Source: Escherichia coli | GTDB lineage: Bacteria; Pseudomonadota; Gammaproteobacteria; Enterobacterales; Enterobacteriaceae | Assembly: GCF_051903065.1 (NCBI RefSeq) | Contig: NZ_CP178438.1 | DNA length: 64,000 bases | Direction: 5' to 3' (one strand) | Part shown: piece by piece, positions 1 to 64,000 of the stretch | Layout of the letters: each line of letters opens with the position of its first letter | Position numbering within the stretch: the stretch's first letter is position 1 | Position numbers and translations under genes: made by a program | The notes under the pieces: model-generated | The model's input: only the letters and a program-made list of their open reading frames with translations | Told to the model about the DNA's origin: nothing | Database searches by the model: none

Positions 1-70
1 CTCGCCGCAATGCTGGTTGGTCGTCCTGGTTAGGATCGATAACAACGAGCATGTTCTGATACATAGCCAT
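1..70 (-). CDS. uspE: universal stress protein E, N-terminal end only (gene runs off the window start)
   Basis: Reverse complement of 1-70 translates [23 protein letters not shown]; start codon complement at 68-70. Confidence 0.7.
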
Positions 71-221
71 ACAGGGTCTCCTTACAACAACTGTCAACGC
101 AGTTTGTAATTAAAAGATTAACCCATATCTGGTGAATGAAACAGTGATGAACCTTCTGCCAGATCAATAAATCAGAAAAATTTAATGATATGACAGAAGG
201 ATAGTGAGTTATGCGGAAAAA

Positions 222-974
222 TCAGGCAACGTTACGCGTATGACCAGCAAGCTGGGCCAGCGCATCGTTATTTTCGATGGTGATGTATTTACCTTTGACT
301 GCCAGCATACCGCTTTTCTGGAAGCGACCCAGCAGACGGCTGATGGTTTCTACCGTCAGGCCCAGATAGTTACCGATATCGCCACGAGTCATCGTCAGGC
401 GGAATTCACGAGGGGAGAAGCCGCGTTGGGCAAAACGACGGGACAGGTTGTAGATGAATGCAGCCAGACGTTCCTCGGCATTTTTCTTCGACAACAGCAG
501 GATCATGTCCTGATCGCCTTTGATTTCACCGCTCATCAGACGCATCATCTGCTGACGCAGATTCGGCATTTTACCGGACAAATCGTCCAGCGTTTCGAAC
601 GGGATTTCACATACCATCGAGGTTTCCAGCGCCTGCGCGAAGCTCGGGTGATGGCCGCTGCCGATGGCGTCAAATCCCACCAGGTCGCCTGCTAAATGGA
701 AACCAGTGATTTGCTCGTCGCCTTGCTCAGTGATGGTATAACTTTTAATCGTACCGGAGCGGATGGCATAAAGCGATTTAAGTTCATCACCAGCCTTAAA
801 CAGCGTCTGGCCTTTCTGAATAGGCTTCTTCCGCTCAATGATATTATCAAGCTGATCAAGCTCATGTTCGTTGAGTGTGAACGGGATGCAAAGCTGGCTG
901 ATGCTGCAATCCTGGCAATGGATAGCACAACCGCCAGACTGAATGCGCCGTATAATTCGCTTTTCCGGGATCAT
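222..974 (-). CDS. fnr: FNR anaerobic global regulator (CRP/FNR family)
   Basis: ORF 222-1031 contains [29 protein letters not shown] with the N-terminal Cys cluster; start trimmed to the MIPEK Met for a 250-aa product. Confidence 0.96.
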
Positions 975-993
975 AGGTCTGCTCAAGCCGTAA

Positions 994-1007
994 TTGATAT
1001 TTGTCAA
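994..1007. promoter_or_regulatory. FNR-box-like inverted repeat TTGATATTTGTCAA just upstream of the fnr start (autoregulatory site)
   Basis: Matches TTGAT-N4-ATCAA at 13 of 14 positions, about 20 nt upstream of the fnr start codon. Confidence 0.55.
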
Positions 1008-1168
1008 TTTTAACATCTTTTTAGGGAGCAAGTAAGTCTAAGCAAACCTTAACAGCAGAGAATTCCGATATTAGATGTAAATATATGTCTATCTATTTGA
1101 AAACCCTTAAGTTGTTAAGGGTAACTTTACATAAAAGTGTGAACAAGCTGGCACAAATTGTTTAATGT

Positions 1169-1684
1169 TTACAGCAAAAGATAACCTTCGTGGCGCAATA
1201 ACCACTCTTTTCGCTGAACTCCGCCTGCATATCCGGTCATGGTGCCGTTTCGGCCAATAACCCGATGGCAAGGTACGACGATGCTGATGGGATTCGATCC
1301 GTTTGCCGCACCAACGGCACGCGCCGCGCCAGGACGGCCCAATTGCTCAGCCAGTTCGCCGTAATGCATTACCTGCCCGCAGGGGATAGTGCGTAGTGTT
1401 TTCCAGACTTCGCGCTGAAATGGCGTCCCCCCCGTAGCAGTGGGAAGCGTATCAATAATGCTAAGATTACCGGCAAAATATTCACGAAGCTTGTCGCTTA
1501 AACCGCCTGGATTGGTGGCAGAAATGCGCTCATAGCCTTCTTTGCGATAATGGATGTCCAGCAGCTGCACCATGCGTTCGCTGTACTCTTCCCATTCAAC
1601 CGCCCGCAGGCGAAATTGCTCATCGCAAATCACCCACAGTGGACCCAGTGGCGTGGCAATTTTTTCTTCAAGTAATCTCAGCAT
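1169..1684 (-). CDS. ogt: O6-alkylguanine-DNA methyltransferase
   Basis: 171-aa ORF with the PCHRV active-site motif ([12 protein letters not shown]). Confidence 0.95.
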
Positions 1685-1694
1685 CCGTTCTCTC

Positions 1695-3221
1695 TTAAGA
1701 CAAACGTGGGTAAATACCCGGACCTATCGGCAGACCGACAAGATACCACGCCAGCAACATCAGCAGCCATACCACCAAAAAGATAAGTGGATAGGGCAAG
1801 ACTAACGAATAGTAAGTACCCAGTTTCGCGTCTGGTTTGTAGCGTTGCAGGAATCCAAGAAACAGTGGAACAAAAGGAGATACTGGCGCTAAAGGCAATA
1901 CGGATGAGTCGGCAATACGAAAGAGGATTTGCGCAAATGCCGGGTGAAAGCCAAGTAGCATAAACATTGGTACGAAAATGGGGGCCAGTATCGACCAGAT
2001 TGCGGAACCGCTGGCGATAAACATGCATAAGAAAGAGGAAAGCAACGCCAGACCGACAAACGCCGGGATGCCGCTAAGCCCTGAACTTTCCAGTATATCG
2101 GTCAGCCCCACGGCGATGAATTTCCCCATGTTGCTCCAGTTAAACATGGCGACAAATTGGGCGAGGGGAAAAACCATCACGATAAATCCCGCCATCTCTT
2201 TCATCGGTTCAATCATTAAATGCGGTAAATCCGCCTGACGTCGAATTGTGCGGGTAGCGATGCCATAAGCCAGCGAGACAACAAAGAAAAAAAGAATGAT
2301 CAGTGGCACGATACCTTTAATAAAGGGTGATGGCATCACGGTGTGATTAATCGGATCGCGTAATATCCCGTTTTCCGGGATCACCATCAGCGCAATCGCA
2401 GCAATAAAAAGTAGCGATACGACACCTGCTATGCGTAAACCAAAACGCTGACTTTCGGTCAATGTCTGCAGTTTCTCATCGCTGTTTCCCTGCCATTGAC
2501 CTAACCGTGGCTCGATGATTTTGTCGGTTATCAGGCCGCCAACAATCGTCAGTACGACTACGGAGCTGGCCATAAAATACCAGTTATCAATTACACTGAC
2601 GTGCATTTGCGGATTGAACGCAGCCGCCGCTTCCGTGCTGATCCCCGACAGCAACACGTCGGTTGTGACAATCAGTAAATTAGCCGTAAAGCCGCAACCT
2701 ACGCCTGCAATGGCAGCCAGTAAACCTGCAACTGGATGCCTGCCCACCGCCAGAAAAATCAGCGCACCCATCGGTGGCATGATCACTAACGCCGCATCGG
2801 AAGAAATGTGGCTGAAAAAAGCAATAAACAGCACCATATAACTGGCGTAGCGGGCATTAACATGCGATGCCATTTTAACCATTAGCGCTGGCAGTAAGCC
2901 GACGCGCTCCGCCAGACCGGCACCTAAAACCAGCGCCAGGATCGCACCAAGTGGAGCAAAACCGCTAAAGTTTTTAATAACATTGGGTAAAAACCAGTGT
3001 AATCCTTCAACACTGAGCAGGTTTTTCACCACCACCGGCGTACCATCGGTCGGGTTTTTCGCACTGACGCCAAAGGCCGACAAAATTGCCGTCGTCACCA
3101 TGAGTACGATAATCAAATAGATAAAGAGCAAAAAAGGATGGGGAACCTTGTTACCAATTCTTTCGACCCAGCCATAGAGCTTCCCGGATTGGGAGGACGA
3201 CGGTATGGATGACATACTCAT
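1695..3221 (-). CDS. abgT: p-aminobenzoyl-glutamate transporter (AbgT family)
   Basis: ORF 1695-3227 is polytopic membrane protein [23 protein letters not shown]; start set at 3221 because the GAGG Shine-Dalgarno (complement of 3229-3232) sits about 7 nt upstream. Confidence 0.9.
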
Positions 3222-3257
3222 GGGCATTCCTCGGTTGTTGTGTTTGCGTTGTTGTTG

Positions 3258-4692
3258 TTATTTTAAAGGTGACGGTGTCACGTTTTTCGGGATAGGGCAG
3301 TGGTACGGTTGCGTGTCCGTTACTTGCTGATGCTCTTGTTGGCATTCTTGCAATAGCCCTGAATCAAGGAAGAGATTGACTGTGGTTGCTGCCATAGTTT
3401 TCGCCGCCAGCAGCATTCCTTTATGAGCAATAGATGTTCGCCCCTGGCTAACCAGTTGCCACGTATGTAGGGGTGTACCGACGGCAAAACAGGGGCTGAA
3501 ACACTGGGCAACAGGCAGTTTCCAACTGACGTCGCCGACATCAGTCGATGCCGCAAGCACGTTATCGGTGGCGGCATATGGAGCGACTTCATTCGCCAGT
3601 ACCGTTTCACGATGACGTAGTGCAAAAACCTTGCCGTTTTCGCCACCGGTTGCGGCGATATTATTCAGACTGTTTTGCCGATCGTTGGAGGTGAGCGTAG
3701 CCTGAATTTGTTTCGCAAAAGCCAGTTCTTCGGAGTTCCATTCCGGGGTACCAAAATGGGATAGGGCCTGGTACATGGCATTTTCTAAGGTGCGATTCGG
3801 GAGATAACTGGAACAGGCTTTGTCGAAGCGGCATTCAACCTTGGTTTCGGTCATCAATGCCGCACCTTCGGCGATTTTGGCGACCCGATCATAAATATGC
3901 TGCACGTCGGTCATTTCGGGGGCGCGGATAAGATAAAGCACTTCTGCCTGCGCCTGGACCACGTTGGGCGAGATCCCGCCGCTATTTGTGATGGCATAGT
4001 GTACGCGCGCTTTTTCAATAATATGTTCGTTGAGGAAGTTGGTGCCAGTGGTCATCAACGTTACGGCATCAAGGGCGCTGCGTCCCAAATGAGGGGAATT
4101 CGCGGCATGTGCTGCGATCCCTTTAAAGCGCCATGATGCCTGAATGTTTGCCAGCGTGCGGGTATTGAACATACCGGCAAAGGCTTCCGGGTGCCAGGTG
4201 AGTGCCGCATCCACATCATCAAATACCCCCTCGCGAACCATGAACGTTTTACCCGAGCCGCCTTCTTCGCCAGGACAACCATAAAAGCGCACCGTGCCGC
4301 CTTGCCCATATTGTTCCAGCCATTTCTTGACGGCTATTGCAGCGGCAAAGGCGGCGGTTCCCAGCAAATTGTGTCCGCAACCGTGACCATTTTCACCGGG
4401 CGTCACGGATGTAGGTTGCGCGCAACCTGCTTGCTGACTTAAACCTGCCAGGGCGTCATATTCTCCCAGCAGGGCGATAACCGGTTTGCCTTGACCAAAC
4501 GAAGCAATAAAGGCATTTGGGATATTGCCTACGGGTGAAGCCTGCAGATTCCAGCGCCGAAGCCAGATGCTCCGCTGACCAGAACTCTTCAAAACGTGTT
4601 TCTGGATGATCCCAGATTTGATCGGCAATATCGGTATAACGTTGGCGATCGGCTTCAATCGCATCGTCGATAAAACGATAGATTTCCTGCAT
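3258..4692 (-). pseudogene. abgB: p-aminobenzoyl-glutamate hydrolase subunit B (M20 peptidase), reading frame disrupted near 4530-4540
   Basis: N-terminus MQEIYRFIDDAIEADRQRYTDIADQIWDHPETRFEEFWSAEHLASALESAGFT is in one frame (ORF 4456-4692); the rest from VGNIPNAFIASFGQGKPVIALLGEYD is in the adjacent frame (ORF 3258-4664); the switch is at a GGG run, plus-strand 4533-4535. Confidence 0.8.
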
Positions 4693-6002
4693 CAGATACC
4701 TCGCGTCCAGGGAAAATTGAGCGCGGTGCGCGCCAGCGTTTCGACGGCAATAGCGAGAACCTGCTCGTCAAAATCGAATTTTTCGTTGTGATGACCTGCC
4801 GCCAGCTGTGTGCCAAACACCACGTAGGAGGCTTGCCCTTGATGTTGCTGCACGCGGGCCATCATTAATGTGGCATCTTCGGAACCCGCAGGCGCTTCAA
4901 CACGTTCAATGGCCTGATTAACCCCCGCTACCTGAGCCGCCTGACTTTGCAACCATGCGACCCATTGCGGCGAAGGAGAACTGGCGGTAGCTGCACCCAT
5001 CAGACGAGTTTCAACGCCGACACCATACATGGTTGCTGCGCCCTGAATCGCTTGTTGTGCACGGTCAAAAACATATTGATTAATGACGTCGCTGGCCCCG
5101 CGTGTTTCCACTTTCAGCAACGCCGAGGCAGGAACAACATTACGACCGCTTCCTGCCTGCATAACGCCCACGTTTACTCTGGAAGCGCCTTCGCTGTGCG
5201 GGGCGATTGCATGTAGAGCAAGAGTTGCTTGTGCTGCCGCCAACAAGGCATTGTGACCGTCTTCTGGTTTTGCGCCTGCGTGAGCGGCGGTCCCGGTGAA
5301 GTGCGCGTCAAATTTGGTGGTTGCCATAAAATTATCACTGCCGCACACCACGGTGCCCGCAGGTACGCCAGTGCCAATGTGCACGGCAGTAAAATAATCA
5401 ACATCATCTACGACACCTGCATCGACCATCGCCCGCGCGCCACGCGTACCTTCTTCTGCAGGTTGAAAAATCAGTTTGATGATGCCATGTAGTCCGGACT
5501 CGAACTGTTTAAGGGTATGCGCCAGCCCAAGCCCAATGGCGGTATGCCCATCATGACCACAGGCATGCATCATTCCGGCGTTACATGACGCAAAACCGTC
5601 GCGGTAGGGGCGATGGCTGACATCCTGCTCTTCACTGAGATCCAGCGCGTCCATATCGACACGGAAAGCCATCACCGGACCGGGGCGACCGGTATCCAGG
5701 GTGGCGACGATACCCGTGAAACCACCTTCAAAAGCCGCAATCCATTGTGCTAGCGCACCCTGTTGACGAGCGCGCTCGAATTCGCGTTGTAGAGTGAGTT
5801 CATCAGGTAGTCCCATCCGACTACTTTCATTAACTACTTCGCGGCCCAGCGCCAGTGAATAGCCGAGCTGCTGCAATTCTTCCGCAACAAGGGTGGCAGT
5901 GCGGAATTCCACCCAGCCAGACTCTGCATAGTGATGAAAATCACGTCGCCAGTGCGATAATTTTGGGGCAAGCGAATTAACAAATTGATTCAAAGACTCC
6001 AT
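4692..6002 (-). CDS. abgA: p-aminobenzoyl-glutamate hydrolase subunit A (M20 family)
   Basis: ORF 4692-6017, start trimmed to MESLNQFVNSLAPK (436 aa); stop overlaps the abgB ATG (TGATG). Confidence 0.92.
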   Translation of the reverse strand: MESLNQFVNSLAPKLSHWRRDFHHYAESGWVEFRTATLVAEELQQLGYSLALGREVVNESSRMGLPDELTLQREFERARQQGALAQWIAAFEGGFTGIVATLDTGRPGPVMAFRVDMDALDLSEEQDVSHRPYRDGFASCNAGMMHACGHDGHTAIGLGLAHTLKQFESGLHGIIKLIFQPAEEGTRGARAMVDAGVVDDVDYFTAVHIGTGVPAGTVVCGSDNFMATTKFDAHFTGTAAHAGAKPEDGHNALLAAAQATLALHAIAPHSEGASRVNVGVMQAGSGRNVVPASALLKVETRGASDVINQYVFDRAQQAIQGAATMYGVGVETRLMGAATASSPSPQWVAWLQSQAAQVAGVNQAIERVEAPAGSEDATLMMARVQQHQGQASYVVFGTQLAAGHHNEKFDFDEQVLAIAVETLARTALNFPWTRGI

Positions 6003-6177
6003 AACCTTTCCCGTCATCAGTAAAAAGTGTGACCCGGTTCACGTAGCGATAGTTTTTACTTATCACTAACTGATTTTTCACAGTTTTAACCGTTCATAAA
6101 TTACCCTGACACAATCATCTGCATTAAAGTAGATGCCAGTTTCTTTGGTCTGATAAATAACGGTTATCGGTGGCGTC

Positions 6178-7086
6178 ATGGCTTTTCAGGTAAAAATTCA
6201 TCAAATTCGGGCTTTTGTTGAAGTGGCTCGTCAGGGCAGCATTCGCGGAGCGAGCCGAATGTTGAATATGTCGCAACCGGCACTGAGTAAATCTATTCAG
6301 GAGCTGGAAGAAGGGTTAGCGGCGCAACTCTTTTTTCGCCGTAGTAAAGGTGTGACGTTAACTGATGCCGGTGAAAGTTTTTATCAGCACGCCAGTCTTA
6401 TTCTTGAAGAGCTGCGCGCAGCCCAAGAGGATATTCGCCAACGACAAGGGCAACTGGCAGGGCAGATTAATATCGGCATGGGGGCCAGTATTTCCCGCAG
6501 TCTGATGCCAGCTGTCATATCTCGTTTTCATCAGCAGCATCCGCAGGTAAAAGTACGCATTATGGAAGGGCAACTGGTGTCGATGATTAATGAATTGCGT
6601 CAGGGAGAATTGGATTTCACCATCAATACCTATTATCAGGGACCGTACGACCACGAATTTACTTTTGAGAAATTACTGGAAAAGCAATTCGCGATCTTTT
6701 GCCGCCCGGGACACCCCGCCATTGGTGCCCGTTCGATCAAACAGTTACTGGATTACAGCTGGACAATGCCGACGCCACACGGCAGCTACTACAAACAGTT
6801 GAGTGAATTGCTTGACGATCAGGCGCAAACGCCACAGGTCGGTGTAGTCTGCGAGACGTTCTCAGCCTGTATCAGTCTGGTGGCAAAAAGCGATTTTCTC
6901 AGCATACTGCCTGAAGAAATGGGCTGCGATCCCTTGCACGGACAGGGGCTGGTGATGTTGCCGGTTAGCGAAATTTTACCGAAAGCGGCCTATTATTTGA
7001 TTCAGCGGCGTGATAGTCGCCAGACACCACTGACCGCGTCATTAATCACGCAATTCCGGCGAGAATGCGGCTATCTGCAAAGTTAA
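6178..7086 (+). CDS. abgR: LysR-type transcriptional regulator of the abg operon
   Basis: 302-aa ORF with N-terminal HTH (ASRMLNMSQPALSKSIQELEE), divergent from abgA. Confidence 0.93.
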   Translation: MAFQVKIHQIRAFVEVARQGSIRGASRMLNMSQPALSKSIQELEEGLAAQLFFRRSKGVTLTDAGESFYQHASLILEELRAAQEDIRQRQGQLAGQINIGMGASISRSLMPAVISRFHQQHPQVKVRIMEGQLVSMINELRQGELDFTINTYYQGPYDHEFTFEKLLEKQFAIFCRPGHPAIGARSIKQLLDYSWTMPTPHGSYYKQLSELLDDQAQTPQVGVVCETFSACISLVAKSDFLSILPEEMGCDPLHGQGLVMLPVSEILPKAAYYLIQRRDSRQTPLTASLITQFRRECGYLQS

Positions 7087-7093
7087 AACTGCA

Positions 7094-7188
7094 TAAAAAA
7101 ATAGAGTCTGTCGACATCCGCCAGACTCTACAGTACACACAGCAGTGCATCCGCGTCTTAAATCCGGCATTGTCTCCTCTGCGCCGGT
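7094..7188 (-). ncRNA. mcaS: McaS (IsrA) small RNA with intrinsic terminator
   Basis: abgR-smrA intergenic; minus-strand hairpin TAGAGTCTG / CAGACTCTA (7102-7130) followed by a U7 tract; TATAAC -10 box just upstream of the predicted 5' end; about 95 nt, matching the known position. Confidence 0.7.
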
Positions 7189-7415
7189 GACTGTGTTATA
7201 ACGGTTTTAACCTTTAGTTGCCAATTTTCTTCAGTGACAGATTTCACGAAAATATAAGTTACATTATTAATATCGTGAATGAATAATCATGCATAAGCAT
7301 TTTGCTTAAAATATCGGCAATATTTGGAACTTATTACTGGAATTTTGGGTAATACGTTGTTGGACCGACCCGGTCTGGTTATCATATCGCGCTCTTAATT
7401 GCGGGAGGATGTAAC

Positions 7416-7979
7416 ATGAACCTTGACGACAAATCGCTGTTTCTTGACGCCATGGAAGATGTCCAGCCGCTGAAACGTGCTACCGATGTCCACTGGCATC
7501 CAACGCGTAACCAACGTGCGCCGCAGCGTATCGACACGCTGCAGCTTGATAATTTCCTCACTACCGGATTTCTCGACATTATCCCGCTAAGTCAGCCGCT
7601 GGAGTTTCGGCGGGAAGGGTTGCAACATGGGGTGCTGGATAAGCTGCGTAGTGGTAAATATCCGCAACAGGCGAGCCTGAATCTTTTGCGCCAGCCGGTG
7701 GAAGAGTGCCGCAAAATGGTGTTCAGTTTCATTCAACAAGCCCTGGCGGATGGTTTGCGTAACGTGCTGATTATTCATGGTAAAGGGCGGGATGATAAAT
7801 CGCATGCCAATATTGTCCGCAGCTATGTGGCGCGCTGGCTGACCGAATTTGATGATGTTCAGGCATATTGCACCGCACTACCGCATCATGGCGGCAGCGG
7901 GGCGTGTTACGTCGCACTACGTAAAACGGCGCAGGCGAAGCAAGAAAACTGGGAGCGCCACGCTAAGCGCAGTCGTTGA
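7416..7979 (+). CDS. smrA: Smr-domain DNA endonuclease
   Basis: 187-aa ORF MNLDDKSLFLDAMEDVQPLK with C-terminal Smr domain (LIIHGKGRDDKS). Confidence 0.9.
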   Translation: MNLDDKSLFLDAMEDVQPLKRATDVHWHPTRNQRAPQRIDTLQLDNFLTTGFLDIIPLSQPLEFRREGLQHGVLDKLRSGKYPQQASLNLLRQPVEECRKMVFSFIQQALADGLRNVLIIHGKGRDDKSHANIVRSYVARWLTEFDDVQAYCTALPHHGGSGACYVALRKTAQAKQENWERHAKRSR

Positions 7980-7999
7980 TCTCGAGACGCATCCGCGGC

Positions 8000-9232
8000 T
8001 TATGCCGCCAGCACGCGGTTGCGTCCATCATTTTTCGCCCGATACAAAGCATCATCAACGCGTTTAAACAGTTCATCGATGCTTTCATTTCCTTCGTGAT
8101 GCGCCACACCAATGCTGACGGTAAAGCGTGGTAAGCCCGAAATACTCACTTTTGCCACGCTTACGCGGATAGTTTCAGCCAGCGAAAGTGCAGTATCCAG
8201 TGGGGTTCTTGGTAGCAATAAGACAAACTCTTCGCCTCCCCAACGAAACACCAAATCGCCTTTGCGAGCGCAACTTTCGAGGGTGCGGGCGAGGGCGCAT
8301 AACACCTCATCACCTTTAGAATGCCCATAGAGATCGTTAATGTGTTTAAAACGATCGGTGTCGATGAGCAACAAGCTGTAATCCTGAGCGATGGCGAGAT
8401 GCTGCATTTGGCCTGGTTCCGTAATGTGATAAAACTGTCGCCGATTCAGTAATCCGGTCATCGCGTCATGGTGAGCAGCATGTTCCAGCTGCTCCTCCAG
8501 CCGTTTTTGCTCAGTAATATCATGCACAATACATAACATGAGCTTGTCGCCATAAATTTCAATCGGTCCGGCATAGGTCTGCACATGACGAGTAGAACCA
8601 TCCGCCAGCCTATGAATAAAATTCAAAGGCTTATGACCACCGGGTAAATGCGAGATTTCATGCATGATAGGCATGACGCGACGCCCGAGCATATTAATTT
8701 CCCATGTATGTTTCTGGCACATCGTTTCATGGTTATAACCATAGAAATTGAGCGCGGCGAGGTTAGCATCGACGATTTGGCCATCTCGTGAGGGGTCAAT
8801 CAACAACATTGGTGCAGAGTTAGTCAGAAAAAAGCGCGCATAAAAACCTTGTTTTTTGCGCTGATAATTTGCCGAGCGACTGGCTTTTAAACCCAGCGTT
8901 GTCGGCGCTTCGATTCCTTCGAAAATAATCACCGGTTCTGCTTCTGTCAGCTTTCGCAAAACAAGCCGACAGCTCAATGCTGTTTCCTCTTCATTGCGCT
9001 GAACGGTGAGGATTTCGATAATATCGTGTTGGTTTTGCAGATCGGAGAGGTATTTCGGCAGTTCTTTTTGTGAGGAGACGGAATAGGGACCGGTTCGTAG
9101 CTGACTAAACGTGAGGTCTTGCATCAACAGTCGCGCCGCGCTATTGGCATAAATTAACTGTTCCTCAAAGGGCGAAACGATCCAGACAGGACTGGTGAGT
9201 AAGTCCAGGGTATTGAAGTTGTGCGTAATCAT
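8000..9232 (-). CDS. dgcM: PAS-GGDEF diguanylate cyclase
   Basis: 410-aa ORF with GGEEF active-site motif (VFRWGGEEFVLLL) and N-terminal PAS regions. Confidence 0.93.
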   Translation of the reverse strand: MITHNFNTLDLLTSPVWIVSPFEEQLIYANSAARLLMQDLTFSQLRTGPYSVSSQKELPKYLSDLQNQHDIIEILTVQRNEEETALSCRLVLRKLTEAEPVIIFEGIEAPTTLGLKASRSANYQRKKQGFYARFFLTNSAPMLLIDPSRDGQIVDANLAALNFYGYNHETMCQKHTWEINMLGRRVMPIMHEISHLPGGHKPLNFIHRLADGSTRHVQTYAGPIEIYGDKLMLCIVHDITEQKRLEEQLEHAAHHDAMTGLLNRRQFYHITEPGQMQHLAIAQDYSLLLIDTDRFKHINDLYGHSKGDEVLCALARTLESCARKGDLVFRWGGEEFVLLLPRTPLDTALSLAETIRVSVAKVSISGLPRFTVSIGVAHHEGNESIDELFKRVDDALYRAKNDGRNRVLAA

Positions 9233-9465
9233 TGAGATCCCATTATTTTTATCAATTTTTGTTGCTATCCGATCGCAATAAAGTCACGTCATATGATCAG
9301 ATAATTCTGATAATGATAGACGCTATTTAACACTTCACACGGTTTGTATACGGAAAAGCATTTTGCTTTTTGTATTCAATTTAGACAGAATTTTATTAAT
9401 CATTTCAGGGTAATGGGGTGATGAGATGTTGCGTAACAGGGCCAGAAGGCTAGACTACAAAATAA

Positions 9466-10470
<1,005 letters not shown>

Positions 10471-10516
10471 CAAAAGCAATTTTTCCGGCTGTCTGTATAC
10501 AAAAACGCCGCAAAGT

Positions 10517-10530
10517 TTGAGCGAAGTCAA
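10517..10530. promoter_or_regulatory. FNR-box-like site TTGAGCGAAGTCAA upstream of fnrS
   Basis: TTGAN-N4-NTCAA half-sites centred about 41 nt upstream of the predicted fnrS 5' end, with a CAATAT -10-like hexamer at 10553-10558. Confidence 0.55.
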
Positions 10531-10565
10531 TAAACTCTCTACCCATTCAGGGCAATATCTCTCTT

Positions 10566-10687
10566 GCAGGTGAATGCAACGTCAAGCGATGGGCGTTGCG
10601 CTCCATATTGTCTTACTTCCTTTTTTGAATTACTGCATAGCACAATTGATTCGTACGACGCCGACTTTGATGAGTCGGCTTTTTTTT
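10566..10687 (+). ncRNA. fnrS: FnrS small RNA (FNR-activated) with intrinsic terminator
   Basis: zntB-dbpA intergenic; canonical terminator GCCGACT-ttgatga-GTCGGC then T8 (10660-10687); C/U-rich single-stranded stretch CTTACTTCCTTTTTT; about 122 nt. Confidence 0.7.
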
Positions 10688-10744
10688 GCCTGTTATTTAT
10701 CAGCGTCTACCCTTTAAGAGTCCACCCAATGACCAGAGGGAAAT

Positions 10745-10918
10745 ATGACGACACTTATTTATTTGCAAATTCCTGTCCCTGAACCGATTCCTGGCGATCC
10801 TGTTCCAGTGCCCGATCCGATCCCTCGCCCGCAACCCATGCCTGACCCACCACCCGATGAAGAACCGATTAAATTGTCGCATCGTGAACGTAGATCTGCG
10901 AGGATACGCGCCTGCTAA
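10745..10918 (+). CDS. hypothetical proline-rich small protein (57 aa) upstream of dbpA
   Basis: ATG at 10745 with GAGGG Shine-Dalgarno 6 nt upstream; translation MTTLIYLQIPVPEPIPGDPVPVPDPIPRPQPMPDPPPDEEPIKLSHRERRSARIRAC; below the 60-aa cut-off of the ORF track. Confidence 0.3.
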   Translation: MTTLIYLQIPVPEPIPGDPVPVPDPIPRPQPMPDPPPDEEPIKLSHRERRSARIRAC

Positions 10919-10947
10919 CTTTGCGTCGATGACCACGAGAATAGATT

Positions 10948-12321
10948 GTGACCGCTTTTTCTACCCTGAATGTTTTGCCTCCCGCCCAACTCACGAACCT
11001 TAATGAGTTGGGTTATTTAACCATGACGCCGGTGCAGGCCGCCGCGCTTCCGGCGATCCTTGCCGGAAAAGATGTTCGCGTGCAGGCGAAAACCGGCAGC
11101 GGCAAAACGGCGGCTTTTGGCCTCGGCTTGTTACAGCAAATTGATGCGTCGCTATTTCAAACCCAGGCTTTAGTGCTGTGTCCTACGCGTGAACTGGCGG
11201 ATCAGGTGGCAGGTGAATTGCGTCGGCTGGCGCGTTTTCTGCCAAATACCAAAATTTTGACGTTGTGCGGTGGTCAACCGTTCGGTATGCAGCGTGATTC
11301 GTTGCAACATGCGCCGCATATTATCGTGGCAACGCCGGGTCGTTTGCTGGATCACTTGCAAAAAGGCACGGTATCACTGGATGCGCTGAATACTTTGGTG
11401 ATGGATGAGGCCGACCGCATGCTGGATATGGGATTTAGCGATGCCATTGATGATGTCATCCGTTTTGCGCCTGCATCTCGACAGACGCTTCTGTTTTCGG
11501 CAACCTGGCCGGAAGCCATCGCTGCAATCAGCGGACGAGTGCAACGCGATCCTTTGGCGATTGAAATTGACTCAACAGATGCTTTGCCACCCATTGATCA
11601 ACAATTTTATGAGACATCCAGTAAAGGCAAAATTCCTCTGTTGCAACGGTTATTAAGCTTGCATCAGCCATCCTCTTGCGTGGTGTTTTGCAATACCAAA
11701 AAAGATTGCCAGGCTGTCTGCGACGCGCTGAATGAAGTAGGGCAAAGTGCATTGTCATTACACGGCGATTTGGAGCAACGCGATCGTGATCAGACCTTGG
11801 TACGTTTTGCTAACGGTAGCGCCCGTGCACTGGTCGCGACTGATGTTGCTGCGCGTGGTCTGGATATTAAATCGCTTGAGCTGGTGGTGAACTTTGAGCT
11901 GGCGTGGGACCCTGAAGTTCATGTACATCGCATCGGTCGTACAGCTCGTGCAGGAAATAGCGGTCTGGCGATCAGTTTCTGTGCTCCGGAAGAAGCACAG
12001 CGGGCCAATATCATTTCTGACATGTTGCAGATAAAACTTAACTGGCAAACGCCGCCAGCTAATAGTTCCATTGTGACGCTGGAAGCAGAAATGGCAACGT
12101 TGTGTATCGATGGCGGGAAAAAAGCCAAAATGCGCCCGGGTGATGTATTAGGTGCACTGACAGGAGATATCGGGCTTGATGGCGCAGATATTGGCAAAAT
12201 CGCCGTGCATCCGGCGCATGTCTATGTCGCGGTCCGTCAGGCTGTTGCTCATAAAGCATGGAAACAGTTACAGGGCGGGAAGATTAAAGGAAAAACGTGC
12301 CGGGTGCGGTTATTAAAATAA
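10948..12321 (+). CDS. dbpA: DEAD-box ATP-dependent RNA helicase (23S rRNA specific)
   Basis: 457-aa ORF with GTG start, Walker A (AKTGSGKT), DEAD box (VMDEADRMLDMGF), SAT and HRIGRTAR motifs. Confidence 0.95.
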   Translation: MTAFSTLNVLPPAQLTNLNELGYLTMTPVQAAALPAILAGKDVRVQAKTGSGKTAAFGLGLLQQIDASLFQTQALVLCPTRELADQVAGELRRLARFLPNTKILTLCGGQPFGMQRDSLQHAPHIIVATPGRLLDHLQKGTVSLDALNTLVMDEADRMLDMGFSDAIDDVIRFAPASRQTLLFSATWPEAIAAISGRVQRDPLAIEIDSTDALPPIDQQFYETSSKGKIPLLQRLLSLHQPSSCVVFCNTKKDCQAVCDALNEVGQSALSLHGDLEQRDRDQTLVRFANGSARALVATDVAARGLDIKSLELVVNFELAWDPEVHVHRIGRTARAGNSGLAISFCAPEEAQRANIISDMLQIKLNWQTPPANSSIVTLEAEMATLCIDGGKKAKMRPGDVLGALTGDIGLDGADIGKIAVHPAHVYVAVRQAVAHKAWKQLQGGKIKGKTCRVRLLK

Positions 12322-12369
12322 TGAAATGTTGAATTGCCGGGTGCAAGAGTAAACATCTTATTCGGGATT

Positions 12370-12439
12370 GCCGGATGCGACGCTGGCCGCGTCTTATCCG
12401 GCCTCCATAAGAGTAGCCCGATACGCTTGCGCATCGGGC
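12370..12439. repeat. REP-type extragenic palindromes between convergent dbpA and ttcA
   Basis: GCCGGATGCGACGCTGGCCGCGTCTTATCCGGCCTCC (12370-12406) plus hairpin GCCCGAT / ATCGGGC (12416-12439). Confidence 0.5.
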
Positions 12440-12449
12440 GCTATCCTGG

Positions 12450-13385
12450 TTATTTCACTTCAACCACATTCAGCCGTAACTCATCCAACTGATTTTCATC
12501 TTCTTCTGGCTGCCAGCCCGCCGGTTGTAGTGGGATCTCTTCGCGATCAAACGCCAGATCACCCCCGTTAACCACTTCAGAACCGTGGGTGATGCCTTTG
12601 AAATCGAACAGGTTGGTATCGCACAGATGCGACGGCACCACATTCTGCATCGCGCTGAACATCGTCTCGATACGCCCTGGATAACGTTTATCCCAGTCAC
12701 GCAACATGTCAGCAATCACCTGACGTTGCAGGTTAGGCTGTGAACCGCACAGGTTGCACGGAATAATCGGGAACGCTTTTGCATCGGCAAATCGCTGAAT
12801 ATCTTTCTCGCGGCAGTAGGCCAGCGGACGAATAACGATATGTTTGCCATCATCGCTCATCAGTTTCGGAGGCATACCTTTCATCTTGCCGCCGTAGAAC
12901 ATATTTAAGAACAACGTTTGCAGGATATCGTCACGATGGTGGCCCAACGCGATCTTCGTCGCCCCCAGTTCCGTTGCGGTGCGATAAAGGATACCGCGAC
13001 GTAGCCGAGAACACAGTGAGCAAGTGGTTTTGCCCTCTGGAATCTTCTCTTTCACGATACCGTAAGTGTTCTCTTCAACAATCTTGTACTCAACGCCCAG
13101 CTTTTCAAGATACTCGGGCAGAACGTGTTCCGGGAAGCCCGGTTGCTTTTGATCGAGGTTAACAGCCACCAGCGAAAAATTGATTGGCGCGCTTTGCTGC
13201 AAATTGCGCAGAATCTCCAGCATGGTATAGCTGTCTTTACCCCCGGAGAGGCAAACCATGATGCGATCGCCTTCTTCAATCATATTGAAGTCAGCAATGG
13301 CTTCGCCCACGTTACGACGCAGGCGTTTTTGTAATTTGTTCAGATTGTATTGTTCTTTCTTGCTAATTTCTTGATTTTGCGACAT
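12450..13385 (-). CDS. ttcA: tRNA 2-thiocytidine(32) synthetase
   Basis: 311-aa ORF with PP-loop SGGKDS and CxxC pairs (CSLCSR, CNLCGS). Confidence 0.93.
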
Positions 13386-13524
13386 TTAAAAGCGACTCAA
13401 TTCGTTATATGGCATCAGAAGAGTATGCGTCATGCCGGAACGCCCAGCATAAGAAATCTGATATAAAAACTGTGGCGTGTATGGTACGGATTAGAGGGGA
13501 AAATGTCAGCACATTTGCGAAATG

Positions 13525-13553
13525 AATCAAAAAGCCCGCAGCAATGTGCGGGC
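13525..13553 (-). terminator. intrinsic terminator downstream of uspF
   Basis: Minus-strand hairpin GCCCGCA-cattgc-TGCGGGC followed by a T-rich run (TTTTTGATTCATTT). Confidence 0.55.
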
Positions 13554-13560
13554 GTTAGTG

Positions 13561-14076
<516 letters not shown>

Positions 14077-14135
14077 TTAGATCAAAGGAGGAAGAATAAG
14101 CAGAAAAAGCCCGCCATAACAGCGGGCAGGAGGAT

Positions 14136-15269
14136 TTAGAACTGATAAACCAGACCTAAAGCGACAATATCATCGGTAGAGATGCCGTTGGCAGCGTAGA
14201 AACTGTCATCTTCATCCAACAGGTTGATTTTATAGTCAACATAAGTGGACATGTTTTTATTGAAATAGTAAGTCGCGCCAACATCGGCGTATTTAACCAG
14301 ATCTTTATCATCAACACCTGCCGGGTTGTCTGCACCACCGGCAGCGTGCAGGTCACGGCCTTTAGACATCAGGAAAGAGACTGCCGGACGCAGACCAAAA
14401 TCAAACTGGTACTGTGCAGTGACTTCAAAGTTCTGGGTTTTGTTTGCAACAGCATAATCGCTGTCGCCAAACGGGGTCATATTACGCGTTTCTGAATACA
14501 TGGTTGCCAGGTAAATATTGTTAGCATCGTATTTTAGCCCAGCAGTCCACGCGTCTGCTTTATCACCACCCGCCGCAGTATGGTTAACCTGGTCATTGGT
14601 GCGGTCAGAAGAGGTGTATGCCGCACCAGCGCTAAAGCCCATGCCTAAATCATATGTTGTGGAAAGACCCCAGCCGTCACCGTTTTCATGGCGAACATCA
14701 CGTCCGTTGTTGGTGCCTTCCTGACCATTACTGGCTCCTTCGTTGTTACCTTGATACTGCACCGCGAAGTTCAGACCATTTACCAGACCGAAGAAATCAG
14801 TATTACGATAAGTCGCGACGCCATTGGCTCGACCAGTCATAAAGTTGTCTGCATTGGTATAAGAGTCACCGCCAAATTCAGGCTGCATATCGGTCCAGCC
14901 TTCGATGTCGTACATTACGCCATAATTACGTCCGTAATCGAAAGAACCGTAATCTGCAAATTTCAGTCCGGCAAATGCCAGACGGGTCCATGACTGGTTT
15001 TTTGAAGATTCAGTGTTGTTTGCCTGAATATTGTATTCCCATTGACCGTAGCCAGTAAGTTGATCGTTAATTTGGGTTTCGCCTTTAAAACCCAGACGCG
15101 CATAGCTCTGGTCGCCATCTTTCGCTGAATTATCAGAAAAATAATGCAGGCCATCAACTTTGCCATACAGATCTAATTTGTTGCCGTCTTTATTATAAAC
15201 TTCGGCTGCATGTGCAGCACCTGCGGCGAGCAGGGCAGGAATTAAAAGTGCCAGTACTTTGCTTTTCAT
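14136..15269 (-). CDS. ompN: outer membrane porin N (OmpC/F family)
   Basis: 377-aa ORF with signal peptide [37 protein letters not shown] and C-terminal ...GLVYQF. Confidence 0.93.
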
Positions 15270-15496
15270 TGAATAAATCCTTTAGTTATTTTATTTGCCT
15301 TTTATCCCCATTTCGGGGAGTGAAAACATCCTAAAGGAGAAGTTCAGTTAGCCGATAAATATCATTTGTTACGCCTTAAGTAAAACCTTAATCAAATAAT
15401 TCCTCTGAAATGATAATAAGTCTGGTGAATGTATCGAAGATAATACATACAAAATAAAAATTATACTTTTAATTTTCTATACGTTATTCTGCGCGG

Positions 15497-15606
15497 GTTA
15501 TATGCCTTTATTGTCACAGATTTTATTTTTTGTTGGGCCATTGCATTGCCACTGATTTTCCAACATATAAAAAGACAAGCCCGAACAGTCGTCCGGGCTT
15601 TTTTTT
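15497..15606 (+). ncRNA. micC: MicC small RNA (ompC regulator) with intrinsic terminator
   Basis: ompN-pfo intergenic; begins GTTATATGCCTTTATTGTCACAGATTTTATTTT and ends with hairpin GCCCG-aacagtcgtc-CGGGC plus T8 (15579-15606); about 110 nt, divergent from ompN. Confidence 0.85.
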
Positions 15607-15634
15607 AGAATTGGATAATCCTTATCCAGAGCAT

Positions 15635-18600
15635 TTAATCGGTGTTGCTTTTTTCCGCTTTTCCGGCCATTTGTGCCAGGAAGTCATAGCGTTTTTGCAA
15701 ATCAGCTGCAGCATCTTTCCATAACTGTTCTGCCACTTCTGGCTGCTGCGAATTCAGACGACGGAAACGTTGCTCGTGAAGTAACGTTTCTTCCAGTGCT
15801 TCTGACGGCGGGCGTGAATCCAGCGCCAGCGGCAGTTTGCCTTCATCGGCACGACGCGGATCGAAGCGATATAGCGGCCAGAAGCCGGTAGCTGTGAGTT
15901 GGCGCATCTGGTCATGGCTGAGTGCCAGATCGTAACCATGCTCTTCACACGGGCTATAAGCAATGATCAGCGATGGTCCCGGATACGCTTCCGCTTCCTG
16001 AATCGCTTTCACCGTCTGGTTCAGTTGCGCGCCGAGAGAAATCTGCGCCACATAAACATGACCGTACATCATCATACTGACGCCAAGATCTTTACGCGCT
16101 TTACGTTTGCCGTGCTCGCCAAATTTAGTTACTGCACCCAGCGGTGTCGCTTTCGACGCCTGACCACCGGTGTTGGAATAGCATTGCGTATCCAGCACCA
16201 GAATGTTGACGTTTTCCGTCAAACTCAATACATGATCCAGACCGCCAAAGCCGATATCGTAAGCCCAGCCGTCGCCACCAATCAGCCAGATTGATTTTTC
16301 TACCAGTGCATCTGCGTCACGCAGCAGTTCATGTGCTTCGGCAACATCGTTGAGTTGCTGGCGTAAAGCTGCAACCTGATCACGACGAACCTCTGGCGTA
16401 GCGTCTGATTTCAACGCCGTCAGTAATTCCGCCGGGATTTTATCGGCAAATTGATCCAGCAGACGCAGCACGCGGACACGGTGTTGATCGACCGTCAGGC
16501 GGAAACCCAGGCCAAATTCGGCGTTATCTTCAAACAGCGAGTTCGCCCATGCCGGCCCGCGACCGTTGGCATCGGTAGTATACGGTGTAGAGGGCAGGTT
16601 ACCGCCATAAATTGAAGAACAGCCAGTGGCGTTAGCGATCAACATCCGGTCGCCATAGAGCTGAGTCAGCAATTTAATATACGGTGTCTCGCCACAACCG
16701 GAGCAAGCACCGGAATATTCAAACAGCGGTGTAATCAGCTGCGATGTACGAATATCAATACGTTCCAGTTTGCTACGGTCGATTTCTGGCAGGTTGAGGA
16801 AGAAATCGTAATTGATTTTCTCTTCTTCGACATGTTCCAGGCGCGACATCATATTGATGGCTTTAATCTCTGGATTCTGACGGTCTTTCGCCGGGCAAAC
16901 TTCGACGCACAGGTTACAACCGGTGCAATCTTCCGGAGCCACCTGCAAGACATATTTCTGCCCGCGCATATCACGCGATTTCACATCCAGCGAATGCAGG
17001 CTGGCAGGGGCGTTTTCCATCGCTTCAGGCGGCACCACTTTTGCGCGAATAGCTGAGTGTGGGCAAGCGGCAACGCAGTGGTTACATTGGGTACAGAGTT
17101 CCTCTTTCCAGATGGGGATCTCTTCGGCGATATTGCGTTTTTCCCAGCGTGTAGTGCCCATCGGCCAGGTGCCGTCTGGCGGCAGCGCCGAAACGGGGAG
17201 GGCATCACCAAGCCCGGCGAGCATCGCAGCGGTTACGGTTTTCACGAAATCAGGGGCGGCATCGGAAACCACAGGCGGTCGATTGGCGCTGTGCGGATTA
17301 ACCGGCTGCAACGGAACTTCTTCCACGGATTCACGCGCCAGCGCCAGAGCCTGCCAGTTGCGCTCCACCAGATCCTGACCTTTGCTACTGTAACTTTTGG
17401 CAATCGCACCCTGCAATTCTGCGAGGGCGCTATCGCCAGGCAGAATTTGCGTCAGATGGAAAAAAGCCATCTGCATGACGGTATTAATACGGGCCGCCAG
17501 GCCACATTCGCGGGCGATTTTCGCTGCGTTAATCACATAGAAGCGCGCTTTTTTCTGGTTTAGCACGGCCTGAACTTCCTGCGGCAAGCGCGACCACACT
17601 TCATCTGCGCTGTACGGCGTGTTGAGCAGGAAAATGCCGCCAGGTTTTAAACGCTCAGCCATCTGATATTTATCGATAAACTGCAACTGGTGGCAGCCAA
17701 CAAAATCAGCCTGGGAAATGAGATAAGCGGAACGAATCGGCTGTTCGCTCACGCGAAGGTGAGAAACCGTCAGGCCGCCCGCCTTTTTGGAGTCGTAAAC
17801 AAAATAGCCCTGTGCGTACCACGGCGTGGAATTACCGATAATCTTGATATTGTTTTTGGTCGCGGAAACGCTGCCATCACTACCAAGGCCATAAAACAAG
17901 GCTTCCAGTTTCGCCGAGTTTGGCAGGGTGTTTTCCGGCAACGGCAGTGACAGATTGGTCACATCATCGTAAATACCAACCGTAAAGCGCGCTTTCGGTT
18001 TAGCCGCGTTGAGCTCGGCAAATACCGCCAGTACACAGTCCGGGCCAAATTCTTTGGATGAAAGACCATAGCGCCCACCAATGACACGGGGCAGAGTTTC
18101 GCGCTCGCCATTATTAAAGGCTTCTGCCAGTGCGGTCATTACATCCAGATAGAGCGGTTCTGCCTGGGCACCGGGTTCTTTGGTTCTGTCCAGTACCGCC
18201 ACGCTGCGTACGGATCCCGGCAGAGCTTGCAGCAAGTGTTTGGCGGAGAAGGGACGGTACAGGCGAACTTTCAGCACGCCAACTTTTTCGCCACGGGTTA
18301 GCAATTCATCAACCACTTCTTCACAGGTGCCAATGGCAGAGCCCATCAGGATAATCACCCGTTCCGCTTGCGGATGCCCGTAATATTCAAACGGCTGATA
18401 CTGACGACCTGTCGCGGCAGAGAAATCATTCATCGCCTGTTCAACATGGTCATAGACCGCGTTGTACCATGGGTTGGTGGCTTCGCGAGACTGGAAATAA
18501 GTGTCAGGATTGGCTGACGTACCGCGGATCACCGGATGTTCCGGGTTGAGCGCCCGGGCGCGATGAGCATCAATTTCGGCCTGCGGCATGAGATCAAGAA

Positions 18601-19159
18601 TAGTGTCATCGGCCAGCGGGACAATTTTATTGATTTCGTGGGACGTACGGAAACCATCAAAGAAATGAATAAATGGCACGCGGCTTTTCAGCGTCGCGAT
18701 GTGCGAAATGAGAGCAAAGTCTTGCGCTTCCTGGACGTTTGCCGCACACAACATCGCGCAACCCGTCTGGCGCACCGCCATGACGTCGGAATGATCGCCA
18801 AAAATAGAGAGTGCATGTGTGGCAACGGTACGTGCCGCTACATGCAGGACAAACGGTGTGAGTTCGCCTGCCAGTTTGTACAGCGTCGGGATCATCAGCA
18901 GCAAACCCTGCGATGACGTAAACGATGTTGAAAGGGCACCCGTCTGCAAAGCGCCATGCACGGTAGCGATAGCACCCGCTTCCGACTGCATTTCAACCAC
19001 GCGTGGTGTGTCTCCCCAAACGTTCTTCAAGCCGTTTCCGGCCCAGGCATCAGCCTGTTCTGCCATCGTGGAACTGGGGGTAATAGGGTAGATGGCGATA
19101 ACTTCACTGGTGCGAAACGCCACCGAAGCAACCGCGCCATTACCGTCAATAGTAATCAT
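15635..19159 (-). CDS. pfo: pyruvate:flavodoxin oxidoreductase
   Basis: 1174-aa ORF MITIDGNGAVASVAFRTSEVIAIYPITPSS with two ferredoxin-type Cys clusters (CTQCNHCVAACP, CTGCNLCVEVCP) and a TPP-binding region. Confidence 0.95.
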   Translation of the reverse strand: MITIDGNGAVASVAFRTSEVIAIYPITPSSTMAEQADAWAGNGLKNVWGDTPRVVEMQSEAGAIATVHGALQTGALSTSFTSSQGLLLMIPTLYKLAGELTPFVLHVAARTVATHALSIFGDHSDVMAVRQTGCAMLCAANVQEAQDFALISHIATLKSRVPFIHFFDGFRTSHEINKIVPLADDTILDLMPQAEIDAHRARALNPEHPVIRGTSANPDTYFQSREATNPWYNAVYDHVEQAMNDFSAATGRQYQPFEYYGHPQAERVIILMGSAIGTCEEVVDELLTRGEKVGVLKVRLYRPFSAKHLLQALPGSVRSVAVLDRTKEPGAQAEPLYLDVMTALAEAFNNGERETLPRVIGGRYGLSSKEFGPDCVLAVFAELNAAKPKARFTVGIYDDVTNLSLPLPENTLPNSAKLEALFYGLGSDGSVSATKNNIKIIGNSTPWYAQGYFVYDSKKAGGLTVSHLRVSEQPIRSAYLISQADFVGCHQLQFIDKYQMAERLKPGGIFLLNTPYSADEVWSRLPQEVQAVLNQKKARFYVINAAKIARECGLAARINTVMQMAFFHLTQILPGDSALAELQGAIAKSYSSKGQDLVERNWQALALARESVEEVPLQPVNPHSANRPPVVSDAAPDFVKTVTAAMLAGLGDALPVSALPPDGTWPMGTTRWEKRNIAEEIPIWKEELCTQCNHCVAACPHSAIRAKVVPPEAMENAPASLHSLDVKSRDMRGQKYVLQVAPEDCTGCNLCVEVCPAKDRQNPEIKAINMMSRLEHVEEEKINYDFFLNLPEIDRSKLERIDIRTSQLITPLFEYSGACSGCGETPYIKLLTQLYGDRMLIANATGCSSIYGGNLPSTPYTTDANGRGPAWANSLFEDNAEFGLGFRLTVDQHRVRVLRLLDQFADKIPAELLTALKSDATPEVRRDQVAALRQQLNDVAEAHELLRDADALVEKSIWLIGGDGWAYDIGFGGLDHVLSLTENVNILVLDTQCYSNTGGQASKATPLGAVTKFGEHGKRKARKDLGVSMMMYGHVYVAQISLGAQLNQTVKAIQEAEAYPGPSLIIAYSPCEEHGYDLALSHDQMRQLTATGFWPLYRFDPRRADEGKLPLALDSRPPSEALEETLLHEQRFRRLNSQQPEVAEQLWKDAAADLQKRYDFLAQMAGKAEKSNTD

Positions 19160-19432
19160 ATGACACCCTTACATTGCGCAAATGAGGGGCGCACGAAATT
19201 GCTGCGCGCCCAGTAGTAATCCTTCAATTTTAGCAAATGGCTTTCTTCTGCATTTTCGCTTTTGTGTCCCCCACATCAGCGTAATGAATGTTTTGATCAA
19301 ACAGAGGGCAAAAAAATAGCCATAAAAAAGTAAAAATGCGGGGCAACGCGCAGGACAGCTCTCGACGCCGCCCTCTGCGCTGCCTATTATTTATGGCGGT
19401 GTCGTTTGGCTTGAAGATCAGAGGAAGAAGAG

Positions 19433-19699
19433 ATGCGAGCAGCGTTTTGGGTAGGGTGTGCCGCTTTATTGTTGTCGGCGTGTAGTAGTGAGCCTGTTCA
19501 GCAGGCGACTGCGGCGCACGTAGCGCCAGGTTTAAAAGCGTCGATGTCCAGTAGTGGAGAAGCAAATTGTGCAATGATCGGCGGTTCGCTTTCTGTTGCC
19601 CGTCAACTGGATGGTACGGCGATTGGGATGTGTGCATTACCCAACGGCAAACGCTGTAGCGAACAGTCACTTGCCGCCGGGAGCTGTGGCAGCTATTAA
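19433..19699 (+). CDS. ydbJ: small lipoprotein of unknown function
   Basis: 88-aa ORF with lipobox (LLLSACSS). Confidence 0.8.
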   Translation: MRAAFWVGCAALLLSACSSEPVQQATAAHVAPGLKASMSSSGEANCAMIGGSLSVARQLDGTAIGMCALPNGKRCSEQSLAAGSCGSY

Positions 19700-20118
19700 T
19701 TCATTAAATCCGCCAGCTTATAAGTTAATGTCTGTTTCGCGGTCGCCAGCGTTAACTGGTTCGCGGTCAGATCCACTTGTGCACCTTCTTTCAGCATTTC
19801 GCTAATGGTGTTATCGAGTTCATTAAGCTGCGGGTTAGCGCACATCATACGGGTCATTGCTAGCCCTTTGGCTGTCAGTTCACCATTAGACAGTTTGCCT
19901 TCACCGCTAAAGCGGTTACACATGCTGCCGGAAATCATCATTTTTTCACCAAAGCTGATTTCTGGCGGATTTTTATCGCTGGTCACGGGCTTACCGTTTA
20001 CGCTTTCCAGCACAAAGCGATGATGCTGTAGCTGTTCTGGCGTAACAGCAATTTTGTCGTTACTTACACATCCCGCCATCAGCAGGCTTAGCGCAACAAA
20101 CGCGGCTACTTTCTTCAT
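19696..20118 (-). CDS. hslJ: heat-inducible lipoprotein HslJ (META domain)
   Basis: ORF 19696-20130 trimmed to MKKVAAFVALSLLMAGCVSN (140 aa), lipobox LMAGC. Confidence 0.88.
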   Translation of the reverse strand: MKKVAAFVALSLLMAGCVSNDKIAVTPEQLQHHRFVLESVNGKPVTSDKNPPEISFGEKMMISGSMCNRFSGEGKLSNGELTAKGLAMTRMMCANPQLNELDNTISEMLKEGAQVDLTANQLTLATAKQTLTYKLADLMN

Positions 20119-20228
20119 TGTGGTTCTCAATTACAGTTTCTGACTCAGGACTATTTTAAGAATAGAGAATGAAAGGTCATTGGGGATTATCTGAATCAGC
20201 TCCCCTGGAATGCAGGGGAGCGGCAAGA

Positions 20229-21218
20229 TTAAACCAGTTCGTTCGGGCAGGTTTCACCTTTTTCCAGATTGCTTAAGTTTTGCAGCGTAGTCTGAGAAAT
20301 ACTGGTCAGAGCTTCTGCTGTCAGGAATGCCTGGTGCCCGGTAAACAGCACGTTGTGGCAGGCAGACAGGCGACGGAATACGTCATCCTGGATCACGTCG
20401 TTGGATTTATCTTCAAAGAACAGATCGCGTTCGTTCTCATACACGTCCATACCCAACGAACCAATTTTCTGATTTTTCAGCGCTTCAATTGCTGCCTGAG
20501 AATCAATCAATGCACCGCGACTGGTATTGACGATCATCACGCCATTTTTCATCTGATCGAAGGCGGCTTCGTTCAACAGATGGTAGTTTTCCGGTGTCAG
20601 CGGGCAGTGCAGAGAGATAACGTCTGATTCAGAGAACAGGGTTGGCAGATCGACATACTCCACACCGAGTTCCAGCGCCGCTGCACTTGGATACGGATCG
20701 AACGCCAGCAGACGCATACCAAAACCTTTCAGAATGCGCAGCATCGCCACACCGATTTTACCGGTACCGATAACGCCTGCCGTTTTGCCATACATAGTAA
20801 AGCCGGTCAGACCTTCCAGAGAGAAGTTAGCGTCACGGGTACGCTGATACGCGCGGTGAATACGGCGGTTCAGCGTCATCATCATACCGATGGCGTGTTC
20901 AGCAACGGCCTCTGGATCATAGGCTGGAACACGGACTACTTTCAGCCCCAGTTCTTTTGCCGCATCAAGGTCGACGTTATTGAAACCGGCACAGCGCAGG
21001 GCGATATATTTAACGCCGTGCTTTTTCAGCTCTTCCAGCACCGGGCGGCTGCCGTCATCGTTTACGAAAATACATACCGCTTCGCAGCCATTGGCAGTTT
21101 TAGCGGTTTTTTCCGTCAGCAGAAAGTCAAAAAATTCCAGCTCAAAGCCAAAGGACTCGTTCACCTGTTGCAGGTACTTCTTGTCGTACTGTTTTGTGCT
21201 ATAAACGGCGAGTTTCAT
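20229..21218 (-). CDS. ldhA: fermentative D-lactate dehydrogenase (NAD-dependent)
   Basis: 329-aa ORF MKLAVYSTKQYDKKYLQQVNE with NAD-binding GVIGTGKIG motif. Confidence 0.96.
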   Translation of the reverse strand: MKLAVYSTKQYDKKYLQQVNESFGFELEFFDFLLTEKTAKTANGCEAVCIFVNDDGSRPVLEELKKHGVKYIALRCAGFNNVDLDAAKELGLKVVRVPAYDPEAVAEHAIGMMMTLNRRIHRAYQRTRDANFSLEGLTGFTMYGKTAGVIGTGKIGVAMLRILKGFGMRLLAFDPYPSAAALELGVEYVDLPTLFSESDVISLHCPLTPENYHLLNEAAFDQMKNGVMIVNTSRGALIDSQAAIEALKNQKIGSLGMDVYENERDLFFEDKSNDVIQDDVFRRLSACHNVLFTGHQAFLTAEALTSISQTTLQNLSNLEKGETCPNELV

Positions 21219-21425
21219 AAGACTTTCTCCAGTGATGTTGAATCACATTTAAGCTACTAAAAATATTTTACAAAATTTCAAATTTAATTGAAAGCTATGG
21301 CGATATTGAAAAATTCATCAACAACTATGCTTAGTGTAGGCGCAACCTTCAACTGAACGGTTAAACATGCCACAATACCCGTATTGAATGCTTAATTTTT
21401 CGCTAAATCAGGATATTAACTACCC

Positions 21426-32770: not shown

Positions 32771-35076
32771 ATGTTTAAGCCCAGGATTTGCAGCTGGATA
32801 GGTTTACTTCCCCTGTTTATGCTGAGTCTTCCAGTACAGGCGGAACTTCGATGCGTTGCAAATGCAGTTGATATTGAACTTTTTTTTCTGCGGCTACCGC
32901 TGAAGATAAACAACAAGTTGAACAAGCTATCAACAGTAGCGTGAATCTTGTCCCCTTCGGTTTATCTGCATCGGACTGGAAAGTGCATCGTGGCGATTTA
33001 GTGATAGAAGGTAATATAGAGAGTAATCAAAAATTGATTGTTCTTGGCAATTTGACAGTCAAAGGTAATATTTCCACTTTCTCTCTTTCTAATCCATGGG
33101 TTATTCTCGGTAACGTGACGGCAACGAATATAGTTACGGATTCACCACTGTTAATTACCGGTTCGATAAATGCAAGTGGACTGGTATTTATCGACTCATA
33201 TTACGATAATCCGTCTACGATTAAGGGGAGTATTAATGCGCGTGGGATATTTATCAATGACATAATTGCACCTGTTGTTGCGTCTTCGACAAATAGTGAA
33301 TTCATGGTCCGTGCGAGTGACAAAAATGACACTGAAAATGTCAAAAAAGCGCTGATGATAATAAATCCTGATGCATATTATTGGGGTCTAATAAATGATG
33401 AAGATGCTCTGAAAGAAATTTTTAAGCGAAGCAATATTCGCATGGCAGGGAATGTCTGTAATCAGATGAAAAAAGAAGCGCTGTTTCGCCCTAAGCCTTC
33501 TCCTGAGTTAGTGCAGGAATTGCAAATGCTGGATGAAGGCAACGTTGCTGCATTTGAAGGACGAGATATTGCGACATTTGATCTTGCCATAATGCGAACT
33601 CTCCCAAGGCTTAAAGGAATTTCAGCTAACCTACGCAAACAACTTATTAATAGCAATGATGGACAAACGATTGCAAGTATGGCGAGATATATGCCTGACA
33701 ATGAGATTCTGGAGTTGACCGATCAGCAATTGGGTTACCAGCCTGTTGTTCTGGGGTTGCTCGACCGTGAACCGCTCTCTGTCGAAATAATGACGCGAAT
33801 GAGTCATCTACCTGATGGTGTCGGTCCGTTGAATCTTGCGCTACGTGAAAATCTTCCTCTGGATATCGTCATGACTCTGGCGAAAAGAGATTGGGATATG
33901 ATCATTCAGGAGCTTTATAAAGATGCGTGGTTATTGCCCGAATCCATTATTGATGGCTATATCCGCAGTGATGATTCCTCTATTCGTCAGGTCGGTGCTG
34001 GAGGACAACTCACCTACAATCAGGCAATGCAGTTGGCGAACGATTCATCAAACGATGTTGTCACAAGCTTAGCGTTAAAGCTGGCAGAGATGAAACACCA
34101 TGGTCAATTGTTGCGGATGACGCCACAAGAGAGTGACAAAATAGCAGTATATTTATACCAAAAATTCGAGAATGACGATGATCTAATAGGTGCGTTATTT
34201 TTAGCGTTGCCAGATAACTTACAGTTTAATTTTGTTAAAAGGATGGAGAAAAAATCCCCTGCCTATTTTTGCTGTCGGGATATGCAGATAATTCACTCTG
34301 ACGCTGCTTTACAACGGTTATTGACACGTTTCAACGATCCTGAGGGGTGGAGTAATCTGGCGAAAAATCAGTATCTGAGCACGTCGATGAAACAAAAAAT
34401 TTGGCAACGTGCTTTATCGCATCGGAAAAATAATCCCAAAGCAGATTCAGATGCATATGAAACCAGCGCTGATATGATTTTGTCTGAGCTTATCAGCTAC
34501 GGTGAAGTTGATGACCAGATGCTATTAAATGCCACCTCTCTGATACGTTCGGACGACTGGGACTTTTTAGAGAGAGCATTAATTAGTTGGGATAATTTAC
34601 CCGCTGTTGTTCTCAAGGAATTACAGCAAAACACGCTACGCAATGATATTTGGGCGAAGTTTTTTCTGAGGCAGGAAAACAGTTCCCGTGCGCAGGTTAA
34701 CGAAGCGTTACGTGTTTATTATGCACTAGACCCCGATGCGTTAGCACAACTGGATGTACTGGCAAAACAACCGGATCGTATATGGTGGAGTACACTGGCG
34801 AAAAGCAATCTCACATTTTTCAAGTTCGGCGCACTTAACAACCGCCACACACCGCCTGCGGTACTGGCGGCAGAAATTGATCCCGAGTGGTGGATTGTGG
34901 CGATGAATAATCTCCGTTTTCCAGTTGATGTATTAAAGGCGAGGCTGAAACGTGATCCTTTGCTGGCGTTAGAGCTTGTTAACCCTGAACTGGATTTAGT
35001 TCGCCAGCTGGCGCTTAACGGTAAGACGCGCGCAATACGGGAACAAGCGATGAGAAAACTTGATGAGTTGTATTGA
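32771..35076 (+). pseudogene. ydbD: secreted protein of unknown function, N-terminus out of frame with the body (shift inside a T8 run at 32880-32887)
   Basis: ATG at 32771 encodes signal peptide MFKPRICSWIGLLPLFMLSLPVQA...VDIELFF and stops at TGA 32942-32944; the 711-aa body (ORF 32941-35076) continues backwards in the adjacent frame as SAATAEDKQQVEQAINSSVNLVPF to the T run; 57 + 711 codons would be one 768-aa protein. Confidence 0.8.
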
Positions 35077-35245
35077 ATAACAGCGTAATAATTTTTAACC
35101 ACTTGATTTATTGGGATAATCATTCCTGACAGTGAGTCCCCAATACCTTGATATATTCTGAATTTTTAATGAAGCGTCGTGTTGCGATATCTCCGTCAGG
35201 GGAATTGATGCACCATAGCGCAAACCGAATTATCAAGGATTGATA

Positions 35246-35851
35246 ATGACGCTCTACCAGATAAAACCGCTCTTTCAGTCGCTGTTAAGGCCGACGATGT
35301 TTTGGCTTTATAAGCACCATGTTACAGCGAATCACATCACTCTTGCTGCACTGGCGCTTTCTCTTATTACCGGATTACTGTTGATGTTGGTCGCACAACC
35401 CATCCTCTTTTTGCTATTGCCCATCGTGCTTTTTATCCGTATGGCGCTCAATGCGCTGGATGGCATGTTGGCGCGTGAGTGCAATCAGCAAACACGTCTT
35501 GGGGCGATTTTGAATGAAACTGGCGATGTTATTTCCGATATTGCGCTCTATTTACCGTTTTTATTTTTACCAGAAAGTAACGCATCACTCGTAATACTAA
35601 TGTTATTTTGCACCATATTGACTGAGTTTTGCGGTTTACTCGCGAAGACGATTAACGGTATTCGCAGTTATGCCGGTCCATTCGGCAAAAGCGATCGTGC
35701 GTTAATATTTGGGTTGTGGGGGCTGGCCGTTGCCATTTATCCACAGTGGATGCAATGGAATAATCTTTTATGGGGCATTGCTTCAATTCTGCTTATCTGG
35801 ACTGCGATTAATCGTTGTCGGAGTGTGCTCCTGATGAGTGCTGAAAGATAA
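35246..35851 (+). CDS. ynbA: CDP-alcohol phosphatidyltransferase family membrane protein
   Basis: About 201 aa; motif region NALDGMLARECNQQTRLGAILNETGDVISD; AAGGA Shine-Dalgarno; stop overlaps the ynbB start. Confidence 0.85.
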   Translation: MTLYQIKPLFQSLLRPTMFWLYKHHVTANHITLAALALSLITGLLLMLVAQPILFLLLPIVLFIRMALNALDGMLARECNQQTRLGAILNETGDVISDIALYLPFLFLPESNASLVILMLFCTILTEFCGLLAKTINGIRSYAGPFGKSDRALIFGLWGLAVAIYPQWMQWNNLLWGIASILLIWTAINRCRSVLLMSAER

Positions 35852-36747
35852 TGCTGGAAAAATCTCTGGCAACACTTTTCGCGTTGTTAATTTTAGCAAC
35901 GCTGATAAACCGTTTTCGGGTATGGCGGTTACCGGAGAGAAAAGAGGATGAAGTTACATTACGTATTCGTACCTGGTGGGGTATCGTCATTTGTTTTTCA
36001 CTGGTGATTTCAGGTCCACGCTGGATGACGTTGACGTTTTTTGCGCTGATAAGTTTTCTGGCATTGAAAGAATATTGTACGCTTATATCCGTACATTTTC
36101 CGCGTTGGTTATATTGGGTTATTCCTCTTAACTATTTGCTTATCGGTTTTAATTGCTTTGAGCTGTTTCTGTTATTTATACCTTTGGCTGGGGTTCTGAT
36201 ATTAACCACCTGGCGAGTTTTAGTAGGTGATACCTCCGGTTTTCTGCATACCGTGAGCGCCATTTTTTGGGGCTGGATAATGACCGTTTTCGCCTTGAGT
36301 CATGCCGCCTGGTTATTAATGTTGCCAACCACAAATACCCAGGGCGGGGCGTTACTGGTGTTATTTATTTTGGCGTTAACAGAGTCAAACGATATTGCAC
36401 AGTATTTATGGGGGAAATCCTGCGGCAGAAGAAAAGTGGTCCCCAAAGTCAGCCCGGGAAAAACGCTGGAAGGTCTGGTGGGGGGCGTAATCACCACCAT
36501 GATTGCGTCACTGATTATTGGGCCGTTGCTGACACCGCTAAATACATTACAGGCATTATTAGCGGGTTTGTTAATTGGTATTAGTGGTTTTTGCGGCGAT
36601 GTAGTGATGTCAGCCATCAAACGAGATATTGGTGTTAAAGATAGCGGAAAACTATTACCAGGACATGGCGGACTCCTTGACAGGATTGACTCATTAATTT
36701 TCACCGCTCCGGTATTTTTTTATTTTATTCGCTACTGCTGTTACTGA
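35851..36747 (+). CDS. ynbB: CdsA-like phosphatidate cytidylyltransferase family membrane protein
   Basis: 298-aa polytopic ORF with C-terminal KRDIGVKDSGKLLPGHGGLLDRIDS typical of the CdsA family. Confidence 0.85.
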   Translation: MLEKSLATLFALLILATLINRFRVWRLPERKEDEVTLRIRTWWGIVICFSLVISGPRWMTLTFFALISFLALKEYCTLISVHFPRWLYWVIPLNYLLIGFNCFELFLLFIPLAGVLILTTWRVLVGDTSGFLHTVSAIFWGWIMTVFALSHAAWLLMLPTTNTQGGALLVLFILALTESNDIAQYLWGKSCGRRKVVPKVSPGKTLEGLVGGVITTMIASLIIGPLLTPLNTLQALLAGLLIGISGFCGDVVMSAIKRDIGVKDSGKLLPGHGGLLDRIDSLIFTAPVFFYFIRYCCY

Positions 36748-36762
36748 AGGAAAATAGAGAAA

Positions 36763-39826
<3,064 letters not shown>

Positions 39827-39835
39827 GTGGATTGA

Positions 39836-39865
39836 GATGTGGACTGAATATCTACAGTCCACATC
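39836..39865. terminator. hairpin between convergent ynbD and azoR, possible bidirectional terminator
   Basis: 11-bp stem GATGTGGACTG / CAGTCCACATC with 8-nt loop; no strong U tract. Confidence 0.4.
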
Positions 39866-39879
39866 AAGACCGTGTCCGG

Positions 39880-40494
<615 letters not shown>

Positions 40495-40685
40495 TTATAG
40501 ATGTTTGAATGGGCGATGCCCCGTTGCTTGTTGACACTTTATTCACAATCCTGCCACAGAGATAGCGCAATAAATCGAAGCCTATGTTCGAATTTATTGA
40601 ACAACGCATAGAAAGCCGCGATGTGGTACTCTATATCTATCATTTAAAAGAAAATTAATCAGGCAGACTACTGCCCACTAACGTT

Positions 40686-43600
40686 ATGACAGAACAACAA
40701 AAATTGACCTTTACTGCCTTGCAGCAGCGGCTGGATTCGCTGATGCTGCGTGACAGGCTGCGTTTTTCTCGCCGTCTGCACGGCGTGAAGAAGGTTAAAA
40801 ATCCTGATGCACAACAGGCCATTTTCCAGGAGATGGCGAAAGAGATTGACCAGGCGGCAGGGAAAGTCCTGCTGCGTGAAGCGGCACGACCGGAAATTAC
40901 TTATCCTGACAATTTACCGGTTAGTCAGAAAAAACAGGACATTCTCGAAGCGATTCGTGATCACCAGGTGGTGATCGTCGCCGGGGAAACGGGTTCTGGT
41001 AAAACGACTCAGTTACCGAAAATCTGTATGGAGCTGGGGCGCGGGATTAAAGGGCTGATCGGCCATACCCAGCCGCGTCGCCTGGCGGCAAGAACGGTAG
41101 CGAACCGTATTGCGGAAGAGCTGAAAACGGAGCCGGGCGGTTGCATCGGTTACAAAGTGCGTTTCAGCGATCACGTAAGTGATAACACGATGGTCAAGCT
41201 GATGACCGACGGTATCCTGCTGGCGGAGATCCAGCAAGACCGCCTGCTGATGCAGTACGACACTATCATTATTGACGAAGCGCACGAACGCAGCCTGAAT
41301 ATCGATTTTTTGCTCGGCTATTTGAAAGAGTTGCTGCCGCGGCGTCCTGACCTAAAAATCATTATCACTTCCGCGACTATCGACCCGGAACGCTTTTCGC
41401 GCCACTTTAATAATGCGCCGATTATTGAAGTCTCCGGTCGGACCTATCCGGTGGAAGTGCGCTATCGCCCGATTGTTGAAGAAGCCGATGACACCGAGCG
41501 CGATCAATTGCAGGCGATTTTTGACGCCGTAGACGAACTGAGCCAGGAAAGCCCCGGCGACATTCTGATCTTTATGAGCGGCGAGCGGGAAATTCGCGAT
41601 ACCGCCGATGCGCTGAACAAGCTAAATCTGCGTCATACCGAAATCTTGCCGCTTTATGCGCGGCTTTCGAACAGCGAACAGAACCGCGTGTTCCAGTCGC
41701 ACAGTGGACGGCGTATTGTGCTGGCGACCAACGTCGCGGAAACCTCGCTGACCGTACCGGGGATTAAATACGTTATCGACCCCGGTACAGCACGTATCAG
41801 CCGCTACAGCTATCGCACCAAAGTGCAGCGTTTGCCGATTGAGCCGATTTCCCAGGCGTCTGCCAATCAGCGTAAAGGCCGCTGTGGTCGTGTGTCCGAA
41901 GGGATCTGTATTCGTCTCTATTCCGAAGACGATTTCCTCTCGCGCCCGGAGTTTACCGATCCGGAGATTCTGCGTACCAACCTGGCCTCGGTTATTTTGC
42001 AGATGACCGCGCTGGGGCTGGGCGATATCGCTGCGTTCCCGTTTGTCGAAGCACCGGATAAACGCAATATCCAGGATGGCGTGCGTCTGCTCGAAGAGCT
42101 GGGCGCGATCACCACTGATGAACAGGCCAGCGCCTATAAACTGACGCCGCTCGGTCGCCAGCTCTCGCAGTTGCCTGTCGACCCACGTCTGGCGCGTATG
42201 GTGCTGGAAGCGCAAAAACATGGCTGCGTGCGTGAGGCGATGATTATCACGTCCGCGCTCTCCATTCAGGATCCGCGCGAACGTCCGATGGACAAACAGC
42301 AGGCATCGGACGAAAAACATCGTCGCTTCCACGACAAAGAATCCGACTTCCTCGCGTTTGTAAATCTGTGGAATTATCTTGGCGAGCAGCAAAAGGCGCT
42401 TTCTTCTAACGCCTTCCGTCGCCTGTGTCGTACCGATTATCTCAACTATCTGCGCGTGCGCGAATGGCAGGATATCTACACCCAGTTGCGCCAGGTGGTG
42501 AAAGAGCTTGGCATTCCGGTTAACAGCGAACCGGCGGAGTATCGCGAAATTCACATTGCGTTGCTGACGGGTTTGCTTTCCCATATCGGCATGAAAGATG
42601 CCGATAAACAAGAATATACCGGCGCACGTAACGCGCGTTTCTCCATCTTCCCCGGTTCTGGTTTATTCAAAAAACCGCCGAAATGGGTAATGGTGGCGGA
42701 ACTGGTAGAAACCAGCCGCCTGTGGGGACGTATTGCGGCACGCATCGATCCAGAATGGGTGGAACCCGTCGCTCAGCATTTGATTAAACGTACCTACAGC
42801 GAACCGCACTGGGAACGGGCGCAGGGCGCGGTGATGGCAACGGAAAAAGTCACCGTTTATGGTTTGCCGATTGTTGCCGCGCGCAAGGTCAACTACAGCC
42901 AGATCGATCCGGCGTTATGTCGTGAACTCTTTATTCGCCACGCGCTGGTGGAAGGTGACTGGCAGACGCGTCACGCATTCTTCCGTGAAAACCTGAAACT
43001 GCGGGCCGAAGTGGAAGAGCTTGAACACAAATCACGTCGCCGCGATATTCTGGTTGATGACGAAACGCTGTTTGAGTTCTACGACCAGCGCATCAGCCAC
43101 GATGTAATCTCCGCTCGTCACTTCGACAGCTGGTGGAAAAAAGTCAGCCGCGAAACGCCTGATTTGCTCAACTTTGAAAAGAGCATGTTGATCAAAGAAG
43201 GGGCGGAAAAGATCAGCAAGCTGGATTACCCGAACTTCTGGCATCAGGGCAATCTCAAGCTGCGTTTGAGCTATCAGTTTGAGCCCGGCGCGGATGCTGA
43301 CGGTGTGACCGTACATATTCCGCTGCCGTTACTTAACCAGGTTGAGGAAAGCGGGTTTGAATGGCAGATCCCCGGTCTGCGCCGCGAACTGGTGATTGCT
43401 CTGATTAAATCGTTGCCGAAACCGGTACGCCGTAATTTTGTACCCGCGCCAAACTACGCCGAAGCGTTTTTAGGCCGCGTCACACCGCTGGAGTTACCGT
43501 TGCTTGACAGCCTTGAGCGCGAGTTACGGCGGATGACCGGCGTTACCGTTGACCGCGAAGACTGGCACTGGGATCAGGTGCCCGATCACCTGAAAATCAC

Positions 43601-44588
43601 CTTCCGCGTGGTGGATGACAAAAACAAGAAGCTAAAAGAAGGGCGCTCGCTACAAGATCTGAAAGATGCGCTGAAAGGCAAAGTGCAGGAAACGCTGTCT
43701 GCGGTGGCGGATGACGGTATCGAGCAGAGCGGCTTACATATCTGGAGTTTTGGGCAACTGCCGGAAAGCTACGAGCAGAAGCGCGGCAACTACAAAGTGA
43801 AGGCGTGGCCGGCGCTGGTGGATGAGCGCGACAGTGTGGCGATCAAACTGTTTGATAACCCGCTGGAGCAAAAACAGGCAATGTGGAACGGTCTTCGCCG
43901 TCTACTGCTGCTGAATATTCCATCGCCGATCAAGTATTTACATGAGAAGTTACCAAACAAAGCCAAGCTTGGACTGTACTTTAACCCGTATGGCAAAGTG
44001 CTGGAGCTGATCGACGACTGTATCTCCTGCGGTGTGGATAAATTGATCGACGCCAATGGTGGCCCGGTCTGGACGGAAGAAGGCTTTGCTGCGCTGCATG
44101 AAAAAGTGCGTGCCGAACTGAACGACACGGTGGTGGATATTGCGAAGCAGGTCGAGCAAATCCTTACGGCAGTGTTCAATATCAACAAGCGTCTGAAAGG
44201 GCGGGTGGATATGACCATGGCGCTGGGGCTTTCTGACATTAAAGCGCAGATGGGCGGGTTGGTATATCGCGGTTTTGTCACTGGTAACGGCTTCAAACGG
44301 CTGGGCGACACGCTGCGTTATTTGCAGGCGATTGAAAAACGGCTGGAAAAACTGGCGGTTGATCCACATCGCGATCGTGCACAGATGCTGAAAGTCGAAA
44401 ACGTCCAGCAGGCGTGGCAGCAATGGATCAACAAACTGCCGCCTGCACGTCGTGAGGATGAAGACGTGAAAGAGATCCGTTGGATGATAGAAGAGCTGCG
44501 CGTTAGTTACTTCGCTCAACAACTTGGTACGCCTTATCCGATTTCAGATAAGCGTATTTTGCAGGCGATGGAGCAGATTAGCGGTTAA
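40686..44588 (+). CDS. hrpA: DEAH-box ATP-dependent RNA helicase
   Basis: 1300-aa ORF with Walker A GETGSGKTTQ, DEAH (IIIDEAHERS), SAT and HA2/OB region. Confidence 0.96.
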   Translation: MTEQQKLTFTALQQRLDSLMLRDRLRFSRRLHGVKKVKNPDAQQAIFQEMAKEIDQAAGKVLLREAARPEITYPDNLPVSQKKQDILEAIRDHQVVIVAGETGSGKTTQLPKICMELGRGIKGLIGHTQPRRLAARTVANRIAEELKTEPGGCIGYKVRFSDHVSDNTMVKLMTDGILLAEIQQDRLLMQYDTIIIDEAHERSLNIDFLLGYLKELLPRRPDLKIIITSATIDPERFSRHFNNAPIIEVSGRTYPVEVRYRPIVEEADDTERDQLQAIFDAVDELSQESPGDILIFMSGEREIRDTADALNKLNLRHTEILPLYARLSNSEQNRVFQSHSGRRIVLATNVAETSLTVPGIKYVIDPGTARISRYSYRTKVQRLPIEPISQASANQRKGRCGRVSEGICIRLYSEDDFLSRPEFTDPEILRTNLASVILQMTALGLGDIAAFPFVEAPDKRNIQDGVRLLEELGAITTDEQASAYKLTPLGRQLSQLPVDPRLARMVLEAQKHGCVREAMIITSALSIQDPRERPMDKQQASDEKHRRFHDKESDFLAFVNLWNYLGEQQKALSSNAFRRLCRTDYLNYLRVREWQDIYTQLRQVVKELGIPVNSEPAEYREIHIALLTGLLSHIGMKDADKQEYTGARNARFSIFPGSGLFKKPPKWVMVAELVETSRLWGRIAARIDPEWVEPVAQHLIKRTYSEPHWERAQGAVMATEKVTVYGLPIVAARKVNYSQIDPALCRELFIRHALVEGDWQTRHAFFRENLKLRAEVEELEHKSRRRDILVDDETLFEFYDQRISHDVISARHFDSWWKKVSRETPDLLNFEKSMLIKEGAEKISKLDYPNFWHQGNLKLRLSYQFEPGADADGVTVHIPLPLLNQVEESGFEWQIPGLRRELVIALIKSLPKPVRRNFVPAPNYAEAFLGRVTPLELPLLDSLERELRRMTGVTVDREDWHWDQVPDHLKITFRVVDDKNKKLKEGRSLQDLKDALKGKVQETLSAVADDGIEQSGLHIWSFGQLPESYEQKRGNYKVKAWPALVDERDSVAIKLFDNPLEQKQAMWNGLRRLLLLNIPSPIKYLHEKLPNKAKLGLYFNPYGKVLELIDDCISCGVDKLIDANGGPVWTEEGFAALHEKVRAELNDTVVDIAKQVEQILTAVFNINKRLKGRVDMTMALGLSDIKAQMGGLVYRGFVTGNGFKRLGDTLRYLQAIEKRLEKLAVDPHRDRAQMLKVENVQQAWQQWINKLPPARREDEDVKEIRWMIEELRVSYFAQQLGTPYPISDKRILQAMEQISG

Positions 44589-44614
44589 CCCTGCTATTTG
44601 CCTGATAAATCTAA

Positions 44615-44646
44615 AACCCGGTAAGCATTTAGCGCCGGGTTTTTTA
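44615..44646 (+). terminator. intrinsic terminator after hrpA
   Basis: Hairpin AACCCGG-taagcatttagcg-CCGGGTT followed by a T6 tract. Confidence 0.65.
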
Positions 44647-44859
44647 TTAATTCTAAAACGGTAAGGGCAAAAATTCAGGAATTCAGAAAAATACAATTCT
44701 CTGCTGCAAGATGAATAATGTTTATCTACAGCATTTCCTTAAAAGATATGTCAGGCTTGCGGAGTGGCGGTTAAGGAAATACGACATCCTCCTTTCAGAG
44801 TGCTCCGCTTCTCACTATTATCTCACGCAGTATTCTTAAGGGAACGATAAGGAGGAACC

Positions 44860-45660
44860 ATGAACAATACCCCGTTTCCGACGCTTTCGACGGCAACCAT
44901 AGATGCCATAAATGTTATCGGACAGTGGCTGGCGCAGGATGATTTCTCCGGTGAGGTGCCGTATCAGGCCGATTGCGTGATCCTTGCAGGCAATGCGGTT
45001 ATGCCGACTATCGATGCGGCATGTAAGATTGCCCGCGATCAGCAAATTCCTTTACTGATTAGTGGTGGTATCGGTCACTCGACAACTTTTTTGTATAGCG
45101 CCATCGCACAGCATCCGCACTACAACACTATCCGCACCACTGGCAGAGCAGAAGCGACCATCCTGGCGGATATCGCTCATCAGTTCTGGCATATTCCGCA
45201 TGAAAAAATCTGGATTGAAGACCAGTCAACAAACTGCGGTGAAAACGCACGCTTTAGCATCGCGCTATTGAATCAGGCCGTAGAACGAGTTCACACAGCT
45301 ATCGTTGTACAGGACCCCACCATGCAGCGGCGCACGATGGCGACGTTCCGCCGTATGACCGGGGACAATCCCGATGCACCACGCTGGTTAAGTTATCCCG
45401 GATTCGTTCCTCAGTTAGGAAATAACGCAGACAGTGTAATCTTTATTAATCAGTTACAAGGATTATGGCCGGTTGAGCGTTATCTCTCACTACTCACTGG
45501 CGAGCTGCCGCGTTTACACGATGATAGCGATGGCTACGGTCCCCGCGGGCGAGATTTTATCGTTCACGTTGATTTTCCGGCAGAAGTCATTCAGGCATGG
45601 CAAACGCTTAAACACGATGCGGTGCTCATCGAGGCGATGGAAAGTCGCTCGTTACGTTAA
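44860..45660 (+). CDS. ydcF: DUF218 (SanA-like) family protein
   Basis: 266-aa ORF; position and sequence match. Confidence 0.85.
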
Positions 45661-45665
45661 AAATT

Positions 45666-45698
45666 GCCCGTTTGTGAACCACTTGTTTGCAAACGGGC
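45666..45698 (+). terminator. probable terminator after ydcF
   Basis: Hairpin GCCCGTTTG ... CAAACGGGC. Confidence 0.5.
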
Positions 45699-45856
45699 AT
45701 GATTCCTGACTTTTATTTCTGCCTTTTATTCCTTTTACACTTGTTTTTATGAAGCCCTTCACAGAATTGTCCTTTCACGATGCCGTCTCTCTGATGATTG
45801 ATGTTAATTAACAATGCATTTACCAAAAACAAACATATAAATCACAGGAGTCGCCC

Positions 45857-47296
45857 ATGTCAGTACCCGTTCAACATCCTATGTATATTGATGGACAGTT
45901 TGTTACCTGGCGTGGAGACGCATGGATTGATGTGGTAAACCCTGCTACAGAGGCTGTCATTTCCCGCATTCCCGATGGTCAGGCCGAGGATGCCCGTAAG
46001 GCAATCGATGTAGCAGAACGTGCACAACCAGAATGGGAAGCGTTGCCTGCCATTGAACGCGCCAGTTGGTTGCGCAAAATCTCCGCCGGGATCCGCGAAC
46101 GCGCCAGTGAAATCAGTGCGCTGATTGTTGAAGAAGGGGGCAAGATCCAGCAGCTGGCTGAAGTCGAAGTGGCTTTTACTGCGGACTATATCGATTACAT
46201 GGCGGAGTGGGCACGGCGTTACGAGGGCGAGATTATTCAAAGCGATCGTCCAGGAGAAAATATTCTTCTGTTTAAACGTGCACTTGGCGTGACTACCGGC
46301 ATTCTGCCGTGGAACTTCCCGTTCTTCCTCATTGCCCGCAAAATGGCTCCCGCTCTTTTGACCGGTAATACCATCGTCATTAAACCCAGTGAATTTACGC
46401 CAAACAATGCGATTGCATTCGCCAAAATCGTCGATGAAATAGGCCTTCCGCGCGGCGTGTTTAACCTTGTTCTGGGGCGTGGTGAAACCGTTGGGCAAGA
46501 ACTGGCGGGTAACCCAAAGGTCGCAATGGTCAGTATGACAGGCAGCGTCTCTGCAGGTGAGAAGATCATGGCGACTGCGGCGAAAAACATCACTAAAGTG
46601 TGTCTGGAATTGGGTGGTAAAGCACCAGCTATCGTAATGGACGATGCCGATCTTGAACTGGCAGTCAAAGCCATCGTTGATTCACGCGTCATTAATAGTG
46701 GGCAAGTGTGTAACTGTGCAGAACGTGTTTATGTACAGAAAGGCATTTATGATCAGTTCGTCAATCGGCTGGGTGAAGCGATGCAGGCGGTTCAATTTGG
46801 TAACCCCGCTGAACGCAACGACATTGCGATGGGGCCGTTGATTAACGCCGCGGCGCTGGAAAGGGTCGAGCAAAAAGTGGCGCGCGCAGTAGAAGAAGGG
46901 GCGAGAGTGGCGTTGGGTGGCAAAGCGGTAGAGGGGAAAGGATATTATTATCCGCCGACATTGCTGCTGGATGTTCGCCAGGAAATGTCGATTATGCATG
47001 AGGAAACCTTTGGCCCGGTGCTGCCAGTTGTCGCATTTGACACGCTGGAAGATGCTATCTCAATGGCTAATGACAGTGATTACGGCCTGACCTCATCAAT
47101 CTATACCCAAAATCTGAACGTCGCGATGAAAGCCATTAAAGGGCTGAAGTTTGGTGAAACTTACATCAACCGTGAAAACTTCGAAGCTATGCAAGGCTTC
47201 CACGCCGGATGGCGTAAATCCGGTATTGGCGGCGCAGATGGTAAACATGGCCTGCATGAATATCTGCAGACCCAGGTGGTTTATTTACAGTCTTGA
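45857..47296 (+). CDS. aldA: lactaldehyde / glycolaldehyde dehydrogenase (NAD-dependent)
   Basis: 479-aa ORF with aldehyde dehydrogenase Glu and Cys active-site regions (LELGGKAP, GQVCNCAERV). Confidence 0.96.
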   Translation: MSVPVQHPMYIDGQFVTWRGDAWIDVVNPATEAVISRIPDGQAEDARKAIDVAERAQPEWEALPAIERASWLRKISAGIRERASEISALIVEEGGKIQQLAEVEVAFTADYIDYMAEWARRYEGEIIQSDRPGENILLFKRALGVTTGILPWNFPFFLIARKMAPALLTGNTIVIKPSEFTPNNAIAFAKIVDEIGLPRGVFNLVLGRGETVGQELAGNPKVAMVSMTGSVSAGEKIMATAAKNITKVCLELGGKAPAIVMDDADLELAVKAIVDSRVINSGQVCNCAERVYVQKGIYDQFVNRLGEAMQAVQFGNPAERNDIAMGPLINAAALERVEQKVARAVEEGARVALGGKAVEGKGYYYPPTLLLDVRQEMSIMHEETFGPVLPVVAFDTLEDAISMANDSDYGLTSSIYTQNLNVAMKAIKGLKFGETYINRENFEAMQGFHAGWRKSGIGGADGKHGLHEYLQTQVVYLQS

Positions 47297-47305
47297 TGAG
47301 TGAAA

Positions 47306-47330
47306 GAGGCGGAGGTTTTTTCCTCCGCCT
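47306..47330. terminator. bidirectional terminator between convergent aldA and gapC
   Basis: Hairpin GAGGCGGAGG-tttttt-CCTCCGCC. Confidence 0.6.
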
Positions 47331-47337
47331 GTGCGCG

Positions 47338-48339
47338 TCAGAGTTTAGCGAATTTTTCGAGGGTGCGAATAAGCTGCGTGACGAAGCCATATTCGTTATC
47401 GTACCAGGCGACCGTTTTCACCAGTTGTAAATCGCCCACGGCGGTAATTTCCGTTTGCGTGGCATCAAACACCGAACCGAAATGGCTGCCAATGATATCG
47501 GAAGAGACTATTTCTTCATCGGTATAACCAAATGACTCGTTATTGGTGGTTGCTTGTTTAAGTGCGTTATTCACCTCTTCGGTAGTCACTTTTTTTCCGA
47601 GAATGGACACCAGCTCAGTGACCGAACCTGTTTTCACCGGTACGCGTTGCGCATGACCTTTCAGTTTGCTGCTCAGTTCCGGTATCACCAGACCAATGGC
47701 TTTTGCCGCCCCCGTAGTGTGGGGAATGATATTTTCTGCCGCGGCGCGTGAAGCACGTAAATCTTTACCACGCGGGCCATCCACCAGTGACTGGGTGCCA
47801 GTATATGCATGAATGGTCGTCATCGTGCCGACTTCTATCCCGAAACTGTCATGCAAGGCTTTGGCCATCGGCGCAAGACAGTTAGTAGTGCATGATGCCA
47901 CGGAAACAATGGTGTCGTTGCTATCCAGAGTGTCGTCATTGACGTTATAAACGATAGTTTTCATTTCACCGGCAGGGGCGGAAATCAACACCTTCTTCGC
48001 GCCAGCATCAAGATGCGCCTGCGATTTCTCGGCGGAGGTATAAAAGCCAGTACATTCGACAATGATTTCTGCACCTTTCGCTTTCCACGGAATATTTTTA
48101 GCCTCTTTTTCGGCGTAAACCGCGATACTTTTCCCATTAACGATAAGTGAATCTTCCGTAAAATCAACGCTCCAGGGGAACGGTCCGTAGTTTGAATCAT
48201 GTTTCAGCAGGTAGGCGAGAATTTTTGGAGAAGTGAGATCATTAATAGCGACAACGTCTATGTTGCTTTTGACTTCAAGTAATCGACGCAACACCAGTCG
48301 ACCGATACGACCAAAACCGTTAATACCAACTTTACTCAT
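47338..48339 (-). CDS. gapC: glyceraldehyde-3-phosphate dehydrogenase paralogue, intact ORF
   Basis: 333-aa uninterrupted ORF with catalytic [10 protein letters not shown] and N-terminal NGFGRIGR Rossmann motif. Confidence 0.9.
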
Positions 48340-48527
48340 GGTTTTCTCCTGTCAGGAACGTTCGGATGAAAATTGATCCTTTCCAGGCTTAGACCAGGAT
48401 GGCGGGATGGGCAATCTCCATTCTTACAGTGAAACGTAACGTACTGAAAACGGGTGAACAATATTTAATGAAATTTTGAGAAAAGCCCGTTATGTTAACG
48501 GAAAATTATGTTAAAGCAGGAAATGTT

Positions 48528-49058
48528 ATGGAAAATAAATACTCAAGGTTACAAATCGGCATTCACTGGCTGGTCTTTTTGCTGGTTATCGCAGCGTGTT
48601 GCGCAATGGAGTTTCGTGGTTTCTTCCCACGTAGCGATCGACCGCTCATCAACATGATTCATGTTTCCTGTGGCATCTTAATTCTCGTGCTGATGGTGGT
48701 TCGTCTTTTGTTAAGACTGAAATACCCAACCCCGCCGATTATACCTAAGCCGAAACCGATGATGACGGGACTGGCGCATTTGGGACATTTGGTGATTTAT
48801 CTCCTGTTTATTGCGCTGCCAGTGATTGGTTTGGTGATAATGTATAACCGGGGCAACCCGTGGTTTGCGTTTGGTTTGACGATGCCTTACGCTTCAGAGG
48901 CCAATTTCGAACGGGTAGATAGCTTAAAGTCGTGGCATGAAACGCTGGCGAATCTGGGATATTTTGTCATCGGGTTGCACGCTGCGGCTGCACTGGCACA
49001 CCACTATTTCTGGAAGGACAACACACTTCTACGCATGATGCCGCGTAAACGTTCCTGA
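48528..49058 (+). CDS. cybB: cytochrome b561
   Basis: ORF 48492-49058 trimmed to MENKYSRLQIGIHWLVFLLVI (176 aa) with AGGAAA Shine-Dalgarno. Confidence 0.92.
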   Translation: MENKYSRLQIGIHWLVFLLVIAACCAMEFRGFFPRSDRPLINMIHVSCGILILVLMVVRLLLRLKYPTPPIIPKPKPMMTGLAHLGHLVIYLLFIALPVIGLVIMYNRGNPWFAFGLTMPYASEANFERVDSLKSWHETLANLGYFVIGLHAAAALAHHYFWKDNTLLRMMPRKRS

Positions 49059-49068
49059 AGGATATTTA

Positions 49069-49132
49069 AAGAAAACGCCTGTACTAAAACCGACCCGTGG
49101 TACAGGCGAAGAATACGGGTCTACATCGGAAG
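49069..49132 (-). ncRNA. rydC: RydC small RNA (pseudoknotted, Hfq-dependent)
   Basis: cybB-ydcA intergenic; minus strand CUUCCGAUGUAGACCCGUAUUCUUCGCCUGUACCACGGGUCGGUUUUAGUACAGGCGUUUUCUU, 64 nt ending in a U-rich tail; 8-bp inverted repeat GCCTGTAC / GTACAGGC. Confidence 0.55.
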
Positions 49133-49302
49133 CGCCTATTATATTTATTTGTATGATAAATAAAACCATAATCCTTGCCCATACGTCCATCTGGCTTATT
49201 TTTAATCAATTCACCCGATCTTTGATCTCATCAACGGTATCAAAATAAACCAGCGTATAACGTTCAAATCGCACATAAGATTCGATAAACCATGGAGGTT
49301 AT

Positions 49303-49476
49303 ATGAAAAAACTGGCACTTATTTTGTTTATGGGAACGCTTGTTTCCTTTTATGCCGATGCCGGGCGCAAACCCTGTTCTGGTTCGAAAGGGGGGATCTC
49401 ACACTGTACGGCAGGCGGCAAATTTGTCTGTAATGATGGTTCTATTAGTGCATCGAAAAAAACATGCACTGACTGA
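49303..49476 (+). CDS. ydcA: small secreted Cys-rich protein
   Basis: 57-aa ORF MKKLALILFMGTLVSFYADAGRKPCSGSKGGISHCTAGGKFVCNDGSISASKKTCTD with GGAGG Shine-Dalgarno. Confidence 0.75.
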   Translation: MKKLALILFMGTLVSFYADAGRKPCSGSKGGISHCTAGGKFVCNDGSISASKKTCTD

Positions 49477-49547
49477 AGTGTAAAAGGGGTGCCATGAGAA
49501 AATGAATCTGCTAGTCAGATGCGCGGGGAAAATCCCCGCGCTTGCCC

Positions 49548-49734
<187 letters not shown>

Positions 49735-49755
<21 letters not shown>

Positions 49756-49810
49756 TCGTTGGCCTCGGTTGATAGAAATATCGGTCGGGGCCTTCGTCTT
49801 TCTGATTCCC
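49735..49810 (+). ncRNA. sokB: sokB antisense RNA (approximate position)
   Basis: Inferred only from hok/sok architecture (antisense to the mokB start region); boundaries not resolved. Confidence 0.3.
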
Positions 49811-50095
49811 GGTTAGCCTGAAAACAGAAAGTCTCAGGCACCCGTGAGCATCCTATGTGGTTTCCTTAGGGACGAAAATAATCACCTGACGAAATTGCGT
49901 GCTGTTTTCCAGAATTTTTCGTCATTCGGGTTAGCCAGTTTAACCATTCGTTACTCTCTTCATTCCAATGGCATTAATCTTCTCTGCAATAATTGTTGTA
50001 AAAATGTGACGCAAAGAGGCTTTTAGTCGTAAGTAATTACCGTCAAATGCCGATGACTTTCTATCAGGAGTAAACCTGGACGAGAGACAACGGTA

Positions 50096-51736
50096 ATGAA
50101 TACAACTCCCTCACAGCGATTAGGTTTTTTGCATCACATCAGGTTGGTTCCGTTATTTGCCTGCATTCTAGGCGGTATCTTAGTTCTATTCGCATTAAGT
50201 TCAGCCCTGGCTGGCTATTTCCTCTGGCAGGCCGATCGCGATCAGCGTGATGTTACTGCGGAGATTGAAATTCGGACCGGGTTAGCGAACAGTTCAGATT
50301 TTTTGCGTTCAGCCCGGATCAATATGATTCAGGCCGGGGCTGCGAGTCGTATTGCGGAAATGGAAGCAATGAAGCGAAATATTGCGCAAGCCGAATCGGA
50401 GATTAAACAGTCGCAGCAAGGTTATCGTGCTTATCAGAATAGGCCGGTGAAAACACCTGCTGATGAAGCCCTCGACACTGAATTAAATCAACGCTTCCAG
50501 GCTTATATCACGGGTATGCAACCTATGATGAAATATGCCAAAAATGGCATGTTTGAAGCGATTATCAATCATGAAAGTGAGCAGATCCGACCGCTGGATA
50601 ATGCTTATACCGATATTTTGAACAAAGCCGTTAAGATACGTAGCACCAGAGCCAACCAACTGGCGGAACTGGCCCATCAGCGCACCAGCCTGGGTGGGAT
50701 GTTTATGATTGGCGCGTTTGTGCTTGCCCTGGTCATGACGCTGATAACATTTATGGTGCTACGTCGGATCGTCATTCGTCCACTGCAACATGCCGCACAA
50801 CGGATTGAAAAAATCGCCAGTGGCGATCTGACGATGAATGATGAACCGGCGGGTCGTAATGAAATCGGTCGCTTAAGTCGTCATTTACAGCAAATGCAGC
50901 ATTCACTGGGGATGACAGTAGGGACTGTTCGACAGGGCGCGGAAGAGATTTATCGTGGCACCAGCGAAATTTCCGCTGGCAATGCGGACCTTTCATCTCG
51001 CACCGAAGAACAAGCGGCGGCTATCGAACAAACTGCCGCCAGCATGGAGCAACTCACTGCGACGGTGAAACAGAATGCGGATAACGCGCATCATGCCAGC
51101 AAACTGGCGCAAGAGGCTTCTATTAAAGCCAGCGATGGCGGGCAAACGGTTTCCGGTGTAGTAAAAACGATGGGCGCTATCTCTATGAGTTCGAAGAAAA
51201 TTTCTGAGATCACCGCCGTCATCAACAGTATTGCTTTCCAGACGAATATTCTGGCACTGAATGCTGCCGTTGAAGCCGCGCGAGCGGGTGAGCAAGGGCG
51301 TGGATTTGCCGTTGTCGCCAGCGAAGTACGGACACTCGCAAGCCGCAGCGCTCAGGCGGCGAAAGAGATTGAAGGCTTGATCAGTGAATCAGTCAGGTTA
51401 ATTGACCTGGGGTCGGATGAGGTGGCAACGGCAGGGAAAACCATGAGCACTATTGTTGATGCCGTCGCGAGTGTCACACATATCATGCAGGAAATCGCCG
51501 CCGCCTCGGATGAACAAAGTAGAGGCATAACTCAGGTTAGCCAGGCGATTTCTGAAATGGATAAGGTGACGCAACAGAATGCTTCTCTGGTAGAAGAGGC
51601 CTCAGCAGCGGCGGTGTCCCTTGAAGAACAGGCTGCACGATTAACTGAGGCGGTGGACGTATTCCGTCTGAACAAACATTCTGTGTCGGCAGAACCTCGC
51701 GGAGCGGGTGAACAAGTTAGTTTCGCTACGGTGTGA
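50096..51736 (+). CDS. trg: methyl-accepting chemotaxis protein III (ribose/galactose sensor)
   Basis: 546-aa ORF with two TM segments, HAMP, and the conserved MCP signalling domain ([37 protein letters not shown]). Confidence 0.96.
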
Positions 51737-51773
51737 AAATGTTCAAGGAGGGATCGACAGATCCCTTCACCTT

Positions 51774-52697
51774 TCAGAACGGCATTGATTTTCGAATAGC
51801 GTTAATCATCAACTGGCAACCAGAAGAGAACGTCGCATCTACGCGGGTCAGTATTCCAATCGGTTCGCCTGCACCATGTCCCGGAACAGGCAGGGCCACC
51901 AGCGTGGCATGACGCAGGTCGTCTTTTACCGCGCCAGAAGGGACAAACCACACGTAATCGTATTCAACCGTAAGTTGACGGGATAGCGAAGCAGACAGCG
52001 TTTCGATACAACCCGAAGGAATTTTACATCCCTGGCTCTGCACTAATGCATCTGAATGCTGGCGTGGCGCAGTGCCTTCTGGTGATACAACGACCGGCCA
52101 TTCCAGCACCCGGCTTAGCGTTACGTTCTCCTGAAGTAGCGGATGATTAGGGCGGACAACCAGCTTCAGCGATTCAAGAAACAGCAGTTCGTAATTAAGC
52201 CCGGTCATCAGTTCAGGATCTGACATCCGACCAATGCCGATATCGATTTCCCCGGTTTTCAACCCCGCCAGAATCATAGGGTTACTCATTGTCGCAACTT
52301 GCAAGGTCGTCTCTTTTTGTTGCTGATGAAACTGACCTATAACCGAAGGTAATATCCCCAGTGCCGCAGTAGGTAGTGCACCAACCCTGACGACATCATT
52401 ATTAGGACCTTCTTTACGATTAAGCGACTGTCCGGCAGTGTTGATGGCGTCAAGAACTCTGACTGCATGCGTTAAAAATTGTTCGCCGGGTAAGGTAAGT
52501 TGCGCCCCCTGACGACCACGCTCAAACAAGCGAGCGCCCGTCAGCTGCTCCAGTTCATTCAATGTTTTAGAGAGCGCAGGTTGACTCAAATTAAGGGTTT
52601 CAGCCGCGCGCCCCAAAGTTCCTTGTTGTGCGACAGCTACGAATGTATGAAGGTGGCGCAAACGGATGCGCTGACTAAACAGACTATTTTTTTCCAT
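51774..52697 (-). CDS. ydcI: LysR-type transcriptional regulator
   Basis: ORF 51774-52838 trimmed to MEKNSLFSQRIRLRHLHTFVAVAQQG (307 aa) with HTH. Confidence 0.9.
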   Translation of the reverse strand: MEKNSLFSQRIRLRHLHTFVAVAQQGTLGRAAETLNLSQPALSKTLNELEQLTGARLFERGRQGAQLTLPGEQFLTHAVRVLDAINTAGQSLNRKEGPNNDVVRVGALPTAALGILPSVIGQFHQQQKETTLQVATMSNPMILAGLKTGEIDIGIGRMSDPELMTGLNYELLFLESLKLVVRPNHPLLQENVTLSRVLEWPVVVSPEGTAPRQHSDALVQSQGCKIPSGCIETLSASLSRQLTVEYDYVWFVPSGAVKDDLRHATLVALPVPGHGAGEPIGILTRVDATFSSGCQLMINAIRKSMPF

Positions 52698-52913
52698 AAG
52701 CGATGTTAAAAACGAAGCGGTGTCGCTGACAAGTGAAGTTGTTTGATTATGATAACTTGATTGCAAAGTATTATTAACAATTAAAGCAATTATGTTACAG
52801 CAAAATGGATAATATTGATGTTTTCGCGGCGAGATCACAGTTTGTAAATTCTTCCCGCCGGAGTGAATGCGGTTACCTACACTCCAGATTACTGACCACT
52901 GGAGGCAGACACT

Positions 52914-54257
52914 ATGGCGAACAGCATCACGGCGGATGAGATTCGGGAACAGTTTTCGCAGGCAATGTCAGCCATGTACCAGCAAGAAGTTCCGCAATAT
53001 GGCACGCTGCTGGAACTGGTAGCTGATGTGAATCTGGCTGTGCTGGAAAACAATCCTCAACTGCACGAAAAAATGGTAAATGCAGACGAGCTGGCGCGAC
53101 TGAATGTTGAACGTCATGGGGCGATTCGCGTTGGGACTGCACAAGAGCTTGCTACTCTTCGGCGGATGTTTGCCATTATGGGGATGTACCCGGTGAGCTA
53201 TTACGATCTCTCGCAGGCAGGGGTGCCGGTACATTCGACAGCATTTCGGCCCATTGATGATGCTTCTCTGGCGCGTAATCCCTTCCGCGTTTTTACCTCC
53301 TTACTCCGCCTTGAGCTTATCGAGAACGAAATTTTGCGCCAGAAAGCGGCGGAGATTCTGCGTCAGCGCGATATCTTCACCCCACGTTGCCGACAACTGT
53401 TAGAGGAATATGAGCAGCAGGGCGGTTTTAACGAAACACAGGCACAGGAGTTTGTGCAGGAAGCCCTGGAAACGTTTCGCTGGCACCAGTCAGCAACGGT
53501 AGATGAAGAAACCTATCGCGCCTTGCACAACGAACATCGGTTGATTGCTGATGTGGTCTGTTTTCCTGGATGCCATATCAACCATCTGACGCCACGTACG
53601 CTGGATATTGACCGGGTGCAGTCGATGATGCCTGAATGCGGAATTGAACCAAAAATTCTGATCGAAGGGCCGCCGCGCCGCGAGGTACCGATTTTACTAC
53701 GCCAGACCAGCTTTAAAGCACTGGAAGAGACGGTGTTGTTTGCGGGACAGAAACAGGGCACGCATACTGCGCGCTTTGGTGAAATTGAGCAGCGTGGCGT
53801 GGCATTAACGCCGAAAGGGCGACAACTGTATGATGATCTTCTGCGTAACGCTGGAACCGGGCAGGATAATCTCACTCACCAAATGCATTTACAGGAAACC
53901 TTCCGCACTTTTCCTGACAGTGAGTTTTTAATGCGTCAGCAAGGGCTGGCATGGTTCCGGTACCGTCTGACGCCTTCAGGTGAGGCGCATCGTCAGGCGA
54001 TTCATCCCGGAGACGATCCACAGCCCTTAATTGAACGTGGTTGGGTCGCGGCGCAACCCATTACCTATGAAGATTTCTTGCCCGTTAGCGCGGCGGGGAT
54101 CTTCCAGTCAAATCTGGGTAATGAAACGCAGGCACGCAGCCACGGTAATGCTAGTCGCGAAGCATTTGAGCAGGCGTTGGGTTGTCCGGTTTTGGATGAG
54201 TTCCAGCTTTATCAGGAAGCGGAAGAACGCAGTAAACGTCGCTGTGGTTTGCTTTAA
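52914..54257 (+). CDS. ydcJ: DUF1338-type metalloenzyme of unknown physiological role
   Basis: 447-aa ORF; position and sequence match. Confidence 0.88.
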   Translation: MANSITADEIREQFSQAMSAMYQQEVPQYGTLLELVADVNLAVLENNPQLHEKMVNADELARLNVERHGAIRVGTAQELATLRRMFAIMGMYPVSYYDLSQAGVPVHSTAFRPIDDASLARNPFRVFTSLLRLELIENEILRQKAAEILRQRDIFTPRCRQLLEEYEQQGGFNETQAQEFVQEALETFRWHQSATVDEETYRALHNEHRLIADVVCFPGCHINHLTPRTLDIDRVQSMMPECGIEPKILIEGPPRREVPILLRQTSFKALEETVLFAGQKQGTHTARFGEIEQRGVALTPKGRQLYDDLLRNAGTGQDNLTHQMHLQETFRTFPDSEFLMRQQGLAWFRYRLTPSGEAHRQAIHPGDDPQPLIERGWVAAQPITYEDFLPVSAAGIFQSNLGNETQARSHGNASREAFEQALGCPVLDEFQLYQEAEERSKRRCGLL

Positions 54258-54481
54258 ATTCTGACCATCCGCCTTTGCAAAAATTTGCCTGATTTTACAA
54301 ACGAATCAGGCTCATCCCATCGACATAAAAAAAATGCCGATTTATGCATATTCTCTCAGTTCAACAATTGGATTATTAATAAATATTGTCTAGAGTGAGC
54401 GGTCATAAATAAGCACTTTCTTGCCGCTGAAAACGACCAGCGCGGGACCATTCACAACACCAGAAGGACTCACTTTCAGGT

Positions 54482-56137
54482 ATGGATCGTAGACGATTTA
54501 TTAAAGGTTCAATGGCTATGGCCGCCGTGTGCGGTACCAGCGGCATTGCTTCTCTTTTTTCTCAGGCGGCATTCGCGGCAGATTCTGATATTGCCGACGG
54601 GCAAACCCAGCGTTTTGACTTCTCCATTCTACAGTCAATGGCGCACGACTTAGCGCAAACAGCGTGGCGTGGTGCGCCTCGTCCGTTACCTGACACGCTG
54701 GCGACAATGACGCCGCAGGCTTATAACAGTATTCAATACGACGCCGAAAAATCGCTCTGGCATAACGTTGAGAACCGTCAACTGGACGCTCAGTTCTTCC
54801 ATATGGGAATGGGATTCCGTCGCCGCGTTCGTATGTTTTCTGTAGATCCAGCAACACATCTGGCGCGTGAAATTCACTTTCGCCCGGAGTTGTTCAAATA
54901 CAACGATGCAGGTGTTGATACCAAACAATTAGAAGGGCAAAGCGATCTCGGCTTTGCCGGTTTTCGCGTGTTTAAAGCCCCCGAACTGGCGCGCCGTGAT
55001 GTAGTATCATTCCTTGGCGCGAGTTATTTCCGCGCCGTTGATGACACATATCAATACGGTTTGTCGGCCCGCGGCCTGGCGATTGACACTTACACCGACA
55101 GTAAAGAAGAGTTCCCCGACTTTACCGCCTTCTGGTTTGATACGGTAAAACCGGGGGCAACTACCTTTACCGTTTATGCGTTGCTCGATAGCGCCAGCAT
55201 TACTGGTGCCTATAAGTTCACTATCCATTGTGAGAAAAGTCAGGTGATTATGGATGTGGAAAATCACCTGTATGCGCGCAAAGACATTAAACAGCTGGGC
55301 ATTGCGCCGATGACCAGTATGTTCAGCTGCGGTACTAATGAACGACGGATGTGCGACACCATTCATCCGCAAATTCATGACTCTGATCGTCTGTCCATGT
55401 GGCGGGGCAACGGCGAGTGGATTTGCCGTCCGCTGAATAATCCGCAAAAATTGCAGTTCAATGCTTACACCGACAACAACCCGAAAGGGTTTGGTTTATT
55501 GCAACTGGATCGTGACTTCTCCCATTATCAGGACATTATGGGCTGGTATAACAAACGCCCAAGTCTGTGGGTGGAACCGCGTAACAAGTGGGGTAAGGGC
55601 ACCATCGGCCTGATGGAAATCCCAACAACGGGCGAAACGCTGGATAACATTGTCTGCTTCTGGCAGCCAGAAAAAACTGTAAAAGCGGGTGATGAGTTTG
55701 CATTCCAGTATCGTCTGTACTGGAGTGCGCAACCGCCTGTTCATTGCCCATTAGCGCGCGTTATGGCGACGCGTACCGGCATGGGCGGTTTCCCGGAAGG
55801 TTGGGCGCCAGGTGAACACTATCCCGAAAAATGGGCGCGTCGTTTTGCCGTCGATTTCGTTGGTGGTGATCTGAAAGCTGCCGCACCAAAAGGCATTGAG
55901 CCGGTGATTACGCTTTCCAGTGGGGAAGCGAAGCAAATCGAAATTCTCTATATTGAACCCATTGATGGTTATCGTATTCAGTTTGACTGGTATCCGACTT
56001 CGGACTCCACTGATCCGGTCGATATGCGGATGTATCTGCGTTGTCAGGGGGACGCTATCAGTGAAACATGGCTGTATCAGTATTTCCCGCCAGCGCCGGA
56101 TAAACGTCAGTATGTTGACGACCGCGTGATGAGTTAA
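54482..56137 (+). CDS. opgD: osmoregulated periplasmic glucan biosynthesis protein D
   Basis: 551-aa ORF with Tat signal [32 protein letters not shown]. Confidence 0.95.
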
Positions 56138-56276
56138 TCGTTTTTTCTTCGGCACCTTCTTCGGGAGGTGCCGTCTGGTTAAACACGATCCCGCTCGCAT
56201 TTTTCCCTAAGTTAAATGAGTAATCTGATGGTGTGTATTTCAGATACACCTTGTCAGCCACTAACAGGGAGTGCGT

Positions 56277-56501
56277 ATGTTTCCAGAATATCGAGATTTA
56301 ATATCCCGTCTGAAAAACGAAAATCCTCGCTTTATGTCCTTGTTCGATAAACACAATAAACTTGATCATGAAATTGCCAGAAAGGAAGGTTCCGACGGTC
56401 GAGGGTACAATGCGGAAGTGGTCCGCATGAAAAAACAAAAGCTACAGTTAAAAGATGAGATGCTCAAAATCCTGCAGCATGAGAGCGTCAAAGAGGTGTA
56501 A
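56277..56501 (+). CDS. ydcH: DUF465-type small protein
   Basis: 74-aa ORF MFPEYRDLISRLKNENPRFMSLFDKHNKLDHEIARKE. Confidence 0.8.
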   Translation: MFPEYRDLISRLKNENPRFMSLFDKHNKLDHEIARKEGSDGRGYNAEVVRMKKQKLQLKDEMLKILQHESVKEV

Positions 56502-56509
56502 ACTTTCCT

Positions 56510-56535
56510 AAGCCGCCAGCCAGGCGGCTTTTTTA
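56510..56535 (+). terminator. hairpin with T tract after ydcH
   Basis: GCCGCC-agccag-GCGGC followed by TTTTTT. Confidence 0.5.
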
Positions 56536-56563
56536 ACAACTGCATGGATTGACTGGAGATAAG

Positions 56564-57103
56564 ATGACTGAAACGATAAAAGTAAGCGAATCACTTGAAT
56601 TACATGCTGTTGCAGAAAATCACGTCACTCCTCTTTATCAGTTAATCTGTAAAAATAAAACCTGGTTACAGCAGTCGCTAAACTGGCCGCAGTTCGTTCA
56701 GAGTGAAGAGGACACGCGAAAAACGGTGCAGGGTAATGTGATGTTGCATCAACGCGGCTATGCCAAAATGTTCATGATTTTCAAAGAAGATGAACTTATC
56801 GGCGTTATCTCGTTTAATCGTATTGAACCACTGAACAAAACCGCTGAAATCGGCTACTGGCTGGACGAATCTCATCAGGGGCAGGGGATCATTTCTCAGG
56901 CGCTGCAGGCACTGATTCATCATTACGCCCAGTCTGGTGAACTTAGACGCTTCGTGATCAAATGTCGGGTGGACAATCCGCAAAGCAACCAGGTCGCTTT
57001 GCGCAATGGTTTTATCCTTGAAGGTTGCCTGAAACAGGCTGAGTTCCTGAATGATGCCTATGATGATGTGAACTTATACGCGCGTATTATCGATTCACAA
57101 TAA
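56564..57103 (+). CDS. rimL: ribosomal protein L7/L12 serine N-acetyltransferase (GNAT)
   Basis: ORF 56549-57103 trimmed to [21 protein letters not shown] (179 aa); GNAT motif region [10 protein letters not shown]. Confidence 0.9.
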
Positions 57104-58075
57104 CCCTGCCAGCGGCGTTCGCGTAATGCGCTCCTCGCCGTTAATGACTTTTGGACCACGGACATGAACCGTGTCGCCATCAAAGGCTTCAACGACGGCG
57201 TGGTCGGTTAACTCCACATGGTTTTCAATTATCACCGCACCTGTAATACGGCTCTTACCTTGTATTACAACGTGCTCGTCGAGCAGAATCGGTCCGCCAC
57301 GTACCACGGCATTTCCGCCAATCAAGACATGATGTTTTAACACACAATTACCTTCCACAATGGCATATTCCGCCACCTGCGAACTGTAATGAATCGTCGG
57401 AATGGCATCTTCTTCTATGCCAGCTTTCACCTGCGCGTGACCGTAGACTTTAGCGCAATCGCATAGCCAGACGTTGTTCTCTTCATTACCTTCAATACTG
57501 GCAAAATCAAAAACTTCGGCGCGATGTTCAATAAAAGCATACCGGATGACGGCATCGCCATAAATTTGTGCCTGGTGGACAATACGCGAGGCGCTAACCC
57601 TTGCGCGATCATAAATTTGTAGCAGGAGTTGATGGTCAGGCGTTAAGCCTTGTGCTGCGACGATCATAGAATGTTGATTAATTAAGGCGTAACCAAATAT
57701 TCTACATTGCCCGCAAACCAGTGAGTCATGAATGGTGACACTGTCACTTATATATGCACCCTGGCTGATTTCACTATTATCGATCCAGACATTATCCGTT
57801 GCGTAAACCTCTCCCCACAGCACGCTGGTGCCGGTGATGCGCGTATTACCGGAAATCACCGCTCCGCCGAACGCAATAGCATTCTGGTCGTAAATCCAGC
57901 AATTTCCTTCCTGTGCTAACACCGTTTCGCGATCGATCCAGCCGCCAGCGGTTCCTGCTATCACATCGTTAAAATCGCTAATGGCGATAATCTGCCGTAA
58001 TAACACATTTTTTTTAGTGCCATCTTCCTGATAACTAAAGGCTCGCTGTTCTTCACTTAGACGATATTTGCGCAT
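57095..58075 (-). CDS. ydcK: hexapeptide-repeat (left-handed beta-helix) protein
   Basis: 326-aa ORF with repeated isoleucine-patch hexapeptide units; 3' end overlaps rimL by 9 nt on the opposite strand. Confidence 0.88.
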
Positions 58076-58198
58076 AGCGTTTTCCCACAGGTGACTTACT
58101 ATAACCGTAGCAAATTCTGCGGCTCTGGCTATGCTCGAGAAAATTCCATAAAATGCATTTCAAATATACTTTATAAATTAAACAAAATGAGTAAGAAG

Positions 58199-59191
58199 AT
58201 GCAGAGCGATAAAGTGCTCAATTTGCCGGCAGGCTACTTTGGTATTGTGTTGGGGACGATAGGGATGGGATTTGCCTGGCGCTATGCCAGTCAGGTTTGG
58301 CAGGTCAGCCACTGGTTAGGGGATGGGCTGGTGATTCTGGCGATGATCATCTGGGGATTATTGACTAGCGCATTTATTACCCGACTCATACGCTTTCCGC
58401 ATAGCGTGCTGGCGGAAGTTCGCCATCCAGTGCTGAGCAGTTTTGTGAGTTTGTTTCCGGCAACGACGATGCTGGTGGCGATTGGTTTTGTTCCGTGGTT
58501 TCGCCCACTGGCGGTGTGCCTGTTCAGTTTTGGTGTCGTGGTTCAGTTGGCTTATGCCGCCTGGCAAACTGCGGGATTATGGCGCGGATCTCACCCTGAA
58601 GAAGCTACCACGCCTGGACTGTATCTGCCGACAGTTGCCAACAACTTTATCAGCGCAATGGCCTGTGGTGCGTTGGGCTACACCGACGCCGGTCTGGTGT
58701 TTTTAGGCGCAGGCGTTTTCTCATGGCTAAGCCTTGAACCGGTGATCTTGCAGCGTCTGCGCAGTTCGGGAGAATTACCCACGGCACTGCGGACATCTCT
58801 CGGCATTCAGCTCGCTCCTGCGCTGGTGGCCTGTAGTGCCTGGCTGAGCGTCAACGGCGGCGAGGGTGACACGCTGGCGAAAATGCTTTTCGGTTATGGA
58901 CTGCTGCAACTGCTGTTTATGCTACGTCTGATGCCATGGTATCTCTCCCAGCCATTTAATGCTTCATTCTGGAGTTTCTCGTTCGGCGTATCTGCACTGG
59001 CAACCACCGGTTTGCATCTGGGGAGTGGCAGCGATAATGGATTTTTCCATACGCTGGCGGTGCCGCTGTTTATCTTTACCAATTTTATTATTGCAATACT
59101 GCTCATCCGTACTTTTGCGCTTCTGATGCAGGGAAAATTGTTAGTCAGAGCCGAGCGCGCCGTTTTAATGAAAGCAGAGGACAAAGAATGA
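58199..59191 (+). CDS. tehA: tellurite resistance / dicarboxylate-exchanger-type membrane protein
   Basis: ORF 58091-59191 trimmed to [27 protein letters not shown] (330 aa), 10 TM helices. Confidence 0.93.
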
Positions 59192-59781
59192 TCATTCGTG
59201 ACGAAAATTATTTTACTGATAAATATGAATTAACCCGCACACACTCTGAAGTACTGGAAGCGGTGAAAGTGGTTAAACCGGGTAAAACGCTGGATCTGGG
59301 CTGTGGCAATGGTCGTAACAGTCTTTACCTGGCAGCCAATGGTTATGATGTTGACGCATGGGATAAAAATGCCATGAGTATCGCCAACGTCGAGCGCATT
59401 AAATCCATTGAAAATCTGGATAATTTACACACCCGGGGCGTTGATCTGAATAACCTCACATTTGATGGACAGTACGATTTTATTCTTTCGACTGTGGTAC
59501 TGATGTTCCTTGAGGCTAAAACCATCCCAGGGCTGATTGCCAATATGCAACGTTGCACGAAACCTGGTGGTTACAACCTGATTGTGGCGGCGATGGATAC
59601 CGCTGATTATCCATGTACCGTCGGCTTCCCGTTTGCCTTCAAAGAGGGAGAATTACGTCGATATTACGAAGACTGGGAGATGGTGAAATACAATGAGGAC
59701 GTCGGCGAGCTGCACCGCACCGACGCCAACGGTAATCGTATTAAACTGCGTTTCGCCACGATGCTGGCACGTAAAAAATGA
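59188..59781 (+). CDS. tehB: tellurite methyltransferase (SAM-dependent)
   Basis: 197-aa ORF with SAM-binding [15 protein letters not shown]; start overlaps the tehA stop (ATGA). Confidence 0.95.

Positions 59782-64000: not shown

Follow-up and report, generated by a model that had tools for sequence, protein, structure and literature searches.

A clone-private abgB pseudogene in Escherichia coli, very probably formed by a recent 11-bp deletion

In Escherichia coli, p-aminobenzoyl-glutamate hydrolase (PGH) is a Mn2+-dependent alpha2beta2 tetramer of AbgA and AbgB (PMC5082436), and four AbgB residues, E81, H111, E146 and H171, are putative metal residues, being aligned there with the residues by which carboxypeptidase G2 binds its metal (PMC5082436). 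The closest characterised counterpart of the gene considered here is abgB of E. coli K-12 (UniProt P76052), which codes for PGH subunit B in the abgR/abgABT cluster. The window, by which we mean the whole stretch of 64,000 bp that was analysed, holds the same locus with the same gene order (fnr-ogt-abgT-abgB-abgA / abgR-smrA), and the two abgB genes belong to one protein family, TIGR01891 / Peptidase_M20. The copy in the window differs from the K-12 gene in that it has 11 bp less and loses the frame after codon 53, so that a null allele is predicted.

The window is a part of the E. coli chromosome, and its positions 1-9300 comprise fnr, ogt, abgT, abgB and abgA on the minus strand, followed by abgR and smrA on the plus strand and finally by dgcM. 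The product of abgB is subunit B of p-aminobenzoyl-glutamate hydrolase, an amidohydrolase of the M20D type, and the gene in the window (3258..4692) matches TIGR01891 and Pfam Peptidase_M20/M20_dimer. The stop codon of abgA and the start codon of abgB overlap, abgT is situated downstream of the broken gene, and abgR is transcribed divergently. The features of the locus are as follows.

1695..3221, minus strand: abgT (p-aminobenzoyl-glutamate transporter), intact, identical to abgT of 23CRST027 (508 aa, WP_000062967.1)
3258..4692, minus strand: abgB pseudogene, aligned end to end with the annotated abgB of DH5alpha and 23CRST027 save for one 11-bp gap
3258..4533, minus strand: remainder of abgB on the 3' side, which lies in the other frame and codes for AbgB residues 58-481 up to the stop codon (VGNIPNAF... 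to ...SPLK)
4456..4692, minus strand: 78-aa ORF on the 5' side, composed of AbgB residues 1-53 and 25 residues read out of frame, with its stop codon at 4456-4458
4533..4534, minus strand: deletion junction, unique gap placement, 0 bp of microhomology
4692..6002, minus strand: abgA (hydrolase subunit A), intact, DNA identical to the 23CRST027 copy that is annotated as intact (436 aa)
6178..7086, plus strand: abgR (LysR-type regulator), intact, a 302-aa ORF identical to abgR of 23CRST027

The broken abgB is 1,435 bp long, compared with the normal 1,446 bp. In alignments with DH5alpha, AF57 and 23CRST027 it lacks 11 bases, GTTACCCGCAA on the minus strand or TTGCGGGTAAC on the plus strand, which correspond to codons V54-T55-R56-N57 minus one base. 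The DH5alpha reference reads GGCTTCACC GTTACCCGCAA CGTAGGCAAT and is translated as G F T V T R N V G N, whereas in the window GGCTTCACC is joined to CGTAGGCAAT across a single gap. Base-by-base comparison gives the plus-strand reference at this site as ...CTACG/TTGCGGGTAAC/GGTGAAG..., the slashes marking the ends of the missing segment, and on the minus strand the junction of the deletion allele is GCTTCACC/CGTAGGC. The GGG seen on the plus strand at 4533-4535 owes its existence to the junction, where the G of ...TACG meets the GG of GGTGAAG.... We consider it very probable that abgB was broken by an 11-bp deletion which is a real mutation and of recent origin in the line leading to this isolate; such an event would have taken out abgB codons 54-57 less one base.

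As regards the mechanism of the deletion, a flanking direct repeat was looked for at the junction, and 0 bp was found; the nearest imperfect 6-mers, CACCGT and CAACGT, are spaced by 12 bp, not 11. A hairpin-mediated event was also considered and rejected: the deleted segment can be bridged by a stem of 4 bp, CGTT/AACG, but shuffled sequences fold equally well as DNA (z = -0.19).

The interruption leaves two overlapping reading frames. The ORF at 4456-4692 is translated as MQEIYRFIDDAIEADRQRYTDIADQIWDHPETRFEEFWSAEHLASALESAGFT, then RRQYPKCLYCFVWSRQTGYRPAGRI, then a stop, with MQEIY...ESAGFT native and RRQYPK... following the break. No Pfam domain was detected in this product of 78 aa, and its match to TIGR01891, over profile positions 1-51, falls below the threshold. 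The 3' frame stays open upstream of the junction to an ATG at 4664, yielding an ORF of 468 aa (3258-4664, minus strand) that is reported by gene callers and retains a match to Peptidase_M20 as well as a TIGR01891 match of 382 bits (profile positions 30-366). In intact AbgB the Pfam M20 match begins at residue 78. The match to TIGR01891 begins at residue 19, however, and HmrA (3RAM), a homologue of solved structure, can be aligned from residue 8 onwards; the 57 N-terminal residues thus belong to the conserved fold. The gene is nearly identical to the characterised E. coli abgB and occupies its place in the abgR / abgA-abgB-abgT cluster, yet a single uninterrupted ORF of 481 codons is absent, and abgB of the window thus belongs to the family as a pseudogene, not as a functioning gene.

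For comparison with other strains, a 321-bp query spanning the lesion (window 4380-4700) was searched against 5,426 complete RefSeq E. coli genomes. It had matches in 4,199 of them, the top identity being 96.7%, with 332 bases in the record against 321 in the query; in DH5alpha, for instance, 321 of the 332 aligned positions match and the 11-bp gap is the sole difference. With a 71-bp query centred on the junction and run against the complete RefSeq E. coli genomes, all 4,199 genomes bearing abgB aligned at 71/82 (86.6%), hence all of them carry the 11 bases, and the deletion allele was found in none of the other complete RefSeq E. coli genomes with abgB (0/4,199). The length of the gene is equally stable: in an evenly spaced sample of 59 full-length matches, abgB spanned 1,446 bp in 58 and 1,445 bp in one (NZ_CM194525.1). 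Thus, the copy in the window is an exception in a gene that is intact as a rule.

The nearest genomes, 23CRST027 and 23CRST031, match window positions 1-25000 across 25,011 bases. Comparison of 23CRST027 (NZ_AP045789.1; its record gives human faeces, Ecuador, as the source) with the full 64,000-bp window yielded four mismatches (19378, 28949, 38932 and 59438), one gap opening of 11 bases and no other indel, which places the strain of the window as a very close but distinct relative. Over the whole gene, abgB is identical to its 23CRST027 counterpart save for the gap, and abgA, abgT and abgR are base-identical to the 23CRST027 copies, annotated there as intact; WP_000062967.1 is the AbgT accession in DH5alpha too. 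Judged by position, the four substitutions lie between nifJ and ydbJ, in the IS1 transposase gene, in ynbD and in tehB.

The deletion allele is already on record in public assemblies. The 468-aa ORF, which spans the junction, was found verbatim in a public protein collection, with both NCBI and Logan as sources, the Logan collection being made up of assemblies of public sequencing runs; the exact 78-aa product was absent from the protein collection. We located the 468-aa ORF on contig JATALX010000030.1 of the draft assembly GCA_036912935.1, where a 21-kb stretch is 100% identical to the window over positions 1-14664 (14.7 kb), the deletion included. This contig is 44,944 bp long and, by coordinate arithmetic, ends at about 28.85 kb of the window, inside the IS1 annotated in 23CRST027. 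Short-read contigs typically end within IS copies. From its end inside IS1 we conclude that GCA_036912935.1 was assembled separately from the window, which runs through 64 kb without a break. The deletion is therefore reproduced in at least two, and probably three, assemblies, with independence at the level of assembly, as the draft and the Logan record may share an isolate or even a sequencing run. A literature search on the strain and assembly identifiers returned no match.

There are two ways in which the break could be something other than a genuine 11-bp loss. The preliminary description had located the break of the abgB frame at 4533-4535, with 53 and 424 codons in adjacent frames, and the ORF translations confirm both the site and the counts, which are exact (codons 1-53 in 4456-4692; codons 58-481 in 3258-4533). 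The cause proposed there, one extra G in a G/C homopolymer arising by real slippage or by a miscall, has a visible GGG run at 4533-4535 and the frame arithmetic on its side; we nevertheless give it practically no credence. The alignment with reference abgB suggested there places the break at the same position and traces it to one 11-bp gap rather than to one G: other genomes have 11 more bases at the site (...TACG TTGCGGGTAAC GGTGAAG...), not one fewer. Removal of a single G does restore the frame, but only arithmetically, as a change of -11 is equivalent to +1 modulo 3, and the product would miss V54-T55-R56-N57. Likewise, the suggestion that resequencing might reveal GG in place of GGG is based on a wrong model of the lesion, since the GG version, ...TACGGTGAAG..., is itself a 12-bp in-frame deletion, that is, an abgB shorter by 12 bp, and was seen in none of the 4,199 genomes. 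A homopolymer-length error or slippage would be expected to change the length of a run also present in relatives by one or two bases, to be accompanied by similar indels elsewhere in the assembly and to be absent from independent assemblies; what we observe is a difference of 11 bases with a GGG produced by the junction, no other indel in 64 kb compared with 23CRST027, and the same junction in GCA_036912935.1 and the Logan record. More generally, the fact that a frame can be restored by removing one base does not reveal the actual lesion.

The other possibility is that the 11-bp gap itself was introduced during assembly or sequencing, abgB being intact in the living strain. The allele is indeed missing from all 4,199 abgB-bearing complete RefSeq genomes, the near-identical 23CRST027 and 23CRST031 included, and the support for the deletion comes from assembled sequences. 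Still, we regard an artefact as quite improbable. A homopolymer sequencing error, as had been considered before, would change the length of a run by 1 bp, not 11, and the loss of 11 bp from non-repetitive sequence is atypical of platform errors in general. Moreover, the gap is the sole indel in 64 kb relative to a genome with four substitutions, and the identical junction recurs in a separately assembled draft and a Logan record. With only four substitutions and one gap relative to 23CRST027, the assembly is free of indel noise; given this and the presence of the junction in separate assemblies, we are almost certain that the deletion is real and arose recently within a small clone.

If so, translation from the usual start codon of abgB would give 53 native residues, continue out of frame for 25 codons and end at 4456-4458. 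The putative metal residues E81, H111, E146 and H171 and the dimerisation domain are all encoded beyond this premature stop, and a 78-residue product devoid of them would not be able to form the AbgA2-AbgB2 hydrolase. As the p-aminobenzoyl-glutamate hydrolase tetramer would thus be lacking, there is a strong case, on sequence grounds, that the strain has lost this activity. The same loss, with abgT, abgA and abgR kept, had been offered as one option in the preliminary description, and it is supported by the 53 remaining native residues, by the junction in separate assemblies and by the identity of the neighbouring genes to intact copies.

The gene could retain its function if translation started at the out-of-frame ATG at 4664, or if ribosomes changed frame, so that a 468-aa protein with residues 58-481 paired with AbgA. 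The shifted frame is open from 4664 through the junction, and the ORF reported by gene callers keeps its Peptidase_M20 match and TIGR01891 positions 30-366. On the other hand, no Shine-Dalgarno-like motif was seen ahead of 4664 when the sequence was read by eye, this ATG lies 28 nt within the translated native ORF, and 44 unrelated residues would stand in place of the 57 native N-terminal ones, in a region that aligns with HmrA and is part of the conserved fold. The two-frame arrangement occurs in no other genome, which argues against a programmed frameshift. Taken together, we judge a functional product to be very improbable and hold to the loss of the hydrolase. Two related candidates were examined and rejected. 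Restart after the junction would use the first in-frame Met at about AbgB residue 150, with the loss of E81, H111 and probably E146. Programmed ribosomal frameshifting is at odds with the 11 bases being present in 4,199 of 4,199 other genomes and with the length of 1,446 bp in 58 of 59 sampled copies.

Despite the loss of AbgB, abgA, abgT and abgR remain intact, although polarity may lower the expression of abgT. An effect of this kind is possible because about 1.2 kb of untranslated mRNA would now precede abgT.

As for the population context, no match to abgB was found in 1,225-1,227 of the 5,426 complete E. coli genomes (~23%), hence the function is dispensable. These abg-negative strains indicate that loss of the hydrolase is tolerated in nature, as in the strain of the window; they differ in that they contain no sequence matching the abgB queries, while in the window abgB alone is inactivated, and by a small lesion. 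We infer that the loss of abgB is nearly neutral.

A second case of a small lesion is provided by AF57 (NZ_OZ546943.1), whose abgB also has an 11-bp deletion in its first 250 bp and is labelled 'frameshifted' by PGAP, with abgA, abgT and abgR annotated as intact. Its deletion removes TATCGCCCTGC, about 60 bp downstream of the site affected in the window (the equivalent window positions are about 4460-4475), and its background is different (91.6% identity over the 321-bp query, both 11-bp gaps counted). We regard the deletions in AF57 and in the window as independent events. The equal length of 11 bp looks coincidental, as the two sequence contexts share nothing. AF57 is an unrelated blood-culture isolate. 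One might suppose that the two 5' deletions of 11 bp are convergent hits, so that loss of AbgB with AbgA, AbgT and AbgR kept is selected rather than neutral. If this were true, AbgT transport uncoupled from hydrolysis might alter the handling of folate catabolites or antifolates. The one observation in favour of selection is the pair of independent small deletions, and we find such selection very doubtful, preferring near-neutral loss.

Thus, abgB here is a pseudogene of an ordinary kind, private to one clone and part of a salvage operon that is dispensable. It should be annotated as a pseudogene formed by an 11-bp deletion rather than as a suspected homopolymer error, and the strain should be predicted to be incapable of p-aminobenzoyl-glutamate cleavage. 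The junction GCTTCACC/CGTAGGC, private among more than 4,000 genomes, could be used as a marker of the small clone; beyond correct annotation the finding is of little importance.

Several other features were noted in the window. A large autotransporter gene (approximately 24986-31627) is situated at the position of ydbA, a name inferred from the location, and is split by IS1A at about 28754-29451, the IS1 in which contig JATALX010000030.1 ends; in 23CRST027 each half carries the annotation of a partial pseudogene. The 5' part of this pseudogene contains tandem repeats with a period of 30 bp (25283-25642; approximately 90% identity between offset copies), which surfaced as offset self-matches in the BLAST comparison. 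The ydbD gene (approximately 32771-35076) bears the label 'frameshifted' in 23CRST027. The window has the same sequence there, which makes this a second pseudogene, common to the relatives. At approximately 58770-60492, an IS200/IS605 tnpA gene with an internal stop adjoins an intact gene for an RNA-guided endonuclease of the insQ/TnpB family, according to the annotation of 23CRST027, to which the window is identical.

Follow-up and report, generated by a model that had tools for sequence, protein, structure and literature searches.

On the Escherichia coli chromosome studied here, mcaS, which encodes the small RNA McaS, and dgcM, which encodes the diguanylate cyclase DgcM, lie about 0.8 kb apart on the − strand, with smrA on the + strand between them. 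Since both products act on csgD, the question that arises is whether their closeness reflects shared control or the history of this stretch of chromosome. The two genes, their targets, their regulators and their map positions are already known, being part of the textbook csgD network and of every K-12 annotation; the literature searched contained no discussion of the mcaS-dgcM adjacency, either for or against a significance. The explanation favored here, at a probability of roughly 0.88, is that mcaS and dgcM are independently transcribed, antagonistic inputs to csgD that are neighbors by descent. The identities, geometry, promoters, distribution, junctions and pairing on which this explanation draws come from the present analysis, and the regulators and molecular actions are taken from the literature.

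Identity and layout of the locus

The window, that is, the whole 64,000-nt stretch of DNA that was analyzed, is E. coli chromosome collinear with the K-12 region abgR-mcaS-smrA-dgcM-zntB. Strain 23CRST027 is 100% identical over 6100-10600, a segment matched at ≥95% identity in 5,394 of 5,426 complete E. coli genomes. The gene order, as given by RefSeq for the identical record and for K-12, is abgT-abgB-abgA / abgR / (mcaS) / smrA / dgcM / ynaN-zntB / (fnrS) / ynaL-dbpA. For abgR-mcaS-smrA-dgcM (b1339-b4426-b1340-b1341 in K-12 MG1655) order, orientation and spacing are the same as in K-12, and the 2.46-kb region differs from it by point substitutions only (99% identity, zero indels); the Rac prophage, which follows ttcA in K-12, is absent from this strain. 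The features referred to below are these:

6178..7086, + strand: abgR (NCBIfam PRK09791, 631.8 bits; RefSeq annotation)
7095..7188, − strand: mcaS (isrA/IS061), a 94-nt RNA that binds Hfq and CsrA, 100% identical to K-12 ncRNA b4426
7195-7200, − strand: mcaS −10 element TATAAC, read from the sequence, fitting a 5′ end at 7188
7219-7224, − strand: mcaS −35 element TTGGCA, with an 18-nt spacer to the −10
7233..7248, no strand assigned: CRP-like palindrome aGTGAcagattTCACg, with 2 mismatches to TGTGA-N6-TCACA
7416..7979, + strand: smrA (ydaL) (Pfam Smr; NCBIfam endonuc_SmrA, 252.8 bits)
8000..9232, − strand: dgcM (ydaM), 410 aa (Pfam GGDEF and PAS; RefSeq name in 100%-identical genomes)
9196..9230, − strand: validated RprA site on dgcM mRNA, +3 to +37 (PMC3465796)
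9233..9319, − strand: dgcM 5′UTR and promoter, with a σS-like extended −10
9312-9319, − strand: the σS-like extended −10 of dgcM, CTATCATT, read from the sequence

The interval 7094-9232 proposed by the first-pass annotation is correct save that its left end is off by one base (mcaS occupies 7095-7188), and the presence of mcaS and dgcM on the two flanks of smrA is borne out by Rfam, by Pfam and NCBIfam and by identity to K-12. Rfam RF00115 (McaS/IsrA; gathering score 42) matches 7093-7188 on the − strand over the full model (1-96/96) with 118.4 bits and E = 1.9e-21. McaS is predicted to fold into a 5′ stem-loop, the loop of which contains GGA, and a terminator hairpin, after which comes U7. 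Across six Escherichia alleles nt ~26-96 are nearly invariant, the csgD-pairing core AUGCACUGCUGUGUGUAC is wholly so, and the GGA of the 5′ loop is kept despite divergence of the loop itself; further GGA motifs lie centrally and within the loop of the terminator. Binding of CsrA by McaS requires GGA motifs (PMC4824073).

DgcM is identical to K-12 b1341 at 404 of 410 residues (98.5%), over its full length and at the syntenic position, with all six substitutions in the N-terminal half (PAS region). Matches to PAS_9, PAS_4 and PAS_8 and a GGDEF domain at residues 253-406 (Pfam, 2.2e-46) give a PAS-PAS-GGDEF layout in which the active site GGEEF and, five residues upstream, the RxxD I-site RKGD are intact (RKGDLVFRWGGEEF). 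By analogy with K-12, this DgcM is assumed to interact with PdeR and MlrA and to co-activate csgD. SmrA, an Smr-domain DNA endonuclease, is identical to its K-12 counterpart at 187/187 residues, and we know of no role for it in biofilm formation.

As for geometry, smrA is divergent from mcaS, across a 227-bp spacer, and convergent with dgcM, from which it is separated by a 20-bp gap. Members of an operon would be co-directional and contiguous, and here smrA (+) separates mcaS (−) from dgcM (−). On its other side mcaS is convergent with the LysR-family regulator gene abgR, 8 nt separating abgR from the 3′ end of mcaS. A role for abgR as a dedicated regulator of mcaS, in the manner of oxyR-oxyS, was considered and rejected, both on this convergent rather than divergent orientation and on the absence of abgR beside mcaS in E. 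whittamii, E. albertii and B2-type E. coli.

Probable separate control of two antagonistic inputs

Promoter elements of mcaS and dgcM were assigned by hand against published 5′ ends because a consensus promoter and terminator scan was uninformative: its matches were no more frequent than in shuffles, it was stricter than the mcaS promoter needs, and it picked up neither the mcaS nor the dgcM promoter, nor a terminator between smrA and dgcM. Read in this way, mcaS appears to have its own promoter and a Rho-independent terminator, consistent with a discrete RNA of ~95 nt. Its core promoter is identical in K-12 and conserved in E. whittamii, E. albertii, a divergent Escherichia lineage and the B2-type allele. 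The start of dgcM transcription is predicted at 9306-9307, no more than 1 nt away from the start implied by the 75-nt 5′UTR published for ydaM (PMC4152358). The two promoters thus placed are ~2.1 kb from each other and differ in kind, and a promoter or regulator site common to both genes was not found, the CRP-like site being at mcaS only and the σS-like −10 at dgcM only. No canonical terminator was found 3′ of dgcM on the − strand by the consensus scan, and some read-through from dgcM towards mcaS could occur.

The CRP-like palindrome is centered at −52.5 from the mcaS 5′ end, an atypical position. Sites of this kind show no enrichment in the window (23 against 28 expected), and support for the site is therefore drawn from its conservation across Escherichia and from the published CRP dependence of McaS, which together suggest that it acts on mcaS. 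Upstream of dgcM, in 9233-9486, no CRP-like site with ≤2 mismatches is present.

The published regulation of the two genes points the same way. McaS has cAMP-CRP as its activator, is indirectly under negative RpoS control and represses csgD (PMC4152358; PMC3634460; PMC8313858), and its level falls in crp mutants according to transcriptome mining (PMC8313858); these statements on CRP and RpoS rest on reviews plus one data-mining study. McaS binds the csgD 5′UTR, leading to decay of csgD mRNA, and it also activates flhDC and sequesters CsrA (PMC4152358; PMC3634460). DgcM is RpoS-dependent and makes c-di-GMP; once freed from PdeR, it serves MlrA as a direct co-activator at the promoter of csgD (PMC5052742), and deletion of dgcM nearly abolishes curli expression (PMC12713406). 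The earlier statement that both act on the curli/csgD circuit thus agrees with the literature, in that McaS lowers csgD mRNA and DgcM is needed for csgD transcription. They push csgD in opposite directions, however, their published regulators differ, and RpoS acts on each with the opposite sign.

Under the favored explanation, McaS would be made from its own σ70-type promoter beside the CRP-like site and induced under carbon limitation, and its invariant 16-18-nt core would pair with the csgD 5′UTR and bring about cleavage of csgD mRNA, with activation of flhDC and titration of CsrA as additional actions. DgcM would be expressed from its own σS-type promoter, 2.1 kb away and beyond the oppositely oriented smrA; it would produce c-di-GMP and, after release by PdeR, directly support MlrA as its co-activator at the promoter of csgD.

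An alternative is that mcaS, smrA and dgcM constitute a co-regulated biofilm module, in which the closeness of the genes would help to coordinate their expression in stationary phase. It would accommodate the action of both products on csgD, the retention of mcaS and dgcM near each other throughout Escherichia, and the expression of both after exponential growth (PMC4152358). Since both RNAs accumulate post-exponentially, though, crude expression profiles of McaS and dgcM may correlate even under independent control. Against such a module stand the non-contiguity of mcaS and dgcM, between which smrA runs on the opposite strand, their separate and dissimilar promoters, of which that of dgcM is without a CRP-like site, and the requirement of DgcM for RpoS when the effect of RpoS on McaS is negative. 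Together with the distribution described below, these points make a co-regulated module highly improbable.

Search for pairing of McaS with dgcM mRNA

Repression of dgcM by McaS would create a feed-forward loop on csgD like that of RprA, and the linkage of the two genes would then be selected rather than historical. The model for such a loop is RprA, a csgD-repressing small RNA that, like McaS, has a UGUGUGUA core and that acts on both ydaM and csgD. Its site on csgD overlaps that of McaS (PMC3634460; PMC3465796), and its pairing with ydaM (dgcM) mRNA at +3 to +37 has been proven by compensatory mutations (PMC3465796). McaS and RprA have the core CUGUGUGUA in common. Unlike mcaS, rprA is not linked to dgcM.

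Pairing was assessed with a local-duplex window scan against dinucleotide shuffles, with two positive controls; global duplex folding of McaS against mRNAs was dropped, as it gave unrealistically long duplexes and discriminated poorly. The scan gave the following:

McaS with csgD 5′UTR (positive control): 16-bp perfect duplex, −30.1 kcal/mol, z = −6.3
RprA with dgcM (positive control): best local duplex located at the published site, the start codon, z = −2.7
McaS with dgcM (−75 to +60): −14.5 kcal/mol, shuffle mean −15.9, z = +0.6
McaS with smrA: best local duplex −18.9 kcal/mol, z = −0.5

Both positive controls score, whereas the predicted pairing of McaS with dgcM mRNA over −75 to +60 is at background level, its best duplex being no better than those of shuffles. 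At the RprA site itself the McaS core can form 8 bp, but the duplex is weak, at −11.0 kcal/mol vs −17.3 for RprA. Published data are in line with this result. The small RNAs known to target ydaM are RprA and OmrA/B, and McaS is not named among them (PMC4152358). In RIL-seq of EPEC, csgD-McaS chimeras are abundant among the interactions listed, and the dgcM region (labeled zntB.ydaL.IGR) has a single partner among those listed, RprA (PMC8550237); this evidence against cross-talk between McaS and dgcM is supportive rather than conclusive. Thus, RprA pairs with dgcM mRNA, and McaS shows pairing neither above background nor in the listed RIL-seq chimeras. The common core, and the 8 bp that McaS can form where RprA binds ydaM, speak for direct pairing of McaS with the dgcM translation-initiation region through UGUGUGUA and an RprA-like feed-forward repression of csgD; weighed against the duplex energies, the shuffles and the published partners of dgcM, such pairing is extremely unlikely. 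The same holds for its weaker form, in which McaS would use the UGUGUGUA seed to repress dgcM translation slightly and selection would maintain the linkage of the two antagonists, and to which we attach scant credence.

Descent, chance and later insertions

The distribution of the genes was examined in a scan for DgcM with one genome per species. Full-length orthologues were found in Escherichia (E. coli, E. whittamii, a divergent lineage with 89% identity, and E. albertii), in ~10 Citrobacter or Citrobacter-like genomes (74-76% identity) and in a handful of more distant Enterobacteriaceae (60-69% identity). A smrA-dgcM pair in convergent orientation occurs in the Escherichia loci and in nine loci of Citrobacter type. 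Of the Escherichia loci outside E. coli, three reach far enough, and in each of them McaS adjoins smrA; with Rfam, no McaS match was found within 8 kb in any of the nine Citrobacter-type loci (0/9), nor in the more distant loci. The gene order in these species is dgcM, smrA, [mcaS], ogt, fnr, uspE. Alignments show a block of ~250 nt, made up of upstream sequence, CRP-like site, promoter, RNA and terminator, that Escherichia has and the 200-240-nt smrA-ogt spacer of Citrobacter lacks. A search of that spacer for a proto-mcaS was fruitless, with nothing aligned and no Rfam match.

As the cassette is found in Escherichia only and the smrA-dgcM pair also in Citrobacter, the pair is the older arrangement and mcaS a genus-specific addition. 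To our knowledge McaS is restricted to Escherichia and Shigella, which the cassette picture fits. In the favored explanation, the smrA-dgcM pair, common to Escherichia and Citrobacter, would have been in place when the mcaS cassette of ~250 nt arose in the ogt-smrA spacer within the Escherichia lineage, and later insertions would have altered the spacing with both genes kept, abgRABT entering on one side and araC/hlyD/MFS genes or an integrative island on the other.

How far the resulting closeness calls for an explanation depends on how many regulators csgD has. Reviewed inputs include three transcription-factor modules, at least 7-8 small RNAs and several c-di-GMP enzymes (PMC4152358). For 20-40 regulators placed randomly on 4.64 Mb, one or more pairs would fall within 2.2 kb with a probability of 0.16-0.52, the total of 20-40 being partly from general knowledge and partly from reviews. 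With such a probability the closeness of mcaS and dgcM is unsurprising. There are neighboring pairs of regulator and small RNA, such as oxyR-oxyS, gcvA-gcvB and sgrR-sgrS, in which neighborhood does reflect regulation, and the present case resembles them in that a small-RNA gene lies near the gene of a regulatory protein of the same pathway. In those pairs, however, a divergent DNA-binding regulator activates the small RNA directly, whereas DgcM does not regulate mcaS as a DNA-binding protein, and smrA lies in between.

Within E. coli, mcaS is present in 5,304 and smrA-dgcM in 5,373 of the 5,426 complete genomes. The contiguous mcaS-smrA junction (window 7150-7470) is found in 3,849 of them (71%), and in ~1,455 (27%) only the mcaS half is found, with an AraC-family gene adjoining. 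In NZ_CP019000, an example of this AraC type, a deletion has removed abgR, abgA, abgB and the greater part of abgT, and mcaS is retained with its promoter cassette 3.7 kb from smrA, the 3.7-kb insert carrying an araC-family gene, an hlyD-family gene and a frameshifted DHA2 MFS gene. In NZ_LR130532, an integrase-bearing element of ~11 kb is inserted ~75-90 nt upstream of the mcaS start. The mcaS-dgcM distance in the Escherichia examined varies from 0.8 to 4.3 to 12 kb, always in the same region. Almost all E. coli carry both genes, the spacing between which appears unconstrained, and the control region moves with mcaS.

These junctions also bear on the proposal that the functional pair is not mcaS-dgcM, but mcaS-smrA, two divergent genes sharing a 227-bp control region and its CRP-like site. 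The divergent orientation, the palindrome between the genes and the occurrence of the arrangement in 71% of E. coli genomes are what such sharing would predict. Yet 175 nt separate the CRP-like site from the start codon of smrA, and in B2-type genomes and in the island-bearing strain the site stays, with the upstream sequence, beside mcaS, while smrA retains only ~10 nt of the common upstream sequence. In other Escherichia the spacer is 456 nt long and unrelated outside the cassette, and smrA of Citrobacter is without such a cassette. We regard a shared mcaS-smrA control region as very unlikely.

For the co-regulated module discussed above, the distribution adds two further difficulties: Citrobacter has smrA-dgcM without mcaS, and unrelated genes intervene over 3.7 kb in ~27% of E. 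coli, with an 11-kb island in one genome. The claim that proximity marks a co-regulated neighborhood is thus unsupported, given the opposite strand of smrA, the separate and dissimilar promoters, the differing regulators, the antagonism of the two products and an adjacency that is young and often broken. We infer that the linkage of mcaS and dgcM is not under selection; its retention at 0.8-12 kb is compatible with weak selection, but all core genes here do likewise. The closeness of two regulators of the same pathway is accordingly not to be read as co-regulation at this locus. What the favored explanation leaves is mcaS as a compact, self-contained and genus-specific cassette, which bears on how young small RNAs arise and persist.

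As a separate observation, the ogt-smrA junction in which the cassette appeared has been a repeated site of insertion in E. coli.

Variability of the mcaS-smrA spacer

In E. coli, the spacer between mcaS and smrA is a junction that differs between genomes, and it also holds the candidate CRP site of mcaS.

7189-7415, mcaS-smrA spacer in the window
15833-20011, the same spacer in comparison locus L003
8646-20157, the same spacer in comparison locus L004 (NZ_LR130532)
8910-19900 of L004, integrative element of ~11 kb, inserted at a point equivalent to window ~7262-7280

In ~27% of complete E. coli genomes the spacer is occupied by an araC-family/hlyD/MFS block, and these same genomes have lost abgR, abgA, abgB, and most of abgT. 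They keep mcaS as a divergent allele (80-95% identity) in which the 5' stem-loop has been rewritten but the GGA is nevertheless retained. The NZ_LR130532 element is inserted upstream of mcaS, at a distance of ~75-90 nt from its start. It carries genes for a tyrosine integrase and a primase, along with an Icd-like gene and a fusion of a ClpP-like protease with a major capsid protein; by this content the element looks like a phage satellite. A repeat containing AATATCGTGA lies at each end of the element, suggesting that the spacer serves as an attachment site.

CRP sites are centered at -41.5 in class II promoters and usually at -61.5 or further in class I promoters. Upstream of mcaS, the conserved CRP-like palindrome (7233-7248) has its center at -52.5, counted from the annotated 5' end, and fits neither arrangement. 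Either the site works in an unusual manner, or the functional site, or the start, lies elsewhere.

Convergent ends of smrA and dgcM and other loci in the window

smrA and dgcM are convergent, with stop codons 20 nt apart (window 7979-8000). Given this short gap, and as no recognizable terminator was found within it, the two transcripts probably overlap at their 3' ends. The tight convergent arrangement is conserved in Citrobacter, ranging from a 4-nt overlap to a gap of ~100 nt (comparison loci L009-L015). Further loci lie in the same window:

211-963, fnr
10566-10683, fnrS, small RNA gene
15494-15614, MicC
49069-49132, RydC
49548-49843, hokB/sok

In Escherichia and Citrobacter alike, the smrA-dgcM region is flanked by fnr and fnrS, the latter encoding an FNR-dependent small RNA. 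The two are ~9.6 kb apart in the window, and this further proximity of a regulator and a small RNA is probably synteny only. RydC, another small RNA for which repression of csgD is reported, is located ~40 kb from dgcM.

Annotation gaps and strain-specific features

The RefSeq/PGAP annotation of a 100%-identical genome contains no feature for mcaS (window 7093-7188), fnrS, micC, or rydC; all four are annotated only in the K-12 record and go unseen in most E. coli genome annotations. In the EPEC E2348/69 annotation used for RIL-seq, dgcM carries no gene name, and RprA-dgcM chimeras were therefore entered under 'zntB.ydaL.IGR' (PMC8550237 supplements), a label under which keyword searches could miss interactions of dgcM.

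Elsewhere in the window, uspF directly follows ttcA (12450-13995); the Rac prophage, which follows ttcA in K-12, is absent from this strain. A large pectate-lyase-fold autotransporter gene is interrupted by an IS1A insertion:

24986-31627, split autotransporter gene
28754-29451, IS1A transposase, within the split gene

RefSeq annotates the adjoining ydbD as frameshifted.

Follow-up and report, generated by a model that had tools for sequence, protein, structure and literature searches.

Is the segment between positions 10517 and 10687 a small RNA gene switched on by FNR when oxygen is absent, and does it matter that the gene for the regulator itself lies a few kilobases away? The window, by which we mean the whole stretch of 64,000 nucleotides that was analysed, is a part of the Escherichia coli chromosome that runs from fnr through fnrS and onward, and the whole of the fnrS transcription unit lies at 10517-10687. 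The RefSeq non-coding RNA fnrS of K-12 (b4699, 122 nt) maps exactly to positions 10566-10687 on the plus strand, and fnrS with its promoter and flanks (10440-10760, 321 bp) is 100% identical to K-12 MG1655. Moreover, the 601 bp around fnrS are found in 5,393 of 5,426 complete E. coli genomes. When the whole window was scanned with Rfam, the FnrS family (RF01796) matched 10566-10683 with 134.8 bits (E = 4.4e-24; gathering score, 60), and the match is full length, covering model positions 1-119 of 119. The end of the gene at 10687, put forward in the original prediction, is borne out by the mapping of b4699. According to the annotation of identical and near-identical genomes, fnrS lies between zntB (ydaN), whose open reading frame ends at 10470, and dbpA, whose open reading frame starts at 10948; the only reading frames that overlap fnrS are short and unsupported. 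The locus does not just resemble FnrS, its class II FNR promoter and the autoregulated fnr gene: it is these elements themselves, base for base. All three (fnrS, its class II FNR site and the autorepression of fnr) are already known, having been published before and characterised between 2007 and 2013. To the explanation as a whole, that is, an fnrS unit activated by FNR from a site centred at -42.5 together with self-repression of fnr from a site centred at -0.5, we assign a probability of about 97%. The present analysis itself shows the identity of the sequences, their geometry, the RNA family to which fnrS belongs and that both boxes are deeply conserved at a fixed place; FNR occupancy, the anaerobic recruitment of σ70 and FNR-dependent regulation come from the literature on the identical K-12 sequence.

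fnrS codes for a 122-nt Hfq-dependent small RNA (10566-10687, plus strand), and the architecture expected of FnrS is present in all its parts: a 5' stem-loop, a C/U-rich single strand, a second stem-loop and a U-tailed intrinsic terminator. The transcription start is set at G10566, because the numbering of published mutants fits the sequence at no other start; PMC8595263 relays these as fnrS-III (G4C, G5U), fnrS-II (C47A, U48A, U49G) and fnrS-I (U57A, U58G, U59A). The 5' stem-loop occupies nt 4-39 (10569-10604) in the minimum free energy fold, with a core helix that pairs nt 10-18 with nt 27-35. The same core helix is recovered by Alifold with few compensatory changes (U-G to A-U, G-C to A-U and C-G to U-A), and the Rfam structure line agrees with it; the 5' half of the RNA is nearly invariant in the 116 species compared below. 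The C/U-rich region for target pairing, CUUACUUCCUUUUUU (nt 47-61; 10612-10626, plus strand), is mostly free of pairing in the minimum free energy fold, and the Rfam consensus structure leaves it unpaired as well; the mutations of fnrS-II (nt 47-49) and fnrS-I (nt 57-59), published as pairing mutants and relayed in PMC8595263, fall within it. Rfam and the fold also agree on a second stem-loop (nt 62-87; 10627-10652). A terminator scan and the fold place the intrinsic terminator at 10660-10687, where a GC-rich 8-bp stem, GCCGACTT/GAGTCGGC, is followed by T8; the stem covaries across the 116 species (A-U/G-C and C-G/U-A). The folding energy of FnrS as a whole is ordinary for its composition (z = -1.67).

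Upstream of the gene, the 14-mer TTGAGCGAAGTCAA is found at 10517-10530 on the plus strand, where the original prediction had placed it. It retains 8 of the 10 positions of TTGAT-N4-ATCAA, with the TTGA and TCAA cores both intact and a G at positions 5 and 10 as the two departures. Its centre, 10523.5, lies at -42.5 from the start at 10566. Class II FNR sites are those centred at -41.5 +/- 4 nt in Myers et al. (2013; PMC3688515), and the class II distance that the original prediction had proposed from the predicted start is thus the value published for K-12: in Table 1 of the same study fnrS has an FNR ChIP-seq peak (K-12 coordinate 1,407,150) with one site at -42.5 and is listed as directly activated. 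Sequence, conservation and published ChIP-seq together identify TTGAGCGAAGTCAA as the site from which FNR activates fnrS in class II fashion, and the exact 14-mer is listed in Table S6 of Myers et al. (2013; PMC3688515) as bound in ChIP-seq, with a PatSer score of 13.21. The -10 hexamer is CAATAT (10553-10558, plus strand; -13 to -8), with a conserved G at 10552 directly 5' of it, and a usable -35 hexamer is lacking. A consensus scan of 10400-10800 found no complete σ70 promoter, since a promoter that depends on an activator is expected to lack one. The anaerobic induction on which the original prediction had staked its case is answered by published data for this promoter: σ70 occupancy in ChIP-seq rises from 54.19 under aerobic conditions to 11,803.3 under anaerobic conditions (Table S2, PMC3688515).

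To examine the promoter across species, one genome per species was scanned for the conserved core of FnrS, which gave 120 loci across the Enterobacterales; in 116 of them the flank was long enough for the promoters to be compared, as an ungapped stack on +1. In these 116 species the columns of the FNR box are the most conserved positions upstream of fnrS, at 1.6-2.0 bits, and in 110 of the species the centre of the box falls at -42.5. The half-sites read TTGA/TCAA in 84 species and CTGA/TCAA in 22, and 80% of the orthologous boxes score no lower than the weakest ChIP-bound site in the training set of the weight matrix described below. GCAnnnT at -14 to -8 is 95-98% conserved, and the spacer between the box and the -10 hexamer is essentially unconstrained.

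The regulator is encoded 9.5 kb away. The fnr coding sequence (222-974, minus strand; 250 aa) is identified by the list of open reading frames, by its translation and by the annotation of matching genomes, and its start codon lies at 974. The second 14-mer of the original prediction, TTGATATTTGTCAA, is present at 994-1007 and reads TTGACAAATATCAA on the gene strand (minus). Table 1 of Myers et al. (2013; PMC3688515) lists for fnr a ChIP peak with one site at -0.5 and direct repression, and the published centre therefore places the fnr start at 1000; in Table S6 the 14-mer is ChIP-bound, with a PatSer score of 13.66. The -10 hexamer read from the sequence is TAAAAT (1007-1012, minus strand; -12 to -7). 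Its last base is the first base of the FNR box, a 1-base overlap, and the box covers the start site; the promoter on the gene strand reads GTTAAAATTGACAAATATCAAT. The site does, then, overlap the fnr promoter as had been supposed. σ70 occupancy at fnr falls from 2,645 aerobically to 1,172 anaerobically (Table S2, PMC3688515), and the negative autoregulation of fnr is attributed by Myers et al. (2013; PMC3688515) to Mettert and Kiley (2007; their ref. 138). The consensus scan found no σ70 promoter at the fnr locus, a result that is uninformative for this gene. Over the 241 bp from 940 to 1180 the sequence is the same as in K-12. Deeper conservation is seen in a metagenome scan for the N-terminal cysteine cluster of FNR, which yielded 96 distinct fnr upstream regions: TTGA-N6-TCAA occurs no more than 100 nt from the start codon in 77 of them, where 0.33 would be expected, and in 72 of these 77 (72 of the 96 regions) the box directly follows a -10-like hexamer. 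The modal position of the box, 26.5 nt before the ATG, is its position in the window, and GTTAAAAT followed by TGAC is conserved across the fnr loci.

Mettert and Kiley reportedly described in 2007 a second, upstream site at fnr, at -103.5, which we take to correspond to TTGAAAACCCTTAA (1097-1110). As an FNR site this sequence is unsupported: its weight matrix score is -0.88, rank 502 in the window. It overlaps a perfect hairpin, ACCCTTAA-N4-TTAAGGGT (1105-1124), which has a T-run after it on the minus strand and looks like the ogt terminator.

What, then, do the motifs say by themselves? There are 4 copies of the strict core TTGA-N6-TCAA in the window, where 1.69 are expected, and at least 4 were obtained in 8 of 100 shuffles; for the degenerate consensus TTGAT-N4-ATCAA, with 2 mismatches or fewer allowed, the count is 54 and the expectation 38.9. 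Neither form is enriched in the window, and motif counting was rejected as a test of significance. The strict-core matches other than the fnr and fnrS boxes, inside ydbD (34321) and opgD (54768), are put down to chance. A position weight matrix was built from 60 ChIP-seq-bound FNR sites (Table S6 of Myers et al., 2013), with the three sites of the window left out; bound sites score between 11.7 and 20.8. The scan proposed in the original prediction recovers both boxes, the fnr box in second place (994-1007; 14.81) and the fnrS box only in fourth (10517-10530; 13.04), both bound according to Table S6. The best score of the window, 16.45, belongs to TTAATTTAGATCAA (14072-14085), which is likewise bound; it lies 83.5 nt upstream of the start codon of uspF (13995, minus strand) and had been overlooked by the original prediction. 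Third comes TTGATGTTAATTAA (45798-45811; 13.85), near aldA, which is listed as not bound; σ70 occupancy at the aldA promoter goes from 306.7 aerobically to -9.4 anaerobically (Myers et al., 2013; PMC3688515). In a random 64 kb of the same composition, 1.45 matches are expected at or above the score of the fnrS box and 0.47 at that of the fnr box. As bare motif matches the fnrS and fnr boxes are thus within chance and not significant, and the support for both comes instead from their position, their conservation and published ChIP occupancy.

The same chance expectation could be turned into another reading of the locus, in which TTGAGCGAAGTCAA is a fortuitous motif and fnrS is either constitutive or under a different oxygen-responsive regulator, such as ArcA, CRP or IHF. 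That the similarly scoring site near aldA is listed as unbound would fit such a reading, and Durand and Storz are said to have seen smaller effects of arcA and crp mutations, which also counts in its favour. IHF, for its part, is flagged as enriched by ChIP-chip over the fnrS site (Table S6 of Myers et al., 2013; PMC3688515). A chance motif would not, however, be expected to be the most conserved feature upstream of the gene and to keep a fixed position while the spacer around it is free to vary; the stretch from -80 to -66 contains no conserved ArcA-like or CRP-like motif in the 116 species; and the published ChIP data for the fnrS box contradict the idea. Moreover, according to PMC3688515, which refers to its refs 48 and 49, the anaerobic induction of FnrS is lost when the box is mutated or fnr is deleted. 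We regard control by something other than FNR as scarcely credible. No better placed is the proposal that the transcript is a processed 3' untranslated region of zntB or a leader for ynaL and dbpA. It draws on the crowding of the region, as fnrS starts 96 nt past the zntB stop (10470) and ynaL (10745-10918), a small proline-rich open reading frame of 57 aa on the same strand, starts 58 nt past the fnrS terminator. Against it, fnrS has a conserved promoter of its own, with FNR box and -10 hexamer at fixed distances from the conserved 5' end GCAGGUGA; it ends in a strong GC-rich 8-bp hairpin followed by U8; and it is annotated, and published (PMC8595263), as a 122-nt primary small RNA. Some read-through of the terminator into ynaL may occur; a separate, FNR-activated fnrS unit is by a very wide margin the better account of the transcript.

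The proximity of regulator and target has to be weighed separately. The original prediction placed fnrS about 9.5 kb from fnr, which is accurate: between the fnr ATG and the fnrS start there are 9,592 bp, from box to box 9,523 bp, and between the two ChIP peaks reported by Myers et al. (2013; PMC3688515) 9,546 bp. Selection for such proximity, through the local concentration of the regulator or the co-inheritance of regulator and target, might be suspected from the fact that fnr and fnrS lie 4.5-9.6 kb apart and divergent in E. coli, in Citrobacter youngae and in two other loci. Synteny was compared in a limited test, the loci being short. Eleven fnrS loci extend 9.7 kb or more upstream (Photorhabdus, Erwinia, Edwardsiella, Serratia and Dickeya among them), and fnr is present in none; of the 38 fnr loci that extend 5 kb or more upstream, just 1 includes fnrS. 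FNR is, in addition, a global regulator that can diffuse and that binds dozens of sites across the chromosome. On this short-locus synteny evidence, which gave no sign that the 9.5-kb linkage is of functional importance, a functional linkage was rejected, and we hold it to be very improbable; the co-location is a lineage-specific synteny that is not conserved outside the Escherichia/Citrobacter group.

With FNR as the activator of an independent fnrS unit, a pathway can be proposed. In the absence of oxygen, dimeric [4Fe-4S] FNR, encoded 9.5 kb away, would bind the box at -42.5 and, from there, would recruit σ70 RNA polymerase in a class II manner to a promoter that has no -35 element. The contacts made with polymerase at fnrS would be those that are generally known for class II promoters. 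Together with Hfq, FnrS would then pair with mRNAs that are not needed anaerobically and reduce their expression, so extending the FNR regulon to negative targets; according to PMC3688515 and PMC8595263, FnrS lowers the expression of the sodB, gpmA, cydDC and metE mRNAs. Repression of mRNAs by FnrS would account for part of the indirect FNR regulon. At the same time, FNR would bind TTGACAAATATCAA, at -0.5 of its own promoter, resulting in negative autoregulation; the position of the box over the start site, and its 1-base overlap with the -10 hexamer, point to occlusion of polymerase and hence to repression. The claim that regulator, autoregulatory site and small RNA target all lie within the window holds in each of its elements and adds nothing new to what had been published. 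The locus is useful, rather, as a positive control: a scan that flags fnrS reads promoters and small RNAs correctly.

The comparison of promoters also draws attention to two features beyond the core of the site. An A-tract, AAAAA (10501-10505, plus strand), lies at -65 to -61 of fnrS, about two helical turns upstream of the centre of the FNR box, and reaches 1.2-1.5 bits at -63/-62 in the 116 species, with the adjoining columns near 0. Judging from its placement, it could be a candidate docking site for the αCTD, a UP-like contact, or it could be tied to the reported enrichment of IHF. The other feature is the left half-site, which is imperfect in each lineage by one mismatch, at a position that differs: the box at -49 to -36 reads CTGATC-N4-(A/G)TCAA in the Erwiniaceae (Pantoea, Erwinia, Tatumella, Rosenbergiella and Mixta) and TTGAGC-N4-(A/G)TCAA in the Enterobacteriaceae, so that the left half-site is CTGAT in the former and TTGAG in the latter. 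That no lineage has a perfect left half-site suggests selection for a sub-maximal affinity for FNR. If so, FnrS would be turned on only when the level of active FNR is high. We propose only tentatively, from these patterns of conservation, that the A-tract and the imperfect half-site may be functional elements that tune the fnrS promoter, and we think it somewhat doubtful. In any event, the footprints at 116 fnrS and 96 distinct fnr promoters provide a collection of natural FNR-box variants whose position is fixed, and it could inform experiments on the tuning of affinity.

Other parts of the window deserve mention. abgB (3258-4692, minus strand) has an 11-bp deletion, GTTACCCGCAA, at about 4533, after nt 159 of the gene; relative to K-12 and to strain 23CRST027, it shifts the frame and leads to a stop near codon 79. 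Of the 4,199 complete E. coli genomes with a match to the stretch, not one has the deletion, and all align at 88% with a gap; the deletion is either a private mutation that makes a pseudogene or a sequence error. The 23-kb cryptic prophage Rac, which in K-12 lies between ttcA and uspF, is absent here (13385-13560); ttcA (12450-13385) is directly followed by uspF, ompN and micC, as in strain 23CRST027. Further small RNAs at or above the Rfam gathering score are McaS (7093-7188, minus strand), MicC (15494-15614, plus strand), RydC (49069-49132, minus strand) and Sok (49692-49843, minus strand), the last being the antisense RNA of a hok/sok locus.

How the locus relates to known systems can be stated closely. 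Set against FnrS of K-12 (b4699; RF01796; Durand & Storz, 2010; Boysen et al., 2010), the gene, promoter and flanks are identical, the neighbours are the same (zntB upstream and ynaL-dbpA downstream) and so is the FNR box at -42.5. There is no difference at the fnrS locus, and the strain departs from K-12 elsewhere, in the missing Rac prophage and the 11-bp deletion in abgB. The negative autoregulation of fnr in K-12 is matched just as fully, with the same box at -0.5, the same cover of the start site and the same 1-base overlap with TAAAAT, in a promoter without difference. The class II FNR promoters of narG, nirB, dmsA, ydfZ and ydhY are likewise built around a single box over the -35 region, with a -10 hexamer, no -35 hexamer and an anaerobic gain of σ70. 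The box of fnrS is centred at -42.5, as at ydhY, whereas the modal centre of class II promoters is -41.5; fnrS differs further from the promoters named in the two departures of its box from the consensus and in the conserved A-tract at -65 to -61.

Follow-up and report, generated by a model that had tools for sequence, protein, structure and literature searches.

ynaL, a proline-rich small-protein gene whose 3′ end is overprinted on the promoter of dbpA in Escherichia coli and its relatives

Several well-described bacterial systems come to mind when a short proline-rich reading frame is found just ahead of another gene. The proline-codon leader ORFs mgtP and mgtL, belonging to mgtCBR and mgtA of Salmonella, sense EF-P or Pro-tRNA; they are part of the 5′ UTR of the mRNA which they regulate and act through alternative stem-loops. 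SecM, which ends with ...GIRAGP, TnaC and proteins with ApdA-type RAPP motifs are nascent-chain arrest peptides. Among promoters, rrnB P1 exemplifies the stringently controlled sigma70 type with a long, GC-rich discriminator. The gene ynaL of Escherichia coli resembles mgtP and mgtL in being a short ORF upstream of another gene (dbpA), in having consecutive proline codons and in a translation speed likely to depend on EF-P. It differs from them in that the mapped start of dbpA transcription lies downstream of the ORF body, that alternative structures are absent, and that a peptide of 24 residues, not the proline codons only, appears to be under selection. The YnaL protein is superficially similar to arrest peptides as well, combining a variable N-terminus with about 40 conserved C-terminal residues and an ending ...ARIRAC, which recalls that of SecM. 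However, its C-terminal conservation resides in DNA, and there is no RNA switch downstream.

The window, that is the whole 64,000-nt stretch of E. coli DNA analysed here (RefSeq assembly GCF_051903065.1, contig NZ_CP178438.1), carries this ORF on the plus strand at positions 10745..10918. Both the ORF listing and the raw sequence give an ATG start and 57 amino acids, identical to the peptide quoted in the original prediction. The Shine-Dalgarno sequence AGAGGG (10735..10740, plus strand), which contains GAGG, is located 5 nt before the ATG; in most other genera it reads GGAGG, and across 34 aligned species it is conserved alongside an invariant ATG. Three successive proline codons (10847–10855) form the centre of a DPPPD motif (codons 34–38), and the stop codon TAA (10916–10918) is separated by 29 nt from the GTG of dbpA at position 10948. 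The upstream neighbour is the sRNA gene fnrS (10566..10683, plus strand; Rfam RF01796, 134.8 bits), for which the terminator scan returned an intrinsic terminator with a stem at 10660–10679 followed by a T8 run, and 61 nt lie between the fnrS end and the ATG of the ORF. Downstream, the ORF listing and the annotation place the coding sequence of the ATP-dependent RNA helicase DbpA (10948..12321, plus strand), preceded in the alignments by a ribosome-binding region (10937..10950, plus strand) composed of conserved GAGA(A), 7 nt and the GTG. Thus, the ORF itself, its Shine-Dalgarno sequence, the PPP tripeptide, the 29-nt gap and the position behind fnrS had all been described correctly, as follows from the sequence, the ORF listing, Rfam and the terminator scan. 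The length of this ORF is not significant by itself, since 45 ORFs of at least 30 amino acids are present in 3.3 kb around the locus; judging from the comparisons given below, it is conservation that sets it above chance ORFs.

The ORF was originally considered as unlisted, which is not the case: RefSeq annotates this coding sequence as ynaL, and Pfam holds the corresponding family PF23677. A 601-nt query around the ORF matched 5392 of 5426 complete E. coli genomes, and in every record among the matches listed the coding sequence beneath the match was annotated as “ynaL: proline-rich small protein YnaL” or “protein YnaL”. In an MG1655 record ynaL is a 174-nt coding sequence (WP_001296046.1) between zntB and dbpA. 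The translated product scored 136.9 bits against PF23677 (cutoff 27), with residues 1–57 on profile positions 1–57. The same 57-aa sequence was reported by VanOrsdel et al. (2018, Proteomics, PMC6001520) between fnrS and dbpA at K-12 coordinates 1409308–1409481, which map onto 10745–10918 of the window. The two proteins are identical, and at the DNA level the only difference is synonymous, codon 48 being GAA in the window and GAG in K-12. In that study chromosomally SPA-tagged YnaL was detected by immunoblot and was noted to be positive in a tetracycline ribosome-profiling screen as well; the only remark on genomic context was that ynaL adjoins dbpA and might share an operon with it. Our literature search found no other paper discussing YnaL, and both ynaL and dbpA are absent from the supplements of Adams 2021. 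The ORF is, therefore, an already known gene, annotated and present in the literature since 2018, and of the two roles originally proposed for it that of a real small protein proves to be correct and already published, in agreement with the purifying selection registered in its core.

A protein search found YnaL only in Enterobacteriaceae, in genera that include Escherichia, Citrobacter, Salmonella, Enterobacter, Klebsiella, Raoultella, Kosakonia, Leclercia and Lelliottia. For comparative analysis dbpA loci were fetched from 80 species. A proline-rich ORF directly upstream of dbpA was present in 68 of them, with the ATG, the Shine-Dalgarno sequence and the reading frame kept. In 66 of these 68 loci fnrS was located 231–285 nt before dbpA; of the other two, one contig has only about 200 nt upstream of dbpA and gave no fnrS match (L042), and the other contains a partial fnrS only (L011). 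All differences in ynaL length that we saw were in frame, including an 11-codon deletion in one E. coli strain and a duplication in one Salmonella variant. A search for frame-breaking indels in E. coli was likewise fruitless: the two length-variant matches (H19 and H30) still encode identical YnaL. Conservation of the ORF compared with synonymous drift had been suggested as a check on the prediction, and it came out in favor of the protein, with protein-level selection in the core and no frame-breaking indels seen among relatives.

This selection is not uniform along the gene. In the protein alignment approximately the first 15 residues are variable, and residues from about 16 to 57 look almost invariant. 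Nei-Gojobori estimates, obtained over 68 loci (67 species and the window itself), divided the gene into segments conserved in different ways. Codons 1–17 (10745..10795, plus strand) vary between genera both in sequence and in length, as seen in the protein alignment and in per-locus translations. Codons 18–41 (10796..10867, plus strand) encode the proline-rich core DPVPVPDPIPRPQPMPDPPPDEEP and bear the mark of purifying selection at the protein level, with dN/dS of 0.069 at dS of 1.25, to be compared with 0.042 at dS of 1.40 for codons 2–121 of dbpA. Nucleotide diversity at the first, second and third codon positions was 0.08, 0.05 and 0.51 in the core versus 0.10, 0.05 and 0.48 in dbpA. Because so low a dN/dS is accompanied by third-position diversity like that of dbpA, the core is selected as a peptide, and the sequence of this peptide therefore matters.

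The rest of the gene behaves differently. In codons 42–46 synonymous divergence (pS) was 0.05, against 0.6 in flanking codons, and in codons 50–56 it fell to 0.005. Six third positions in a row are frozen in codons 51–56, rare codons AGG and ATA being among them; over 400 codons of dbpA, used for comparison, 4.5% of third positions are equally invariant and their longest run is 2. Codons 47–49 (10883..10891, plus strand), which separate the two blocks, evolve near-neutrally (dN/dS 0.70, dS 1.09). In 12 species, including E. cloacae, Lelliottia, Huaxiibacter, Pseudescherichia and Kosakonia cowanii, an in-frame stop occurs at codons 47–48, right after ...IK(L/M)S(H)R. According to the DbpA NJ tree such stops arose independently several times, and beyond them the codons of all 12 species still read RRSARIRA(C/I/N). 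Because synonymous sites in codons 42–46 and 50–56 are almost unchanged, the apparent conservation of the YnaL C-terminus is best read as conservation of DNA. The reading of ...RSARIRAC as an arrest motif was rejected on the same grounds: its codons show hardly any synonymous change, and this stretch is still found behind early stops and in Kluyvera, which has no ORF. The C-terminal “RSARIRAC” would then be a by-product of promoter sequence, and the last ten residues or so would be dispensable to the protein.

Kluyvera and one Kluyvera-like genome (L078) provide an independent view of these blocks. Their fnrS–dbpA spacer is 118–119 nt long and lacks the proline-rich ORF. It nevertheless retains TGTCGC-N12-GATCTGCGAGGATACGCGCC, and the spacer of this type keeps GATTA..TGTCGCAT-N10-AGATCTGCGAGGATACGCGCCTGC. 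Since in the single-gene DbpA NJ tree Kluyvera types nest within the YnaL-positive clade, the absence of ynaL there points to a secondary deletion.

The identity of the conserved DNA became clear from comparison with outgroups. In Cedecea, Dryocola, Atlantibacter and Siccibacter fnrS is not found directly upstream of dbpA (in the fetched DNA only Dryocola has it, about 2 kb from dbpA), and the region 70–35 nt upstream of the dbpA GTG contains a textbook −35/extended −10 promoter. In one example it reads AAATGACC-N17-TAGAAT-GCGCACC, where TGC directly precedes the hexamer; another reads CATGACC...TCTGC TAGCAT ACGCGTC. The general pattern, found at the aligned position, is ATGACC, a 17-bp spacer and TGCTAGAAT or TGCTAGCAT with a subsequent GC-rich stretch. 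MAFFT aligned these promoters base for base with GATCTGC GAGGAT ACGCGCC of E. coli. Among the columns without variation in the 13 aligned sequences are CTG, AG and T, matching the extended −10 TG, A−11 and T−7.

The downstream block (block 2; 10892..10913, plus strand) occupies codons 50–57 of ynaL and, as follows from pS and from the outgroup alignment, represents the core of the dbpA promoter; it is this block that aligns with TGCTAGAAT or TGCTAGCAT and the GC-rich stretch behind them. It is composed of the extended −10 element TGc (10897..10899), the −10 hexamer GAGGAT (10900..10905) and the GC-rich 8-nt discriminator ACGCGCCT (10906..10913), all on the plus strand. The hexamer coincides with the consensus at 3 of 6 positions only, and the promoter may therefore need an activator. 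The upstream block (block 1; ATTAAATTGTCGCAT, 10868..10882, plus strand, codons 42–46), the one with frozen synonymous sites which is retained in Kluyvera, falls into the −35/upstream region, and its sequence GATTAAATTGTCGC aligns with the −35 region GATAAATGACC of the outgroups, the spacer of the E. coli type being 3–4 nt longer. Candidate −35 hexamers are TTGTCG at a distance of 20 bp from the −10 element and GTCGCA (3 of 6 matches) at 18 bp. Other types of recognition, namely sigma54, sigma28, sigmaE and a long spacer of the MerR type, were compared with the blocks by eye and rejected, giving poor matches or a non-conserved spacer.

The start of dbpA transcription has been mapped experimentally. 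Table S1 of Kim et al. (2012, PMC3415461) gives for dbpA a start site at position 1407501 (plus strand) of NC_000913.2 with 126 reads and a 34-nt 5′ UTR, and the sequence listed there as 50 nt upstream plus the start site, ACCGATTAAATTGTCGCATCGTGAGCGTAGATCTGCGAGGATACGCGCCTG, ends with ...GAGGATACGCGCCTG. In the window this corresponds to the G at 10914 (plus strand), which is the second base of ynaL codon 57 and lies 9 nt after the −10 hexamer. The position comes from a single published data set by way of its supplementary table (PMC3415461), and in the excerpt of this table that covers the locus no start site is listed between those of fnrS and dbpA. The tables of Ettwiller 2016 gave no match for the coordinates of the locus. 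Because the start site at 10914, the homology with outgroup promoters and the two frozen blocks all coincide, we conclude that the final 16 codons of ynaL house the dbpA promoter; and since the mapped start falls in the last of them, ynaL is not part of the dbpA mRNA so defined.

The architecture of this promoter is similar to that of rrnB P1 in its long, GC-rich discriminator and in a start site located 9 nt past the hexamer, and it differs in that its −10 element is of the extended type with a poor hexamer (GAGGAT) and its spacer is unusually long. By analogy, the GC-rich discriminator of 8 nt may make dbpA expression sensitive to growth rate or ppGpp. Control of the stringent type would suit dbpA as a gene of ribosome biogenesis.

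As to the protein, AlphaFold supplied with the family alignment predicted no secondary structure for YnaL (pTM 0.22), giving locally confident extended geometry for residues 21–40, and no sequence relative of YnaL was found in PDB. Thus, the model describes YnaL as a short acidic peptide without predicted secondary structure, probably polyproline-II-like. In this it is comparable with the proline-rich spacer of TonB (NCBIfam NF008084, Pfam PF16031), since both are acidic XP-repeats expected to form a polyproline-II rod, but YnaL has neither a transmembrane anchor nor the C-terminal domain of TonB. The matches between the two are compositional only, with 20.8 bits at a cutoff of 315 and 11 bits at a cutoff of 33.

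The PPP of the DPPPD motif is kept in 64 of 68 species; the exceptions, with PSP or PPQ instead, are E. albertii, two species of Citrobacter and a single strain of C. amalonaticus. Polyproline is the strongest stalling sequence, and aspartate before or after a diprolyl motif causes stalling as well (PMC4176338). Because of DPPPD, synthesis of YnaL can be predicted as likely to depend on EF-P. The original statement that the PPP tripeptide would need EF-P is, hence, a reasonable expectation: the tripeptide and its stall context are there, and the alternating P-x-P is seen in the core. The supplementary tables of the EF-P/EfpL profiling paper do not contain ynaL, and our search of the literature found no data on ynaL in efp mutants.

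Taken together, these observations are most probably accounted for if ynaL is a genuine translated small-protein gene, whose core is selected as a peptide and whose 3′ end is the overprinted promoter of dbpA. Codons 1–17 would be free to vary. Codons 18–41 would encode the functional part, an acidic PxP-rich peptide with DPPPD, extended and without predicted fold. Codons 42–57 would be conserved as DNA, serving consecutively as the −35/upstream region, the neutral spacer, the TGn-extended −10 element and the GC-rich discriminator of dbpA. The frame of ynaL may thus run through an older dbpA promoter until it reaches a stop, and dbpA would be transcribed mainly from this internal promoter on mRNA without ynaL. 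The YnaL product would act in trans as a polyproline-II-like peptide. The overprinting of the ynaL 3′ end on the dbpA promoter is the new element of this work, and it is this overlap that makes the C-terminal conservation of YnaL misleading.

The second of the two roles originally proposed, that of a stalling leader peptide coupling dbpA to translation status, found no support. According to this idea, a pause at DPPPD under limitation of EF-P or Pro-tRNA changes dbpA expression in cis on a shared transcript, for which attenuation, Rho-dependent polarity in the C-rich region or termination and reinitiation at the dbpA GTG 29 nt further on were proposed as routes. It is attractive in that DPPPD combines strong stall contexts and that ynaL directly precedes dbpA in every case. 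Being rich in C (45%, with a C/G ratio of 2.3), the core could be rut-like if untranslated. Both DbpA and EF-P reach higher levels in the exponential phase, which is a correlation only. A shared transcript could be provided by a second promoter. The upstream alignment suggests a candidate for ynaL (10686..10713, plus strand) composed of TTGCCT (10686–10691), a 16-nt spacer and TACCCT (10708–10713), its CTACCCT motif being conserved across genera and present also in Kluyvera; the consensus promoter scan called no promoter for ynaL. A minor bicistronic ynaL–dbpA read-through transcript might arise from there, and one can speculate that Rho polarity on it might be supported by the C-rich core.

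However, the start site of dbpA was mapped in the last codon of ynaL, and none is listed upstream of it, down from fnrS, in the excerpt of the published table. Regulatory structures that could serve as an attenuator are not seen either. The terminator scan found no terminator after that of fnrS (10683) up to dbpA. RNAalifold across the ynaL–dbpA junction gave −4.3 kcal/mol with no compensatory pairs and no covarying structure, and folding of the 5′ UTR (z of +0.98) or of the whole junction (z of +0.92) was no better than that of shuffled controls. Neither a terminator nor alternative hairpins nor a structure sequestering the ribosome-binding site is, thus, available between ynaL and dbpA. The geometry is not fixed, as 14, 19, 23, 27–30 or 57–63 nt separate the ynaL stop from the dbpA GTG depending on species, and the stall site, lying about 90 nt upstream of the dbpA ribosome-binding site, could not act on this site directly. 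The replacements of PPP in four cases and the presence of the same dbpA promoter without the ORF in Kluyvera also speak against coupling, and a peptide needed for stalling only would not require 24 residues at dN/dS of 0.07. All this makes a cis-acting leader unlikely.

Two more specific roles may be imagined at this locus, and as a pair we consider them quite unlikely. YnaL could act in trans as a polyproline peptide, binding to DbpA or to immature 50S particles near the peptidyl-transferase centre or the exit tunnel, as a self-made counterpart of proline-rich ribosome-binding peptides. Otherwise, ynaL could be an ORF gated by EF-P or proline, which controls read-through and occlusion of the embedded dbpA promoter.

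It might also be supposed that ynaL is translated noise, that is, that the fnrS–dbpA spacer happens to be open and owes its conservation to the dbpA promoter or other DNA constraints. The unconstrained N-terminus and the 16 C-terminal codons conserved as DNA and not as protein are in line with such a view, as are the loss of ynaL in Kluyvera, where dbpA and its promoter stayed, and the fact that no function for YnaL was found in the literature searched. But the core contradicts it, being as diverse as dbpA at third positions (0.51 versus 0.48) and nearly fixed at first and second ones, with dN/dS of 0.069. Together with the invariant ATG and Shine-Dalgarno sequence, with indels that were all in frame and with accumulation of YnaL to a detectable level (PMC6001520), this renders pure noise very improbable.

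Equally little credence can be given to the idea that the frozen 3′ blocks are not a promoter but an RNA element, such as an autoregulatory site of DbpA, an sRNA target or a recoding signal, even though block 2 contains an SD-like GAGGA and the blocks are conserved at fixed spacing. They lie mostly upstream of the mapped start site and should hence be absent from dbpA mRNA, they show no consensus structure or covariation, they are single-copy in E. coli, and they are homologous to the textbook −35/extended −10 promoter of the outgroups. In Rfam only fnrS passed the gathering threshold, and the blocks gave no match even at E≤5; with RNAalifold and single-sequence folds not significant either, a riboswitch or other RNA element was rejected. 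A repeated element or a motif shared by a regulon was ruled out by the single-copy state of the 57-nt region and of the 18-mer in E. coli. Mimicry of 23S hairpin 92 and a site of pairing with FnrS were considered by eye only and dropped in view of the promoter explanation and the start site.

Rival reading frames were rejected as well. Starts of the overlapping ORFs at 10857–11003 (plus strand), 10869–10994 (minus strand) and 10700–10936 (minus strand) are not conserved by inspection; the spacer varies in non-multiples of three, and the minus-strand ORF is the antisense of CCN codons. Fusion of YnaL with DbpA by frameshifting or read-through is precluded by TAG at 10942–10944 in the dbpA frame and by a frame relation that varies between species.

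Returning to ynaL as a small-protein gene overprinted on the dbpA promoter, this locus shows clearly how a coding sequence can lie over the promoter of its neighbour, promoter DNA making up roughly one quarter of the “conserved protein”. It cautions that functional residues or arrest motifs of small proteins may be assigned misleadingly if they are inferred from amino-acid alignments alone. A tag at the 3′ end of ynaL or its deletion will disrupt the dbpA promoter, which matters for the design of such constructs. The 24-residue core of YnaL appears to be constrained across Enterobacteriaceae as strongly as a housekeeping enzyme and would, therefore, be a reasonable target for functional work.

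The PxP repeats of the proline-rich protein YnaL vary in length without loss of frame in E. coli E69 and in a variant from Salmonella enterica (P0053). In the former 11 codons were deleted from ynaL, converting PVPEPIPGDPVPVPDPIP to PVPDPIP, while the latter carries a 10-residue duplication, PDPRPHPQPM; both events look like slippage between near-repeats. At the nucleotide level, most E. coli genomes have a single mismatch to the window within the 57-nt segment 10862–10918: 5385 of 5392 matches in complete genomes fell into the 95–99% identity band and 6 reached at least 99%. Codon 48 of ynaL (position 10888) is GAA in the window versus GAG in K-12, a synonymous difference. A single mutation is enough to turn GAG into TAG, and a TAG stop at this very codon is found in several of the 12 species with an in-frame stop at codons 47–48. 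The locus is chromosomal, yet six of the 5392 matches lie on records typed as plasmids; these are probably mis-assigned replicons or large integrative elements. In E. coli B1.H1.18 (NZ_CP146564.1), the annotation lists dbpA as a pseudogene with a frameshift, and ynaL is intact and identical.

A G/W/R-rich ORF of 78 amino acids traverses ynaL in antisense direction (10700–10936, minus strand), but it mirrors the CCN proline codons, has no independent support and was rejected as a gene. Directly downstream of the fnrS terminator, at positions 10700–10716, lies the motif GCGTCTACCCT(A/T)AAAG, which is conserved between genera. It is also present, as CGCTACCCTG, approximately 90 nt upstream of dbpA in three Kluyvera or Kluyvera-like loci without ynaL (L070, L072 and L078). 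TACCCT within this motif, located 16 bp after TTGCCT, may be the −10 element of the ynaL promoter, or something else; the list of Kim et al. (2012) contains no transcription start at the motif.

Upstream of this region, 13 nt before the zinc transporter gene zntB, a 15-codon ORF with the RefSeq gene label ydaN and the product “protein YnaN” (approximately 9426–9473; 1427–1474 in the dbpA locus L001) may be a leader-type micro-ORF for zntB. On the other side of dbpA, ttcA is followed by the site-specific integrase gene intR (12450–13385 and beyond; 5438–5601 in L001), and the window therefore enters the Rac prophage junction there.

The dbpA promoter has a GC-rich discriminator of 8 nt, ACGCGCCT (within 10892–10914), with transcription starting 9 nt downstream of the −10 hexamer, and a GC-rich stretch was likewise found at the dbpA promoter of the outgroup genera. 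In its discriminator and start spacing this promoter resembles stringently controlled ones, which makes it a candidate for the ppGpp/DksA-sensitive type. Stringent-type control of dbpA would fit the role of its product as a ribosome-assembly helicase.

Follow-up and report, generated by a model that had tools for sequence, protein, structure and literature searches.

An apparently unoccupied attachment site for Rac-type phages in the 5′ end of Escherichia coli ttcA, with an integrase gene fossil upstream

The DNA analyzed here, called the window, is a 64-kb stretch of Escherichia coli chromosomal sequence (64,000 nucleotides). Its open reading frame (ORF) list places dbpA on the plus strand at positions 10948 to 12321, followed on the minus strand by ttcA (12450 to 13385), uspF (13561 to 13995), ompN (14136 to 15269), and ydbK/nifJ (15635 to 19159). 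The ttcA gene, which is also present in the RefSeq annotation, is intact and encodes a tRNA 2-thiocytidine-32 synthetase of 311 amino acids that matches the Pfam PP-loop family (PF01171, E = 1e-13). The call of uspF, which encodes universal stress protein F, is supported by the RefSeq annotation and by its K-12 equivalent. Between the start codon of ttcA and the stop codon of uspF lies a spacer of 175 bp (13386 to 13560). Strain ECNB21-M121 is 100% identical to the window over 12400 to 14100, and the RefSeq gene calls agree.

Sequence and folding identified an intrinsic terminator for uspF on the minus strand at 13534 to 13553. Its hairpin has a 7-bp stem, six pairs of which are G-C, and is followed by TTTTT (−14.1 kcal/mol; z = −3.4 versus shuffled sequences), which places a GC-rich hairpin and a U-run just past the uspF stop codon. 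An Rfam search of 13250 to 13700 at E ≤ 1 assigned no family to the spacer; the sole match, STnc310 over the terminator, was below threshold (19 bits versus a gathering score of 40). Across the whole window, Rfam found only known small RNAs: McaS (7093 to 7188), FnrS (10566 to 10683), MicC (15494 to 15614), and RydC (49069 to 49132), along with Sok (49692 to 49843), the antitoxin RNA of a hok/sok-type locus, all at their expected positions.

The order of genes in K-12 MG1655 is dbpA, ttcA, intR, xisR, the rest of the Rac prophage, the ttcC pseudogene, uspF, and ompN, with Rac annotated at 1411899..1434958 (23,060 bp). Local blastn of the window against 92 kb of K-12 produced one block that aligns window positions 1 to 13378 with K-12 1398553 to 1411941 and a second that aligns 13336 to 24576 with 1434959 to 1446201. 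The 43 nt shared by the two blocks (13336 to 13378) correspond to the att duplication. Because the blocks are collinear, the window equals K-12 minus exactly the 23,060 bp of Rac, and experimental excision of Rac deletes the same 23,060 bp (PMC11014345). Searches of the entire 64-kb window found no DNA from the Rac interior and no homologs of IntR or XisR at E < 0.07. The spacer at 13386 to 13560 differs from the K-12 DNA on the right of attR by a single nucleotide in an A-run, and it is present only once in K-12, at that position. Thus, no prophage DNA separates the two flanks; the sole trace is a 51-nt integrase fossil, described below, which in K-12 also lies outside Rac.

An earlier note on this DNA had stated that ttcA lies directly next to the uspF terminator and gene with no prophage genes between them, and the 175-bp spacer, free of int, xis, and Rac DNA, agrees with that description. 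Its statement that Rac lies between ttcA and uspF in K-12 is likewise borne out, both by the MG1655 annotation and by the two-block alignment. The alignment to K-12, which the earlier note had suggested as a check, confirmed the Rac-free junction and showed that Rac integrates in the 5′ end of ttcA. The Rac-free ttcA-uspF junction is itself ordinary, common, and already described.

A three-way alignment of the window with attL and attR of K-12 revealed that the two prophage ends share a perfect 26-nt repeat, TTGTTCAGGTTGTATTGTTCTTTCTT. The corresponding sequence of the window, TTGTTCAGATTGTATTGTTCTTTCTT, occupies 13336 to 13361, within codons 9 to 17 of ttcA, and the attL/attR duplication identifies it as the unoccupied attB core for phages of the Rac/IntR type. 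It is identical to the K-12 core at 25 of 26 nt, with a synonymous A in place of G at position 9 (13344), and to the attL core of E. coli W at all 26 of 26. The Rac-SA53 record annotates an att site at the same 26 positions. The core occurs once in the window, versus none expected from 100 shuffles, and both of its flanks are of the host type, agreeing on the left with the host side of attL in K-12 and on the right with that of attR. Published work also locates the integration of Rac at the 5′ end of ttcA (PMC4632033; reviewed in PMC6379469).

The earlier note had proposed 13386 to 13560 as the attachment region, and that interval does sit between the genes that flank Rac in K-12. The att site, however, is 25 to 50 nt to its left: the repeat at 13336 to 13361 and its extension to 13385 fall wholly within ttcA, in keeping with the literature, and the single copy of the flagged interval in K-12 lies to the right of attR. 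The three-way alignment thus refutes this placement, and we consider it exceedingly improbable that the flagged interval is itself the Rac attachment site. It is the host flank, which in lysogens is found approximately 23 kb from ttcA, beside ttcC. We conclude, with a probability of roughly 93%, that Rac-type temperate phages have an unoccupied attB here, a simple core-type site contained in the first 50 nt of ttcA.

Comparison of attL with attR further identified ttcA codons 1 to 8 (13362 to 13385, minus strand) as the native portion that is swapped for a surrogate by Rac-type phages. These codons form an imperfect extension of the repeat, in which attL and attR of K-12 differ at 7 of 24 positions. 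TtcA of the window begins with MSQNQEIS, the same N terminus as the product of the K-12 ttcC pseudogene. K-12 TtcA begins instead with MQENQQIT, differing at residues 2, 3, 6, and 8, because the phage brings in a surrogate ttcA 5′ end that includes a start codon. Liu et al. (2015) reported that excision of Rac alters four TtcA residues, giving a Rac-free form like that in the window (PMC4632033), and our attL/attR comparison, with changes at residues 2, 3, 6, and 8, agrees with theirs. In a 2023 NAR paper, the residue changes given are limited to Q6E and T8S, together with three base changes (PMC11014345), versus the four residues of the earlier report; the shorter list probably reflects incomplete variant calling near the junction. 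Apart from the N-terminal swap, the sole amino acid change in TtcA relative to K-12 is Gly290 in place of Cys290 (codon 290, window position 12518).

Polymorphisms in two natural lysogens allowed the crossover to be mapped within the core, on the assumption that they predate integration. At core position 9, E. coli W has the host A in attL, as in the window, and the phage G in attR; at core positions 16 to 18, Rac-SA53 has the phage ATC in attL and the host TGT in attR. Taken together, these alleles indicate that exchange occurred between core positions 9 and 16, and the predicted overlap segment is TTGTAT at 13345 to 13350, which on this sequence comparison is the most likely site of strand exchange. 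Overlap regions of tyrosine recombinases are 6 to 8 bp long, and the length of TTGTAT fits. Inspection by eye showed no clear inverted core-type half-sites around this segment. A match to the IHF consensus, TAATTTCTTGATT, is present next to the core at 13364 to 13376, within codons 1 to 8, and Kasho et al. detected IHF on the copy of this motif that lies in attL (PMC8407004).

The predicted attP arms of K-12 and the attP of phage PHB10 contain GGGGCA/GGGGCAAA repeats that are lacking in the window; inspection of the window spacer by eye found no arm-type GGGGCAAA repeats. In the deposited genome of PHB10, attP is arranged in the order phage arm, core-like sequence, surrogate ttcA 5′ end, GGGGCA repeats, and int. 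The restriction of the repeats and of int-xis to the phage side fits the pairing of a simple attB with a complex attP. In these respects the site resembles the attB/attP pair of lambda-type phages, in which a tyrosine recombinase has its arm-type sites in attP alone: here too, attB is short and simple, the repeats and int-xis are on the phage side only, and an IHF consensus is found beside the core. The repeats are probably arm-type binding sites for IntR. They occur on both phage arms, at 26806 to 26850 and 3972 to 3992 of the K-12 locus as we extracted it (L001) and at 1571 to 1590 of the PHB10 locus (L094), and lysogens from several genera conserve them, in the form TTTGCCCC...TGCCCC, in the spacer between int and ttcA. 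Our literature search found neither a description of the GGGGCA/GGGGCAAA repeats nor any biochemical mapping of IntR core or arm sites.

The spacer upstream of ttcA contains a fossil of an IntR-type integrase gene. Over 51 nt on the minus strand (13466 to 13516), it aligns without gaps to nt 1033 to 1083 of K-12 intR, with 39 of 51 nt identical and an exact run of 15 nt; weaker similarity to intR extends to about 13430. This portion of intR encodes KRAGIRRRNPYHTRHTF, the HxxR region of box II (KxAxIxxxNPYHTRHxF). The orientation of the fossil relative to ttcA is that of intR in lysogens. What is left amounts to only about 17 to 29 codons about the HxxR box, in a frame that ends at 13430, so that there is no ORF with the R-H-R-Y catalytic domain of a tyrosine recombinase gene (PF00589). 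An ORF of 51 codons at 13430 to 13585 on the minus strand, overlapping the 3′ end of uspF, is simply the leftover frame of the fossil (...SNPYHTRHSF...), and we judge a genuine gene there very improbable.

The similarity to intR could in principle have arisen by chance. With IntR as the tblastn query, the spacer (13531 to 13466) gave the best match in the whole window at only E = 0.076, and Pfam found no family, and hence no integrase domain, in the translated fragment. The Smith-Waterman score of 42, however, was reached by none of 1,000 dinucleotide shuffles (mean, 20.7; standard deviation, 2.2; maximum, 32). The comparison with other genera also weighs heavily against chance. We compared the DNA directly upstream of ttcA at loci from 80 species and found a graded series. 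An intact IntR-type integrase gene is present in an E. coli-like metagenome-assembled genome (MAG), in Enterobacter cloacae, and in another MAG, while a long C-terminal integrase remnant remains in E. albertii, Enterobacter spp., Kluyvera, RIT691, and Brenneria. A short relic of about 45 to 50 nt, consisting of the block only and placed upstream of ttcA in the same orientation, was found in E. coli, Citrobacter, Pseudocitrobacter, E. asburiae, Enterobacter sp. BIGb0383, Superficieibacter, Mangrovibacter, and Pectobacterium; nothing was detectable upstream of ttcA in Serratia, Yersinia, and Rosenbergiella among these loci. With shorter relics grading through longer remnants into intact genes, a chance match is very improbable.

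The presence of the fossil in the spacer indicates that the site has been used before. The earlier note had described the junction as the native, Rac-free 5′ region of ttcA; this holds insofar as the resident upstream region has been kept and matches K-12 to the right of attR, but the flank is not free of phage ancestry, since it holds the integrase fossil. The "native" 5′ region of ttcA is probably what remains of an ancient prophage at its left end. Our search of the literature on ttcA, Rac, and integrase found no description of such a fossil.

The relics of E. coli and Citrobacter are orthologous: both lie beside uspF and 107 nt from the ATG of ttcA, in spacers that are approximately 88 to 90% identical. 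The fossil therefore predates the split of these genera. The flanks of the short relics are otherwise unrelated to each other, yet every relic, remnant, and intact case matches the 14-mer AATCCGTACCATAC with 0 or 1 mismatch. The first eight codons of ttcA are hypervariable and adjoin an invariant segment of the protein.

Conservation of the block at the level of DNA is also evident in intact integrase genes. We compared K-12 IntR with the integrases of PHB10 and of an E. cloacae prophage, each with about 70% protein identity. Within a block of 19 codons, where the amino acid was identical, the codon was also identical in 17 of 18 and 18 of 19 cases, versus approximately 37 to 39% in the rest of int (Fisher p = 3e-6 and 4e-7). 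Across the last ~70 codons of int, synonymous identity is modestly higher, with its maximum at the block. Paralogous integrases directed at wrbA, yehV, yecE, and other sites keep the protein motif (KRAGxRxRxxYxSRHTxA) while their codons vary freely, which ties the constraint on the DNA to ttcA.

The earlier note had also assigned the native ttcA promoter to this junction. A consensus scan of the minus strand located a candidate ttcA promoter at 13481 to 13509, inside the fossil, with a −35 element, CTGACA (13509 to 13504), a spacing of 17 nt, and a −10 element, TACCAT (13486 to 13481). It is the only pair of promoter-like hexamers upstream of ttcA in the window and matches the consensus at 9 of 12 positions, although the scan returned 2 sites versus 1.7 expected by chance. 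The −10 element falls within the invariant 14-mer AATCCGTACCATAC and is itself invariant across genera. If this is the ttcA promoter, transcription would be expected to start near 13474. We found no ttcA transcription start in the searchable literature, and folding of the putative leader (13376 to 13476, minus strand) gave no sign of structure (z = 0.0). From these sequence features we infer that the fossil block may be, or may overlap, the promoter of ttcA. As a wider proposal, the upstream region of ttcA in E. coli and many other Enterobacterales would be a domesticated piece of an integrase gene, with a replacement promoter inside box II and the block kept by the host. We put this forward tentatively, at somewhat less than even odds.

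The block might instead have been kept for reasons other than promoter activity, such as repeated recombination or gene conversion with incoming int genes that keeps refreshing the relic, binding of a regulator, or a function on the phage side. Lysogens such as K-12 have the int gene and the relic as direct repeats about 23 kb apart, and Rac encodes RecET, which acts on short homologies; both points speak for recombination. In addition, the elevated synonymous conservation takes in all of the last ~70 codons of int and not the block alone, and the −35 hexamer of the phage copies is CTGGTA, a poor match in comparison with CTGACA of the window. Against such explanations, short relics in distant genera keep the same ~45 nt between unrelated flanks, the relic shared by E. 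coli and Citrobacter is old and has the −35 element nearer to consensus, and the integrases that target wrbA, yehV, and yecE encode the same protein motif with free codons. We regard retention for a non-promoter reason as a serious contender, likewise at somewhat less than even odds.

Under the promoter proposal, integration at the 5′ end of ttcA would sever the gene from its promoter, and the phage would have to supply another. The phage-supplied promoter would overlap the box II codons of int, and this overlap would freeze the synonymous sites of ttcA-targeting integrases. After decay of the prophage, the host would keep the block, such that the "empty" attB would represent the fossilized left end of an earlier prophage, with the hypervariable first eight codons of ttcA reflecting repeated replacement by successive phages. 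Remnants of integrase genes beside the att sites of decayed, or grounded, prophages are similar in that a 3′ fragment of int persists beside the target gene in its original orientation. The fragment at ttcA differs from these in having been cut to the same ~45 to 50 nt, with nearly invariant nucleotides, in many genera, and this near-invariance suggests co-option. The conserved integrase-derived block is the one point of possible novelty at this locus. Should it prove to be the ttcA promoter, it would illustrate clearly how phages that integrate at 5′ ends keep their target gene expressed and how hosts recycle prophage debris as regulatory DNA.

For integration itself, the arrangement of the site suggests the following sequence of events. 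The Rac-type phage would carry, next to its core, a surrogate 5′ end of ttcA (eight codons together with a start codon), the GGGGCA(A) repeats, and int-xis. Exchange by IntR within the 26-nt core (13336 to 13361) would insert the phage at ttcA and rejoin the gene to the phage-borne 5′ end, so that native codons 1 to 17 and the flagged spacer would end up beyond the prophage, in the place of ttcC in K-12. In the strain examined here, insertion has either never happened or been precisely reversed, and ttcA is therefore read from the resident upstream region to give the MSQNQEIS form of the protein.

Other prophages also integrate within the ends of protein genes and provide a surrogate end, including e14 in icd, Qin in ydfJ, and DLP12 at argU (PMC6379469). 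As at ttcA, the att core lies in coding sequence, the phage has a near copy of the displaced end, and excision alters few residues. The Rac site differs from these in that the 5′ end is replaced, so that the phage must also supply a start codon and transcription signals. A close likeness is to attB of Δrac K-12, which produces TtcA′ (PMC4632033): the gene, the position of the core, the MSQNQEIS N terminus, and the neighbors dbpA-ttcA-uspF-ompN are all alike, and the window differs from it by the A at 13344, a synonymous change at 13362, and 1 nt in the A-run of the spacer. The main value of the empty site lies in giving a reference for the ancestral N terminus of TtcA and a landing site for Rac-type phages.

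To place this empty site among other strains, we surveyed 5,426 complete E. coli genomes. At most 2,487 have ttcA and uspF contiguous; a genome was counted if one place covered ≥80% of a 1.7-kb query, with pieces up to ~1.35 kb apart joined, so that the number sets an upper limit on strictly empty sites. The K-12-type ttcA-intR-xisR junction is present in 1,842 of the 5,426. The remaining genomes include remnants and rearrangements, as exemplified by strain S22EC, in which a truncated integrase and ~2.3 kb are left between ttcA and uspF, and by strain CAVP776, which has IS1 and different DNA where ttcA would be.

The A variant at 13344 was found in 162 to 164 genomes (~3% of complete E. coli), of which only 53 have the exact 67-nt empty configuration with this variant. 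We considered whether the A marks sites refractory to the phage and dropped this idea, since attL of the occupied site in E. coli W also has the A, adjoining a 49-kb Rac-type prophage. The variant is thus compatible with occupancy, and the A-variant core exists in both empty and occupied states. The E. coli W prophage at the ttcA site (within NC_017635.1, 1500300 to 1550299) is apparently complete and contains structural genes, two tRNA genes, a DUF262/AAA-ATPase pair, and a Hok/Gef toxin gene.

The site in the window could once have been occupied by a modern Rac and restored by precise excision through IntR and XisR. Rac is known to excise precisely, regenerating exactly the arrangement of the window and the TtcA′ N terminus, and E. 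coli strains show a mixture of occupied and empty sites, with the A-allele core in both. No scar speaks in favor of curing, but precise excision leaves none, and a site that was never occupied and one that was cured have identical sequences. We consider past occupancy by modern Rac to be unlikely, though well within the range of plausible histories.

Outside the ttcA locus, the segment at 24576 to 29766 has no counterpart in the K-12 interval that was compared. It takes the place of approximately 26 kb of K-12 (1446201 to 1472161) comprising feaR, feaB, tynA, the paa cluster, and the 5′ part of ydbA, and at least 80% of 24400 to 29900 is covered in only 218 of the 5,426 genomes. The ORFs at 24947 to 28819 and 29636 to 31627 encode a ydbA-like autotransporter of the pectate-lyase fold. 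The gene is split by a 768-bp IS1 element at 28739 to 29506 with a 9-bp target duplication, GCCGGGACG. This insertion is absent from ECNB21-M121, the strain that is identical at the ttcA locus, and is common to strains 23CRST027 and 23CRST031.

Follow-up and report, generated by a model that had tools for sequence, protein, structure and literature searches.

A lineage-wide ydbD frameshift at the edge of a short poly-T tract in Escherichia coli

Does the broken ydbD gene of this Escherichia coli chromosome reflect a sequencing error, the 'off' state of a phase-variable gene, or an inherited pseudogene? The question arises from a run of T residues near the 5' end of the gene, at which the reading frame changes by one base. 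A frameshift at a poly-T tract is ordinary in kind, and public annotation already flags ydbD as a pseudogene; the origin, inheritance and reversibility of this frameshift are considered here.

Organization of the ydbD locus

Within the window, that is, the whole 64,000-nucleotide stretch of DNA analyzed in this study, the frameshifted ydbD allele occupies 2,306 nucleotides on the plus strand (32771 to 35076), the strand on which all features described below are located. It has the gene order pdxI-ydbD-ynbA and is 99.7% identical to the intact ydbD of JNEC-KY204, from which it differs at 7 nucleotides; the intact gene measures 2,307 nucleotides, or 768 codons, both in JNEC-KY204 and in K-12. 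Translation from the ATG at 32771 yields MFKPRICSWIGLLPLFMLSLPVQA followed by ELRCVANAVDIELFFLRLPLKINNKLNKLSTVA, an open reading frame (ORF) of 57 codons closed by a TGA at 32942-32944 (32771 to 32944), and this exact 57-residue peptide is also present in public assemblies. Its first segment (32771 to 32842) reads as a predicted Sec signal peptide, judged directly from the sequence by its basic n-region, hydrophobic core and small residues at positions -3 and -1, with cleavage expected after VQA. The homopolymer consists of exactly eight T's at 32880-32887 (gatattgaac-tttttttt-ct, 32870-32889). It spans the codons Phe38-Phe39 plus flanking T's, within codons 37-40 of 768, and its length sets the reading frame.

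The adjacent frame, which holds the body of the gene, is open from 32879 to the TAA at 35074-35076 and reads ...TFFSAATAEDKQQVEQ... Its first start-like codon is the GTG at 32941, from which a mechanically defined ORF of 711 codons extends (32941 to 35076), and this GTG overlaps the TGA stop as GTGA (32941-32944). The C-terminal DUF2773 domain (PF10971) was located at 34831 to 35073, corresponding to residues 631-711 of the 711-residue ORF (hmmscan, E=4.6e-44); the same model matches the intact YdbD homologue with E=9.9e-46, and a scan of YdbD against NCBIfam returned no matching model. Domain content, the pdxI-ydbD-ynbA position and near-identity all identify the gene as the DUF2773/PF10971-containing 'bactofilin' ydbD. 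When one base is inserted at the tract, a stop-free ORF of 768 residues results. The reading frames thus agree with the original prediction that a T8 run splits ydbD by a one-base frame change, with a 57-codon, signal-peptide-bearing ORF on one side and, in the adjacent frame, a body that remains open back to the T run.

Homopolymer runs of at least eight nucleotides occur five times in the window, compared with 6.2 +/- 2.6 expected under a first-order Markov model, so the T8 run by itself is not unusual. Coding sequence contains only two of these runs, one in ydbD and the other in ydcK. The latter, an A8 tract, is unfit as a control, as the truncated peptides predicted from it are just 32-37 residues long and specific to a single haplotype.

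Nature of the lesion

The closest intact alleles read GAA-CCT-TTT-TTT-TCT across the tract, that is, CC followed by T8, and this intact context with identical flanks was found in 265 genomes. In the alignment, the intact alleles show GAACCTTTTTTTTCTG where the window has GAAC-TTTTTTTTCTG, which places the missing base at the junction between the single C and the T tract (32879 to 32880), where intact relatives carry CC. T8 is present in both the window and its intact relatives, so the tract has kept its length, and the lesion is most simply explained by the deletion of a single C where CC meets T8. That this allele group carries T8 instead of T7 results from a synonymous change of CCA to CCT. 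Relative to intact orthologues, a single indel truncates the product to 57 amino acids, and ydbD is therefore split by a genuine one-base frame change at the edge of the T tract. Inactivation through a change in tract length, as phase variation would entail, is not what the alignment displays, since T8 in the window equals T8 in the closest intact alleles; this point becomes ambiguous only under a two-step origin through T9.

We also considered T9 as the normal allele, and this possibility was ruled out: C+T9 occurs in 0 of 5,426 complete genomes, and intact genes carry TCA, CAA or CCA followed by T7, or CCT followed by T7 (equivalent to CC+T8). CC+T7 was likewise found in none of the complete genomes. 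The expectation that nine T's would give one 768-residue protein is arithmetically right, and a strain with T9 does exist, but the natural intact state is CC+T8. Similarly, the proposed comparison with other E. coli ydbD alleles confirms a frame change at the tract, but the tract is not shorter than in the closest intact relatives.

Inheritance of the frameshift

The exact 78-nucleotide allele is carried by three of the 3,861 complete genomes that contain the segment, namely 23CRST027 and 23CRST031 from Ecuador and ECNB21-M121 from China. In the 24.9 kb lying downstream of ydbD, approximately 100% identity to the window is limited to these three complete genomes, and the next genome reaches 98.9%. 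C+T8 was also found in eight further contigs from independent assemblies of the same lineage, and the lineage's 711-residue ydbD body is represented by about 79 contigs. The frameshift is common to these related genomes, and their lineage is set apart from all others; the frameshift in the window is real and has spread by descent through this E. coli lineage.

The RefSeq annotation is in line with this result. PGAP labels ydbD 'frameshifted' in both 23CRST027 (AC6IZ1_RS08595, NZ_AP045789.1) and ECNB21-M121 (LA372_RS12040, NZ_CP083585.1), with sequence and coordinates identical to ours and the same single-frameshift call; it is silent on the position of the lesion, its contact with the homopolymer, the T9 revertant and the T6 and T8 alleles found elsewhere.

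An artefact of sequencing or assembly, in which a deletion error adjacent to the homopolymer conceals a truly intact gene, is extremely unlikely. Single-base deletions at homopolymers are frequent among long-read errors, and among the public contigs that show a tract frameshift, some are plainly full of errors and have multiple frameshifts in ydbD and adjacent genes. The present allele, however, was seen by two laboratories on two continents (three complete genomes) and in eight independent assemblies, and it is limited to one phylogenetic lineage, while the 265 genomes sharing the CC+T8 context show no such 'error'. Moreover, no gene other than ydbD is labelled 'frameshifted' across the 64 kb of 23CRST027, as would hardly be expected of a noisy assembly. 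The assembly error that the original prediction had named as one possible outcome is thus contradicted by the recurrence of the same allele.

A T9 strain and the order of events

One strain of the lineage, SRR21096675 (also GCA_025528095.1), carries C+T9 according to one read set; it has a 768-residue ORF, and a 7.2-kb comparison with the window shows 2 SNPs. Judging from its sequence, the gain from T8 to T9 restores the full ORF and compensates for the lost C, at the price of Pro37Leu at a residue that is naturally Ser, Pro or Gln. The T9 contig ends in an IS1 terminus at the exact ynbB site that is occupied by IS1 in ECNB21-M121, a T8 strain, and ynbB is intact in the other members of the lineage. 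Since the T9 strain shares this derived IS1 with one T8 strain and the other members are T8, T9 is nested within the lineage and is more likely secondary.

The reverse order is possible but, in our estimation, rather unlikely: a C to T change (CCT to CTT) would first have produced an in-frame T9 allele with Pro37Leu, and a slip from T9 to T8 would then have broken the frame. Consistent with this order, the C+T9 allele exists in exactly the background of this lineage, the Pro37 (CC) version of the lineage's protein is absent from a collection of 15 billion proteins, and slippage at T9 is far faster than point mutation, so that the second step would have been ready to occur. Against it, two steps are needed instead of one, the sole T9 strain shares the derived ynbB IS1 with a T8 strain while every other member is T8, and no T9 is found in 5,426 complete genomes. 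Slippage greatly outpaces point mutation, so counting events provides only weak parsimony in deciding between direct loss of C and the route through T9.

Tract-length variation across E. coli

Tract states were taken from consensus assemblies. T7 is the state of most E. coli ydbD genes; T6 was found on four or more sequence backgrounds, and T8 on several. On the TCA haplotype, T6, T7 and T8 were counted 13, 910 and 0 times, respectively; the CAA haplotype comprises 65 T6 and 310 T7 alleles, and T6 was found twice on the CCA haplotype. At the protein level, truncated peptides expected from a -1 shift occur in at least 1,000 contigs of the Gln37 type and 406 of the Ser37 type, and those from a +1 shift in 25 and 4 contigs, respectively; Gln37-type T8 alleles were confirmed directly at the DNA level. 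T6, T7 and T8 are all found in ydbD bodies 0 SNPs apart, and together with the co-existence of T8 and T9 within the lineage this documents changes in both directions. Among complete genomes with ydbD, 83 of about 3,900 (about 2%) carry a tract frameshift. The 13 K-12-type T6 genomes differ by just 0-2 SNPs over a 5.3-kb region, too few to tell whether they form a single clade. The +1 peptide of the CC+T9 type is absent from the large protein collection, and a metagenome scan for C+T8 or C+T9 gave zero matches. Taken together, these data make the T tract look like a hot spot of repeated slippage, by which ydbD is sometimes repaired, and not like a proven on/off switch.

Two other 57-residue peptides, P0005 on the CCA/CCT background and P0047 on the MG1655 background, were set aside as additional slippage events, as their contigs are short or contain several other frameshifts in ydbD and neighbouring genes, which makes read error likely.

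State of the gene body

No extra stop or indel was detected in the ydbD body, and the pseudogene is therefore still rescuable. Of the outcomes named in the original prediction, uniform T8 with decay of the body is borne out in its first part, as T8 was read in 11 of 11 lineage members examined at the DNA level, the T9 strain aside, and not in its second. Three amino acid replacements distinguish the allele. V79I (G to A at 33004) and P715L (C to T at 34913) are specific to the lineage, the 19 intact alleles having V and P at these residues, and P623L (C to T at 34637), at a residue invariant in the 19 intact alleles, is specific to a sub-lineage, being absent from ECNB21-M121 and the T9 strain. 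The lineage's changes in ydbD amount to 3 non-synonymous and 4 synonymous, too few for a test of decay, and the 2 SNPs observed against 0.6 expected from the flanks do not differ significantly, given low power.

In the species as a whole, ydbD is absent from 950 of 5,426 genomes, and in some of the remaining genomes it is interrupted by IS1 or IS5 or has other frameshifts. In K-12, YdbD makes up less than 1 ppm of protein, and the gene appears in a list of weakly expressed genes that a transposon screen found to be important for fitness (PMC5053530). This listing sits uneasily with the description of ydbD as dispensable.

Interpretation of the frameshift

We consider it probable that ydbD is a young, lineage-fixed frameshift pseudogene at a homopolymer hot spot of replication slippage, for which low-rate reversion is possible. 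With one base missing at CC|T8, translation from the ATG at 32771 would produce the signal peptide and 33 further residues before stopping at the TGA at 32942, leaving the other 711 codons, and with them the DUF2773 domain, out of frame and otherwise intact. The original lesion may have been a direct loss of C, either by misincorporation of T and realignment on the template A run or by slippage in CC, or else a C to T change followed by T9 to T8. Later changes would reflect ordinary Streisinger slippage, probably at about 1e-8 to 1e-6 per generation by analogy with Listeria A6/A7 tracts, acting on what would be a weakly expressed, dispensable envelope protein. Such a locus would be a mutational hot spot with occasional reversion, as distinct from a demonstrated regulated or high-frequency switch.

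True slipped-strand phase variation, meaning a selected, reversible on/off switch of a secreted or periplasmic protein of which the window represents the 'off' phase, appears unlikely. It would account for a tract 13 codons past the signal-peptide cleavage site, for -1 and +1 alleles that both occur on several haplotypes, for the frame-restoring change from T8 to T9 within a shallow lineage and for a body that is still intact; T6, T7 and T8 in otherwise identical bodies, together with a natural revertant, are also the pattern of a contingency locus. Nevertheless, the tract is short (T7 or T8) and exists because of two TTT Phe codons, and the lesion in the window is not a change in tract length. 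Within the lineage, 11 of 11 members read at the DNA level have T8 and about 79 contigs contain the frameshifted body, compared with one T9 strain. Tract frameshifts affect only about 2% of complete genomes with ydbD (83 of about 3,900), a share that is not unusual for pseudogene alleles of an E. coli gene, and ydbD is also lost through deletion and IS insertion. Although 5' A/T tracts have been described as reversible inactivation devices by Orsi et al. (PMC2831843), rates for 6-7-nucleotide tracts in Listeria were 4e-8 to 6e-7 (PMC2831843), and E. coli is mismatch-repair proficient. The stronger proposal that the poly-T is a contingency switch, in which T6/T7/T8 (and T9) toggle a sigma-E-induced, signal-peptide-bearing bactofilin-like protein at an above-background rate and under selection, with the lineage reversibly 'off' and switched on via T9, strikes us as quite improbable. 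The original prediction's description of the poly-T as a classic phase-variation arrangement therefore holds to the extent that the tract recurrently takes the states T6, T7 and T8 elsewhere, but the allele is fixed here, reversion is rare and no high-frequency switching is visible.

Expression could also be rescued without mutation, by -1 ribosomal frameshifting or transcriptional slippage on U8, or as a signal-less 711-residue protein through reinitiation at the GTG, and this we judge very unlikely. The sequence does contain a slippery heptamer, T TTT TTT (U UUU UUU), on which a -1 slip leads into TCT GCG GCT in the body frame, and the GTGA overlap at 32941-32944 joins stop and start. However, the downstream RNA fold is not significant (z = -0.47), inspection of the sequence upstream of the tract and of the GTG revealed no Shine-Dalgarno-like element, and the two-frame arrangement is not conserved, about 98% of ydbD genes being in frame. 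Of the features of programmed frameshifting, only the slippery motif is thus present, with neither a stimulatory element nor conservation. Appreciable slippage of E. coli RNA polymerase, furthermore, requires a run of roughly 9 nucleotides, and the run here has eight.

Comparison with known systems

In Listeria monocytogenes, the 5' poly(A) tract of inlA is in frame as A7 and leads to truncation after 8 amino acids as A6, with measured rates of 5.5e-7 for A6 to A7 and 3.9e-8 for A7 to A6 (Orsi et al. 2010, PMC2831843). Like ydbD, inlA encodes an exported protein and carries a short A/T homopolymer towards its 5' end, and it has at least two independent frameshift origins, in- and out-of-frame alleles that differ at the tract alone, and reversion by a single-base insertion. 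Unlike ydbD in the window, where a neighbouring C is missing and the tract length is the same, the inlA lesion is a change in tract length; inlA also has a role in virulence, whereas YdbD has no assigned function.

Classical contingency loci include the poly-G/C tracts in surface genes of Neisseria, Haemophilus and Campylobacter and the heptanucleotide repeats of neuO in E. coli K1. Their tracts are longer or multi-copy, vary at about 1e-2 to 1e-5 per generation and give mixed cultures. Like ydbD, they encode envelope or secreted proteins and carry a repeat in the 5' part of the coding sequence, and they switch on and off by frameshift; the ydbD tract, in contrast, is T7-T8 and was read from consensus assemblies, and its population pattern fits an ordinary slippage rate. 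A further parallel, as outlined in a preprint, is the 7C homopolymer of Mycobacterium tuberculosis glpK, in which reversible frameshifts are associated with drug tolerance (bioRxiv 10.1101/717272). As presented there, glpK shares with ydbD a 7-nucleotide coding homopolymer and frameshift inactivation that is reversed by a further slip; it differs in that its host lacks canonical mismatch repair and that a phenotype was shown for the glpK variants, none being known for ydbD.

In practice, the ydbD of the window should be treated as an inherited pseudogene and not as a target for polishing, and its lesion recorded as a one-base loss where CC and T8 meet. Should switching be fast or selected, ydbD would represent a rare simple-repeat phase-variable locus on the E. 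coli chromosome and would offer a handle on YdbD function. With ydbD, an enterobacterium proficient in mismatch repair offers a well-populated natural case of a short homopolymer in coding sequence that is a hot spot for frameshifts in both directions, and the example includes what appears to be a natural intragenic suppressor, the T8 to T9 gain that offsets the lost C.

Position of the lesion in ydbD

In the ydbD gene of the window, the segment at 32870-32893 (gatattgaac-tttttttt-ctgcgg) contains eight T's (T8) at 32880-32887. The N-terminal ORF, identified by translation, runs on the plus strand from ATG 32771 to TGA 32942-32944 and comprises 57 codons, of which residues 1-24 (MFKPRICSWIGLLPLFMLSLPVQA) resemble a Sec signal peptide. 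The body lies in the adjacent frame, which stays open from 32879 as far as the stop codon at 35074-35076 and where the protein goes on as ...FFSAATAEDKQQVEQ..., and the ORF obtained mechanically in this frame on the plus strand, from the first start-like codon (GTG 32941), encodes 711 aa. Sequence and translations thus confirm the T8 tract, the 57-codon ORF and the 711-codon body of the original prediction; its interpretation holds in part. Its further statement, that nine T's would give a 768-aa protein, is arithmetically right, one added base at the tract restoring an ORF of the length of intact ydbD. T9 is nevertheless not the normal allele, because neither C+T9 nor CC+T7 (the base or bases 5' of the tract plus its length) was found among complete genomes and the nearest intact alleles are CC+T8.

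This position was defined by aligning the ydbD 5' end with intact alleles around codon 37, at the tract edge. The intact alleles of K-12 (GAA TCA TTT TTT TCT) and of O145 and others (GAA CCA TTT TTT TCT) carry T7, and the closest intact alleles (JNEC-KY204, O157; GAA CCT TTT TTT TCT) carry CC+T8, with identical flanks in 265 genomes. The frameshifted window allele reads GAA C-T TTT TTT T CT (C+T8), and its tract is as long as that of these nearest intact alleles, both being T8. The alignment points to the loss of one C from the CC dinucleotide adjoining the tract as the single-step difference. The ydbD pseudogene is already flagged in RefSeq, and what is mildly new is the exact lesion, together with the hot-spot pattern across the species and the T9 allele as a natural suppressor, both described below.

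The tract itself is statistically ordinary, as the window holds five homopolymer runs of at least 8 nt against 6.2 ± 2.6 expected, two of the five within coding sequence. The sole other coding run of this length is the A8 (coding strand) at 58008-58015, covering codons 21-23 at the 5' end of the intact minus-strand gene ydcK, which could serve as a slippage-frequency control. At 32941-32944 (GTGA) the TGA of the truncated ORF overlaps the GTG that opens the 711-codon body; no SD-like sequence lies upstream of GTG 32941, and the 711-aa product is routinely predicted by gene callers in public assemblies.

An allele shared by descent

Over 64 kb, the window matches 23CRST027 (NZ_AP045789.1) except for 4 mismatches and a single 11-nt gap. 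The exact 78-nt allele is present in 3 of the 3,861 complete genomes having the segment, namely 23CRST027 and 23CRST031 (human faeces, Ecuador) and ECNB21-M121 (meat, China), and the same three genomes only show ~100% identity to the window over the 24.9 kb downstream of ydbD, the next reaching 98.9%. These genomes form a distinct lineage. PGAP labels ydbD a 'frameshifted' pseudogene in 23CRST027 and ECNB21-M121, and across the 64 kb, 23CRST027 has no other gene so labelled. Since ~16 SNPs over ~60 kb (outside one cluster), two IS1 insertions and an 11-nt indel separate the window from ECNB21-M121, the two do not represent one clone. The 711-aa body of the lineage was found in 57 contigs in a Pro623 form and in 22 contigs in the Leu623 form of the window. 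An assembly artefact, envisaged in the original prediction, is effectively excluded, as C+T8 recurs in three complete genomes and in all eight lineage contigs examined, from independent assemblies.

The other outcome envisaged there, further decay of the body, was not observed either: the window ydbD body contains no additional stop or indel. The lineage stem carries two non-synonymous (V79I, P715L) and three synonymous changes in ydbD, followed in the crown by P623L in the sub-lineage of the window and one synonymous change in ECNB21. V79, P715 and P623 are invariant in 19 intact alleles; SNP density is not significantly raised, and the changes are too few to show relaxed constraint.

The only family match of YdbD is the C-terminal DUF2773 domain (PF10971), with no match among NCBIfam models. 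YdbD appears in a list of proteins induced when sigma-E is overproduced, with the description 'induced by methylglyoxal' (PMC2731931). In K-12 its level is <1 ppm of protein, but a fitness screen singled it out (PMC5053530). The gene is absent in ~950 of 5,426 genomes and partial in ~640 more, and further genomes have it disrupted by an IS1 or IS5 insertion or damaged at other sites.

Tract-length variation across E. coli

Exact alleles were counted in complete genomes by codon-37 haplotype. With TCA (Ser), T6, T7 and T8 occur in 13, 910 and 0 genomes; with CAA (Gln), T6 and T7 occur in 65 and 310; CCA (Pro) with T6 occurs in 2. The 'frameshifted' annotation is found in ETEC4073 and in all seven TCA+T6 genomes fetched in full, and at least 83 of ~3,900 ydbD-carrying genomes (~2%), including the three C+T8 genomes, have a tract frameshift. 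In a larger assembly collection, the 57-aa peptide resulting from a -1 shift occurs in at least 1,000 contigs of Gln37 type (2,446 index blocks) and 406 of Ser37 type, and the 44-aa peptide of a +1 shift in 25 and 4 contigs, respectively; the DNA shows CAA+T6 and CAA+T8 for the alleles of Gln37 type. Among public-assembly contigs (L-numbers), Gln37 bodies with 0 SNPs over 2.3 kb carry T6 (L029), T7 (L064) or T8 (L057, L059); a second Gln37 body, at a distance of 17-18 SNPs, is found with T6 (L023 group) and with T8 (L058), and a third with T8 (L061). Leaving out clearly error-laden public contigs with tract frameshifts, a conservative count gives no fewer than five independent shifts by -1 and no fewer than four by +1; the ydbD poly-T tract is a slippage hot spot.

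Secondary decay of the body is seen in Gln37-type alleles: members of the common CAA+T6 lineage (L024, L029) include 653-aa or 107+590-aa fragments, and the T8 allele L059 has a 662-aa body. The lineage of the window is free of such decay.

A T9 strain within the lineage

When the protein that T9 would encode in the ECNB21 background was looked up by exact sequence, it matched HCP4508661.1. Its contig (Logan SRR21096675_357 and GCA_025528095.1 DAJMDR010000116.1, both from one sample) carries GAAC+T9 and a full 768-aa ORF with Pro37Leu, and differs from the window by 2 SNPs only over 7.2 kb. It terminates in an IS1 end at the ynbB position (window 36681-36688) where the T8 strain ECNB21-M121 has an IS1 with an 8-bp target duplication. 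ynbB is intact in the window and in the seven other lineage contigs reaching it, the eighth (L046) stopping short of the gene. Because this IS1, used as a shared derived marker, is common to both, the T9 strain has a T8 strain as its sister and sits within the T8 strains, and T9 is most simply read as a secondary +1 slip compensating the lost C. Natural alleles have Ser, Pro or Gln at residue 37, so Leu37 is plausibly tolerated.

Mechanism

We consider it likely that the window carries a frameshift fixed in its lineage and located at a homopolymer hot spot, an event of a known kind in which ordinary replication slippage would repeatedly inactivate, and now and then restore, a dispensable ydbD. 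A possible alternative history, CCT to CTT followed by T9 to T8, agrees with the lack of any record, by exact-sequence look-up, of a Pro37 (CC) version of the lineage protein, while the nesting of the T9 strain among T8 strains favors a secondary T9; both histories require one or more T8/T9 slips in the lineage.

Classical slipped-strand phase variation, suggested in the original prediction, is in our judgment improbable: the position of the tract, the T9 revertant and the changes of length in both directions on identical backgrounds all fit it, but the tract is short, the window lesion is a lost C rather than a change in tract length, the lineage is T8 save for one strain, and tract frameshifts reach only ~2% across the species. 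Arithmetically, the frameshifted gene could be rescued by slippage on U8, whether ribosomal or transcriptional, or by reinitiation at the GTG of the GTGA overlap (32941-32944), but such rescue has no stimulatory element to support it (fold z = -0.47). The closest described analogue of the ydbD tract is the 5' A7/A6 tract of Listeria inlA, with rates of 5.5e-7 for A6 to A7 and 3.9e-8 for A7 to A6, and at least two independent origins (PMC2831843).

Other differences among lineage members

In abgB (minus strand, ~3258-4692), the window lacks at position 4534 an 11-nt stretch (TTGCGGGTAAC), bordered by a short ACG repeat, that is present in 23CRST027, 23CRST031 and ECNB21-M121; this shifts the frame beyond residue ~53, and a stop follows near codon 79. 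This loss marks the window as a further isolate of the lineage, apart from the three genomes. An IS1 at 28739-29506, missing from ECNB21-M121 and the T9 strain, splits the large autotransporter gene ydbA into 24986-28168 and 29534-31627, and within the passenger domain of ydbA, at 25283-25642, there are internal tandem-like repeats, seen as self-matches at offsets of ~30, 57 and 90 nt with ~90% identity. The T9 contig starts, near window position 28155, with 24 nt missing from the window and ECNB21-M121, a putative IS903-like terminus. Finally, 13 SNPs and a 4-nt indel separate the window from ECNB21-M121 at 61049-62369, in the IS200/IS605 tnpA-insQ (tnpB) element, where tnpA is a pseudogene in both, one genome having an internal stop and the other a frameshift; this cluster points to gene conversion between IS copies or to a different copy of the element.

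Follow-up and report, generated by a model that had tools for sequence, protein, structure and literature searches.

What is the gapC gene of Escherichia coli: a pseudogene, as the K-12 reference has it, or a working gene for a glyceraldehyde-3-phosphate dehydrogenase (GAPDH)? In K-12 MG1655, gapC (b4493; formerly gapC_1 b1417 / gapC_2 b1416) is annotated as a pseudogene, and the RefSeq remark on the gene in one K-12 derivative reads 'frameshifted; internal stop'. Here we analyze the copy carried by another stretch of E. coli DNA, 64,000 nucleotides long and called the window below, in which the initial annotation had described gapC as an intact open reading frame (ORF) of 333 codons.

The locus is laid out as follows:

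47338..48339, minus strand: gapC coding sequence, 333 codons, ATG at 48339-48337 and TGA at 47340-47338; type I NAD-dependent GAPDH
45857..47296, plus strand: aldA, aldehyde dehydrogenase A, the convergent downstream neighbor, which fixes the identity of the locus
48528..49058, plus strand: cybB, cytochrome b561 / superoxide oxidase, the divergent upstream neighbor
48340..48527, minus strand: divergent intergenic region between gapC and cybB, 188 bp, of which 2 bases differ from K-12
48346..48350, minus strand: AGGAG, Shine-Dalgarno-like, 6 nt 5' of the gapC ATG, read directly (cctgacAGGAGaaaaccATG)
47307..47330, no strand assigned: hairpin with a 9-bp GC-rich stem, AGGCGGAGG / 6-nt loop / CCTCCGCCT, within the 41 bp that separate the stop codons of aldA and gapC

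Independent retranslation of the 1002 nt from ATG to TGA agrees with the ORF listing. The terminal stop is the sole stop, and a search across all 1002 nt for a premature stop or a frameshift found none. The frame therefore stands as first described, with the addition that it lies on the minus strand, which that description had omitted.

The AGGAG motif is a putative Shine-Dalgarno sequence, and the gapC promoter presumably lies within the 188-bp region that separates the gene from cybB. A scan for consensus sigma-70 promoters 5' of gapC returned 2 sites against 1.9 expected, no better than shuffled sequence. At the other end of the gene, the hairpin folds with a dG of -18.5 kcal/mol (z = -4.3; 0/200 shuffles as stable) and could plausibly act as a shared terminator for both convergent transcripts. 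It was not listed by a simple terminator scan because its T-tract is weak.

Several metagenome gene calls (P0002-P0007, P0026, P0033) give a GapC of 383 aa, with a 50-residue N-terminal extension whose equivalent in the window is 48340-48491. Presumably the gene finder picked an upstream in-frame start in these cases. The family model and the crystal construct both agree with a start that gives 333 aa, as does the AGGAG site.

The product matches the NCBIfam model TIGR01534 with 446.6 bits (cutoff 367.2, E=5.1e-134), residues 3-325 aligning to positions 1-330 of the 330 in the model. Both expected domains are present, namely the N-terminal NAD-binding Rossmann domain (Pfam Gp_dh_N, PF00044; residues 3-102, 123.9 bits, E=3.6e-36) and the C-terminal catalytic domain (Gp_dh_C, PF02800; residues 155-313, 192.4 bits, E=4.8e-57). 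The Pfam and NCBIfam E-values rule out a chance ORF at 47338..48339. A type II GAPDH was rejected as well, with a score far under the curated cutoff.

Both motifs that had been noticed at first reading, the catalytic and the Rossmann motif, are found, at residues 146-157 (Cys150) and 5-14, respectively. The catalytic residues Cys150 and His177 (GapC numbering) are invariant in the orthologues and occur in 98 of 99 diverse GAPDH-family representatives, which were drawn from a search of 50%-identity clusters. For NAD(+) binding, GapC has the GxGxxG-type motif at residues 5-14 together with D34; in GAPDHs, Asp34 selects NAD over NADP. The phosphate-site residues are likewise kept, with T180, T182 and R232 in the Ps site and S149, T151, T209 and G210 in the new Pi site. 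All ligand contacts named from structures (R11, I12, D34, K78, S120, S149, C150, T151, H177, T180, T182, H207, T209, G210 and R232) are found in the window GapC, and all are conserved across 10 orthologues.

In the PDB, 14 entries (7C5F-7C5R, 7C7K) match window GapC; their five distinct sequences are those of the wild type and of four mutants with active-site changes. The wild-type protein of 7C5F is identical to window GapC at 329 of 333 residues. This protein, EcGAPDH1, is an active NAD-dependent GAPDH with a Km of 0.73 mM for D-G3P; C150A abolishes its activity, C150S and H177A each cause a loss of ~10^4-fold, and crystal complexes have been obtained with NAD+, phosphate, G3P, the thioacyl intermediate and BPG (PMC8615399). 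The kinetic measurements were made at 50 C and pH 10 (PMC8615399), so they do not by themselves establish relevance in vivo.

In the mechanism that we propose for GapC, Cys150 would attack glyceraldehyde-3-phosphate to form a thioacyl intermediate, with His177 acting as the base. NAD+ would take the hydride, and inorganic phosphate would then release 1,3-bisphosphoglycerate from the intermediate.

Other studies have found gapC to be intact in environmental isolates and expressed preferentially in fresh water (PMC2949598). The gapC transcript is down-regulated in an EPEC csrA mutant, i.e., it is CsrA-dependent (PMC6333774), and the gene has served as an E. coli qPCR marker, with citation of UniProt P58072 and Hidalgo et al. 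1996 (PMC10614358). In two further papers (PMC3080795, PMC8003623) the K-12 gapC is merely used or listed and no functional information is added. We discarded PMC5610209 (Martin & Cerff) as a source on E. coli gapC, as 'GAPC' there denotes the plant cytosolic GAPDH. An intact gapC, a broken K-12 copy and an active intact protein are thus each already known from the literature and the PDB.

GapC orthologues of 332-333 aa with 86-96% identity are found in E. albertii, Citrobacter, Trabulsiella, Klebsiella, Kluyvera and Yokenella, and these genes keep cybB, aldA and/or ydcF as neighbors. By its position and distribution, gapC is an ancestral gene of enterobacteria that has stayed at the cybB-gapC-aldA-ydcF locus. 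We rejected a recent horizontal acquisition because the locus and its neighbors are the same in Citrobacter, Klebsiella and E. albertii and because the gene is near-universal in E. coli, being present in 5417 of 5426 complete genomes (99.8%). In E. albertii, aldA is missing altogether at the gapC locus.

Nei-Gojobori estimates of dN/dS are 0.019-0.066 among six other intact E. coli gapC alleles and ~0.02 against E. albertii and Citrobacter. These ratios point to strong purifying selection on gapC.

Based on these data, we consider it highly probable that the ORF is an intact gapC coding for a second chromosomal type I GAPDH, most likely a tetrameric, NAD-dependent phosphorylating enzyme, and that this is the ancestral and common state in E. 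coli; the activity of the allele itself is what we infer. The initial annotation had spoken of a possibly functional second GAPDH. For the gene family this was, if anything, an understatement, with an active enzyme identical at 329 of 333 residues and with purifying selection on the gene, although the rare G224S replacement may affect the activity of this particular allele.

How does the K-12 copy differ? Global alignment of the two genes gives 20 differences in 1002 nt (98.0% nucleotide identity), two of which are lesions. The first is A115T, by which AAA at codon 39 becomes TAA, and the second is a 1-bp deletion that shortens the A-run at codon 248 from 8 A to 7 A. The other 18 are further substitutions. 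The window gene is intact at both sites:

48223..48225, minus strand: codon 39, AAA (Lys); TAA stop in K-12, from the alignment to K-12
47596..47603, minus strand: run of 8 A on the coding strand, codons 246-248; 7 A and a frameshift in K-12, from the alignment to K-12

The b4493 annotation and the two aligned lesions bear out the statement, made at first reading, that K-12 gapC is an interrupted pseudogene. The order aldA-gapC-cybB is common to the window, K-12, ECNB21-M121, O157:H7 and other E. coli.

Among the complete E. coli genomes, 5409 carry a gene with 95-100% identity to the window gapC. By exact match, 1152 genomes have the K-12 stop haplotype and 1046 the K-12 frameshift haplotype, or ~19-21% of the 5426. 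For these counts we used 61- and 64-nt queries centered on each K-12 lesion, for which the band of >=99% identity holds exact matches only. In a sample spread over the ranking, 8 of 39 full-length matches fall short of 1002 bases, at 1001 or 1000, and all 8 of the 1002-bp alleles sampled are annotated as intact. The figure of ~20% for broken gapC combines the exact 61-/64-mer counts with the spread sample of 39 rows and is influenced by the large number of K-12 laboratory derivatives among the genomes. Intact gapC is accordingly the majority state, found in about four fifths of sequenced E. coli, and the broken K-12 copy is the minority.

The TAA and 7-A lesions of K-12 are exactly shared by the gapC of one cow, one chicken and one clinical isolate (L017, L018, L019). 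The chicken isolate has a gapC 100% identical to that of K-12, and the gene of the patient isolate carries one extra deletion. The double lesion of K-12 is expected to be monophyletic, probably within phylogroup A, while other damaged forms, among them a GapC of 314 aa in LF82 (P0047) and an additional deletion in 14EC001, would be scattered independent events. These results indicate that the K-12 lesions are a natural inherited polymorphism, not a product of laboratory domestication. According to a review-type statement, laboratory strains 'accumulate mutations in gapC' (PMC2949598). Since the lesions are identical in non-laboratory isolates and present in ~20% of complete genomes, this remark is probably mistaken as to where they arose.

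The picture is reversed relative to K-12 in the bloodstream isolate MS20657 (L011, 1344-1602), in which gapC is intact and the adjoining aldA is annotated as frameshifted.

An open frame is one thing and an active enzyme another, and the window allele has a feature of its own:

47668..47670, minus strand: codon 224, AGC (Ser); GGC (Gly) in nearly all E. coli and other GAPDHs, a lineage-specific substitution

Position 224 is Gly in 10 of 10 orthologues and in 92 of the 99 diverse GAPDH-family representatives (93%); of the other seven, three have Asn, two Asp and one Ser, and one has a gap there. A 61-mer with S224 has exact matches in only 3 of 5426 genomes, namely those that are 100% identical to the window. 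S224 is not a sequencing error, because three independent complete assemblies carry it.

Relative to the nearest sampled allele, the window allele has 4 nonsynonymous and 10 synonymous differences, giving a dN/dS of 0.12 compared to 0.02-0.07 for the other pairs, an excess of ~3 nonsynonymous events that was noticed post hoc. The ratio could reflect some relaxed constraint, the counts being small.

Could the ORF be intact and the enzyme nonetheless impaired or drifting? G224S would then form, together with D68N, G140S and A253T, an early and ORF-preserving stage of the decay that is completed in the K-12 lineage. The strongly conserved glycine, the rarity of the S224 haplotype and the raised nonsynonymous ratio all lean this way, as does the dispensability of gapC, of which ~20% of strains have a dead copy. 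Yet serine is a natural residue at position 224 (P0245), as are Asn and Asp, and positions 68, 140 and 253 vary across GapC orthologues and the family, N68 and S140 being found in other species. None of the four residues is among the ligand contacts described for the crystal structures, and the nonsynonymous excess amounts to about three events, noticed post hoc. We therefore regard an impaired enzyme as unlikely. There is, by the same weighing, a small chance that GapC of this three-genome lineage has been functionally altered or weakened by G224S and the three other replacements, as beginning decay or as adaptation, with the frame still open.

Because serine occurs naturally at position 224 and the residue lies outside the ligand contacts, the window GapC (N68, S140, S224, T253) is most likely an active enzyme. 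We also infer that this allele is expressed.

Nucleotide 670 of gapC (window 47670) has changed twice independently, from G to A in the lineage of the window, where it gives G224S, and from G to T in cow strain 54 (L017 position 970). The latter change is the sole difference between the gapC pseudogene of strain 54 and that of K-12. The double change is probably a coincidence.

A second alternative concerns the substrate. GapC might belong to a related group of dehydrogenases that act on a different substrate or with a different partner, for example the erythrose-4-phosphate dehydrogenases or the ArsJ-associated GAPDHs, and not be primarily a glycolytic enzyme. GapA already serves glycolysis in E. 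coli, and the NCBIfam models of both groups do match GapC below threshold. The scores fall far under the cutoffs, however, at 275.1 and 280.6 bits against 530.55 and 539 for Epd (TIGR01532 and NF010058) and 304 against 450 for the ArsJ-associated GAPDH (NF033735, G3PDH_Arsen), while the type I GAPDH model passes its own. The neighbors are aldA and cybB, with no adjacent arsJ, and EcGAPDH1 (329/333 identical) uses NAD+ to convert G3P and has been trapped with G3P, as the thioacyl intermediate and with BPG. Epd and the ArsJ-associated enzyme were rejected on these grounds, and a different primary substrate is very improbable.

Lastly, the K-12 frameshift lies in a homopolymer of 7-8 A, a classic site of sequencing errors, and a true K-12-like frameshift might have been miscalled as in frame during sequencing or assembly. 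The chance of this is practically negligible: three complete assemblies, made independently, agree at 100% over 24 kb; codon 39 reads AAA where K-12 has TAA, a base substitution to which homopolymer length is irrelevant; 18 further sites differ from K-12; and the 8-A form is the one found in most E. coli genomes.

The intact gene had also been taken as support for a non-K-12 background. The background is indeed not that of K-12: in addition to the 20 differences in gapC, 24 kb around the gene are 100% identical to strains 23CRST027, 23CRST031 and ECNB21-M121, and both the Rac prophage and the fea/tyn/paa block are absent. By itself, an intact gapC indicates such a background only weakly, because ~80% of complete E. 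coli genomes are without the K-12 lesions.

The two absences are clear from the alignment of the whole window. Positions 1-13378 align to K-12 1398553-1411941, and the next block begins at K-12 1434959. The 23-kb cryptic prophage Rac (K-12 1411899-1434958) is absent at window 13336-13378, which looks like an unoccupied Rac attachment site at the end of ttcA. At window 24577-29765, ~26 kb of K-12 are replaced by 5.2 kb without a megablast match in the 117 kb of K-12 compared (1395000-1512000). The K-12 stretch missing there holds feaR, feaB, tynA, the whole paa phenylacetate cluster and the 5' part of the IS-disrupted ydbA. The replacement segment contains a ydbA/BigA-like autotransporter that is split into two ORFs:

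24947-28819: autotransporter ORF 1, 1290 aa, with a BigA_N domain
29636-31627: autotransporter ORF 2, 663 aa, with BigA_beta and Autotransporter beta-domain

From 29766 to 64000 the window aligns continuously to K-12. Since this alignment is unbroken, IS609 (insQ), annotated in K-12 between ydcL and ydcO (1503161-1504908), appears to be present too, near window 62000-64000. Five small RNAs match Rfam models over the gathering score, all at the positions expected from the K-12 map:

7093-7188, minus strand: McaS sRNA
10566-10683, plus strand: FnrS sRNA
15494-15614, plus strand: MicC sRNA
49069-49132, minus strand: RydC sRNA, just 3' of cybB
49692-49843, minus strand: sok antitoxin RNA of the hokB/sokB locus

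What follows for annotation is that gapC should be called a functional type I GAPDH here, and that the pseudogene label should not be transferred from the K-12 reference. K-12 is atypical at this locus, its dead allele being a natural polymorphism found in about one fifth of complete genomes; beyond annotation, the significance is small. At the same time, the activity of the window GapC should not simply be assumed from the crystallized enzyme, because a conserved glycine has undergone a rare replacement in this allele.

Among known systems, the closest is the E. coli GapC crystallized as EcGAPDH1 (PDB 7C5F-7C5R; UniProt P58072 for O157:H7), which shares gene, locus and protein length with the window copy and agrees with it in the catalytic and ligand-binding residues. 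Window GapC differs from the 7C5F protein at four positions, with N68 for D, S140 for G, S224 for G and T253 for A. The K-12 gapC occupies the orthologous locus between aldA and cybB, and its upstream region differs from that of the window at 2 of 188 bases, but it has the TAA at codon 39 and the deletion at codon 248, and the window gene has neither. The enterobacterial orthologues (E. albertii, Citrobacter, Klebsiella oxytoca/grimontii, Kluyvera, Yokenella and Trabulsiella) show species-level divergence, and all of them keep Gly224, unlike the window protein. Finally, GapA (b1779), the main glycolytic GAPDH, shares with GapC the fold, the family and the catalytic motif, both being type I NAD-dependent enzymes. 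GapA of K-12 is encoded at another locus and is 46% identical to GapC (151/327 aligned residues), so gapC is a paralogue and not the main glycolytic gene. Compared to GapA, GapC appears to play a secondary and dispensable part in physiology, as ~20% of strains do without a working copy.

Follow-up and report, generated by a model that had tools for sequence, protein, structure and literature searches.

The RydC small RNA gene of an Escherichia coli genome and a candidate YieP operator in its promoter

The minus strand of positions 49069-49132 in the 64,000-nucleotide stretch of Escherichia coli DNA analysed here (the window) carries the known small RNA RydC, identical to the reference K-12 allele, and we add nothing new on RydC itself. 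The complete explanation, to which we assign a probability of about 97%, is that of a rydC gene whose transcript folds into a pseudoknot, regulates cfa in an Hfq-dependent manner and is repressed by YieP, probably via a 15-bp palindrome. The identity of the element, its structure with the accompanying covariation, the complementarity of the seed to its target and the anatomy of the promoter and motif are direct results of our analysis. The RNA occupies the following positions:

49068-49132, minus strand: RydC small RNA, from a full-length match to RF00505, identity with K-12 and the mapping of b4597
49132, minus strand: 5' end (+1) of RydC, the start of both the RF00505 match and the K-12 annotation
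49069 (Rfam and the first-pass annotation; 64 nt) or 49068 (K-12 annotation; 65 nt), minus strand: 3' end of RydC

The first-pass annotation had proposed RydC from position and length alone, placing it on the minus strand between cybB and ydcA, and had left the decision for or against to a covariance-model search. Comparison of the whole window with Rfam 15 gave a match of 92.5 bits (E = 5.2e-17) to the RydC model (RF00505, gathering score 48); the match is on the minus strand and has exactly the proposed ends, 49132..49069, and the alignment comprises model positions 1-64 of 64 and is not truncated. The sequence of this strand is CUUCCGAUGUAGACCCGUAUUCUUCGCCUGUACCACGGGUCGGUUUUAGUACAGGCGUUUUCUU. 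Over 181 nt, comprising the RNA with 90 nt of sequence before it and 29 nt after it, the window shows no difference from E. coli K-12 MG1655 (100% identity), and 5415 of 5426 complete E. coli genomes contain this stretch. The curated K-12 record (NC_000913.3) places the ncRNA rydC (b4597) on the minus strand at 1491442-1491506, corresponding to 49068-49132 in the window, with cybB and ydcA on either side; neighbours, pseudoknot, seed and terminator are all the same, with no difference in the RNA. The proposed length of 64 nt thus agrees with Rfam, although the K-12 annotation contains one more 3' U (window position 49068) and is 65 nt long. An RNA of about 64 nt, bound and stabilised by Hfq, is known from published work on Salmonella and on K-12, where the sequence is identical. 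We found no evidence against the identity as RydC, and the original call, including strand and interval, proved sound.

The open reading frame coordinates agree with this location. The 3' end of rydC lies 9 nt beyond the stop codon of cybB (49056-49058), with both genes convergent, and ydcA starts (49303) 170 nt from the element, on the other side from cybB. The same cybB/ydcA synteny has been published for E. coli and Shigella (PMC11340327). A rydC feature is, however, absent from the PGAP-annotated RefSeq genomes that contain the identical sequence (H1-H40), including one that is 100% identical over 1.6 kb, and it is annotated only in the curated K-12 record. This looks like an annotation gap and not like evidence of absence.

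To compare the RNA with its relatives, we gathered eight distinct RydC sequences from one scan of a genome collection and one scan of metagenomes, and confirmed with Rfam the homologues from the genome scan. The scan of genome contigs, with the pattern CTTCCGATGT-N41-45-CAGGCGTTTT, retrieved five loci, two of which were chance matches without an Rfam match. Its recall was incomplete, because it returned only contigs from draft genomes and missed representatives of E. coli and S. enterica that should match; therefore, no conclusion on phylogenetic distribution is drawn from it. Because the seed and part of one stem were also specified by the search patterns, less variation could come to light among the homologues. 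The parts of the RNA are these (nt, positions in the RNA):

49122-49132, minus strand: single-stranded 5' seed, nt 1-11 (CUUCCGAUGUA), invariant in the homologues and pairing with cfa
49115-49121, minus strand: 5' arm of stem S1, nt 12-18 (GACCCGU), from the Rfam consensus, the stem energy and pairing in the eight homologues
49092-49098, minus strand: 3' arm of S1, nt 35-41 (ACGGGUC), from the Rfam consensus, the stem energy and the pair counts
49100-49108, minus strand: 5' arm of the terminator hairpin S2, nt 25-33 (CGCCUGUAC, which includes GCCUGUAC), from the MFE fold, energy and covariation
49076-49084, minus strand: 3' arm of S2, nt 49-57 (GUACAGGCG), from the MFE fold, energy and covariation
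49068-49075, minus strand: U-rich 3' tail, UUUUCUUU, read from the sequence; together with S2 it forms a Rho-independent terminator

The RF00505 consensus pairs nt 11-18 with nt 35-42. Here, S1 joins G12-U18 with A35-C41 (7 bp, -10.5 kcal/mol) and S2 joins C25-C33 with G49-G57 (9 bp, -13.8 kcal/mol), and their arms interleave to produce an H-type pseudoknot. The 8-bp inverted repeat noted at first, GCCUGUAC (nt 26-33) and GUACAGGC (nt 49-56), is real and perfect, grows to 9 bp with the pair C25-G57, and is followed by the U-rich tail described with it, UUUUCUU(U). The internal stem then reported thus stands as S2, but it is only half of the fold, because the second stem (nt 12-18 with nt 35-41) had been overlooked. 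The nested minimum free energy fold of the 64-mer likewise contains only S2, and its z of -0.48 against shuffled sequences is uninformative because ViennaRNA cannot model a pseudoknot; we replaced it by an explicit evaluation of the stems and by counting pairs in pseudoknot notation. With the pseudoknot written explicitly, all 128 pair cells of the eight distinct homologues (128/128) hold standard pairs, while sliding the partners by 1-3 columns leaves only 27-49% of them paired. Four pairs of S2 show compensatory double changes (G-C to A-U, U-A to C-G, A-U to G-C and C-G to U-A), and S1 is invariant but for one change of A-U to G-U; the covariation score was reached by none of 500 shuffles. 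Covariation therefore supports S2 only, and S1 rests on its conservation together with the published crystal structure and mutagenesis (PMC4337610). That work describes the RydC pseudoknot and its contacts with Hfq in the crystal, among them the U-tail, bound by the proximal face of Hfq, and UU steps in the loops. Both loops contain UU steps here (U23U24 and U44-U47), and the matching alignment columns are conserved.

The RydC that was crystallised with Hfq is that of Salmonella, represented in our sample by S. enterica subsp. arizonae (83.1 bits to RF00505). It shares with the RNA in the window the seed (nt 1-11), S1, the general architecture, the -10 box and the position of the putative operator discussed below. 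It differs in three compensated pairs of S2 (U-A to C-G, A-U to G-C and C-G to U-A), in two 1-nt insertions in the loops and in its operator, which matches the YieP motif at 15 of 15 positions, versus 14 of 15 in the window. The upstream neighbour of rydC in Salmonella is also a different gene from that in the window.

Nucleotides 1-12 are invariant in the eight homologues; both search patterns prescribed nt 1-10, so that this conservation is consistent with the Rfam consensus without adding independent support to it. The gene cfa lies outside the window, and we compared RydC nt 1-20 with the K-12 cfa leader (-212 to +30) using RNAduplex. In the predicted duplex, RydC nt 3-13 pair with cfa positions -109 to -99 (UCUACGUCGGA) through 11 bp, including one G-U; with three further pairs, the full duplex has a predicted energy of -19.5 kcal/mol, and only 1.3% of shuffled seeds did as well on cfa. 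The pairing site in K-12 ends in GGA, followed by UUAU, and it covers the cut by RNase E published for the cfa leader, between G-100 and A-99 (PMC6755755).

The dependence on Hfq, the activation of cfa and the repression by YieP are known from the literature, and the predicted pairing of the seed with cfa fits the published mechanism of Hfq-dependent activation. In our reading, the minus strand is transcribed from 49132, from a sigma-70 promoter, and transcription ends at the S2 hairpin and its U-tail (49068/49069). The pseudoknot leaves nt 1-11 single-stranded as a seed. In the published mechanism, with Hfq on the U-tail and on the UU steps of the loops, this seed pairs around -109 to -99 with the leader (212 nt) of the cfa mRNA in its long, sigma-70-derived isoform. 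Hfq-bound RydC then masks the RNase E site and counters Rho termination, leading to more CFA synthase. Stabilisation of the cfa mRNA by RydC and the acid sensitivity of a rydC mutant have both been reported (PMC6755755), and the other published targets, yejABEF, csgD, pheA and trpE, are repressed. Like RydC, ArrS is a small RNA that activates cfa; it is described as pairing with the long cfa 5' UTR at a place overlapping the RydC site and as shielding the transcript from RNase E (PMC6755755); unlike RydC, and by its description, it belongs to an unrelated family, with a different locus and regulator, and has no pseudoknot.

Upstream of the RNA, two elements of the promoter can be located:

49138-49143, minus strand: -10 box TATAAT, at -11 to -6 of rydC, read from the sequence
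49147-49161, palindromic: candidate YieP operator of 15 bp, ATTTGTATGATAAAT on the plus strand, at -29 to -15 of rydC

The rydC promoter has no recognisable -35 box, in agreement with its published description (PMC11340327), in which the -10 is perfect and a -35 is not obvious. The -10 box is conserved across rydC loci, being TATACT in one metagenome group. Neither the promoter nor the terminator of rydC was recognised by a scanner for consensus promoters and terminators, because it demands four of six matches per hexamer and a loop of 8 nt at most, and rydC lacks a -35 box and has an S2 loop of 15 nt. The only promoter-like sequence that the scanner reported, TGGGCA and TATCAT separated by 17 nt (49181..49153), was set aside, because it would put the first transcribed nucleotide about 14 nt ahead of the annotated 5' end; the TATAAT named in the literature is preferred.

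The GntR-family regulator YieP, of the FadR type, represses rydC about 20-fold, although the work describing this names no operator and notes that an earlier ChIP-exo regulon, obtained in glucose medium, did not include rydC (PMC11340327). In PMC7642389, rydC and ydcA appear among the candidate targets of YieP, from ChIP-exo plus RNA-seq, and the motif derived from ChIP-exo is given as the palindrome atTTGTaTGAcaAAT. The site at 49147-49161 matches this motif at 14 of 15 positions, with a single mismatch, a change of G to A in one half-site. Within the 64 kb, no other site comes this close to the motif (at most one mismatch), and 0.03 such matches would be expected. At the same position (-29 to -15), 15 of the 16 other rydC loci contain a site that matches at 15 of 15 positions. 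E. albertii, S. arizonae, an Escherichia sp. and several metagenome contigs keep the candidate site, and beyond it their upstream sequences are unrelated.

Three metagenome loci (L011, L019 and L020), those with TATACT as the -10 box, keep both half-sites and have the central triplet inverted (ATG for CAT on the rydC strand), as expected for the site of a symmetric dimer. This group also contains a second YieP-like site upstream, at -69 to -55 of rydC (ATTTGTTATATGACT in L011). A functional YieP site at sdaC is ATATGTCATACAATT (PMC8282354), and the second site in L011 is one mismatch away from the validated sdaC site 1 (ATTTGTTATATGAAT). In a further locus, L017, the upstream region is rearranged and the YieP-like palindrome is lost (six mismatches), such that L017 may carry a naturally derepressed rydC. 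The RydC sequence of this locus is the same as in L011; upstream of about -25, however, a hairpin resembling a terminator (CCCGCCTCGGCGGGTTTTT) takes the place of the promoter-proximal sequence.

Variation in the operator exists also within E. coli. Comparison of window positions 49020-49200 with the alleles of strains STEC299 (L023), APEC O18 (L024) and AVS0790 (L025) showed that these three contain the perfect site, with G, versus the A variant of the window and K-12. The same three alleles also carry the substitution A13G in RydC, which turns the pair A13-U40 into G-U. From the position, conservation and rarity of the palindrome, we infer that 49147-49161 (about 1491521-1491535 in K-12) is probably a direct operator for YieP, and the strength of repression may differ between the K-12-type half-site and the perfect sites of these other E. 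coli lineages; E. albertii, Salmonella and a third enterobacterial group have perfect sites too. A YieP dimer on the palindrome, at -29 to -15 and overlapping the promoter spacer, would occlude RNA polymerase.

Such repression raises the question of whether rydC of this strain could be intact yet in effect unexpressed, a relic that is conserved but always held off by YieP. Indeed, RydC is barely detectable in K-12 unless yieP is deleted, and neither a ligand of YieP nor a condition that induces rydC has been described. Nevertheless, conservation of the seed, both stems and the promoter is strict between Escherichia, Salmonella and a third enterobacterial group and is accompanied by compensatory changes, a sign of purifying selection acting on a functional RNA. 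Likewise, the acid sensitivity of the rydC mutant argues for a role in the cell, and FnrS, by lowering YieP, offers a route to the induction of RydC. We thus consider permanent silence very unlikely, and a functional, YieP-repressed RydC the preferred reading.

It is more improbable still that the hairpin is only the terminator of cybB, or a bidirectional terminator, without a separate small RNA. The S2 inverted repeat begins 17 nt past the cybB stop codon and, as a perfect palindrome, folds on either strand; moreover, 31 positions of the window contain a 9-bp inverted repeat with a loop of 20 nt or less, versus 5.25 in shuffled sequences, and many of these are probably terminators. Because such repeats are this frequent, the inverted repeat alone is not diagnostic, and the significance of the element derives instead from the covariance-model match and the covariation. 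A U-run follows the S2 hairpin on the minus strand only, as the plus strand continues GAAGAAUACGG, and the 40 nt upstream of the hairpin fully match the RydC model, including the invariant seed and the second conserved stem; a plain cybB terminator was rejected on these grounds. Additionally, a perfect TATAAT is located at the right distance from the RydC 5' end, the start at 49132 has been published for the identical K-12 sequence, and RydC has been detected on published northern blots. Negligible, finally, is the chance that the region encodes a small protein, because the two frames in the program-made list of open reading frames, of 53 aa (49029..49190, minus strand) and 41 aa (49084..49209), start inside the promoter, ahead of the mapped start of transcription (49132), homologous RNAs contain two separate insertions of 1 nt that would shift these frames, and the substitutions among homologues are compensatory pair changes without a codon pattern.

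Besides RydC, three other small RNAs scored above the Rfam gathering threshold in the window:

7093-7188, minus strand: McaS
10566-10683, plus strand: FnrS
15494-15614, plus strand: MicC

FnrS represses the translation of yieP and, in this way, indirectly activates rydC (PMC11340327). This upstream regulator of RydC is thus encoded 38 kb from rydC within the same window, which also contains the fnr gene at about 211-963, according to the annotation of a near-identical genome. A match to the sok antitoxin model (RF01794) at 49692-49843, on the minus strand, is on the hokB/mokB strand and ends at the hokB AUG, and sokB of K-12 is annotated on the plus strand, at about 49745-49801 of the window by coordinate mapping; the hit apparently reflects an alignment with the leader of the hok mRNA and not with the antisense Sok RNA.

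Other differences from K-12 concern the gene content of the window. The gap/gapC open reading frame (47338-48339, minus strand) is intact, with 333 aa, and annotated as a type I GAPDH in an identical genome; gapC is a pseudogene (b4493) in K-12 MG1655. At around 12450-15300, ttcA is directly followed by uspF and ompN; we take the Rac prophage to sit between ttcA and the uspF/ompN region in K-12, and it seems to be absent here. Similarly, at 24255-31627, a ydbL homologue is directly followed by an autotransporter pseudogene split by IS1 (28754-29451); this is presumably the place of the fea/paa cluster in K-12, which seems to be absent from the window.

In all, a gene that automatic PGAP annotation leaves out of identical genomes could be recognised here as rydC, and the only increment of this work is a precise candidate for the YieP operator in its promoter, together with a half-site polymorphism within E. 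coli. If this operator is true, the derepression of rydC upon deletion of yieP would become a direct mechanism, and the strength of RydC repression may differ among E. coli lineages.
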